From assembly GCA_049647265.1 (NCBI GenBank), contig JBARXJ010000061.1, positions 103,585-135,584 of the forward strand: a DNA stretch of 32,000 nucleotides. The letters run 5' to 3'. Each line of letters begins with the position of its first letter. Within the stretch, counting starts at the first letter, position 1. The stretch is from Microcoleaceae cyanobacterium (GTDB lineage: Bacteria > Cyanobacteriota > Cyanobacteriia > Cyanobacteriales > Microcoleaceae). Position numbers and translations under genes: made by a program. Shown in pieces: positions 1 to 32,000 of the stretch. Under the pieces are notes generated by a model, which saw only the letters and a list, made by a program, of their open reading frames with translations, ran no database searches and was not told the origin of the DNA.

Positions 1-2461
1 CGCTACGACGGTGATGAATTTCCTGTTGTAACCCTTGCCAACGTCGCCACCGTTTAATTAACTTTTGCGGTTTTCCCCATTGATGAACTTGATGACTTTC
101 TAACTGTTCTTCTAGAGTTTGAACCTGTTGTAATTGGGTTGCAACTTCTGGGGGTAAAGGAGGACTAGGAACATTTGGAATTTGTTCAGCTACCGCCTGT
201 GAGACTTCTTCCCCGCGACGACGTTGACCCAACTTAAACGGGATATCGGGAATTTCAACATAATCTACACCCGTTACACGGGTCAAGTCTCCATGCAACG
301 CCACCACATCTTGGGCAGAGACAACATACCAACGGTTATCTTGGCTTAAACAGAGTAAATAGGGTAATTGTCCTGGACTGGGAGTCCTTGCCACCAATAC
401 AGCCGCGACAGGGGCATCGGCACTTTTACCTTTAGAAACGTGTTTTCCTTGTAAACTTAATACCGTTCCCAATACCGCATATTCTAACGCTTCTGCCATA
501 TAATTTGTACGGTTTTCTTCGGCTTGTTGTTCGAGTGTCTTTAATAACCGTTTTTCTTCCCGCAAACGTTCTTGTAATTTCTCGTAACTGGCAATATTTT
601 GTTCTAATTCTGTAAAAGATTGTTCGGCTTGTAAGTTAAACTGAGATTCAATCTCTTTAACTTCAGTTTCTAACTTCTCAATGGCTTCTTCTTCAGGAAC
701 TAAAGTACTGGTAGAAAGATATTGACCAAAACTCCGTTCTACTAAATCTTTAGCTTGTGCTAAATTATGAGTCTGCAATAGGTTTAAAACCATGCCATAA
801 CTGGGGGTAAATTGACTCACTAATGGATCAGCCCCAACAGTTGCTAAATATGCCGCTTCTTCTGCCCCTTCAAATGGCGTTTGTATGGTCACGACATGAC
901 CAATTCGATCCATTCCTCGTCGTCCGGCGCGTCCTGACATTTGCAGAAATTCCGACGGTTTTAATAAGCGAATGCCTTCATCGGTTCGTTTCGATAAACT
1001 AGAAATTAAGGTAGTCCGGGCTGGCATATTAATTCCGGCGGCTAAAGTTTCGGTGGCAAACACTACTTTAATTAACCCTTGGGTAAATAATTCCTCGACT
1101 AATACTTTCCAAACCGGTAAAATACCCGCATGGTGGGCAGCAATACCTGCATATAACGGTTCGAGATGTTGAGGACGACCCGCTTCTGGGTTACGGGCGA
1201 GAAAGTCTTCAATACGGCGATGTAATTCTTCGGCTTCTTCTGGAGTCACTAAAGAAAATGTTTGTAATTCATGGACGGCAGCGTAACATTCATCCATGGC
1301 TAAGTCACAACCCCGGCGACTAAAGATAAAGTAAATAGCCGGTAACATCTGGCGGCGTTGCAACTGATGCATAGCGTAAAGGGTTTCTGGGACAAACAGA
1401 ACTTTTATTAAACCCTGTTGATACAGATAAGCAATAAATTGTCGCCATATTGGGGCAAGATCGCCGTGATAAGTGGCAATACCGCGATACAGTGATTTTA
1501 TCGATTTTTGTTGACGAAAGCGAGGATATTCTCGTAAGAAAGCATCGATCTCTTCTGTGACGGCAGTGGCTTCTTTACGACTGAGAAGATTAACTGATTC
1601 TAACTTTAAGTCTGTGACAGCGCGATCGCAACCTCGACGACCGGAGATCAGATAAATACTCGGTAATAAGTCTTGTTTTTCTAAGCTTTTCAACGCGCCT
1701 GCTAAACTGCGACCTTGTTGACCTTCGGTATAACGACGACGGGGGTTATATTTACCGTGATGGGTCTTTTTCGGTTTGAGTAAGCGGTTAATAGCTTTGC
1801 GGTCATCATCTAAGAGGGGAAACATTCCCTTTGTATTGCAAAAATGAAATAATAACGGTACAGGACGATGATCGGAGTCAATTAACTCAGTGGGGCCGTG
1901 AACATTCGATAACCAGTCGGTGAGTTGATCGCTATTGGCAACCGTTGCAGAGAGGGCGACCAATTGAATAGAGGGAGGACAATAGATAATTGACTCTTCC
2001 CATACTGTACCCCGTTGGCGATCGTTCATGTAATGGCATTCATCTAAGACCACCACTTCTACCCCTTCTAAGGAGGTTCCCACTTCTCCAATAGGCGTGC
2101 CGTATAACATATTACGGAAAATTTCCGTCGTCATGATCAAAATAGGCGCATCCCGGTTGATCGAAGAGTCTCCCGTCAGTAACCCCACTAATTCTGCCCC
2201 AAATTGGTCTCTGAAGTCCCGTAATTTTTGGTTTGACAGGGCTTTTAGCGGCGTGGTATAAAACACTCGTTTCCCTTGACTCAATGCCCGATGGATGGCA
2301 TATTCACCAATTAAGGTCTTACCTGACCCTGTGGGGGCGCAGACAACTACCGACTTTCCGGCATCCAACGCAGCGATCGCATTGAGTTGAAACCGATCTA
2401 GTTTAAAAGGGAAAATTGTGCTGAGATCCAGTGTGGGAGTAGGTTCAATTGAGTTGGACAC
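1..2461 (-). CDS. Ski2-like SF2 DExH-box helicase (N-terminal ~820 aa; C-terminus lies beyond window start)
   Basis: Own translation of the minus strand from GTG 2461-2459 gives VSNSIEPTPTLDLSTIFPFKLDRFQLNAIAALDAGKSVVVCAPTGSGKTLIGEYAI... Motifs: Walker A APTGSGKT, DExH box VVLDECHYM, LSATV. The frame stays open to position 1 (codons over 1-120 checked by hand), which explains its absence from the complete-ORF track. Confidence 0.85.
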   Translation of the reverse strand, partial: MSNSIEPTPTLDLSTIFPFKLDRFQLNAIAALDAGKSVVVCAPTGSGKTLIGEYAIHRALSQGKRVFYTTPLKALSNQKLRDFRDQFGAELVGLLTGDSSINRDAPILIMTTEIFRNMLYGTPIGEVGTSLEGVEVVVLDECHYMNDRQRGTVWEESIIYCPPSIQLVALSATVANSDQLTDWLSNVHGPTELIDSDHRPVPLLFHFCNTKGMFPLLDDDRKAINRLLKPKKTHHGKYNPRRRYTEGQQGRSLAGALKSLEKQDLLPSIYLISGRRGCDRAVTDLKLESVNLLSRKEATAVTEEIDAFLREYPRFRQQKSIKSLYRGIATYHGDLAPIWRQFIAYLYQQGLIKVLFVPETLYAMHQLQRRQMLPAIYFIFSRRGCDLAMDECYAAVHELQTFSLVTPEEAEELHRRIEDFLARNPEAGRPQHLEPLYAGIAAHHAGILPVWKVLVEELFTQGLIKVVFATETLAAGINMPARTTLISSLSKRTDEGIRLLKPSEFLQMSGRAGRRGMDRIGHVVTIQTPFEGAEEAAYLATVGADPLVSQFTPSYGMVLNLLQTHNLAQAKDLVERSFGQYLSTSTLVPEEEAIEKLETEVKEIESQFNLQAEQSFTELEQNIASYEKLQERLREEKRLLKTLEQQAEENRTNYMAEALEYAVLGTVLSLQGKHVSKGKSADAPVAAVLVARTPSPGQLPYLLCLSQDNRWYVVSAQDVVALHGDLTRVTGVDYVEIPDIPFKLGQRRRGEEVSQAVAEQIPNVPSPPLPPEVATQLQQVQTLEEQLESHQVHQWGKPQKLIKRWRRWQGLQQEIHHRRS

Positions 2462-2611
2462 AAGTGTTATGGCCGTGAAGAATGGGTGAATATGCCACCT
2501 GAATCATTTTCAGGCGATACAATATTTTAACGAATCTTAGATGATAATTTTTGAGTATAGCAATTTCCAATCGTAAAATTTCTTTAATTTCTCGTTGTAA
2601 ATTATACTTTT

Positions 2612-3745
2612 ATGATACCTAAAATTTCTTCTATTCCCCTGATACAGTTAGCTTCAGGCGATCATCTTGTTCTGCAAATCTATCAATTTATTGGCTTACA
2701 GCCGGGAAAAAAGGCTTATCTTCAATCTAATTTACACGGCGCTGAGATTAGTGGCAATGCCGTTATTCAGCAATTGATCGAATTTCTAGTCAGTTTAGAT
2801 CCGTCTCAACTTACTGGAGAAATTTGCCTCGTCCCTGTTTGTAACCCCTTAAGTACTTCGATGCGATCGCATCATTTTTCTTCGGGTCGTTATAATATTT
2901 ATGATGGCAAAGATTGGAATCGAATTTTTTGGGATTATGAAAAAACAGATGCTGATATTACGAGTTTTGCTCAATCTCATCTGCATTTAAACCCGATAGA
3001 AATTCAACAAAAGTATCGTCAAAATATTATAGATAAATTTCATACTATTTTATCTGATATTCAATCTTCAAAAGGATTACCCTATTCGGAAGTGTATCGT
3101 TATCAATTACAATCTTTGTGTTTAGATGCGGACTATATTTTAGATTTACATAGTTCTACTAATCAAGCGATTGATTATTTATATTGTTTTAAAGCTCGTC
3201 AAGAGAGTGCAAAAGCCTTTCTCTTAGAACGTGGAATTTTGATGAATGATTATGATGGCGATGCGTTTGACGAAGCCTTTCTCAAGCCCTGGCTTGCCTT
3301 AGAAGATGCTTTAGCAGATGCCGGAAAACCCATACAATTTGATATTGAATCCTGGACATTAGAACTCGGTTCTGGGATGATCATGAATCCGAATTCTGTT
3401 AAAAATGGCGTTCGCGGCATTAAAAACTATCTCTGCACAAAAGGAATGTTAAACCTGCCCAATTATCCCCTACCAGAAACAGAAGATTACGAGGTATTAT
3501 TCACTCCCAAAAATCAACTAAAACGATATTATGCTCCCGTTGGCGGTATGATTCAATCCCGCGTGGAATTAGGAAGCACTATTAAAAAAGGAGATAAAAT
3601 TTATCAAATTCTCAGCTTTAATAAATTAGGAGAACTGCCCAAAATCATAGATGTTTACGCAGAATCAGACGGATTTATTTTTGATATGTCCACTAATCAT
3701 TCTGTGAATCAATATGATTATGTCCTAGGGGTGATGTTACAGTAA
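2612..3745 (+). CDS. Succinylglutamate desuccinylase/aspartoacylase (AstE/AspA, M14-like) family zinc hydrolase
   Basis: 377-aa ORF. N-terminal LQSNLHGAEISGN matches the HGxE zinc-ligand motif of this family. Assigned from memory of the family, not searched. Confidence 0.6.
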   Translation: MIPKISSIPLIQLASGDHLVLQIYQFIGLQPGKKAYLQSNLHGAEISGNAVIQQLIEFLVSLDPSQLTGEICLVPVCNPLSTSMRSHHFSSGRYNIYDGKDWNRIFWDYEKTDADITSFAQSHLHLNPIEIQQKYRQNIIDKFHTILSDIQSSKGLPYSEVYRYQLQSLCLDADYILDLHSSTNQAIDYLYCFKARQESAKAFLLERGILMNDYDGDAFDEAFLKPWLALEDALADAGKPIQFDIESWTLELGSGMIMNPNSVKNGVRGIKNYLCTKGMLNLPNYPLPETEDYEVLFTPKNQLKRYYAPVGGMIQSRVELGSTIKKGDKIYQILSFNKLGELPKIIDVYAESDGFIFDMSTNHSVNQYDYVLGVMLQ

Positions 3746-3772
3746 AACTCTTCGTTAAAATCTTACTATCCT

Positions 3773-3886
3773 CTGACTCCTAACTCCTGACGGGCGTGAC
3801 TCCTGGATACTGACTCGGTGACTCGGTGACTCCTGGATACTGACTCCTAACTCCCCACTCCTGACTCGGTGACTCGGTGACTCCGG
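3773..3886. repeat. Mosaic 7-8-mer tandem array (TGACTCC / TGACTCGG / TGGATAC / TAACTCC)
   Basis: Read directly. A 21-bp unit gtgactcctggatactgactc occurs at 3796-3816 and 3826-3846. A 23-bp unit tgactcggtgactcggtgactcc occurs at 3811-3833 and 3862-3884. The array starts about 28 nt after the stop of the upstream gene. Confidence 0.9.
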
Positions 3887-3934
3887 TATAAATGTTAAAG
3901 TAAATTTCGTATATATTTTAGCAGAGGTCTAGTC

Positions 3935-4417
3935 ATGGCATTAGATGAACAAGCCAAAAAAACAATTTTAAGAAAAATTCCCCATGCCCTCTATGTTTGC
4001 GGGGTTAAAGACGGAGAAGATGTCAACGGCTTTACTGCCAGTTGGGTGATGCAAGCCTCCTTTCAACCCCCGTTAGTGGTAAATTGTGTTAAAAATGATT
4101 CTAAATCCCATGAGATGATTGCCACCAGTGGCGTATTCTCTTTAAGTTTCCTAGAACAGGGTCAAAAAGAGATGGCGCAAAAGTTCTTTAAACCACAACG
4201 TCGCGTCGGTAATAAGTTTGAAGATGTCGAATTTTACGAAGGAGAAACAGGTTGCCCGATTATCTCAGATTCCCTGGGTTATGTCGAGTGTAAAGTCGTC
4301 GGTAGTGTTGAACAAGGAGACCATACCGTCTACGTCGGAGAAGTGATAGCCGCAGGTGTCCATCGAGAAGGAGAAATTCTTGATTTAGCCAGTACGGGTT
4401 GGAATTACGGCGGATAA
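3935..4417 (+). CDS. Flavin reductase-like FMN-binding family protein
   Basis: 160 aa. FTASWVMQASFQPPLVVNCV and GDHTVYVGEV are typical of the flavin reductase split-barrel domain. Confidence 0.75.
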   Translation: MALDEQAKKTILRKIPHALYVCGVKDGEDVNGFTASWVMQASFQPPLVVNCVKNDSKSHEMIATSGVFSLSFLEQGQKEMAQKFFKPQRRVGNKFEDVEFYEGETGCPIISDSLGYVECKVVGSVEQGDHTVYVGEVIAAGVHREGEILDLASTGWNYGG

Positions 4418-4506
4418 TTTAACCTGGGATGGGGCAGAAGTTACCACTCTGGCATCCCCATCTGTTATCCTACTCAAAATAGTCACTTCTGTTACCCATT
4501 GAGACA

Positions 4507-4854
4507 ATGCCGTTAATTAAGGTTCAAACCTCTGTTTCTCAACCCGAACAATCTATGGCAGAAGCCTTACTCAAAGATTTATCTGCGGCTTTAGCCCAAC
4601 AGTTAGGCAAGCCAGAATCCTACGTTATGACTGCATTAGAGGCAAATGTACCGATGACATTCGCAGGCACTACTGACCCAGTCTGTTATATGGAAATCAA
4701 AAGTATTGGCTTACCCAGCAGCAAAACACAAACCTTGAGTCAAGAATTTTGTCAAAAAATTAACCAATCATTGAATATTCCCACTGACCGTATTTACATT
4801 GAATTTGCTGATGCCCCCCGAAATATGTGGGGTTGGAATGGAAAAACATTTTAG
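4507..4854 (+). CDS. MIF / phenylpyruvate tautomerase family protein
   Basis: 115 aa. Met-Pro N-terminus (MPLIKVQT), where Pro-1 is the catalytic base in the tautomerase superfamily. Length and C-terminal WGWNGKTF are MIF-like. Confidence 0.7.
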   Translation: MPLIKVQTSVSQPEQSMAEALLKDLSAALAQQLGKPESYVMTALEANVPMTFAGTTDPVCYMEIKSIGLPSSKTQTLSQEFCQKINQSLNIPTDRIYIEFADAPRNMWGWNGKTF

Positions 4855-4983
4855 TTAATGTTCCTTAAGGTTACCTGATGGCGTTTCCTGATGCCTTTGT
4901 CACCTCTCCAACTTCCACAAACAACCGGAAAAGATGAGAAAATGGGGATGCCAGAGTATTTATATCGATTCAGTTAATATCCC

Positions 4984-5817
4984 GTGTTTATCCGTTTGAA
5001 AACCATCCCAACTTGGGCAGCACTTTCCCTCATGGGTAATGGACTGTTACTCTTGTGGGTTGTTCTGCTGAACATACAGGGACAAACTTTATCTCATTAT
5101 CCTCAAACTAATCCCGCTGCGGTATTAGCGTCAGAATCTCGTGAACTAATTCCGCCAGACTATCAGCCAAGTCATCGCTTAGGGCCAAAGCATCGCTGGA
5201 CTTATCGACAGTGGGTGATTCAGTTACAACGGGAAGCCCAAGCCGCCGCAGAACAACGTCCCCAGCATTTAACTGTCTTGGCGGGGGATTCTCTCAGTTT
5301 ATGGTTTCCGCCGCAACTCTTGCCCGGTGGCCGAACATGGCTAAATCAAGGGATTTCTGGGGAAACATCATCCGGTTTACTGAAGCGTTTAAACCTACTG
5401 GATGTGACTCAACCCGAAACGGTTTTTGTCATGATTGGGATTAATGACCTATTGCGAGGAATTGATAACGAAACGTTACTCGAGAATTCGCGGGCAATTA
5501 TTCAAGATTTACGCTGGGCCCATCCCAACGCCCAAATTGTCCTCCAGTCGATTTTACCCCATAGTGATGAGAAAGCCACCTGGGAAGGACGCGATCGCTT
5601 AACGAATATTCCTAATCGCCGCATTCGTTATCTTAACCGAGAGTTACAAACTATTGCCGCAGCAGAAGGGGCATTTTTCCTTGATTTACATCCTTTATTT
5701 ACAGATGAAAAAGGCCAGCTACGACCGGAACTTAGTACAGATGGTTTACATCTCAATCAAAATGGTTATTTAGTTTGGAGTTCAGGCTTACAATTATTTA
5801 GTCAAATGCAACTTTAA
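4984..5817 (+). CDS. Membrane-anchored SGNH/GDSL hydrolase
   Basis: GTG start and an N-terminal hydrophobic helix. All four SGNH blocks are present: LAGDSLS, GISGETS, MIGINDL, DGLHLN. Confidence 0.75.
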   Translation: MFIRLKTIPTWAALSLMGNGLLLLWVVLLNIQGQTLSHYPQTNPAAVLASESRELIPPDYQPSHRLGPKHRWTYRQWVIQLQREAQAAAEQRPQHLTVLAGDSLSLWFPPQLLPGGRTWLNQGISGETSSGLLKRLNLLDVTQPETVFVMIGINDLLRGIDNETLLENSRAIIQDLRWAHPNAQIVLQSILPHSDEKATWEGRDRLTNIPNRRIRYLNRELQTIAAAEGAFFLDLHPLFTDEKGQLRPELSTDGLHLNQNGYLVWSSGLQLFSQMQL

Positions 5818-5883
5818 GGATTAGTTATTTGTTCTTTGTTGTTAGTGATAATCTCTATTGCCTATTTCCTATTCTCTTATAAT

Positions 5884-6741
5884 TCAAGAAAACATCAGAT
5901 TTTTTGAACCAAAAATGTCAGAATAAAGAGCAATATCCTGTTGATAACAGTCTTGAACAATTTCAATTAATTCTTCATTATAAAGTAATTTTGGAGCCGG
6001 ACATTTACCTGAACGTTTCAGCAGAAATAGATTATCCGGAGATAGATTAGCATAAGATTTTCCTTCAGATAAAGTATCCTCAACAAATTTTAATTGACTA
6101 GAACCATGTTTTGTTAAATCTCGGGCATCTACTACAGACAATTCTATTTTTTCTTGTAACGTCTTAACAGCTTTGCCAAACTCTTCTAAACAAAAATAGT
6201 CATCGTATTCTTCATAGACTAAAAAATCGATTTGCGGTTGCCAATGAATATTACCTTTTTTAATAGCTGCTTTTTTCATTAACTTGATAAACACTTCAAA
6301 CGAAACTTTACTTAAGTCTAAACTATGATTCGTTAAGTTTTGAAGTATCCAAGAATCCAAAGAACGATCTACAATTTTATCTAAATAACAACTCGCTAAA
6401 CGGCTGTAAGGACAACGTAAAATAACAAAGGTATAATCTGCTGTAATTAAACTGGCTAAATCGGCACTAAAAGTATCGTTGTTTTGATGAATCCAATTAA
6501 AATCTGCTTTATCTTTTATACATTGATTTTCTAATGCTAAAGATAACCGCATCGTAGAACAAGCATTTTTAGGAATAAAACTATAAATCGCATTGGAACG
6601 ATAAATCCGTAATGCGTGCTTCATCGCCAACTGATGTTTGGAATTCTTTTTTAGTAAATTACCATAGGTTTCTGCACCATAACGTAGAAGTCTATTCATA
6701 ATACAAGGAAGAGAGTGAAGTTTGAAGATGCAACTTATCAA
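5884..6741 (-). CDS. Sulfotransferase family 2-like protein
   Basis: FIPKNACST (PAPS-binding loop-like), ILRCPYSRLASCY and HWQPQ blocks. The start is uncertain; alternative ATGs lie at 6699 and further in. Confidence 0.55.
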   Translation of the reverse strand: MISCIFKLHSLPCIMNRLLRYGAETYGNLLKKNSKHQLAMKHALRIYRSNAIYSFIPKNACSTMRLSLALENQCIKDKADFNWIHQNNDTFSADLASLITADYTFVILRCPYSRLASCYLDKIVDRSLDSWILQNLTNHSLDLSKVSFEVFIKLMKKAAIKKGNIHWQPQIDFLVYEEYDDYFCLEEFGKAVKTLQEKIELSVVDARDLTKHGSSQLKFVEDTLSEGKSYANLSPDNLFLLKRSGKCPAPKLLYNEELIEIVQDCYQQDIALYSDIFGSKNLMFS

Positions 6742-6948
6742 AATTAAAGATGTTAAAGAATAACGCCTCTACTTTGATCAATCTTTATTAAACCATTTGT
6801 TGTGATGGGCTGAAAGATTGCTTCAAACAGATTATATTGTCATCAGTCTTTATCAACTGGCGATATGTCTGACGACAAACTTATTGAGCGCTGACCTTTT
6901 CGCTGACTATTTTTAACTCTATAATCATAAACAGTATTGATCGCCGCC

Positions 6949-7875
6949 TCAATCAATCTTTGCTCCCTGACTATCAATAGCTAAAGGCTGAACATTGGCT
7001 TCAACCCCAAGTTGTTTCCAGGCTGTTGTCATGGCAGCGGCAACTGTTGTAGCATTTTCTGTATCCGTCAACGCCAGTAATGTTGGCCCCGCACCACTAA
7101 TCACCAGTCCCATCGCCCCGGCTGCAATAGCGGCCGTTTGAACGGCTTCATAGCCCCGAATGAGACCATAGCGGTAAGGTTGATGAATACGGTCTGCTAA
7201 AGCCACCTGTAGCCACTGAGGCTGTGCTGTTGCTAAACCCCGCACCAATAAGCCAAAATGAGCTGTATTGAAAATTGCATCCGCTTTGCTGTATTCTGTG
7301 GGTAAGACTCGGCGGGCTTCTGCGGTCGATAGTTCAAAGTTGGGAATGGCTACGACTGGGATAATATCCGGATGCCAGGGAATATCACAAATTTCCCAGC
7401 GGTTATCCTCAGCAACCGAAAGTTGACAATTTCCCAACAAAGCTGGCACTACATTATCTGGATGTCCTTCAATGGCGATCGCCAGTTCTGTGACTTCTGC
7501 TAAACTAAGCGAATTACCCGAGAGTGCATTTGCCCCCAGTAAACCGCCCACAATGGCAGTAGCTGAACTTCCCAAACCTCTGGCTAAGGGAACACCTAAC
7601 TCAATCTGCATTTTAACCGGTGGCGGCGTTTGATCTAAATGTTGATACAGTTTAGTGAAAGCTTGATAGGCTAAATTATCTGAATTAGTGCTAACTCGAT
7701 CTGCTTCTACTCCAGTTACGCTAATCTCAACGGTTGAAGAATTCGGTTGAGAAGACGTAGGCAGCAGAGAAAAAGTAATACGATTATACAACGTTAAGGC
7801 AGCACCGATACAATCAAATCCTGGCCCTATATTTGCTGTCGTTGCGGGTACAGTTACTGTTACAGAATTAGACAT
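6949..7875 (-). CDS. thrB: Homoserine kinase
   Basis: VPATTANIGPGFDCIG and the GHMP-kinase motif GLGSSATAIVG. The ORF track extends to ATG 7914, but MSNSVTVTVPATT from ATG 7875 fits the usual ThrB N-terminus. Confidence 0.9.
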   Translation of the reverse strand: MSNSVTVTVPATTANIGPGFDCIGAALTLYNRITFSLLPTSSQPNSSTVEISVTGVEADRVSTNSDNLAYQAFTKLYQHLDQTPPPVKMQIELGVPLARGLGSSATAIVGGLLGANALSGNSLSLAEVTELAIAIEGHPDNVVPALLGNCQLSVAEDNRWEICDIPWHPDIIPVVAIPNFELSTAEARRVLPTEYSKADAIFNTAHFGLLVRGLATAQPQWLQVALADRIHQPYRYGLIRGYEAVQTAAIAAGAMGLVISGAGPTLLALTDTENATTVAAAMTTAWKQLGVEANVQPLAIDSQGAKID

Positions 7876-7941
7876 CTTTTGCGTATTTGCGATCGCCACT
7901 AACTGCTGCATCATACCAGATTCAAACAGAATTTAAAGTAT

Positions 7942-8015
7942 ACCTCACCCCAACCCCTCTCACCTCTCCCTGCCCTCTCGACCTCACCCCAACCCCTCTC
8001 CTAGTAGGAGAGGGG
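7942..8015. repeat. C-rich direct repeat plus hairpin (intergenic repeat element)
   Basis: acctcaccccaacccctctc occurs at 7942-7961 and 7981-8000. The second copy runs into the hairpin cccctctcc-tagt-aggagagggg (7993-8015). Confidence 0.8.
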
Positions 8016-8114
8016 CAAAAAAATCCCTAATTTATAGCAATATTCAATCGTATCCGAAATTGAATTCATATAATGGGAAGTACAAATTATTATCCTTAAT
8101 AGCCACCTGAATTA

Positions 8115-8537
8115 ATGGAACCCATAACTGCTACTGCTATTATTACCCTTCTCTCTAGTAAATTTATTGAAAAAGCCACTGATAAGCTGTCAGAAGGGGG
8201 AGTACAAAAACTCAACGATCTGCGTCAACTGATATGGCAGAAAGTACGAGGACAAGCAAAAGTCGAAAACGCCCTGAAACAAGTTGAACAAGGTTCAGAG
8301 TCAGAGTCAGATGTTCAGCCTGTAGCTGCATTTCTCGAAACCGCAATGACGCGAGATCCCCAATTTGCCCAACAGGTTCAAACCCTTGCCCAGGAAATTA
8401 ACCAAGAAATTAATATTGATATGCCTAATGCTAAAGGTGTTCAGAATGTCTTCGGTGGTGAAGCTTATCAGTCTATTGATAATAAAGGGGTAAATGTTCA
8501 AGGTGGGAGTGGTAATACCTTTAATATTAATTATTGA
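8115..8537 (+). CDS. Helical effector-like N-terminal module of an NLR-like protein, ended by in-frame TGA
   Basis: 140-aa ORF in the same frame as the NB-ARC ORF downstream. It has a hydrophobic first helix MEPITATAIITLLSS and a G/N/Q-rich tail. See findings. Confidence 0.6.
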   Translation: MEPITATAIITLLSSKFIEKATDKLSEGGVQKLNDLRQLIWQKVRGQAKVENALKQVEQGSESESDVQPVAAFLETAMTRDPQFAQQVQTLAQEINQEINIDMPNAKGVQNVFGGEAYQSIDNKGVNVQGGSGNTFNINY

Positions 8538-8663
8538 CTCAACTCGTCCGAAGAGGATCGGATAAAGTTAACTCCCCCTTATGAAAACTTAGGGATACGC
8601 GGTATTGCTGAACGCGATAAATTTGTCGGACGCGATCGCACACTCATAGATCTTCATCAATTA

Positions 8664-11186
8664 TTGCAACAAAATAACCAAGTTGCGATCGCCGCAGCGG
8701 TTATTGGTATGGGCGGAGTCGGTAAAACAGAACTTGCTATTCAATACGCCCGTCAACACCTGGAAACCACCTATACAGGCGGCGTATGTTTCCTAACTGG
8801 CAATAGTTTTATCTTGGAGTTAATTCAATTTGCCCGTCCTCGCTTCTTCCCTAAAATGGATTTTAGCGGCTTTTCAGAAGCCGAACAATTAACCTATTGC
8901 TGGCAACATTGGGCGGAAGGGGAAGTCTTGTTAATTGTAGATGATGTCACAAACTACAAACAACAGGTTAAACCCTATTTACCCAGTTCTCCTCGGTTTA
9001 AAATATTAGTGACCACGCGAGAACAAATATCTAACGTTACGCCCCTCAACTTAGAAGTTCTGCATCCTGATGATGCCTTAAAATTACTTGAGTTTATCAT
9101 AGGAAAAAATCGCCTCAACGCAGAAGCCGAAACCGCAAAAGAACTGTGTAAATGGTTAGGTTATTTACCGTTGGGGTTAGAATTAGTCGGGCAATATTTA
9201 GCAGAAGATGAAGATCTGTCCTTGGCAAAGATGCTGCAACGCCTGCAACGTAAACGCCTACAACATTCTTCACTAAAAGATGCAGATACAGCAGAAACCG
9301 CAAAATTAGGAGTCGCCGCAGCCTTTGAATTAAGCTGGGAACGGTTGCAACAACAGCCAGAAACGCAACAATTAGGCTGTTTGTTATCGCTGTTTTATCC
9401 CGATGCAATTTTATGGGAATTAGTAGAAGCGGTGTATCAATATTGGCAAGGGGAAGATATTGATCTCGAAGATCTAGAAGACAACAGACGTAAGTTAGTT
9501 AAACTCAGCCTATTTCAACGAACTAAAGAGAGAACCTATCGCCTACATCAACTTTTACGAGAATTTTTCCGCGACAAACTGGAGAAACAGGAAGACGCAA
9601 CGGCAATGAAACAAGCCTTTATTAACACGATGGTCATTATTGCCCGTCAAATTCATCCAGCTATGATAACGAAACATATCAAACAGGTTGAACCCGCTAT
9701 TACACACATTGAGGAAGTGCCTAATTCTTTGCCTGAATTCTTATCAGATGAAGCTTTAGCTCTGTTTGATCGCTTAGGTTGGTTCTATCAAGCTCAGAAC
9801 TTGTATTCTGAAGCTGAATTGTGGCTAGAGAAAAGTGTCGAGATTGCAAAAAGCCGTTTCGGAGAGGAACATGAGGATGTTGCTACTAGCCTAAGTAATT
9901 TAGGTTCACTTTATCACATCCAAGGACGCTACAGTGAGGCTGAATCTCTTGGTGAGCAAGTTTTAAAGATCAGACGACAGCTATCTGCCGCAGATGACCC
10001 CAGTCTTACTACTGACTTGAATAATTTAGCCGTTGCTTACCATTACCAGGGACGCTACAGTAAGGCTGAACAGTTGTTTAAAGAAGCTTTAGAAATAGAA
10101 AAAGAATTGTGCGAAAAGAGAGAAAAGGTTTTAGAACAAGATCTAAAAAAAATGCAAGAAATAGCAATAAAAAGACTGATTAAAAAAAATATAAAAAAGC
10201 ATATTTACAAGCATGAACTAGAGTCAGAGATAGACAAAATATTGTCCGAAAAGTATTTGGATATAAAACAAATATATAATGATTATATTAGTATTGCATT
10301 GAGCCTGAATAACTTAGCTGAGTGTTGTGCTTACCAGGGACGTTATAGCGAAGCTGAACAGCTATATTACGAGGCTATAGAAAGATATAAAAAGATATTT
10401 GATACCGACGAACTTTCAAAAGTTGACAATTCAGATGTTGCTGTTGTTCTAAATAACTTAGGCATACTTTACTTTTTGCAAGGATACTATAATGAAGCTG
10501 AACATCTTAATCAGCAAGCTTTAGCCATAAGAAAACGCTTATTTCAGGGCGACCATCTTAGTATTGCACAAAGCTTTAATAGTTTAGCTGAACTTTACCT
10601 TGACCAATTCCAAGGACGCTATGACGAAGCCGAACCCTTATGTCGTGAAGCTTTAGCTATGAGAAAACGTTTATTTAGAAATGGTCACCCAAGTATAGCA
10701 GAAAGTTTAGATAATTTAGCTACATTCTATCAGTCGCAAGAAGACTATGACGAAGCTGAACGCTTATTTAAACAAGCCTTAGACATGAAAAAATACTTCT
10801 TTAAAGGTGACCATCCTAACATTGCAAAAACCTGTAATAGTATAGCTGAACTTTATTTATTACAAGAACGCTATGACGAGGCTACAACCTGGTATTACAA
10901 AGCTTTAGAAATCAGAGGACGTTTATTGGGTGAAGAACATCCTGACACTGTGCAAAGCTTTATTAGTATTGCTAAACTTTGTCAATGCCAAGGAGACTAT
11001 GAGCAAGCTGAAGGTTTATATTTGTTTGCTTATGCTACTTTTAGAAAGAATTTAGGCGAGGATCATCCTAAGACAGAAAATATTCGGCTGCAACTAATCA
11101 TGTTCTGCCAACAAGCGATCTATGAGAATCAAACCGATCAATTGAGTAATAAATTCACTAAGTTTTTAATTTCTCAACTTCAGTAA
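8664..11186 (+). CDS. STAND NTPase: NB-ARC domain plus nine 42-aa TPR (TPR_12/KLC-like) repeats
   Basis: NB-ARC motifs: P-loop GMGGVGKTELA (8706-8729), Walker B LLIVDDV, ILVTTRE, GYLPLGLELVG. There are 9 repeats of the type A-SLNNLA-LY-QGRY-EAE-L. The called TTG start is doubtful because the frame is open upstream to the TGA at 8535-8537. Confidence 0.85.
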   Translation: MQQNNQVAIAAAVIGMGGVGKTELAIQYARQHLETTYTGGVCFLTGNSFILELIQFARPRFFPKMDFSGFSEAEQLTYCWQHWAEGEVLLIVDDVTNYKQQVKPYLPSSPRFKILVTTREQISNVTPLNLEVLHPDDALKLLEFIIGKNRLNAEAETAKELCKWLGYLPLGLELVGQYLAEDEDLSLAKMLQRLQRKRLQHSSLKDADTAETAKLGVAAAFELSWERLQQQPETQQLGCLLSLFYPDAILWELVEAVYQYWQGEDIDLEDLEDNRRKLVKLSLFQRTKERTYRLHQLLREFFRDKLEKQEDATAMKQAFINTMVIIARQIHPAMITKHIKQVEPAITHIEEVPNSLPEFLSDEALALFDRLGWFYQAQNLYSEAELWLEKSVEIAKSRFGEEHEDVATSLSNLGSLYHIQGRYSEAESLGEQVLKIRRQLSAADDPSLTTDLNNLAVAYHYQGRYSKAEQLFKEALEIEKELCEKREKVLEQDLKKMQEIAIKRLIKKNIKKHIYKHELESEIDKILSEKYLDIKQIYNDYISIALSLNNLAECCAYQGRYSEAEQLYYEAIERYKKIFDTDELSKVDNSDVAVVLNNLGILYFLQGYYNEAEHLNQQALAIRKRLFQGDHLSIAQSFNSLAELYLDQFQGRYDEAEPLCREALAMRKRLFRNGHPSIAESLDNLATFYQSQEDYDEAERLFKQALDMKKYFFKGDHPNIAKTCNSIAELYLLQERYDEATTWYYKALEIRGRLLGEEHPDTVQSFISIAKLCQCQGDYEQAEGLYLFAYATFRKNLGEDHPKTENIRLQLIMFCQQAIYENQTDQLSNKFTKFLISQLQ

Positions 11187-11320
11187 TAGAAAAATTTATC
11201 TAAATAATATTCTTGATTGTATTATCTCAGATTAAAATACAAGTCTAAATCATGGGATTATATCCTTATTTTAGAGTGTTTTTGCAGGAAATCAGTTGAT
11301 TAGAATCTGGATAATTGTGG

Positions 11321-11340
11321 ATTCCCGCCTACACGGGAAT
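11321..11340. repeat. 7-bp stem hairpin ATTCCCG-cctaca-CGGGAAT followed by a T/G-rich tract
   Basis: Read directly. It lies 135 nt downstream of the NTPase stop. There is no U-run, so it looks more like a REP-like element than a clear terminator. Confidence 0.4.
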
Positions 11341-11476
11341 GACAGTTTATAGTTTGTTCTTTGTGTTCTCTATGTCTTTGTGGTTCGTTTCCTCAACAAA
11401 AATTACCTAAAAATTTAAGCTAGCGATCGCTTCAATCGATTAAAATTTTCATATAATTAGAAATGTATCACTCACA

Positions 11477-11806
11477 ATGAAGCTACCCAATGGCGATAAA
11501 GCTGAAATTCCCTTGCAAAAGTTAATGAGTTATTGTCTTAATTCAGAACATCCTAGCGGTAAACACAAAGCCCGAGTTTTTGCATCAGTTCTCGGAATTA
11601 CCGCAGAGAATGTTGAACAGTTACAAGAACTCATTAAAGTTGCTGCGGTTGAGGGTGAAGTCGTACAACAAAATACAACTGCTTTTGGTCAGCAGTTTAA
11701 AGTAGACTGGAATATTCCTAAAATTGAAACATGGAAACTGCGAACTATCTGGGAAATCAAACACAATTCACTAAATCCTCGTTTAATTTCTGCATTTTTA
11801 ACCTAA
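11477..11806 (+). CDS. DUF6883-like protein (first gene of a coupled pair)
   Basis: 109 aa. KLMSYCLNSEHPSGKHKARVFASVLGIT resembles the conserved core I remember for DUF6883 proteins. Its stop TAA lies 1 nt before the next ATG. Confidence 0.55.
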   Translation: MKLPNGDKAEIPLQKLMSYCLNSEHPSGKHKARVFASVLGITAENVEQLQELIKVAAVEGEVVQQNTTAFGQQFKVDWNIPKIETWKLRTIWEIKHNSLNPRLISAFLT

Positions 11807-11807
11807 A

Positions 11808-12068
11808 ATGAAAACAATACAATTATTTGATACGGTTACTAATATTAAATCTATTACTCAAGAACGATTGACTTTAGTTGAACCGAATTATCAATCTATT
11901 CAATCTTTACCCAGTGGACAAGTTGGGACTATTGTTGAAATTTATAATGAAGTTAATCCCTGTCAATATTTAGTTGAATTTGCTGATACTCAAGGACGTG
12001 AATATGCAATGGCAATTTTAAAAGCCGATGAAATTTTAGTTCTGCACTATGAACTGACAATGGCTTAA
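11808..12068 (+). CDS. DUF4926-like protein (second gene of the coupled pair)
   Basis: 86 aa. GQVGTIVEIY...YLVEFADTQGREYAMAILKADEI matches the small beta-rich DUF4926 pattern as I remember it. Confidence 0.55.
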   Translation: MKTIQLFDTVTNIKSITQERLTLVEPNYQSIQSLPSGQVGTIVEIYNEVNPCQYLVEFADTQGREYAMAILKADEILVLHYELTMA

Positions 12069-12214
12069 AATTTAAATAAGAATATGTTGTAAATATAATG
12101 ATACACGATGTGTGGCTTCGCGATACTGCTATAGCGGACGTAAAGCGTTTGCAAACGTATTCTAATGAGCTATACTACAATTAATCTAAAATATAATATC
12201 CTCAAAATCAGATT

Positions 12215-12505
12215 ATGCTAAATGGTATTAAACAACGAGGAATCGTTACTAAAGATGGGAAAATTGAAATACAAGCGCCTGAACTCCCAGAAGGAACAAT
12301 TGTTGAAGTTATTATTTTAGTTGAGAAAGAAGCAATAGAATCAGAGACTCCCTCACAAATTCCACAAGATACAACAGAATATTTACTCTCAAATGAATCT
12401 AATCGTCGTCATTTGATGACTGGAATTAAAGATGTAGAAAATAATACTAATCTTGTTAGTTTTACTCAAGAGGAATGGAATGAGGAACATAACATTCACT
12501 CCTAA
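12215..12505 (+). CDS. Hybrid antitoxin: AF2212/DUF104-like N-terminus plus YefM-type C-terminal toxin-binding tail
   Basis: The N-terminus GKIEIQAPELPEGTIVEVIIL is DUF104-like. The C-terminus TEYLLSNESNRRHLMTGIKDVEN resembles YefM TxYLLxSxxNxxRL. It overlaps the yoeB start. Confidence 0.65.
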   Translation: MLNGIKQRGIVTKDGKIEIQAPELPEGTIVEVIILVEKEAIESETPSQIPQDTTEYLLSNESNRRHLMTGIKDVENNTNLVSFTQEEWNEEHNIHS

Positions 12506-12743
12506 CGCTTTCAACGATTTTAATAATTGGGCAAAACAAGATAAGAAAATTTATCGTAAGATTATTACTCTGATTAATGATATACTTCGTCAACCTTTTA
12601 CTGGGTTGGGTAAACCTGAACCTTTGAAACATGAGCTGAAAGGATATTGGTCACGGCGCATTACTGATGAGCATCGTTTAGTCTATAAGGTTAGTGAGAA
12701 TGCAATTATTATTCTAAGTTGTCGATTTCATTATGATAATTAA
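12480..12743 (+). CDS. yoeB: YoeB/Txe family mRNA interferase toxin
   Basis: MRNITFTPNAFNDFNNWAKQDKKIYRKIITLINDILRQPFTGLGKPEPLKHELKGYWSRRITDEHRLVYKV...CRFHY is near-collinear with E. coli YoeB, including the C-terminal His-Tyr. The ORF track begins at ATG 12453, but ATG 12480 fits the family. Confidence 0.9.
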   Translation: MRNITFTPNAFNDFNNWAKQDKKIYRKIITLINDILRQPFTGLGKPEPLKHELKGYWSRRITDEHRLVYKVSENAIIILSCRFHYDN

Positions 12744-12775
12744 AATCATTATAATCTCTATTGATAAAGTATATC

Positions 12776-13801
12776 TTAATCTTTATAAGGTTCTAAAATT
12801 AAGCTACCATCCCCTTGATTTAAATTTGAATTGGAAGAGAAACGCCAATATTGTTGATAAAATTCTAAGAAGTTTTGACCGATAATTCCATCTATTTCTA
12901 AAACATCTAAAACAGAGGGAGAGTTTAAAATCACAACGCCTAAATTATTTTGTTCAAATTGACCGATTTTAACTTGTTCTAAAACAGAATAACCTGCGTC
13001 TTCTAATCCACAAAATCCTTGAACTTGAATCGGTTGTATTTCTGTATCACTTAGATTTAATTGCTGAGCTAGTTTTTGAGAAATAAAGATTAAGTCGGCT
13101 CCTGTATCGAGCATAAACGTTAAGTTTGTTTGGTGATTTACTGTAACAGAAGCTAACATGACCCCTAATTTATTGGTTAATACAATTGCGTCTTGTTGTT
13201 GCTCTTTTGGTAGAACAGAAGGCTTCGATAAATCTAATTGTTTGGTTTGAGGATTTATTTTAAGATCGAAGAACTTTAACACATCCATTCCTAATACGCC
13301 GGATAAGTTTTGAGGAATGATTGTATTTGTAAATTCTAAGGCTTGTAGTTGATTAACTGTCACTTGATTAATATTAATTTTGGGTAATTGATGTAAATTG
13401 GCGCTCATATCTTGACAGTCATCTCCGGCGACGGCTGAGGTTAATTCTTCACTCTGAATGGGTTTACCAATTAATCCTAACTGTTGAACGAATGCAGAAG
13501 AAACCATTGTGGTTGATGCGCCCGTATCCAATAAAAAATTGCCTGAAAGATTACCGACTTTTAACGCAATTGTAAAGACTCTACTATTTCCTAAAGATTG
13601 TAAGTTAATCGTAGTTTCTCCGGTAACTTTGGCGGCAGGAATATTAAGCTCTTTTAGGGGAACAATTGCATCTAAAATAGGATAATTTTTAAGAGAGAGA
13701 TTTTGAGCCAGCGCTAAATGATTAAACGGCTGAACTTTTAATACTGAAAAAGTTGATAAAAATCCTAAACTCAGAATTGAGATGAAATGAATCAGTTTCA
13801 T
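12776..13801 (-). CDS. Secreted two-domain retropepsin-like (clan AA) aspartic protease
   Basis: Signal peptide MKLIHFISILSLGFLSTFSV...ALA. Two catalytic motifs, LLDTGAS (D92) and MLDTGAD (D232), are each followed by a GxxGxD/NxL flap-like motif (GVLGMDVL, GIIGQNFL). Confidence 0.75.
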   Translation of the reverse strand: MKLIHFISILSLGFLSTFSVLKVQPFNHLALAQNLSLKNYPILDAIVPLKELNIPAAKVTGETTINLQSLGNSRVFTIALKVGNLSGNFLLDTGASTTMVSSAFVQQLGLIGKPIQSEELTSAVAGDDCQDMSANLHQLPKININQVTVNQLQALEFTNTIIPQNLSGVLGMDVLKFFDLKINPQTKQLDLSKPSVLPKEQQQDAIVLTNKLGVMLASVTVNHQTNLTFMLDTGADLIFISQKLAQQLNLSDTEIQPIQVQGFCGLEDAGYSVLEQVKIGQFEQNNLGVVILNSPSVLDVLEIDGIIGQNFLEFYQQYWRFSSNSNLNQGDGSLILEPYKD

Positions 13802-13995
13802 TGGGATATACAGAAATTAATCAAATCTTATGGCTTTAATGAATAACACTACCCATCATTAATCAGTCAGTAAATCTACTCATGAATTAGATTGAGCAAT
13901 TAAGCAGGTGAAATGATGTCAATTATTAACAATATCTTAAAAAAAAATATTATCTTCAATTTATACAAAAAAGTGTGATACCATCTTTACCTTAT

Positions 13996-14080
13996 AAGCT
14001 AGGGGTGCCTGCCGTTAAGTCCAGGCTGAGAGACACCCTTGGAACCTGAGTCCGGCTAGTACCGGCGTAGGGAAGCGAAC
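13996..14080 (+). promoter_or_regulatory. TPP (THI-box) riboswitch
   Basis: ctaggggtgcc...ggctgagag-acaccctt-ggaacctga-gtccggctagtaccggcgtagggaagc contains the conserved GGGGUGC, CUGAGA, ACCCUU-GAACCUGA and GCGUAGGGAA blocks. It lies directly upstream of thiC. Confidence 0.9.
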
Positions 14081-14086
14081 ATTTAG

Positions 14087-15487
<1,401 letters not shown>

Positions 15488-15546
15488 CTAGATGAGTCGG
15501 TACTGTTGTAATCTGCCAGTTTTGGTGTAGGTTATTGTTGATATGA

Positions 15547-15565
15547 GGTGCGTCGGTGACGCACC
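15547..15565. terminator. Hairpin GGTGCGTC-ggt-GACGCACC between convergent genes
   Basis: Perfect 8-bp GC-rich stem 60 nt after the thiC stop and 20 nt after the stop of the convergent gene. The T-rich tract ctacttttcc follows on the plus strand. Confidence 0.4.
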
Positions 15566-15584
15566 CTACCTACTTTTCCTAAGT

Positions 15585-16646
15585 TTAAGAAATGTCTACC
15601 TGTAAAGTAGAACAATAAGGTGTCAGTTGGTTTTCCCTAAGATTCCAGACTTTACCATCTAATGCCATCTGTTCAATTAAACTCGCAAGTCGTAATGCTT
15701 TTAAGGCTTGTTCTCCACCAACAGACGGTTGATTTCCCCCATAAATACATTGAACAAAATGTTCGAGTTCTGCGTGTAACGGTTCAATATTACTGGTATG
15801 AACTCGCTCAATTAATCCATCCTGACGATACAAAACTTGCCCATAATCTGTAATACAATCTGCTGTCGTTTGACGATGAATTAAGATTTGATTATTGAGA
15901 AAATCGGCTTCAGTCAGAGAATTTTGACAGTGAGCGACAATTGAACGACGCTTGCGATGACTGACTTTACTCGCGGTTAAAGTGGCAACAACACCGTTAG
16001 CAAATCCTAATGTTGCAGTGACATAAGCATCACTGGCTTGACTGCCACTGGCGTTTAATTGTATTACAGGTGCAGCCACTAATTCGAGTAGTAAATCGAT
16101 ATCATGGATCATTAAATCCAACACAACAGAAACATCATTAGCCCGATCTGAGTAAGGACTCATACGGTGGGCTTCTAATGCTAAGATTTCTTCTGTTTTT
16201 AAGACTTTACTTAATTCCTGGAACGCTGGATTAAACCGTTCAATATGCCCCACTTGTAAGATCCGATTAGATTGGGCTGCCATATTCACTAAAGATTCAG
16301 CTTCGCTAATATTGGCAGCGATGGGCTTTTCTATTAATACGTGAACCCCAGCTTGCAAACAAGTCATTCCCACAGAATGATGCAAACGTGTGGGTACGGC
16401 GATACAAACCGCCTCAACATATTCGAGTAAATTATGGTAGTCCTCAAAAAAACGCACCCGGTACTTACTGGCAATATCCAGTCCTCGTTCGATATTAATA
16501 TCAGAAATACCGACCAGTTGAACATCTTTGAGTAAACCTAAAACTCGGGTGTGATGTTGTCCCATGTGACCCACACCAATTACCCCAACCTTTAGGGGTT
16601 CAGAGGGGTTTCGTCTCGCAAAACTCGTTGAATCTCCCAATACCAT
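15585..16646 (-). CDS. Gfo/Idh/MocA family NAD(P)-dependent oxidoreductase
   Basis: Rossmann motif KVGVIGVGHMGQHH and EKP motif LIEKPIA. The ORF track starts at 16682 (MWWWRNPG...), but ATG 16646 (MVLGDS...) is more plausible. Confidence 0.8.
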   Translation of the reverse strand: MVLGDSTSFARRNPSEPLKVGVIGVGHMGQHHTRVLGLLKDVQLVGISDINIERGLDIASKYRVRFFEDYHNLLEYVEAVCIAVPTRLHHSVGMTCLQAGVHVLIEKPIAANISEAESLVNMAAQSNRILQVGHIERFNPAFQELSKVLKTEEILALEAHRMSPYSDRANDVSVVLDLMIHDIDLLLELVAAPVIQLNASGSQASDAYVTATLGFANGVVATLTASKVSHRKRRSIVAHCQNSLTEADFLNNQILIHRQTTADCITDYGQVLYRQDGLIERVHTSNIEPLHAELEHFVQCIYGGNQPSVGGEQALKALRLASLIEQMALDGKVWNLRENQLTPYCSTLQVDIS

Positions 16647-16722
16647 TGGATTGAGCACTCCCGGATTTCTCCACCACCACATAGACTAAGGTTATCCATT
16701 AATTGGGATTGTGTTAGCCCAT

Positions 16723-16739
16723 CTGTGATACTATCACAG
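16723..16739. promoter_or_regulatory. 17-bp perfect palindrome CTGTGATA-C-TATCACAG in a divergent promoter region
   Basis: Read directly. It lies between the oxidoreductase start and the BamA GTG (16839). Candidate operator only. Confidence 0.3.
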
Positions 16740-16838
16740 CCTCTGATTTTGTAAAGAAGCGTTAACCAATTCTGCGAGCAATTTCGTCAGTCAAACCGTA
16801 CAATCAATTGAGGTGTTTTCATGCATTGTGGGGGTTAG

Positions 16839-18818
16839 GTGAATTCTTTTATAAATATCCGCCGATCTTCGCTGGGACTGGTTGGGATGATGATTTTAGG
16901 GACAGTGAGTCCTGTTCAAGCTGAGACAAACTGGAGTATTCTCGATCCAGTTAAAGTAACACAACAGCCCCCTAACCTCCCACCTCAGTTAAATCTGCCA
17001 ACACCGATCCCTGTAACACCCCCTCAGTCTCAAATTACCGTTGCTGAAATTGTGGTGGCAGGCACTCATAACCCTCAACTCCAAGCTGCAATTTATACAG
17101 CGATGGCTTTACAACCGGGACAAACCATTACCCGTCCTCAACTCCGGCAAGCCACAGAAGCTATTTTAGCCACAGGTTGGTTTGAGGATGTTCAGCCATT
17201 ACTCGAAAATACTCCCGTGGGTGTCCGCTTAAGTTGGAGGGTTCGACAATATCCGATTCTAAATTCGGTCAGTTTTGCAGGTCATCAGATCTTACCTTCA
17301 GAAGTGATTGAACAGAGTTTTGCAGGTCAACAAGGTCAACCCATTAACCTCAATTATCTGGCGCAAAGTGTCGAACAAATCAGAACTTGGTATCAACAAA
17401 ATGGCTATATTTTAGCCCAAATTCAGGCTCCAGAAATCCAAGCAGATGGAAGGGTAATATTCCCAGTGACGGAAGGTAAAATTGAGGAGATTCAAATTCG
17501 CTTCTTAGATGCAGATCGACAAGCCGTTGATGTTGACGGTAACCCCATTCAAGGTAAAACTCAAGATTATATTATCCGCCGCGAGATTGAATCAGAACCA
17601 GGGGAGATTTATAATCAGCAAACGATACAACAGGATCTGATTTGGGTTTCGGGGTTAGGTTTATTTCAGGATGTGTGGCTCGATCTCGAACCCAGTCAAA
17701 CCGATCCCAATCAAGTGGTGGTGGTGGTGAATGTGATTGAAGATAGTACGGCTTCTTTTGTTGTCGGCGGGGGAGTGAGTTCAGAAACCGGATTATTTGG
17801 ATCGGCGAGTTATCGAGATTTTAATGTAGGGGGAAATAATCAAAAGTTTGTGGCCGAATTTCAGTTAGGAGAACGGTTACTATTATTTGATGTTAGTTTT
17901 ACCGATCCTTGGATCGGGGGAGATTCTCATCGTACTAGTTATACCGTAAATGCCTTTCGCGGAGAAGGGGTTTCTTTGGTGTTTGAGGAGGGGGATGATG
18001 ATATCCGCTTACCCAATGGCGATCGCCCTCGCTTGGTTCGGACTGGGGGAAATATCCGCTTTACTCGTCCTTTAGCAGCTAATCCCCATACTACCCCGGA
18101 TTGGGTAATTTTTGCCGGGGCAGGGTATCAACGGGTTCAAGTGACTGATGCTGATGGGGATATTACTCGGCGAGATGATGCCGGACAGCGCTTAAGTGCC
18201 AGTCACTCGGGTCAGGATGATTTATTTACGGTTGAGTTGGGATTAAGTCGCGATCGCCGCAATCACCCCATTTTCACCACCGAGGGTTCATTTTTTCAAA
18301 TTGCCACGCAACAAGCCCTTCCCTTTGGTTCTGATGGCCTCTCGTTTAATCGATTATGGGGGAGTTATACCCAATATTTTCCTTTAAGCTTATTTGAGTT
18401 TGTGCCGGAATTACCAGAAACTTTAGTATTGACTTTGCAAGCCGGAACTATTTTTGGCGATTTTCCTCCTTATGAAGCATTTGCCTTGGGTGGGGCAGAG
18501 TCTGTCCGAGGTTGGAAAGCGGGGGCAATGGCAGCAGGTCGAAGTTTTGTTTTTGGTTCAGCAGAATATCGTTTTCCTATCTTGTCAACGAGTAATTTTT
18601 CTGTCGGTGGGGCGGTGTTTCTGGATGCTGCCACGACGTTTAGGACTCAATCTACGGTAATAGGAAATCCTGGGGGATCTCGAGGCAAACCGGGGCAAGG
18701 TTTAGGATATGGGGCCGGGTTGAGAATTCAGTCTCCTTTAGGGCCAATTCGGATTGATTATGGTATTAATAATCGTGGCAGAAGTCGGCTTCATTTTGGC
18801 TTTGGAGAACGGTTTTAG
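16839..18818 (+). CDS. bamA: Omp85/BamA family outer-membrane protein (POTRA plus beta-barrel)
   Basis: Signal peptide ending VQA/ETN and POTRA-like ITVAEIVVAGT...GWFEDVQ. C-terminal barrel motifs are VRGW, AEYRFPI, GLRIQSPLGPIRIDYG, with a terminal Phe (GFGERF). Confidence 0.8.
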   Translation: MNSFINIRRSSLGLVGMMILGTVSPVQAETNWSILDPVKVTQQPPNLPPQLNLPTPIPVTPPQSQITVAEIVVAGTHNPQLQAAIYTAMALQPGQTITRPQLRQATEAILATGWFEDVQPLLENTPVGVRLSWRVRQYPILNSVSFAGHQILPSEVIEQSFAGQQGQPINLNYLAQSVEQIRTWYQQNGYILAQIQAPEIQADGRVIFPVTEGKIEEIQIRFLDADRQAVDVDGNPIQGKTQDYIIRREIESEPGEIYNQQTIQQDLIWVSGLGLFQDVWLDLEPSQTDPNQVVVVVNVIEDSTASFVVGGGVSSETGLFGSASYRDFNVGGNNQKFVAEFQLGERLLLFDVSFTDPWIGGDSHRTSYTVNAFRGEGVSLVFEEGDDDIRLPNGDRPRLVRTGGNIRFTRPLAANPHTTPDWVIFAGAGYQRVQVTDADGDITRRDDAGQRLSASHSGQDDLFTVELGLSRDRRNHPIFTTEGSFFQIATQQALPFGSDGLSFNRLWGSYTQYFPLSLFEFVPELPETLVLTLQAGTIFGDFPPYEAFALGGAESVRGWKAGAMAAGRSFVFGSAEYRFPILSTSNFSVGGAVFLDAATTFRTQSTVIGNPGGSRGKPGQGLGYGAGLRIQSPLGPIRIDYGINNRGRSRLHFGFGERF

Positions 18819-18869
18819 ATTAGTTATTAGTTGTTAGTTATTAGTTATTAGTTATTAGTTATTAGTTGG
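18815..18869. repeat. Heptamer tandem array (AGTTATT)n, about 7 units
   Basis: ttagattagttattagttgttagttattagttattagttattagttattagttgg begins at the bamA stop codon. Confidence 0.9.
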
Positions 18870-19030
18870 CACGTTGTTAGTGATGATCTCCCTATTGCGC
18901 GCGATCGCCTGTTCCCCGTTCCAACCGCGCTACGCACCATAGATGTTTTGGGCAGATTGGCAGTTCTCACAGGACTAACCATATTAATTTGTAATTTGAG
19001 AGAGTTACTGCTCAAGGAAATTAGATAAAT

Positions 19031-19642
19031 ATGAGTTCAATACCACAACCCAGTAATACAATTCAAGGAACGGAAGGGAATGATTTACTCAAAGGTACCC
19101 CAGAGTCCGATATAATCTTTGGTGGATCGGGTGATGATAGGCTTCAAGGTAAGCAGGGTAACGACGAACTGTCTGGCGGTAATGGTAATGATCTGCTTCG
19201 GGGAGGGGCAGATAATGACTTGCTAATTGGTGGAGAGGGTCATGATATCCTTTTGGGTGGAAAGGGTAGCGATCGCCTTTTAGGGGGTGAATTTACCGCT
19301 TTCAGTCCGACTTTCCCACCTGAGCCGACTCCCGGATCGGATCAAATCGATATTCTGACTGGGGGGGCTGATGCAGATACATTTGTGTTAAGTACCTTTG
19401 GTGCTGCGGATGAACCGATTACACCCTACACTGGGGAAGGTTTTGCAATTATTACCGATTTTAATGGTTCTGAAGGCGATCAAATTGAACTACTCGGTTC
19501 TGCGAGCAATAATGATTATATCTTCGACCAAACCTTTATCGGTACAAAAATATCGCTCGGTCAAGATCTCATTGCAGTTGCGGTTAATGCAGAAATTGAT
19601 CCGAGTACAGATGTTTCCTTTGTGGGTCGGTTTGTTGGCTAA
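19031..19642 (+). CDS. Hemolysin-type (RTX-like) calcium-binding repeat protein
   Basis: Consecutive nonapeptide repeats GTEGNDLLKG, GGSGDDRLQG, GGNGNDLLRG, GGEGHDILLG, GGKGSDRLLGG. No N-terminal signal peptide. Confidence 0.75.
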   Translation: MSSIPQPSNTIQGTEGNDLLKGTPESDIIFGGSGDDRLQGKQGNDELSGGNGNDLLRGGADNDLLIGGEGHDILLGGKGSDRLLGGEFTAFSPTFPPEPTPGSDQIDILTGGADADTFVLSTFGAADEPITPYTGEGFAIITDFNGSEGDQIELLGSASNNDYIFDQTFIGTKISLGQDLIAVAVNAEIDPSTDVSFVGRFVG

Positions 19643-19808
19643 TTCTAATTGATTAAATATCGCTACAACAAAACTGTTTTGGGTGTTACTGCAATAAAAC
19701 TGTTTTTTCTCTTCATACAGCAGTACAATTTTCAAACAAGTTATCCCAGAAGCCTGCCTAAAACAAGGGAGGACGGGGCTAAAAACCCCAATCCTTTTTT
19801 CTTTACTA

Positions 19809-20741
19809 TTAAGGGATGATCGTTGAAACTTGCATTCCTGCCTCAGCTTCTAAACTGTCTCCAATTTTGTCGCCATCATGATACGCAGCAGTCAGCAGAT
19901 CGCAGGCTTTTCCCCAGCCAATGGTTCCGGTATGGTCAATCGAAATAGCAGCAAAATCTCGTTGACGTTTTGTGGCTTCTTTAAAAGAACGATCCAAAGC
20001 TTGCTCTAAAGATAAACCATCTGTTACCCGGATTACAACCCGTGCGGCGAAACATTCATCAATAATATCTTCCCCAATACCGGTACAACTCATCCCGGCA
20101 TAGTCATTGGCATAATTTCCCGCTGGCATAGGGGAGTCACTCACCCGGCCAATTTTCTCAAAGCCCTTGCCTCCGGTAGAGGTTCCGGCTGCTATTTTAC
20201 CATGGCTATCTAAAGCGACAACGCCAATTGTACCGCGTCTGGCGCTTCCTCCCGCTAAAACATTTGCAGACTTGCGCTGAAAGTCATTTTTACGTTCTTC
20301 TGCCCATTCTTGTAATCGTCTATCTGTCATAGGATTATAGATGGGGATTTGGAATTCTCGCATGAATTCAGCACAACCATATTCTGATAAAATTCGATCT
20401 TTCGAGCTTTGTAAAGCCAGCGCTAGATCAATCGGATTTTTCACTCGTGAGACATTAATTACACCACTAAATGACTGAGTTGAACCATCCATTAACCCGG
20501 CACTCATGCGAATTTGGCCGTCAGACTGTAAGACTGAACCGGTTCCAGCATTAAACCGAGGTTCATTTTCTAATAATTCACATCCCTTTACGACTGCCTC
20601 TTTTGCGGTTCCTCCCTGCTGTAGTAGCGGATAGACTGCATCTAAAATACTGTAGAGACATTTACGAACGTCGAGTATTGTTTCTTTGGCGGCTAGAGAG
20701 TTACCTGCACCACCGTGAATAATAAGTTTAGGTTTTACCAT
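19809..20741 (-). CDS. Isoaspartyl peptidase / L-asparaginase (Ntn hydrolase)
   Basis: IIHGGAG N-terminus, autoprocessing site RRGTIGVVALD (Thr nucleophile), and GTSTGG. Confidence 0.85.
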   Translation of the reverse strand: MVKPKLIIHGGAGNSLAAKETILDVRKCLYSILDAVYPLLQQGGTAKEAVVKGCELLENEPRFNAGTGSVLQSDGQIRMSAGLMDGSTQSFSGVINVSRVKNPIDLALALQSSKDRILSEYGCAEFMREFQIPIYNPMTDRRLQEWAEERKNDFQRKSANVLAGGSARRGTIGVVALDSHGKIAAGTSTGGKGFEKIGRVSDSPMPAGNYANDYAGMSCTGIGEDIIDECFAARVVIRVTDGLSLEQALDRSFKEATKRQRDFAAISIDHTGTIGWGKACDLLTAAYHDGDKIGDSLEAEAGMQVSTIIP

Positions 20742-21005
20742 GTTTTCAATCCGATCAACTTAGCCGAATCCATTGTAAGGGTTTTTGAGATCTTTCCTCA
20801 TTTGAGATGCAAAAGCTTCTAGATGTTAGCAAAAGTTGTCTGTATTTTCTGTATAATATTATCTAATTTGAGCCGTAAATCTTTATAATGATTTATCAGT
20901 TTAATTATTATTTGATACAAATAGTCATCGGTACACCGGCTTTTAAAGCCGATGCCTGCGATGACCACCTTCCGTGGTCAATAAATTATTTTGATTAAAA
21001 TCTTA

Positions 21006-21047
21006 AAAGGGCTGATGATTATCGTTGAGATTTCCATCAAGCCCTTT
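21006..21047 (-). terminator. Rho-independent terminator of the lipoprotein gene
   Basis: 12-bp stem with one bulge: AAAGGGCTGATG (21006-21017) pairs with CATCAAGCCCTTT (21035-21047). On the minus strand it is followed by a U-rich tail (TTTTAAGATTTTA), about 45 nt after the stop at 21090. Confidence 0.5.
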
Positions 21048-21089
21048 ACTGAACTCTAACTAAATTGTGCTAAAGTTATCGTTATTCTT

Positions 21090-21602
21090 TTATTCAACTC
21101 GAGTCACATCTGCGACAACTACAATTTTTCCTTCGTACTCTGCTTCAATTTTTTGCTTCAGTTCTAAATCCCAAGTAATATCGTAATCTCTTTCAAATTC
21201 TGCGACAACTAACTGCACCACTTCTCCTGTAATTTCTGCATCTTCTCCTTCACTAAGAACAAACTCATTCTGTAAGTTATCAACAGATAAAACTAGAACT
21301 TCATCCTCTGTAAACAAGTCATCGTCGTCTGCTAAAATTAATGCATCTGTACCTAATATTTCCTCAACTTTACCAGAAATTGTTACAGTTTGACCTATCA
21401 GTTCATCACCGTCTTCTGCAACATCATCTAATTCTGTCACGGTTTCTACTTCTGCTGTATCGGTCGGAGCAGTAGCATTTTCGCCGACAGAGTCACAAGC
21501 TACGATTAAACTAGAGACTAAAGCTGTTAAACCTAATGTGACAGGTTTTTTAAATATTTCAAATAAAGAGTTGATTTTTAAAAGACGCTTATTTAATTCC
21601 AT
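21090..21602 (-). CDS. Acidic putative lipoprotein, unknown function
   Basis: Lipobox-like LIVAC after a hydrophobic signal segment. The mature part is very D/E-rich. I recognise no family. Confidence 0.55.
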   Translation of the reverse strand: MELNKRLLKINSLFEIFKKPVTLGLTALVSSLIVACDSVGENATAPTDTAEVETVTELDDVAEDGDELIGQTVTISGKVEEILGTDALILADDDDLFTEDEVLVLSVDNLQNEFVLSEGEDAEITGEVVQLVVAEFERDYDITWDLELKQKIEAEYEGKIVVVADVTRVE

Positions 21603-21858
21603 TTATTCCTCCAATTTATAAAGTTTAATAATGTAAAGATAAGCTGATATTGAGAGTATCCATATATCCTTCATATCTTAAAGTAATTTATCGTTTACTG
21701 TTATCTATCTAAAGAATTAACTCTCTCTATCTTAAGAATGAAACAGCGATAATCACCTCGGTTCTATTGTAGAATTTAAAAAGATTAACCCAGCCTTCAT
21801 CGTCATTCAAAGACTGGATTAATCACAAAGCCAACTATATATTTAATAGAATGGAAAT

Positions 21859-22260
21859 CTAGGACTCTGCCTTTTCAAACTTTAGCGCCGCAGAATTCAT
21901 GCAATAACGTTGACCGGTTGGCGCGGGGCCATCATTAAATACATGACCCAAATGAGCATCACAAGCCGCACATAAAACTTCTGTCCGGCGCATGAATAAG
22001 CTATTATCTTCTTTTAATTGAACATTATTTTCATCCGCTGCTTCCCAGAAACTGGGCCAGCCTGTGCCGGAGTCAAATTTTGTATCAGAGTCAAATAGCT
22101 TTGTGCCACAACAAACACATTTGTAAATACCGTTTGCTTTATTATCGTGGTATTCACCTGTAAAGGGTCTTTCTGTACCGTGTTTACGAGTGACTTTGAA
22201 CTGTTCAGGTGTAAGCTGCTGCTTCCATTCTTCGTCTGTTTTTTTAATTTTCTCAACCAT
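21859..22260 (-). CDS. msrB: Peptide-methionine (R)-S-oxide reductase
   Basis: 133 aa with two CxxC zinc motifs (CVCCG, CAACD), GWPSF, and the catalytic RYCMNS. Confidence 0.92.
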
Positions 22261-22452
22261 AGCTCACGAATTTATTGTTGTTCAATATATGTATGACCTA
22301 TAGATTATAAACAATCTCTCTTTTTTTTGCATCTAGCTTCAGAGAGAATTAACAAAATCTGACGACTTGAGTCTTTTAATGTTTGATTGTAGTTGAGTGA
22401 ATGGTTAGTATAAAGTATTAGCAAAAAAGATAATAATGTAATTAGCTCATGA

Positions 22453-25400
22453 TTATAATTTTAGACATAATTGTAAACTGTCTGCTGGTATAGAATGACA
22501 AGGTAAGTTTGTTTTTTGTATGAGATTTAACGATGAGTTGAGTTGTCCTGGATGTTGTCCTTCATCAGATAACCATTGCTGAAAAACTCTCTCTCGTCCG
22601 TCTTGCGGTTGAACTAAATTATAAACCCGAATTCGTTTTCTATTTTTTGATTCTGATCGAATACATTTCAGTTTATAACCAATTAAATCAATTAAACGAC
22701 GTAAAACCATAATTGGGGTAGAATTTTTAGCCAGTCCAATTCCTAAAATAGATTTAATGGCATCTCGATCTTGTAAAGCGATTTTTGCCATATTTTGCAA
22801 GTCTATATCTGTATTTTTTAGTTCACGTTTTGAATTGTTTAATAATGCCGAAATTCCTAATAGTTCTAATGTGCCAATGACAGCACCCAGTTGAGAACGA
22901 TTAAAATCAGGTACAAAAATACTGCCCTGTCCTTGTTTAATTAATCGTTGTGCTATTTCTAAATCCCGTCCGGCTAAATACGTTCGACCCTCTGTTAGAA
23001 AATAGTGAATTCTTAATTGTTGATACCAGCCTTGATCGTCTTTTTCAACGAGTTCTGGAGTCACAGAAATACCGTAGCGTGATTTTAATTCGTAGTGCCG
23101 TTGAGAACGTCGTTCTGATGGTGTTTTAACCATGTTTTTAGTTAAGTTTTGGTATTGATAATAATCTAATATTTCGGCAGATGCGATCGCCTGACATTCC
23201 GATTGATAATTTTGATCTCGAACAGCGCTAATTAACTCTGATAATGTTGGTTTTTCTGATAAGCTTTTATTACTATTTTTTATTGTTATATCTTGATTAT
23301 TTTCATTAATACTTTTATCAATAATTTGATGACCTTCTGCGGCTAAGGCTGATAATATAGAAGTGCGATATTGACTCATTCCACTGTTAAATCTCACTGC
23401 CATTTTTGCCCAACACAGCAAAGATTCTGCCTGAAAACCAATTTCAATATCATCAATAGCATCCCAGTCAGATTGTTGTAACAAAGAGATATTTAACTGT
23501 GTTAACTTATGACCCGAAGAAAGTAACTTTTTCAGAGAAACAGAACCATTTCCAATCTGATTAAATCCATAAGTTGCTATCCATAAATATCGCGGTACAT
23601 TCTCTCTGACTCTGCCTAACGCTTGCCGCACCGAATTCTCTGCTTGAATTCCTTGAGCAATTCCCCAAACTGAGGTAAAATGCTCTTGAACATCTATACT
23701 GATTCCGGTTTCAATCACCGGAGAAGCTAACACAATATCATAGTTTTTTAGAACATGATTAAGATGCTTCATACAGCCATAAGCAGCATGAGTGGGATCG
23801 GCTAAAGATTCTGAATCTATTCTGAGAATTGTCTTCTGAGGAAATTGTGTTTTCAAATAGCTTTCTAATGTACAAGTTCCCCATTGACTCGCTGTTTTTT
23901 GCGCGGATAAACAAACAAAAGGTTTCCCCCCTTCAGCAATATGTTGTTCTAAATCTTTAACCAGTTGTTTGGGTGTATTTTCTGAATAACTATAAACGTT
24001 CCAGGCTTCTTTTACACCCGGTTGCCAATCATTTTTAATAATAAATGGATTTTGTTCATTATTGGCTAAATTCCGTAAATAATCTATCGAAATATCGCTT
24101 AAATCTGCATCGGCGACAATTACTCTACCATTTCCGCCTAAAATATTTTGTATTAATTTTTTAAAGGATTTGAGAATAGCAACTCGATGGTGACGACAAG
24201 TTTCTGAATTCAAACCATGCCATAAAACCTGTTCAACTTCATCAATAATCACAACCCCGTCTTGCCAATTTTCCGCTTGAAATTTTGCTAAAGAATTAGG
24301 ATGCAAAGAATCAATACATAATCCATAACCTGGCTGTTCTAAATTCGGGGAAGTAATTACCTGAGTTTGGTTCCCTGATTTAATCGATTGTAAACCAAAC
24401 CGTTGACATAATACCTCAACTAATCGAGTCCGATGACTAATCACCAATACCCATTGTTGCTGTTGAATTGCGGTTTTGACTAACTTTTCTAACAGTTGCG
24501 TTTTACCTGTCCCCTTAGGTGATTTTATCCCGATTAATTTAGCGTTTTTAGGAATATCAATATTAGGAAGATAACGACTTTCAACTTGACAATTGGCTGC
24601 ATAAGTTAGACGATTATAAGATAATGCTTTCCAACTCTCAAACGCCAAAGCAGAAGTATAAGCCCGGTCAAATTCAGCCTGATTTTGATTGGTAATTAAA
24701 TCATCAACGCCTTTACCCAATTGAGGATTCCAAGTAATCACTTTAACAACACAATTAGCCTGAGTCAATAAATAACCGAATTGTTGAATTGCATTTTGAA
24801 CCGATTTAATGCTATTCTGTTTTGTATCTTGATCGAAAGTAATATAAACCTCTCGTTGCGGTGTAGCGAACTTTTGTAATTGCGGAATTAAACGAGATGA
24901 ACCGATGCGGTTTCCCCACTCATCTTTCGGGACGCGATAGCCGCTATGAATGCCGGGTAAAGCAATAGCAACATATCCAGCAGTGAGTAACGCCCCGGCT
25001 TTTTTCGCCCCTTCTGTAATGCAGAGAGGAACTTCAGGATGATGGATGACCCAGTCCCAAAACCCTAAGTCGGGTTGATGAGGTTGTATGGCTGTGGGTG
25101 GAATGTCTAACTGATAACGTTCAGCGATGCGTTGCCAAATCTCTCGAGACACCCGTAATGCAAAAATACCGGTTGGCGTTTGAGGAGGATGTTCATATTT
25201 AATCAGTTTCTTTTGGTCACGACTGTGTCGAGGTTGCAGCGGTTTAAAACACCCCCAAGCATCCGTTTTCCCCGTTAAAATATCAATTCCCGAACACCAC
25301 CAACCCCCAGCATAGACATGATTATAACGATGCAGTAGAGTACTAGACAGCCTGCCATCATTGCGGCGAGAGAGAGTATTGGCAGACAAGAGATAATTCA

Positions 25401-25494
25401 GCGGATGATAACCCGCTAACGGAGTCACATTCAGTTGGGTTAATTGCGGGTCAACACCGCTTGCTTTCCATTCATCAAGATAATTTACAGCCAT
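22453..25494 (-). CDS. CyRepA1-type plasmid replication protein (DUF3854/Toprim-like N-domain plus P-loop helicase)
   Basis: N-terminus MAVNYLDEWKASGVDPQLT, Toprim Glu (CITEGAKKA) and DxD (ITFDQDTK). Walker A is SPKGTGKTQ and Walker B is VVIIDEVEQ. This architecture matches cyanobacterial CyRepA1 (Synechocystis pSYSA Slr7037) as I remember it. Confidence 0.7.
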   Translation of the reverse strand: MAVNYLDEWKASGVDPQLTQLNVTPLAGYHPLNYLLSANTLSRRNDGRLSSTLLHRYNHVYAGGWWCSGIDILTGKTDAWGCFKPLQPRHSRDQKKLIKYEHPPQTPTGIFALRVSREIWQRIAERYQLDIPPTAIQPHQPDLGFWDWVIHHPEVPLCITEGAKKAGALLTAGYVAIALPGIHSGYRVPKDEWGNRIGSSRLIPQLQKFATPQREVYITFDQDTKQNSIKSVQNAIQQFGYLLTQANCVVKVITWNPQLGKGVDDLITNQNQAEFDRAYTSALAFESWKALSYNRLTYAANCQVESRYLPNIDIPKNAKLIGIKSPKGTGKTQLLEKLVKTAIQQQQWVLVISHRTRLVEVLCQRFGLQSIKSGNQTQVITSPNLEQPGYGLCIDSLHPNSLAKFQAENWQDGVVIIDEVEQVLWHGLNSETCRHHRVAILKSFKKLIQNILGGNGRVIVADADLSDISIDYLRNLANNEQNPFIIKNDWQPGVKEAWNVYSYSENTPKQLVKDLEQHIAEGGKPFVCLSAQKTASQWGTCTLESYLKTQFPQKTILRIDSESLADPTHAAYGCMKHLNHVLKNYDIVLASPVIETGISIDVQEHFTSVWGIAQGIQAENSVRQALGRVRENVPRYLWIATYGFNQIGNGSVSLKKLLSSGHKLTQLNISLLQQSDWDAIDDIEIGFQAESLLCWAKMAVRFNSGMSQYRTSILSALAAEGHQIIDKSINENNQDITIKNSNKSLSEKPTLSELISAVRDQNYQSECQAIASAEILDYYQYQNLTKNMVKTPSERRSQRHYELKSRYGISVTPELVEKDDQGWYQQLRIHYFLTEGRTYLAGRDLEIAQRLIKQGQGSIFVPDFNRSQLGAVIGTLELLGISALLNNSKRELKNTDIDLQNMAKIALQDRDAIKSILGIGLAKNSTPIMVLRRLIDLIGYKLKCIRSESKNRKRIRVYNLVQPQDGRERVFQQWLSDEGQHPGQLNSSLNLIQKTNLPCHSIPADSLQLCLKL

Positions 25495-25769
25495 TGGACA
25501 GATTCAACTCACAAGGGGGAATCTTAGGATAACTCTATATCTGGTATTTTGGCTAGTGATTTTGGATAAATTATCTAGATATTGTGTTTTATATGATTGA
25601 TGTCTGAAGACTCCGGTCTGCGATCGCATTATATACCAACCATGGGTATGGTGATGAAAAAGTAGACTAAAATATCACGATATGAGTTGATAGAGAGATC
25701 AATGGTTAATCGTATTATAAATTAGACCATTAAAATGAGTTAATCATTCCTATTACTGAGAGGATCAAT

Positions 25770-26420
25770 ATGTTTAGCCAAGAAACAGCAAAGACTAATT
25801 TTACAGAAGAAAATAACGTTTCATTAATGACTTTAGAGGACTTCCTAGACTGGTATCCTGATGGTTATTCTGGTCGATTTGAATTGCGTAATGGAGAAAT
25901 TATTAAAGTGCAACCCACTGGGACTCATGAACAAGTTGCTGGTTTTCTTGCTTTAGAACTCGGCGTGGAAATTAAACGTCTGAATTTACCCTATTTTATT
26001 CCTCGGCAAGGGCTAGTCAAAGCAATCAATTCAGAAAAATCGGCTTATATTCCGGATGTGATGGTATTAGATTCTAATGCTTTAGAAAATGAGCCTTTGT
26101 GGAAAAAGCGATCAACAATTACTCAAGGTACAAGTATTAAATTAGCCATAGAAGTTGTTAGTACCAATTGGCAAGATGATTATTTGATGAAGCTTGGAGA
26201 ATATGAGAAGTTAGGAATATGTGAATATTGGATAGTTGATTATTTAGGGCTAGGTGGTCGGCGTTATATTGGAAATCCTAAAAGACCAACTATTTCGGTT
26301 TATCATTTAGTTGAGGGAGAATATATGGTAAATTTATTTAGAGATAAAGATAGAGTGAATTCGCCAACTTTTCCTAATCTTAATTTGACGGCAGAACAAG
26401 TCTTTACTGTTGGGCAGTAA
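25770..26420 (+). CDS. Uma2 family (DUF820) PD-(D/E)xK-like endonuclease
   Basis: YELRNGEII-type N-terminus, IPDVMVL, AIEVVS and the signature GICEYWIVD. Confidence 0.8.
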   Translation: MFSQETAKTNFTEENNVSLMTLEDFLDWYPDGYSGRFELRNGEIIKVQPTGTHEQVAGFLALELGVEIKRLNLPYFIPRQGLVKAINSEKSAYIPDVMVLDSNALENEPLWKKRSTITQGTSIKLAIEVVSTNWQDDYLMKLGEYEKLGICEYWIVDYLGLGGRRYIGNPKRPTISVYHLVEGEYMVNLFRDKDRVNSPTFPNLNLTAEQVFTVGQ

Positions 26421-26457
26421 TTACAATACTAATATATCCATTGATGGAGCGATCATT

Positions 26458-27099
26458 ATGGCTAAACTTGCAACTACACTGCCAACTGAAACTTGGATAA
26501 CTCTTCCTTGGGAAAAGTACCTTGAGGCAATAGAAAATCCAATTTTTCAGAATTCAAAAAGTTATTACTATCGAGGAAGTATCAGAATTGAAATGCTGCC
26601 TGTAAGTTTTGATCATGGAAAATCTCATGTCATTATTGCTGCCGCTATCGCTATTTTTACTGCATTTAAAAGGATTCCAGGTAATGGGCTGGATACAACT
26701 TCTTTCCGAAAAATAGGTATAGGAGAATGTCAACCGGATCTGGCTTATTATTTAGAAAATCAGGCTCAAGTTATCCCGAATGGTACTGGAGTTGTGAATT
26801 TAGATCAGTATCCTGCACCGGATTTAGTGATTGAAATTGCAAAGAGTTCTTTACTCGATGACCTCGGCATTAAGCGGAGTTTATATGAAGAGTTAGGGGT
26901 GAAAGAATATTGGATTATTGATGTGAATACAACTGAAATTATTGCTTATACCATATTGAAGGAGGGGTTAGGAAGTCAACAAATTCGACAGTCTCAAGTT
27001 CTCACTGGGCTAAATTTAAGTCTGTTGGAAGAGGCATTGCGTCGCAACAGAGAAACTAATCAGTCGGCGGTTTTAGCTTTGTTAATGAATCAGTTTTAG
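26458..27099 (+). CDS. Uma2 family (DUF820) endonuclease, tandem paralogue
   Basis: PDLVIEIAKSS and GVKEYWIIDV. The ORF track starts at 26410, but ATG 26458 has GGAG 8 nt upstream and the usual family N-terminus. Confidence 0.8.
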   Translation: MAKLATTLPTETWITLPWEKYLEAIENPIFQNSKSYYYRGSIRIEMLPVSFDHGKSHVIIAAAIAIFTAFKRIPGNGLDTTSFRKIGIGECQPDLAYYLENQAQVIPNGTGVVNLDQYPAPDLVIEIAKSSLLDDLGIKRSLYEELGVKEYWIIDVNTTEIIAYTILKEGLGSQQIRQSQVLTGLNLSLLEEALRRNRETNQSAVLALLMNQF

Positions 27100-27128
27100 A
27101 ATTAATTTTATCAGGATTATTATTGGGA

Positions 27129-27157
27129 TTGACTAGATTAGCGGAACTGTCTATTAT
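27129..27157 (+). promoter_or_regulatory. Sigma70-type promoter candidate for the DUF29 gene
   Basis: TTGACT (27129-27134), a 17-nt spacer, then TATTAT (27152-27157). GGAG lies 12 nt before ATG 27197. Confidence 0.4.
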
Positions 27158-27196
27158 AAATATATATTCACTCATACTGAGGAGAATAAGAGTAAA

Positions 27197-27670
27197 ATGA
27201 AAACTCAAAGACCATCCGTTTCAGCAACTGCTAATTTTTATGAACAGGATTATTATCTCTGGCTACAGCATACGCTAACACTCCTTCGAGAACATCAATT
27301 CTCTGAGTTAGACATCCCTCACTTAATTGAAGAAATGGAAGATATGGGACGGAGTGAAAAACGTGCAGTTGAAAGTAACCTGGTTGTTATTTTAATGCAT
27401 TTACTGAAATATCAATATCAACCCCAAAAACGCAGTAATAGCTGGAAAGCGAGTATCAGAGAACATCGACGGAGATTGAGAAAACTGTTAAAAGACAGTC
27501 CCAGCCTAAAGCCATATTTTCAAGACGTATTTCACGAATGTTATCAAGATGCAAGAGAACAAGCCAGTGATGAGACAGGTTTATCCTTAAAGACATTTCC
27601 AATAGAATCTCCGTTTACGCCAGAGGAGACGATGAACCGAGACTATTTACCTGATGATAATACAAACTAG
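27197..27670 (+). CDS. DUF29 domain protein
   Basis: YEQDYYLWLQHTLTLLREHQFSELDIPHLIEEMEDMGRSEKRAVESNL is the characteristic DUF29 opening. Confidence 0.8.
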   Translation: MKTQRPSVSATANFYEQDYYLWLQHTLTLLREHQFSELDIPHLIEEMEDMGRSEKRAVESNLVVILMHLLKYQYQPQKRSNSWKASIREHRRRLRKLLKDSPSLKPYFQDVFHECYQDAREQASDETGLSLKTFPIESPFTPEETMNRDYLPDDNTN

Positions 27671-28242
27671 AATCGCTAAATAATTCAATTCAATGGCATT
27701 TTCGGCTTAATTTAGGAAAAAGTTTGCCAATGATAATCTTTGAAGCCTTAGTGATCGGATTTTTACCTACCTATGCATATCACCCAGAACTTGTCAAGTC
27801 TAGCACACCAGGTCTGATAGAACAGCTTCAAAACTCGTGCAATTGCGGGTTCAAATAATTGTCAAGGTTTCTAGATATTTTACGAATTTTGGGGGGTTTG
27901 AGGGTCGTTAATTTACATCAAGACACACGACCCCCTCAACGACTAGAATAGCATACAGCTTGAAACAACGCAACCTCGTTTCTTATTGCGAATTATTCTT
28001 AGGCAAAAATCATCAAATTTCCGGGTATTGATTAAAATTTTCAAGATAAAACTCAAATAACATGATCTCAACTTATATTTAAGTCTGATGCCATTATGAT
28101 CGCACCGAGATGATTTGATTTGCGATCGCGCGCGTGTGGCGGTAGCTATATCGCTATCTTCAGTCCCAGAACTTTATACCTGATGAGATACTCCTTTGAT
28201 TCTTCCATTGTTGACGAACCTTTTTTCAGGCTAATATCATTT

Positions 28243-28296
28243 TTGTCAAGTATAAATAACCGAATACTTTAGGTACGGTAAGCCGAATAACTAACA
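28243..28296 (+). repeat. Promoter-like module copy 1 (TTGTCA-N16-TACTTT; CCGAATA half-sites 23 bp apart)
   Basis: TTGTCAAGTATAAATAACCGAATACTTTAGGTACGGTAAGCCGAATAACTAAC, aligned by eye to copies 2 and 3. Confidence 0.6.
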
Positions 28297-28526
28297 GAGA
28301 TTATCGGGGTGATTGCGATCGCCACTCTCACAAAGGCAATATATAGGATAAAAATAGCAACCACTAAATCATACGGACAGTTTCTATTTGTACAACCCAA
28401 CAATTCAGGCTTGGACTTGTTTAATGATGACACTGATGGATGCGATACGGCTAACGCCACGCGACCCGATGCCGAATTGCGGCGGCTACGCCATCGCACT
28501 TATTGTATATACAGTCAATTTATTTA

Positions 28527-28579
28527 TTGTCAAGTAGAAATAACCGAATAGTATTGCTACGGTAAACCGAACTAACCAT
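28527..28579 (+). repeat. Promoter-like module copy 2 (TTGTCA-N16-TAGTAT)
   Basis: TTGTCAAGTAGAAATAACCGAATAGTATTGCTACGGTAAACCGAACTAACC, roughly 85 percent identical to copy 1 by eye. Confidence 0.6.
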
Positions 28580-28628
28580 AGCCCTCAGACGTTAATTCTG
28601 GATTATTCTCTTTTAGTCATATTGAATT

Positions 28629-28919
28629 TTATTTTGATTGAATTATCGGTATTTCTAATAACTCTTTTAATGATAAAGTAGAGGGACGATGAGCATCAAG
28701 AGTTTGTTGAAGTTCTTCGTAGGAATATCCCATTTTAGTAATCGTATCTTCCCCCAAAATCGTTAAATAATCATTGACGAGTTGCCAGATTTGAGGGTCT
28801 TTAAGAGAGTGTTTCCAATGAGCTGAGTGTTGGGGATTGGGTTTAGTGTTTACGGATATTTCTATTCTTATTAATGTGTCAAGTCCAAATAACCAAATAC
28901 CTTCGATACTATAAACCAA
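28629..28919 (-). CDS. Doubtful small ORF (hypothetical; possibly non-coding or a gene remnant)
   Basis: The start is TTG, and the first ~24 codons are encoded by repeat module copy 3. The only in-frame ATG leaves 34 aa. I recognise no family. Confidence 0.25.
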   Translation of the reverse strand: MVYSIEGIWLFGLDTLIRIEISVNTKPNPQHSAHWKHSLKDPQIWQLVNDYLTILGEDTITKMGYSYEELQQTLDAHRPSTLSLKELLEIPIIQSK

Positions 28920-28925
28920 ATATTT
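28876..28925 (+). repeat. Promoter-like module copy 3, diverged (GTGTCA-N16-TACCTT; both half-sites CCAAATA)
   Basis: GTGTCAAGTCCAAATAACCAAATACCTTCGATACTATAAACCAAATATTT. It overlaps the putative TTG start of ORF 28629-28919. Confidence 0.5.
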
Positions 28926-28949
28926 TCAAGATTGTATAGTTTTAGATTA

Positions 28950-30053
28950 TTACTTTATATCTATTTTGATAGTGTTCATAAATTGCTTGAGTGCGGTTAA
29001 TTTAATTTGAAATTGATCGGCAATTTCTTCTAAAGGCTTTTGGCTGAGGTCTTGGTACTTCTGTTTCATACCAGATGCATCAATGAGCCATTGTGCTAGC
29101 TTCCCATCTGTGTTGCACCAGAGTAATTCTAAACCGTCACTAAGTTGATGAACCGCAAGAAATCGATAAATCCAGGGAAAGCGATCGCGAGTAACATGAC
29201 CTTTGTTGTCTTTTAGATACAGAGGCGGTTGACTTTCAAATTCTAGGATATAGCCATATTGACCAGAGATGAGGTTGATATTGGATTTGCAGAGAAGAGA
29301 CTGATTGGTTTGAGGAAGTTTGCTTAACTTCTCCAGCATTTGGAGTCTACTAAATCGCTTTTGGAAGTGACGAGGATGGTAAATATCGGAGATAAGGGAG
29401 AGGGTTTGGTTGTGTTGTTGGAATTGATTGAAGTGGGGATGGCTCGGCTTAACAAACAGGAAGGTATTTTGAGCATACCAAAATTCAACTTTGGGGGAGT
29501 TCCAGAATACGGGGCGAAACAGATCAAGGCAGTGGTAGCCATGACTCTCAAATAGTGAAATCCAGTAACTCTGGGGTTGTGTATTGATATGGTTGGTTCC
29601 AGCTTGACCCGGAATAGCAGCACCAAAGATAATCAGATCGGAGGCTTGACACATCTCTTGGATGAAAGATTCGCCTCGTTGAGGGGTAAGGTGTTCAGCA
29701 ACTTCCAGGCTAAGGGCGAGATCGAAGTTTCGATCTAGGGAAATGGGTTGTTCTAAATCTTGTAGGTGGTAGTTGATGACCTCTGGGTTGAATTTTTCTG
29801 AGTCGATCCAAAGACCATCAATGCCCAGGAGATCTTGAATGCCGAGGGAGTGAGCGATCGCTAACCAGGTTCCAATGCCACAACCAAAGTCAACCACAGA
29901 GTTAGGTTGATAAAGTTTAAAGAAGTAGCCTAATATTTCTTTAGCACTATTTAAGGAGCCGTCTGATTGAGCATTGTAAAAAGCTTTATTGTATTGATTT
30001 TCAACGTAAGTCATTCTTTGGAGTTGTTTTCTATCACTTTTATGTAAATTCAT
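28950..30053 (-). CDS. Class I SAM-dependent methyltransferase with a ~150-aa C-terminal domain of unknown function
   Basis: Motif I VVDFGCGIGTW and post-motif LSLEVAEHL. I do not recognise the C-terminal half. Confidence 0.8.
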   Translation of the reverse strand: MNLHKSDRKQLQRMTYVENQYNKAFYNAQSDGSLNSAKEILGYFFKLYQPNSVVDFGCGIGTWLAIAHSLGIQDLLGIDGLWIDSEKFNPEVINYHLQDLEQPISLDRNFDLALSLEVAEHLTPQRGESFIQEMCQASDLIIFGAAIPGQAGTNHINTQPQSYWISLFESHGYHCLDLFRPVFWNSPKVEFWYAQNTFLFVKPSHPHFNQFQQHNQTLSLISDIYHPRHFQKRFSRLQMLEKLSKLPQTNQSLLCKSNINLISGQYGYILEFESQPPLYLKDNKGHVTRDRFPWIYRFLAVHQLSDGLELLWCNTDGKLAQWLIDASGMKQKYQDLSQKPLEEIADQFQIKLTALKQFMNTIKIDIK

Positions 30054-30138
30054 TTATATACAAACAGTTAAGCAACCACATATTTTTGACTATTCTTAAT
30101 CAGTTTTATAGTTAAGCTATAGGATCATTTAAGCTCAA

Positions 30139-30891
30139 TTAATCAAACTCCCACTCTTTTAAATCTCTACCTATTAAGGTTCTTAGGATTTCATTATATG
30201 GCTTGTAGAAATCAATTAAGCGGTCAACAGTTTTATCTTCAATATGTATATCGCTCCATGCTTTTCTGGAAAGTTTTCCATCTAACCTAACATTCCAACC
30301 ATCATTAGTAATAAAGCTTGTATCATTTGAAACTTCAATAAAATCAAATATAGATGAGTATATGTAGTGAGAATCGTATAATAAATCTTCAAATATAATA
30401 ATTTTGAGGTTATTTTTATTAAATAAATTAATAACGTTCTTTATCTGACAAGAATATATACCTCGCTGTAACACACCATCACTTCTTTCCATCAAGCCAT
30501 TTTCAACATCCTTAATATCTCTGTCTATTATACTATCTAAACTTCTCTTAGAATTTGGAGTTGAAGTTTTGATAGCTTTCACGTATTGAGATATTGCTCT
30601 TGTTACAGGCTCCCGTAAGATAGCTATTAGTTTGATATCAGGTAAAGTTGCATGTATATTTTTCAAAGCTTGACTCTTGTACATATACATAGGACATTTT
30701 TCACCTATTACTTCTTTATGTGATTTAAAATGAGATAAGTACCAATCAAGGCCCTTATCATAATTCTTGGGTTGAAAGAAACAGATTTCCCCATCATAAA
30801 TTTCTATGGATGGATGAAGGTTTAAGTTCTTTCTAAGAGCTGTTGTTCCTGATCTTTGAGCACCAATGATTAGAAAAGTCGGTAATTTCAT
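30139..30891 (-). CDS. PAPS-dependent sulfotransferase
   Basis: 5'-PSB loop FLIIGAQRSGTTAL and 3'-PB motif ILREPVTRAISQY. Confidence 0.85.
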   Translation of the reverse strand: MKLPTFLIIGAQRSGTTALRKNLNLHPSIEIYDGEICFFQPKNYDKGLDWYLSHFKSHKEVIGEKCPMYMYKSQALKNIHATLPDIKLIAILREPVTRAISQYVKAIKTSTPNSKRSLDSIIDRDIKDVENGLMERSDGVLQRGIYSCQIKNVINLFNKNNLKIIIFEDLLYDSHYIYSSIFDFIEVSNDTSFITNDGWNVRLDGKLSRKAWSDIHIEDKTVDRLIDFYKPYNEILRTLIGRDLKEWEFD

Positions 30892-30974
30892 AATAATGTC
30901 CTCTTACAAAAAAACTGAATAATACTATTGATTAGTAGCCTTTAGGTCATCAGACTCGATCAGAACTAACTAAG

Positions 30975-32000
30975 CTATCTACTTTTGTTTAACATTTCCA
31001 ATGCCCTCTTAAAATCAAGATGCACTTGCGGGTGTAAGTTATCTTTAAGCTGAGTTGCCTTTTCATAGCAAGCTACAGCTTCCTCAAACTTTGCCTGTTT
31101 ACTCAAAGCATTCGCCAACTTAACGTATAGTCCAGCTCGACTTGGATCGCATGTAATTGCTTGTTGATAGAGTTTAATCGCTTCATCAACTTTTCCTTGA
31201 CGTTCATAAAGTGAACCGAGTTCTCTCAAAGCAGGAATTGACTTTGGATCTTCAGCCAGTATAGTTTGATATAGTGCCACTGCTTCCTTTAAATTTCCCT
31301 GTTTCTTAAGTTCATCAGCTCTTTCTATGAGATTTTGAATACTTTCCTGATTCTGATGAACACCCTGTACTAAATTAGGATCTACTTCTTCAAAAGAAAT
31401 TTTGTAGTTTGGGAATTCTTGCTGTACCCTCAATATATTCGGAATCTGACTATATACTTTTGAACTATTTTGTTTCTGATTCACCAGTTCATTGTACAAA
31501 ACATCGTGGTTCTCATCAATTTTACTCTGAGAAATATCTAAGAATTGACACATACGATTAAAGTGACTAAATCTACTTTCTTCACTGCCCTTATAGAGTT
31601 GCTCATGAGATATCTCCATCCATTTAAGTTGCTTCTGCACTAAAAGTTCTCTATTTTTGACAAGAGATGCCTCATACTTGTCACAGTTTTTTCTCATCCT
31701 CTGCAAATTAAGTGGAGAGAATTCCCGCTTCTCATAGTTGGAAATATTACCTATCTGACCTCTACCCCATACCTTCGTTTGATAGGCTAACTCAAGGGAT
31801 ATGAGCATTTCGAGAACGTTCTCTCTCGTCAGCAGAATAAATCTGTAACCCTCTTGCTTAGCAAAGTTTAGAATCATATTATTGAACTTAGGCTTATGCA
31901 ATTCCCAACAATGCTTAATACAGTAATGCTTTCCTCTAATTTTCTCAAAACGTTGTAAAAGCTTTTCTTCTTCGTTATCATAACCCAGTATTCTATCAGC
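30975..32000 (-). CDS. Sulfotransferase-like (NodH/Stf0-like) domain fused to C-terminal TPR repeats (N-terminus beyond window end)
   Basis: The frame stays open upstream of the tracked ATG 31901 (own translation ADRILGYDNEEEKLLQRFEKIRGKHYCIKHCWELHKPKF...). RFILLTRENVLEMLISLELAY is 3'-PB-like. The C-terminus has 3-4 TPRs (GNLKEAVALYQTIL..., GKVDEAIKLYQQAI..., AKFEEAVACYEKAT...). Confidence 0.7.
   Translation of the reverse strand, partial: ADRILGYDNEEEKLLQRFEKIRGKHYCIKHCWELHKPKFNNMILNFAKQEGYRFILLTRENVLEMLISLELAYQTKVWGRGQIGNISNYEKREFSPLNLQRMRKNCDKYEASLVKNRELLVQKQLKWMEISHEQLYKGSEESRFSHFNRMCQFLDISQSKIDENHDVLYNELVNQKQNSSKVYSQIPNILRVQQEFPNYKISFEEVDPNLVQGVHQNQESIQNLIERADELKKQGNLKEAVALYQTILAEDPKSIPALRELGSLYERQGKVDEAIKLYQQAITCDPSRAGLYVKLANALSKQAKFEEAVACYEKATQLKDNLHPQVHLDFKRALEMLNKSR

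Follow-up and report, generated by a model that had tools for sequence, protein, structure and literature searches.

An in-frame stop codon conserved between a Bell-like cell-death module and its NLR sensor in cyanobacteria points to probable programmed readthrough

Introduction

A putative cell-death protein and a large NLR-type sensor are encoded in one reading frame, interrupted by a single TGA, in the 32,000-nucleotide stretch of a Microcoleaceae cyanobacterium genome that we analysed (GCA_049647265.1, JBARXJ010000061.1:103585-135584; hereafter, the window), and an equivalent stop occurs at 17 further loci in other assemblies. A stop in this position, between a cell-death protein and an NLR sensor sharing one frame, is undescribed so far for such systems. 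We regard the locus as probably a single translational unit in which a leaky stop takes the place of the usual gene boundary. The stop is conserved and looks leaky, and therefore the one frame probably makes two products, a free executioner and, less often, its fusion to the sensor; in terms of the domains predicted from the sequence, programmed readthrough would probably yield an abundant free Bell-motif protein and a minority Bell-motif-NLR fusion. The balance tips more modestly towards the fuller reading, namely a conserved, hairpin-assisted readthrough in a cyanobacterial NLR family, giving free executioner and rare fusion and replacing the duplicated motif of related systems. Stop-codon readthrough was among four options offered by an earlier, sequence-only reading of this DNA, and it is the one that the evidence below favours.

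Anatomy of the locus

The small open reading frame (ORF) begins with ATG at 8115, encodes 140 aa and is closed by TGA 8535-8537, while the NB-ARC/TPR ORF called from TTG 8664 extends to 11186; the two starts lie 549 nt (3x183) apart and hence, as the sequence-only reading had it, in the same frame. That TGA is the sole stop between both ORFs, the 42 codons 8538-8663 being all sense, and the hand translation given for them earlier, LNSSEEDRIKLTPPYENLGIRGIAERDKFVGRDRTLIDLHQL, is exact. Frame 0 remains open for 882 codons after the TGA, as against 48 and 26 codons in +1 and +2, and the shared open frame exceeds chance expectation. The partner adjoining the small ORF downstream on the + strand is collinear and of NLR type (NB-ARC and TPR matches in Pfam), with the NB-ARC domain, Walker A P-loop, helical region and repeats of an NB-ARC-type STAND NTPase (Table 1). 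Domain order is identical to that of all-in-one NLRs, save that their one uninterrupted ORF is here broken at TGA 8535-8537. The description of the locus as one effector-NOD-TPR frame with one stop, and with a genuinely coding linker that includes the FVGRD helix preceding the P-loop, is thus borne out. The only promoter-like site on the + strand before 8830 lies upstream of the small ORF, and neither promoter-like nor terminator-like sites were found between TGA 8535-8537 and TTG 8664.

Table 1. Features of the locus (window coordinates) and the basis of each assignment
Feature	Position	Strand	Basis or remark
Promoter-like site TTCATA-17-TATTAT	8065..8093	+	Weak consensus match only; upstream of small ORF
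Helical N-terminal domain, residues 1-100 of Bell-like cell-death module (predicted)	8115..8414	+	AF2 model, N-terminal motif
G/N/Q-rich C-terminal tail, residues 102-140, amyloid-signalling-like (BASS-like) motif	8418..8534	+	Composition, conservation; predicted
In-frame TGA followed by C (TGA-CTC), candidate readthrough site	8535..8537	+	Equivalent TGA/TAG at 17 other loci
Outer helix UGACU (8535-8539) / AGUUA (8566-8570) around inner hairpin	8535..8570	+	Pair counts
Post-stop linker, 42 codons	8538..8663	+	Open frame, homology, pN/pS
Inner hairpin GUCCGA-AGAGGA-UCGGAU, candidate readthrough-stimulating structure	8546..8563	+	RNAalifold, pair counts
NB-ARC STAND NTPase domain	8652..9278	+	Pfam PF00931, E 2.2e-15, residues 39-247 of translation from 8538
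P-loop GMGGVGKT	8706-8729	+	Walker A of NB-ARC
DUF7779 / winged-helix-like region after NB-ARC	9348..9593	+	Pfam PF25000, E 1.2e-5, 25.9 bits, below 27-bit cut-off
TPR sensor region (TPR_10, TPR_12, NPHP3-type repeats)	9756..11075	+	TPR_10 E 4.3e-81, TPR_12 E 8.1e-75
TAA, end of long frame	11184..11186	+	ORF end

Conservation and context of the stop

Aligning the relatives, a check proposed in the sequence-only reading, showed a stop in the corresponding position at 17 other loci, as TGA or, in one lineage, TAG. The 18 in-frame loci (window included) were drawn from NCBI, JGI, ENA and Logan assemblies and represent three lineages with unrelated linkers: the window with L001, L003, L005, L007, L010, L016, L017, L018, L020 and L021; L026; and L035-41. 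For the metagenome pattern scan the broad alignment (A2) was too diverse, and a narrower one (A3) was used instead. Hundreds of frame-0 codons are open past the stop at these loci, with +1 and +2 below 100 codons, the exceptions being L001 and L016, which move into frame +1 70-96 codons on; many divergent loci have intact downstream ORFs of 650-950 codons. The stop is kept at N-module identities as low as 36-44% and in front of different sensors.

The stop is TGA in all lineages but one (TAG in L007-9, from three assemblies) and is never TAA, and the base at +4 is C everywhere except in L017 and L026, where it is A. Of the 19 window ORFs of at least 150 aa, fewest end in TGA (14 TAA, 3 TAG, 2 TGA), and the classic two-gene GKIEADTVNF pairs use TAA. 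Both identity (UGA, not UAA) and context (C at +4) thus follow the published rules for readthrough, that is, a leaky stop identity and C at +4 (PMC7026636).

Several relatives call for comment. One protein entry (P0009) shows W at the stop position and was considered as a sense-codon variant, yet its DNA reads TGA and the W stems from an alternative-code gene call. Another (P0158/L047), considered as a near relative possessing an ATG of its own, hops between frames throughout the TPR region through long-read indels or decay and was put aside; the assemblies behind L016 and L047 are prone to indels or decaying. L001 carries a 25-nt insertion, with its NLR truncated at 507 aa and lying beside transposon remnants, and L014, L015 and L019 have lost motif, stop and P-loop alike.

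The post-stop linker and the missing start

The window linker offers no ATG, GTG or TTG ahead of TTG 8664, in agreement with the earlier statement that it lacks ATG and GTG; the only in-frame start-like codons are ATA, ATA, ATT and ATA. Also as noted earlier, TTG 8664 has no Shine-Dalgarno sequence (it is preceded by ...CTCATAGATCTTCATCAATTA, with no GGAG-like element) and would begin a protein only about 15 residues before the P-loop. It sits inside the NB-ARC/AAA_16 profile match, the Pfam NB-ARC and AAA_16 matches starting at residues 39 and 28, respectively, of the translation from 8538 and hence upstream of it. Elsewhere, ATG, GTG and TTG are all absent ahead of the P-loop in L035 and L039, and in L026 an in-frame ATG, 26 codons past the stop, is a possible start.

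Protein-level conservation across 8538-8663, another check suggested earlier, was found in two forms. From codon 7 on, the window linker has a homologous counterpart in the classic NLR P0163, starting at residue 31 of the latter (BLASTP, 57% identity, E 2e-38), and the L035 linker is 85% identical to the classic L027 from codon 22; the P0163/L027-type NLRs matched by these post-stop codons have translated N-termini with their own ATG. Moreover, frame 0 of the linker gives a pN/pS of 0.45, with 11, 12 and 23 differences at the three codon positions, against 1.0-1.25 for the other frames, while linkers of the L035-41 type differ at few positions (pN/pS 1.17) and, showing no purifying signal, are uninformative. 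The distance from stop to P-loop in the homologous family takes six values (171, 177, 180, 183, 192 and 204 nt), all multiples of 3; in classic pairs the same distance modulo 3 is 2, 2, 0, 2 and 1. A conserved in-frame stop with coding evolution continuing downstream in the same frame, as expected of a recoded gene, is therefore what the family displays.

The N-terminal module and three arrangements of its relatives

The 140-aa protein starts MEPITATAIITLL, with a hydrophobic N-terminal helix of the 'MEPIS' type (here MEPIT), and, with the helices modelled below, conforms to the pattern of a roughly 100-aa alpha-helical domain headed by such a helix. In an AlphaFold2 (AF2) model residues 6-100 are predicted to be helical (pLDDT 70-89) and the tail, 102-140, to be disordered (pLDDT below 50). 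This G/N/Q-rich tail is conserved among relatives and contains two pseudo-repeats, KGVQNVFGGEAYQSIDN and KGVNVQGGSGNTFNINY. The family comprises 387 clusters at 50% identity, mostly of 130-155 aa, and the eight close homologues are all 136-143 aa long, bar one 83-aa fragment. The 'MEPIS'-type motif has been reported for amyloid-signalling proteins, among which cell-death domain folds vary in topology (bioRxiv 10.1101/2024.11.07.622273). Searches of Pfam, NCBIfam and PADLOC with the module returned only sub-threshold noise (for example EspA, scoring 20 bits where the cut-off is 23.4 bits), a Foldseek comparison of the AF2 model with the PDB yielded no significant hit (best E 2.2, TM-scores <=0.34), and a profile search of PDB sequences gave no relevant match. 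Because library and fold searches gave no match, assignment to the Bell group rests on features and family context, by which the N-module resembles a cell-death domain of the Bell type with an amyloid-like tail. The earlier verdict that it could not be placed in a described family thus stands for the Pfam, NCBIfam and PADLOC families but not for the published Bell-domain/BASS proteins, which it fits by its features and by its relatives in canonical pairs (L022, L024 and L027-34).

These relatives occur in three arrangements, the first being the classic two-gene pair, in which the NLR has its own ATG, lies in any frame relative to the small gene and repeats the tail motif on its N-terminus. In the second, the stop-free fusion, the same N-module and motif are joined directly to NB-ARC, as verified at the DNA level for P0014 (on a 7.7 Mb contig) and P0098; P0131 is a further fusion of the same N-module. 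The third is the stop-interrupted form, whose NLR has neither ATG nor motif copy. The dichotomy of in-frame and classic loci is complete: the NLR copy of the motif is absent from 12/12 in-frame loci tested (z <= 1.2) and present in 8/8 classic ones (z 5.7-19.9). In the window, Smith-Waterman comparison of the tail with the first 130 post-stop residues detected no motif copy (z = -0.2). Close NB-ARC homologues, for their part, usually bear an N-terminal adaptor or motif.

A candidate hairpin 3' of the stop

In the window, the 5' arm of the inner hairpin begins 12 nt from the stop's first base, or about 8 nt past the stop codon. RNAalifold predicts this hairpin and pair counts on alignment A4 agree, with 92.7% of cells paired, against 14-41% in slid registers; pairs 15-26, 16-25 and 17-24 are altered on both sides between clades and the outer-helix pair 5-32 shifts from UA to CG, a covariation that amounts to few independent events and essentially two clades. 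A positional scan whose criteria were set after inspection of the data recovered such a hairpin, its 5' arm lying at a distance of 12-14 nt, at 17/18 in-frame junctions, compared with 1/11 junctions of the classic type and 4-5% of positions in the background. Folded singly, the window sequence prefers in RNAfold an alternative register (AACU/AGUU, 8541-8544 with 8566-8569), and its hairpin shows no excess stability over dinucleotide shuffles (z = -0.53, 44/200); the value for L007 is z = +0.21, and the classic junction L028 folds well too. Stability was dropped as an argument because shuffles do not single out the window hairpin, and it is recurrent position and covariation that back the structure as a candidate stimulator. 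Its loop sequences are not conserved between lineages.

Alternative explanations

The most serious alternative is that of two separately translated genes, the NLR starting at TTG 8664 or from some non-canonical codon, perhaps by re-initiation, with the shared frame a relic of a fused ancestor. A TTG does stand at 8664, gene callers use TTG or CTG starts in relatives, and L026 has its in-frame ATG; Shine-Dalgarno sequences are often missing from cyanobacterial genes, and the stop-free fused relatives could be the ancestors. Against it, L035 and L039 offer neither ATG, GTG nor TTG ahead of the P-loop, and initiation at TTG 8664 would drop at least 36 codons homologous to translated NLR sequence and begin inside the Pfam domain match. 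Re-initiation needs no shared frame, yet at least five changes in length have left the frame intact, and three unrelated linkers keep it; the resulting NLR would have no amyloid motif or N-terminal adaptor, unlike all classic relatives, and the bias towards TGA-C and away from TAA would go unexplained. We therefore consider this alternative unlikely, and with it the earlier suggestion of a newly split effector and sensor pair, which is at odds with the missing start codon, the missing motif copy and the frame-preserving indels. Less probable again is a dead all-in-one NLR, in which a nonsense mutation in a fused Bell-motif-NLR gene leaves the small protein, or nothing functional, and a decaying downstream ORF. 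Decaying relatives do exist (L001, L014, L015, L019 and L047), but the intact downstream ORFs of many divergent loci, the frame-0 constraint and frame-preserving indels of the linker, and the persistence of the stop at low N-module identity before differing sensors all speak against decay, and a single stop would have had to arise exactly at the module boundary, and nowhere else, in three unrelated linker lineages. The very recent pseudogenisation proposed earlier is refuted by that persistence.

Specialised decoding, with selenocysteine inserted at UGA and the hairpin serving as SECIS, or with a dedicated suppressor tRNA, could appeal to the UGA of most loci and to a hairpin about 12 nt downstream, roughly the position of a bacterial SECIS. 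The obligatory UGA of a selenoprotein gene is, however, replaced by TAG in L007-9 with the same architecture, an Rfam scan of 8400-8800 that included SECIS models gave no match at E <= 10, the loops are not conserved across lineages, there is no evident rationale for placing a redox residue in a disordered linker, and a tRNA scan of the window found no tRNA gene; we judge this explanation very improbable. That the gene is an ordinary fusion and its TGA an artefact of sequencing or assembly, for which one base change (such as TGG to TGA) would suffice, is scarcely conceivable and, as an option of the sequence-only reading, refuted: the stop recurs at 18 loci in independent assemblies, as TAG in one lineage, and all but one of the close homologues have about the length of the 140-aa product. 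Two further routes to the downstream frame were rejected, namely +1 frameshifting at 'U UGA C', since the downstream frame is 0 and the P-site codons cannot re-pair, and transcriptional slippage, the junction having no homopolymer.

Proposed mechanism and relation to known systems

Under programmed readthrough, most ribosomes would stop at TGA 8535 and release the 140-aa executioner, a helical domain of membrane-targeting type with a tail of amyloid-forming type, while a minority would decode the TGA as sense and make a Bell domain-motif-NLR fusion of about 1,023 aa. In E. coli, Trp-tRNA is known to compete with RF2 and to read through UGA (PMC10570021), and by analogy it is the most likely reader here; the efficiency of readthrough would set a low ratio of sensor to executioner. 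By analogy with HET-S/NWD2 and Bab/Agp, binding of a trigger by the TPR sensor may cause the NOD to oligomerise and so cluster the N-terminal motif copies, nucleating an amyloid fold that would act as template for the free Bell-motif protein, present in abundance; the helical domain of this protein would then damage the membrane and kill the cell, possibly in defence. Sensor-side and executioner-side motifs would be identical, and therefore no second motif copy would be needed on the NLR. More speculatively, the leaky stop could tie sensor dosage to termination efficiency, for instance under translation stress or in the presence of phage suppressor tRNAs.

The closest described systems are the Bell-domain/BASS-NLR pairs of filamentous bacteria, in which, as in this filamentous cyanobacterium, a helical domain of about 100 aa with a short amyloid-type motif at its C-terminus lies collinear with and directly upstream of an NB-ARC/TPR NLR; the window differs in that its NLR lacks motif copy and start codon and follows in frame behind a TGA. 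The screen that defined these pairs kept proteins under 200 aa and demanded matching motifs on both partners, and stop codons find no mention in it (Dyrka et al. 2020, bioRxiv 10.1101/2020.01.06.895854). Under these criteria, loci of the window type would have gone unscored there. [quoted passage not shown] Those systems, however, use two genes and two motif copies, where a single copy would here do both by recoding. The readthrough product would share the effector-NOD-repeat architecture of the all-in-one NLRs of fungi and bacteria, but with the conserved boundary stop the main product would be the free N-module, which all-in-one NLRs do not make.

Viral readthrough provides the mechanistic parallel, as in the gag-pol UAG of MuLV, with a pseudoknot after an 8-nt spacer, and the A1 UGA of Q-beta (PMC7026636). 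The window resembles these in its leaky stop, in having a pyrimidine (C) at +4 and in carrying a structure about 8 nt past the stop codon, and as a candidate it would similarly give a fixed ratio of short and C-terminally extended products with a common N-terminus; it differs in being a chromosomal bacterial gene family, whose small hairpin is of modest stability and candidate function.

To our knowledge, programmed readthrough of bacterial chromosomal genes is rare, which speaks against this reading, and the present family, if confirmed, would rank among very few such cases, with a defined context (UGA-C and hairpin) open to genetic dissection. It would also represent a third wiring from NLR to amyloid executioner, between the two-gene and all-in-one forms, in which one motif copy is both seed and substrate, so that the two sides cannot drift apart, and translation sets their ratio. 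Motif-pair surveys would overlook the stop-interrupted loci, and gene callers split them, assign arbitrary TTG or CTG starts or, as for P0009, switch genetic code. Natural controls are at hand, near-identical NLRs existing in classic, stop-interrupted and fused versions.

Anatomy of the Stop-Interrupted Locus

The locus had been read from sequence alone as one effector-NOD-TPR gene split by a single TGA, and its anatomy proved to be as described: an ATG-initiated ORF for a 140-aa protein (the N-module) is followed past the TGA, in the same frame, by an open linker devoid of ATG, GTG and TTG codons and by an NB-ARC/TPR sensor (the NLR), the C-terminal half of which is occupied by TPR repeats. 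Frame 0 offers 882 open codons after the TGA, the other two frames 48 and 26. In the translation beginning at 8538, Pfam matches start at residue 28 for AAA_16 and at residue 39 for NB-ARC (E 2.2e-15), and the NTPase domain therefore begins upstream of the only canonical start, a TTG lying about 15 residues ahead of the P-loop. Between the stop and this TTG no promoter-like or terminator-like site was found.

Among 1.84 billion representative proteins, a profile search recovered 387 N-module clusters, mostly of 130-155 aa, whose members have a helical domain of about 100 aa and then a G/N/Q-rich tail of 35-40 aa belonging to one of several sequence classes. AF2 models residues 6-100 of the window protein as helical (pLDDT 70-89) and the tail, 102-140, as disordered. 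The protein's N-terminus, MEPITATAIITLL, agrees with the "MEPIS" N-terminal helix that Bell, Hell and Babybell cell-death domains are reported to share (bioRxiv 10.1101/2024.11.07.622273). This layout fits that of a Bell domain with a BASS motif (Dyrka et al., bioRxiv 10.1101/2020.01.06.895854). Bell membership was not confirmed by library models or fold comparison and therefore rests on these features and on relatives that form canonical pairs.

Location of features in the window and in the loci compared (window positions unless a locus, L0xx, is named)
Feature	Position or loci	Remarks
Direct repeat, 20 nt	7942-7961; 7981-8000	ACCTCACCCCAACCCCTCTC
Perfect palindrome, 11 nt	7993-8015	CCCCTCTCCTA / TAGGAGAGGGG, then an A-run
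N-module ORF	8115-8537	
In-frame stop	8535-8537	TGA
Linker	8538-8663	42 codons; LNSSEEDRIKLTPPYENLGIRGIAERDKFVGRDRTLIDLHQL
Predicted inner RNA hairpin	8546-8563	nt 12-29 from stop
HIP1 copy, linker	8632-8639	
Canonical start	8664	TTG
HIP1 copy, start of NB-ARC region	8685-8692	
P-loop	8706-8729	
End of long frame	11184-11186	TAA
Toxin-antitoxin-type gene pairs	11477-12743	
DUF6883 gene	11477-11806	paired with DUF4926
DUF4926 gene	11808-12068	
Antitoxin-like ORF	12215-12505	overlaps toxin
YoeB-family toxin	12453-12743	
341-aa ORF	12776-13801 (-)	
Window-type NLR behind in-frame stop	L001, L010, L018	
Different NB-ARC behind in-frame stop	L005	
Another NB-ARC behind in-frame stop	L007-9; L016, L017, L020, L021	TAG; TGA
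Non-NB-ARC module behind in-frame stop	L003	module at L003:6430-6816
In-frame stop, motif and linker unrelated to the window's	L026; L035/36/37/39/40/41	two lineages
Classic pairs	L022, L024, L027/28/31/34/38, L029/30/32/33	
P0009 protein entry	L018:488-1648	
Shifted NLR	L001:6415-8044	
Tail-less fusions	L014:4001-5152; L015:4001-5782; L019:3001-4152	
Sites with common flanks	L003:4332-9230; L047:634-8221	
Neighbourhood of P0098	L046:46-5874	

Conservation of the In-Frame Stop

The eight close homologues of the 140-aa protein are free-standing and 136-143 aa long, save one 83-aa fragment. Among 40 further loci, gathered from the genomic contexts of homologues, one genome scan and one metagenome scan, 17 have a stop that ends the N-module and then a long same-frame open stretch into a sensor domain, with N-module identity to the window falling to 36-44%. 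The homologue P0009, a public protein entry on a short contig, was considered as a sense-codon variant, having W at the stop position, and was rejected: its DNA has TGA, rendered as Trp by an alternative-code gene call. Mis-calls of this kind could be mined for more stop-interrupted loci and are a trap in hunts for sense-codon variants.

At the in-frame loci the stop is TGA everywhere except in one lineage, which has TAG; TAA does not occur. The +4 base is C at all but two of these loci; among the window's 19 ORFs of at least 150 aa, TAA ends 14 and TGA, a normal stop there, two. In E. coli, UGA readthrough is a matter of competition between Trp-tRNA and RF2 (PMC10570021). Distances from stop to P-loop in the window-linker family take six values (171, 177, 180, 183, 192 and 204 nt), all multiples of 3, as against remainders of 2, 2, 0, 2 and 1 in classic pairs, in which sensor and effector are two genes with the motif on both. 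Within window-type linkers pN/pS is 0.45 in frame 0 and 1.04-1.25 in the other frames, and differences by codon position number 11/12/23, small numbers in both cases. The frame-preserving distances, frame-0 pN/pS, stop bias and lack of an intervening promoter-like or terminator-like site may be taken as indications that readthrough has been selected for.

Three Arrangements Within the Family

Classic pairs end the N-module in TAA or TAG (once TGA-A), and their NLR, in any frame, has its own ATG and an N-terminus that duplicates the upstream tail (Smith-Waterman z 5.7-19.9). True stop-free fusions were verified at the DNA level in two cases, P0098 and P0014 (the latter on a contig of 7.7 Mb), with a further one, P0131, known from protein sequence alone. 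The NLR of the stop-interrupted form has neither an ATG nor a motif copy (z <= 1.2 in all 12 loci tested), and in L035 and L039 ATG, GTG and TTG are all absent ahead of the P-loop. The L035-41 NLRs are nevertheless 85% identical to that of the classic pair L027, beginning 22 codons past the stop, and the window linker aligns from codon 7 to residues 31 onward of P0163 (57% identity, E 2e-38), an NLR of the classic type that has an ATG and a motif of its own; the codons past the stop therefore have translated counterparts in relatives.

Several loci depart from these forms. In L001, the closest relative (88% N-module identity), a 25-nt insertion just past FVGRD shifts the NLR to frame +1, and the NLR ends at 507 aa beside Tn7 TnsA-like remnants, so that this is a decaying copy; P0157, whose N-terminus MTERLRQ... 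equals L001's frame +1 reading, seems to represent another such locus. In Lyngbya aestuarii BL J, Capilliphycus salinus (complete genome) and a metagenome (L014, L015 and L019), helical-domain residues 1-100 run directly, in frame, into the winged-helix and TPR portion of an NLR resembling the window's, and none of the three has the amyloid-like tail, the stop or the P-loop NTPase. This form is either a product of deletion or a short architecture of a new kind. The module behind the TGA of L003 is not NB-ARC and matches no Pfam family; it recurs, on a protein-level reading, in the C-terminal portion of the 277-aa P0145, which appears to be a stop-free N-module fusion. L003 and L047 have common flanks, a CHRD/DUF4394 protein upstream and the tRNA-methyltransferase MnmA downstream, around differing Bell cassettes (N-module, TGA, the 129-aa module and a 387-aa ORF in L003; a different 145-aa Bell-like gene and a window-like NLR in L047), and the site resembles a variable hotspot of cassette exchange. 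The P0098 fusion has immune-type neighbours that suggest a defence island: PNP_UDP-TIR lies upstream, a TIR gene overlaps the stop of the fusion, and a further NB-ARC gene follows.

RNA Structure at the Junction

RNAalifold, applied to ten junctions, predicts two nested elements: an inner hairpin just past the stop and, around it, an outer helix in which UGACU (nt 1-5) pairs with nt 32-36. By pair counts 92.7% of cells are paired, compared with 14-41% when the register is slid. Two clades differ in both partners of pairs 15-26, 16-25 and 17-24, and pair 5-32 changes from UA to CG, a covariation of few independent events; the amino acids encoded at the covarying hairpin positions differ between clades. 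L026 and L035-41, with their unrelated linkers, also have a perfect hairpin, its 5' arm at nt 12-13. A scan whose criteria were fixed with the data already in view finds such a hairpin at 17 of 18 in-frame junctions, as against 1 of 11 classic ones and 4-5% of arbitrary positions; the stop-free fusion P0014 lacks it (n = 1). The hairpin's stability is not above that of shuffled sequence (z = -0.53 in the window, +0.21 in L007 and, at best, -2.5 in L035), and the classic junction L028 also folds well. The hairpin is a plausible candidate for a readthrough stimulator, not an established one.

A Proposed Readthrough Mechanism and Its Rivals

Beyond the conservation of the in-frame stop, we infer a mechanism in which the majority of ribosomes would terminate at the TGA, releasing free Bell-motif protein, and a minority would read through to a Bell-motif-NB-ARC-TPR fusion. 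By analogy with HET-S/NWD2 and Bab/Agp, binding of a ligand would make the fusion oligomerise and bring its motifs together; these would nucleate an amyloid fold that would template the free protein, whose helical domain would then kill the cell. Readthrough would fix the stoichiometry and guarantee the identity of the two motifs, and it would account for NLRs behind the stop that need neither a start codon nor a motif of their own.

The spread of the stop over 17 further loci, at the identities found, together with the TGA in the P0009 DNA, excludes two explanations offered by the sequence-only reading, assembly error and very recent pseudogenisation, and sequencing error has next to no probability. 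That the NLR is initiated independently is the least improbable rival, though an unlikely one, which leaves four things unexplained: that some loci have no start codon at all, that homologous N-terminal sequence would be lost, that the frame is preserved and that the choice of stop is biased. A dead fused gene, to which the decay of some loci (L001, L014/15/19 and perhaps L047) would lend credit, is more doubtful still, divergent lineages having kept intact ORFs of 650-950 codons. Decoding by selenocysteine or another specialised route is very improbable, given the TAG lineage, the unconserved hairpin loops and a scan of 8400-8800 that gave no Rfam match at E <= 10.

Full-text searches turned up no account of readthrough, or of an in-frame stop, in Bell/BASS systems or bacterial NLRs. 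The original BASS screen required Bell proteins shorter than 200 aa and a motif match between the two partners (Dyrka et al., bioRxiv 10.1101/2020.01.06.895854), and stop-interrupted loci would therefore have been excluded from it. What is new is the stop-interrupted wiring and the recoding it implies; the components were already known.

Surroundings in the Window

The window is cyanobacterial. Its closest relatives come from Microcoleaceae, Limnoraphis and Lyngbya, and the HIP1 palindrome GCGATCGC, a cyanobacterial signature, occurs 20 times in the window against 0.2 expected. The direct repeat and the palindrome lie in the divergent intergenic region between a homoserine-kinase-like gene and the Bell-like gene. 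Small toxin-antitoxin-type gene pairs directly follow the NLR; DUF6883 likewise follows it in L010, and L047 contains a YoeB pair. Beyond them, the minus-strand ORF has an N-terminus resembling a signal peptide and contains the D-T-G-A motif twice, in LLDTGASTT and MLDTGADLI, which suggests a two-lobed pepsin/retropepsin-like aspartic protease.

Follow-up and report, generated by a model that had tools for sequence, protein, structure and literature searches.

Co-oriented 45-bp repeats in a coding desert of Microcoleaceae DNA: candidate junctions of an accessory-gene cassette array

We analyzed a 32,000-nucleotide stretch of Microcoleaceae DNA (the window) in which about 1.2 kb between a DUF29 gene and a methyltransferase gene contains three copies of one module, all in the same orientation (none expected by chance). 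We propose, with a probability of roughly 55%, that these modules are junction repeats and that the array they delimit is a small one, prone to recombination and made up of accessory-gene cassettes. Recombination between copies would delete, insert or swap the units lying between them, either by a RecA-type process across 45-75 bp of homology or by catalysis at a defined site. In the window, both slots between the repeats would have been left with debris only (a cmk 3' fragment plus a GC-rich palindrome in one, the last 73 codons of a sulfotransferase gene in the other), and the non-coding segment to the left of the first module would be a hitch-hiker; debris and hitch-hiker together would make up the coding desert. 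The earlier note on this DNA had missed that the desert consists of gene fragments and that the modules mark boundaries of cassettes that have recombined there. The array lies beside a glycan-modification (polysaccharide-modification) gene cluster and belongs to a narrow group of filamentous Microcoleaceae. Its features are as follows.

27197..27670, plus strand: DUF29 gene, a cassette gene (Pfam PF01724, E = 1.7e-57)
27684..27726, minus strand: panC/cmk 3' end fragment (…FPLGQAEDAIEL part), ended by the DUF29 gene end
27727..28105, no strand assigned: part B, conserved non-coding DNA, always upstream of a type A module
28106..28232, plus strand: upstream part of the long-form module, with HIP1 (28122-28129), the GC-rich 21-mer GTGTGGCGGTAGCTATATCGC (28134-28154) and then a T-rich stretch
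28233..28309, plus strand: module C1, long form (R1 model, 63.8 bits), with T-rich leader (28233-28244), 44-nt core (28245-28288, GTCAAG...AAGCCGAAT) and type A tail (28289-28309, AACTAACAGAGATTATCGGGG)
28376..28432, minus strand: second, decayed cmk 3' end fragment, in slot 1 (C1 to C2)
28435..28500, no strand assigned: GC-rich imperfect palindrome, in slot 1
28517..28576, plus strand: module C2 (R1 model, 57.4 bits), with leader (28517-28528) and core (28529-28572)
28629..28850, minus strand: 5'-truncated sulfotransferase pseudogene, in slot 2 (C2 to C3)
28866..28945, plus strand: module C3, the terminal and most decayed copy (R1 model, 48.5 bits), with core (28878-28921; mismatches at 9/44 positions, every CpG gone) and type B tail (28922-28945, ATTTTCAAGATTGTATAGTTTTAG)
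28950..30053, minus strand: methyltransferase gene (Pfam Methyltransf_23)

The three copies lie where the earlier note had placed them. A 44-nt degenerate pattern matched exactly three sites in the window (0.00 expected from shuffles), and a repeat family (D1) was delimited at 28233-28287, 28517-28571 and 28866-28920, the latter two being 82% and 65% identical to C1. Direct reading of the sequence bore out the promoter-like layout that had been described, namely TTGTCA (GTGTCA in C3), a 16-nt spacer and TACTTT, TAGTAT or TACCTT, as well as the direct half-sites with starts 23 nt apart (CCGAATA at 28260 and 28283 in C1) and the HIP1 site at 28315-28322. The left flank of C1 is common to L018c1, L019c1, L023c1 and L028c2 (copies from related loci introduced below), the tail of C2, to about 28607, is similar to that of the L006 copy, and C3, which adjoins the methyltransferase stop at 28950, has a right flank identical to that of L018c3 at 125/150 nt. 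Both half-sites of C3 do carry the G-to-A change pointed out before, which is better explained by decay of this terminal copy, from which every CpG has disappeared; comparable CpG losses occur in L028c1, in the L026 copy at 20038 and in the second half-site of L006. Two TTGTCAAG octamers had also been reported upstream, at 27791 and 27859. They are there, and neither was scored as a module copy by the R1 sequence model. The octamer has five exact copies in the window (1.3 expected), the fifth at 24585-24592 on the minus strand within the CyRepA gene, so the accompanying remark that no other copy had been spotted was wrong.

Beyond the window, modules were present at L002/L026, L006, L018, L019, L023, L025 and L028/L029. 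With the window's three, there are 19 distinct full-length copies in eight related Microcoleaceae loci; two more are truncated where a contig ends, and another is decayed. This is a small sample of about seven lineages, represented mainly by metagenome contigs that are often broken at the repeat. Copies within any one locus all share one orientation. The suggestion of a dispersed repeat family holds insofar as the module recurs in related genomes, but it is low-copy (one to four modules per locus) and confined to one kind of accessory-gene array. A high-copy REP/MITE-like repeat at many unrelated loci does not agree with the genome and metagenome searches: a strict pattern hit 14 stretches among 185,579 species-representative genomes, with real modules in two only (L002 and L006), and in JGI metagenomes a first pattern gave 0 matches, in a collection that probably lacks the newer JGI samples holding L018 and L019, while a looser one gave only two contigs with real copies. 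No terminal inverted repeats, inverted partner, target-site duplication at the edges or high copy number, as in MITE or REP elements, was found. PLSDB plasmids gave no match for the region or its 12-kb neighbourhood, viral contigs gave none either, and the more distant relatives L030 and L032 have no analogous repeats beside DUF29.

The conserved core of about 45 bp (GTCAAG-N3-AAATAACCGAATAC-N5-GTACGG-Y-AAACCGAAY) is preceded by a T-rich tract and followed by one of a few tail types. Its left edge is sharp at the T-tract and GTCAAG in 19/19 copies, with unrelated flanks beyond, and the 44-nt core shows no indel among them. Non-terminal copies are 86-98% identical to the consensus beside flanks that cannot be aligned. 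Between genomes the core is about 86-95% identical; third codon positions of neighbouring cassettes are at 0.79-0.80, the neutral level. Some variants are private to the copies of one genome, such as AAACAACC in L023c1 and L023c3, and copies within a genome appear to undergo concerted evolution. Inverted TWACCGWA arms of about 8 bp enclose a spacer of 9 nt, or of 8 nt in a single decayed copy, and variation within the core is greatest between these two arms. The inverted pattern ACCG[AT]A-N-T[AT]CGGT occurred 11 times in 225 kb where 0.18 were expected, ten times in modules and once in a decayed inverted copy.

Modules separate short accessory units, toxin-antitoxin (TA) pairs among them, that encode Uma2, DUF29, AbrB-PIN, Phd-PIN, MNT-HEPN and DUF4926; n+1 copies delimit n units. 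The arrays in the window, L018 and L019 share the order part B, c1, slot 1, c2, slot 2, c3, methyltransferase 3' end; these and the other arrays read as follows.

Window: slot 1, cmk fragment; slot 2, sulfotransferase remnant
L018: slot 1, 130-nt spacer; slot 2, DUF29-332aa-Uma2
L019: without slot 2
L023: part B, c1, spacer, c2, AbrB-PIN, c3, Uma2
L025: Uma2, c1, Uma2, c2, DUF29
L028: Na/Ala symporter, c1, Uma2, c2, 169aa-DUF29, c3
L002: Phd-PIN, a, MNT-HEPN, b, DUF4926, c

The distal anchor is the methyltransferase gene, whose 3' end faces C3; in L018 the end of this gene adjoins the terminal module, and L019 retains an 18-nt remnant of it. DUF29 genes accompany six of the seven module-bearing loci elsewhere (there is none in the examined part of L019), with homologues adjoining modules in L002/L026, L018, L023, L025 and L028; an exact-protein search found the window's DUF29 protein not on record.

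The same anchors hold different units in related genomes, and L019 lacks exactly the DNA between two copies: the left flank of L019c2 matches that of L018c2 (137/150), and to its right comes the start (~40 nt) of the flank that follows L018c3. L025c2 has the opposite make-up, with a left flank matching L018c3 (147/150) and a right flank matching L018c2 (143/146), and is the junction expected of an excised circle. Judged by their flanks, these two copies are the reciprocal products of c2 x c3 recombination, each found in a natural genome. L019c2 itself is a mosaic of c2-like and c3-like patches with no single switch point, which looks like gene conversion. On either side of the L002/L026 array stand directly repeated copies, 337 nt long and 90% identical, of the 3' end of an MptE-like gene, an apparent integration signature. 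Taken together, the exchange of units at the same anchors, the exact deletion and the circle junction argue that the modules are cassette-junction repeats where recombination occurs.

The desert is non-coding because the slots between its repeats contain gene debris only. That it holds no convincing CDS, as had been stated, agrees with our results: only one ORF exceeds 90 aa (28629-28919, minus strand), and it is what remains of a sulfotransferase gene that has lost its 5' part, while the 76-aa and 80-aa ORFs have no family match. The real part of the longer ORF, 28629..28850, preserves the final 73 codons of a sulfotransferase of 307 aa: in BLASTP it is 77% identical to residues 233-305 of the L019 protein (73 aa aligned, E = 3e-38), and the point of truncation is the left edge of C3. 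Comparable remnants lie at 2826-3095 in L025 and 6050-6135 in L002. The first cmk fragment (27684..27726) aligns with L018 4490-4560, the translation of which matches positions 472-506 of 514 of NCBIfam NF010004 (E = 6.7e-7). The second (28376..28432) translates as …VQ.IV.LY..KLSV with in-frame stops and aligns with L002 7540-7650 and with part A of L018/L019 (alignment A5). When a profile of the 42-aa cmk remnant was used to search for the native panC/cmk gene, the L002 ORF itself was the only match. The palindrome at 28435..28500 combines the GC-rich 21-mer in inverted form (28442-28462, minus strand) with a second, direct-like copy; as GTGTGGCGGTAGCTATATCGC the 21-mer has only two occurrences in the window. 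This stretch had been called hairpin-prone, and it does fold (-25.2 / -28.8 kcal/mol), but with z scores of merely -1.7 / -2.0.

To the left of C1, the long-form leader at 28106..28232 is also found ahead of copies in L018, L019, L023 and L028. Part B, which includes both upstream octamers (27791, 27859) as well as a stem without variation (27891-27939), is about 82% identical to its counterparts in L018, L019 and L023 and is partly found in L017. These sequences have no ORF in common and no codon periodicity (32/24/20), and their identity is close to that at third codon positions of adjoining genes (0.79-0.80); part B is diverging at roughly the neutral rate. We rejected the idea of a decayed gene on the lack of codon periodicity and of any family match, except the cmk tail, for conceptual translations. 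As a structured RNA, part B gave an RNAalifold covariation term of just -2.9 kcal/mol (4 sequences), with most helices invariant and negligible covariation, and Rfam 15 returned a chance-level match only (sau-30, 24.8 bits against a gathering score of 70).

The core may also be a protein-bound promoter or operator reading into the downstream unit, a tentative proposal, with both the promoter and its binding protein putative, that we place somewhat below even odds. In this candidate promoter (TTGTCA, 16 nt, TACTYT), inverted ACCGWA/TWCGGT arms would straddle the putative -10 element, and a third, direct arm would follow just downstream. TTGTCA is exact in 12/19 copies and its GTCA is kept in all three window copies; the 16-nt spacer is present in 19/19 and TAnnnT in 17/19 (the exceptions at the -10 position are TACTTC in L002c and TGCTCT in L025c1), with the T-rich tract upstream. 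Eight of the 19 copies sit 70-280 nt upstream of a co-oriented gene, and for about half the sequence ahead is instead a gene fragment or the 3' end of a gene running towards the module. A scan with the sigma-70 consensus (TTGACA/TATAAT) passed only C2, at 9/12 (TTGTCA-16-TAGTAT), the -10 element of most copies matching TATAAT at 3/6 positions, and promoter-like sites were not in excess in the region (7 against 6.3 expected). DUF29 in the window and in L023 has other upstream regions and therefore does not need the module. Several further signals were considered and rejected. A minus-strand promoter is no general explanation: the reverse complement contains TTGAC(A) in perfect form, yet few copies place a -10 element 16-18 nt away. 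LexA, NtcA and RpaB operator motifs do not fit the spacing; and a small hairpin, CCGaaTAC/GTACGG, has a broken stem in C3 and folds that are not significant. Within this hairpin, C2 shows a single compensatory change and L025c1 a single wobble change.

Exchange at the repeats might be the work of a recombinase encoded elsewhere, for which the module would be a dedicated site comparable in function to the attC sites of integrons or the dif sites of plasmids; we consider this rather unlikely. The enzyme would recognize the TWACCGWA arms, which are inverted, and cleave within the variable 9-nt spacer, and units would leave as circles and re-enter at other copies. Such a site would suit the common orientation, the n units with n+1 copies, the edge at T-tract and GTCAAG in every copy, the two c2 x c3 products and the variable positions between the arms, and homologous recombination does not predict the joining of a window module edge to the interior of the sulfotransferase gene. 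TA pairs and small selfish genes moreover recall the cassettes of integrons and CALINs, the latter also occurring without a nearby integrase (PMC4889954). However, no tyrosine or serine recombinase is encoded within about 10 kb of any locus (ORFs of the window, L018, L019, L023, L025, L026 and L028), the modules have neither R''/R' boxes nor a stable hairpin (z -0.5 to -1.8 or positive), the patchwork of L019c2 is gene-conversion-like, and a 9-nt spacer with an overlapping third arm is atypical of known core sites. That the arrays represent an undescribed cassette system of filamentous cyanobacteria, combining a non-attC, non-dif site (inverted TWACCGWA arms, 9-nt spacer, third arm), a recombinase elsewhere, small units (Uma2, DUF29, TA pairs) that leave as circles and re-enter, and an outward promoter at each site for the unit that follows, we hold to be unlikely; the associated XisH/XisI-type genes might be accessory factors of such a system. 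It is improbable, in our view, that the module is a young repeat without function, either intergenic DNA copied along with units by duplication and gene conversion or a decaying miniature element. In its favour, the core is conserved between genomes no more than moderately beyond the neutral level, as recent spread with gene conversion might leave it, terminal copies (C3, L028c1, L026 20038) are visibly decaying with CpG loss, and true copies occur in only 2 of 185,579 species-representative genomes under the strict pattern. Against this stand the common left edge of 19 copies with unrelated flanks, the indel-free core, the 86-98% consensus identity of non-terminal copies beside unalignable DNA, and the lack of terminal inverted repeats, target duplications and high copy number.

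Two further explanations concern what the modules would specify. As co-regulated promoters of small or antisense RNAs, a putative role that we regard as quite doubtful, C1 would yield an RNA of ~250 nt, C2 an antisense RNA to ORF 28629-28919 and C3 an antisense RNA to the methyltransferase 3' end. The layout is indeed conserved across copies, C2 meets the consensus scan, and several copies elsewhere also face the 3' ends of convergent genes. In the window, however, such RNAs would be directed at pseudogene fragments, one from a dead sulfotransferase gene and one from decayed cmk, and at a convergent gene's 3' end. None of the copies is followed by a terminator-like site, and Rfam has no match; moreover, the copies have several tail types and unrelated flanks, not one conserved downstream RNA, and the same module precedes ordinary protein genes in other genomes. 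The proposed iterons or centromere-like sites of a CyRepA1 replicon, binding a Rep or partition protein, became highly improbable and are largely refuted by a co-occurrence check across loci. Direct half-sites 23 bp apart (about two helical turns) beside a T-rich tract would suit them, as would a CyRepA gene at 2.7-3.4 kb from the modules in the window and 0.5 kb in L006, and CyRepA2 replication requires its upstream region (PMC10079941). Yet L002/L026 and L028 have modules without CyRepA within 10-20 kb, L015-L017, L021 and L030 have CyRepA without modules, and one MAG lineage keeps the two on separate contigs (modules on L002, CyRepA on L021). The window's CyRepA gene stands in chromosomal-looking synteny with SelR, ThiC, Omp85, fabF and acpP, each module has two half-sites and no tandem array of three or more, and no parA or parB is nearby.

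Filamentous cyanobacteria harbour very many small selfish-looking genes (Uma2, DUF29, XisH/XisI, TA pairs) whose movement is poorly understood, and this locus offers a concrete example in which a defined 45-bp repeat lies at the boundaries of unit gain, loss and exchange. Should it prove to be a genuine recombination site or a portable promoter, such arrays would become easier to annotate and cyanobacterial genetics would gain a candidate part; should it only serve homologous recombination as a substrate, the locus would be no more than a common recombination hot spot filled with gene debris.

The proposed cassette-junction repeats share features with several known systems. The NsiR1 locus of Nostocales is a tandem array of sRNA genes and likewise a cyanobacterial series of repeated promoter-bearing units in one orientation (the promoter of our module being putative), whereas the modules lack a conserved transcribed body or terminator and have protein genes or debris between them. 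Plasmid iterons resemble the modules in direct repeats spaced ~22-23 bp apart, an adjacent A/T-rich tract and, in the window, a Rep gene not far away, but the modules have only two half-sites each, lie 280-350 bp apart, do not co-occur with CyRepA and sit in a chromosomal context. In Acinetobacter, plasmid dif modules are units bounded by XerC/XerD-type pdif sites of 28 bp (11-6-11), which flank them in alternating, inverted orientation. They too are small units, often TA pairs, with short repeat boundaries, shuffled between replicons without a linked dedicated recombinase. The Microcoleaceae modules, by contrast, are direct and have arms of about 8 bp, a 9-nt spacer and a third arm that follows; the 11-bp inverted arms, 6-8 bp spacer and alternating sites of Xer/dif were not found in them.

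Promoter reuse in prokaryotes places near-identical upstream regions before unrelated genes, within and between genomes (PMC3575422). The modules, with -35- and -10-like elements at a fixed spacing upstream of unrelated genes, are similar to such mobile promoters (PMC3575422); unlike them, about half have no co-oriented downstream gene, and they are confined to one array type, mark recombination junctions and are putative promoters. The attC sites of integrons are defined by structure, whereas the module is a highly similar 45-nt sequence core. Neither strand of the 19 copies has the R'' (RYYYAAC) and R' (GTTRRRY) boxes; AAATAAC, GTTAGTT and GTTTACC come closest but break Y or R positions, and 96-nt single-stranded folds of both strands of five copies (MFE -1.2 to -11.9 kcal/mol, z +1.9 to -1.8) are unlike an attC hairpin. 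Several units, unlike integron cassettes, clearly have their own upstream regions, and none of the loci has an intI gene or pseudogene, which a CALIN does not require. As in integrons and CALINs (PMC4889954), co-oriented short repeats lie between small, mostly co-oriented accessory or TA-type units, no integrase is nearby, as in most CALINs (PMC4889954), and the units vary between related genomes at the same anchors, with deletion and circle-junction products.

A repeat search of the window found one repeat family at 28233-28287 (C1), 28517-28571 (C2) and 28866-28920 (C3), with the other two copies 82% and 65% identical to C1, and a 44-nt degenerate pattern matched only these three sites (0.00 expected from shuffles). 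Both results agree with the three module copies that the earlier note had placed in the coding desert (27671-28949). Their layout (TTGTCA or GTGTCA, a 16-nt spacer and TAnnnT), the 23-nt half-site spacing and the HIP1 site at 28315-28322 can likewise be read straight from the sequence. The earlier note had spotted by eye no further exact copy of the octamer TTGTCAAG, but a fifth is present on the minus strand (24585-24592), within the CyRepA coding sequence, most likely by chance; the octamers at 27791 and 27859 are not scored as module copies by a model built from 19 copies. The G-to-A change shared by both C3 half-sites is present, and it belongs to a wider loss, of every CpG in C3 (CCGA to CCAA twice, ACGG to ACTA). 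CpGs are also lost at corresponding positions in other terminal or decayed copies and in the second half-site of L006, and the C3 changes are best explained as mutational decay rather than co-variation.

To survey the module, we scanned a single genome for each of 185,579 species with a strict pattern. It matched 14 stretches, of which only two truly carry the module: L002, from a Microcoleaceae MAG, with three copies, and L006, from an uncultured Lyngbya, with a single copy; the remaining matches, in unrelated bacteria and mostly sphingomonads, were taken to be chance. Contigs reached by way of homologues of CyRepA and of DUF29, together with a less strict metagenome pattern, gave further loci: L018 and L023 (three copies each), L019 and L025 (two each) and L028/L029 (three copies, the last cut at the contig end). 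The sequence model R1 gave 25 hits in 245 kb of module-bearing loci, all of them known copies or duplicates in sibling assemblies, with uniform orientation per locus. On the scan and this census, the reading as a high-copy REP/MITE repeat fails. A decayed module-like sequence, ACCGAATCAAAGATTACGGTAACAGAAAC, lies just past the cmk remnant of L018 (4725-4790, locus plus strand), opposite in orientation to the other L018 copies; it is the sole inverted copy seen.

The aligned core has zero indels across 19 copies, in which the blocks GTCAAG, AAATAACCGAATAC, GTACGG and AAACCGAA are invariant or nearly so; variation falls on the 3 nt following GTCAAG(T) and on the 5 nt that separate ATAC from GTAC. 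A T-rich tract precedes the core, and several tail types follow it, including type A (AACAACCAGAGATTGTCGG) and type B (TCTCTTCAAGATTGTATCGTTTCAG).

The window features considered here are as follows.

22453-25494, minus strand: CyRepA1-family "plasmid replication" gene, in conserved, chromosomal-looking synteny
27684-27726 and 28376-28432: panC/cmk 3' end fragments, sharing homology with a stretch present in L018 and L002
27727-28105: part B, left of C1, ~82% identical to segments of L018, L019 and L023, partial in L017
28134-28154 (plus) and 28442-28462 (minus): GC-rich 21-mer GTGTGGCGGTAGCTRTATCGC, its only two occurrences in 32 kb
28629-28919, minus strand: ORF whose residues 24-96 match residues 233-305 of a sulfotransferase (307 aa, from a related contig) at 77% identity (E = 3e-38)

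By this alignment the ORF is a 5'-truncated sulfotransferase remnant, not a gene, and its break point is the left edge of C3. When translated, the L018/L002 stretch (…FPLGQAEDAIELSTDTPSIEPVQTQIVEMYQQK…) matches the final 35 positions of NF010004, a model for bifunctional PanC/Cmk (E = 6.7e-7). The suggestion that the region is simply a decayed gene applies to the fill between modules, not to the modules themselves. Part B has no ORF in common among the relatives compared, its substitutions lack codon periodicity (32/24/20), and its RNA fold has negligible covariation support; its identity equals that at third codon positions in the DUF29 and Uma2 genes next to it (0.79-0.80). We treat it as putative hitch-hiking non-coding DNA, perhaps without function. 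Its stem at 27891-27939 (GGGGGGTTTGAGGG…CCCCCTCAA) is invariant and conserved in L018, L019 and L023, with no covariation. In L023, a group II intron (3099-4935) encoding a 542-aa RT/maturase with HNH lies within part B, equivalent to window ~27735; its position on the module strand hints that part B may be transcribed in the module direction. In other genomes the 21-mer is found again 40-90 nt ahead of "long-form" modules; sites outside the window are L002 5810-5830 and 6905-6925, L018 ~4100 and L028 ~8895. It often adjoins HIP1, occurs once in inverted orientation, and could be a very small repeat in its own right.

At the related loci the modules (a-c or c1-c3) separate short units, most of which run in the module direction.

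L028: Na/Ala symporter, c1, Uma2, c2, 169aa-DUF29, c3
L025: Uma2, c1, Uma2, c2, DUF29
L023: part B, c1, 150-nt spacer, c2, AbrB-PIN, c3, Uma2, DUF29, XisH-XisI
L002/L026 (one array): Phd-PIN, a, MNT-HEPN, b, DUF4926, c, cmk remnant

The arrays adjoin glycan-modification genes (sulfotransferases, methyltransferases, TPR proteins and MptE-like genes). In the window, two Uma2-family genes (25770-26420 and 26410-27099) share an 11-nt overlap and DUF29 comes next; no module separates these three cassette-type genes, unlike in L025 and L028. Another TA-like unit, a DUF6883 gene with small neighbouring ORFs (11477-11806 and 12215-12743), sits 16 kb away from the array. An NB-ARC/TPR gene (8664-11186) lies upstream of this unit, which carries no modules.

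Our main new point is that the modules mark the junctions of cassettes, a reading to which we give slightly better than even odds (about 55%), and that the desert consists of debris left by recombination. Anchored on part B at the left and the methyltransferase 3' end at the right, the slots between c1 and c2 (slot 1) and between c2 and c3 (slot 2) compare as follows.

Window: slot 1, cmk fragment and GC palindrome; slot 2, sulfotransferase remnant
L018: slot 1, 130-nt spacer; slot 2, DUF29-332aa-Uma2
L019: slot 1, 130-nt spacer; slot 2 absent

The left flank of L019c2 matches that of L018c2 at 137/150, and on its right it carries the first part of the L018c3 right flank, which makes it the deletion product of c2 x c3. 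Conversely, L025c2 has the left flank of L018c3 (147/150) and the right flank of L018c2 (143/146), and is the Uma2-module-DUF29 junction expected in an excised circle. Such recombination could be homologous, with gene conversion, which the mosaic pattern in L019c2 favours. It could also be site-specific, and the sulfotransferase gene interior fused to a module edge favours a more site-directed process. Copies inside one genome have private variants in common, indicating concerted evolution. No recombinase gene was found within ~10 kb at any locus. A 337-nt direct duplication (90% identical), derived from the 3' portion of an MptE-like gene, encloses the whole L002/L026 array (L026 9572-9908 and 12516-13289; L002 4367-5140 and ~7700-8000). 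The gene is intact at one end of the array, and a displaced piece of it lies at the opposite end, which is the signature left when foreign DNA bearing that gene end integrates. Contig ends recur inside or beside modules (L028, L029). TnpB (IS605 OrfB/Cas12f-like) genes or fragments lie a few kb from three arrays (L018 5500-6720; L019 6348-6716; L023 1803-2516).

The earlier note had also proposed iteron-type sites linked to the plasmid replication gene; this reading was rejected, as the module-CyRepA link fails across loci in a co-occurrence test. The CyRepA1 synteny is kept in several relatives (L015-L021, L030), with SelR/MsrB, asparaginase, Omp85 and ThiC as neighbours and, in relatives, also fabF, acpP and a PBP; the window gene is probably a chromosomally integrated copy, not a plasmid marker here. 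A promoter role is plausible from the layout, which nearly all copies retain, reading towards the downstream unit, and a co-oriented gene lies 70-280 nt downstream in 8 of the 19. Only C2 of the window copies passes a standard sigma-70 consensus scan, which found no excess of promoter-like or terminator-like sites in the region; an Rfam search of the region gave no match of note. The module would be more than a promoter, with its strongest conservation falling outside the hexamers. Two arms in inverted orientation, ACCG[AT]A and T[AT]CGGT, flank the -10 element on both sides (11 occurrences in 225 kb against 0.18 expected, all in modules), and a third arm in direct orientation lies downstream. 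This arrangement resembles a site bound by a protein, whether as an operator or as the core of a recombinase site. Single-strand folding is unremarkable, which makes an attC-like hairpin or intrinsic terminator unlikely.

The module feature is real and explained in part. The arrangement works similarly to an integron/CALIN array and to pdif modules, although the sites lack the defining features of either, and it resembles reused promoters (PMC3575422). We file the module arrays among repeat-bounded cassette arrays, as a variant with narrow lineage distribution.
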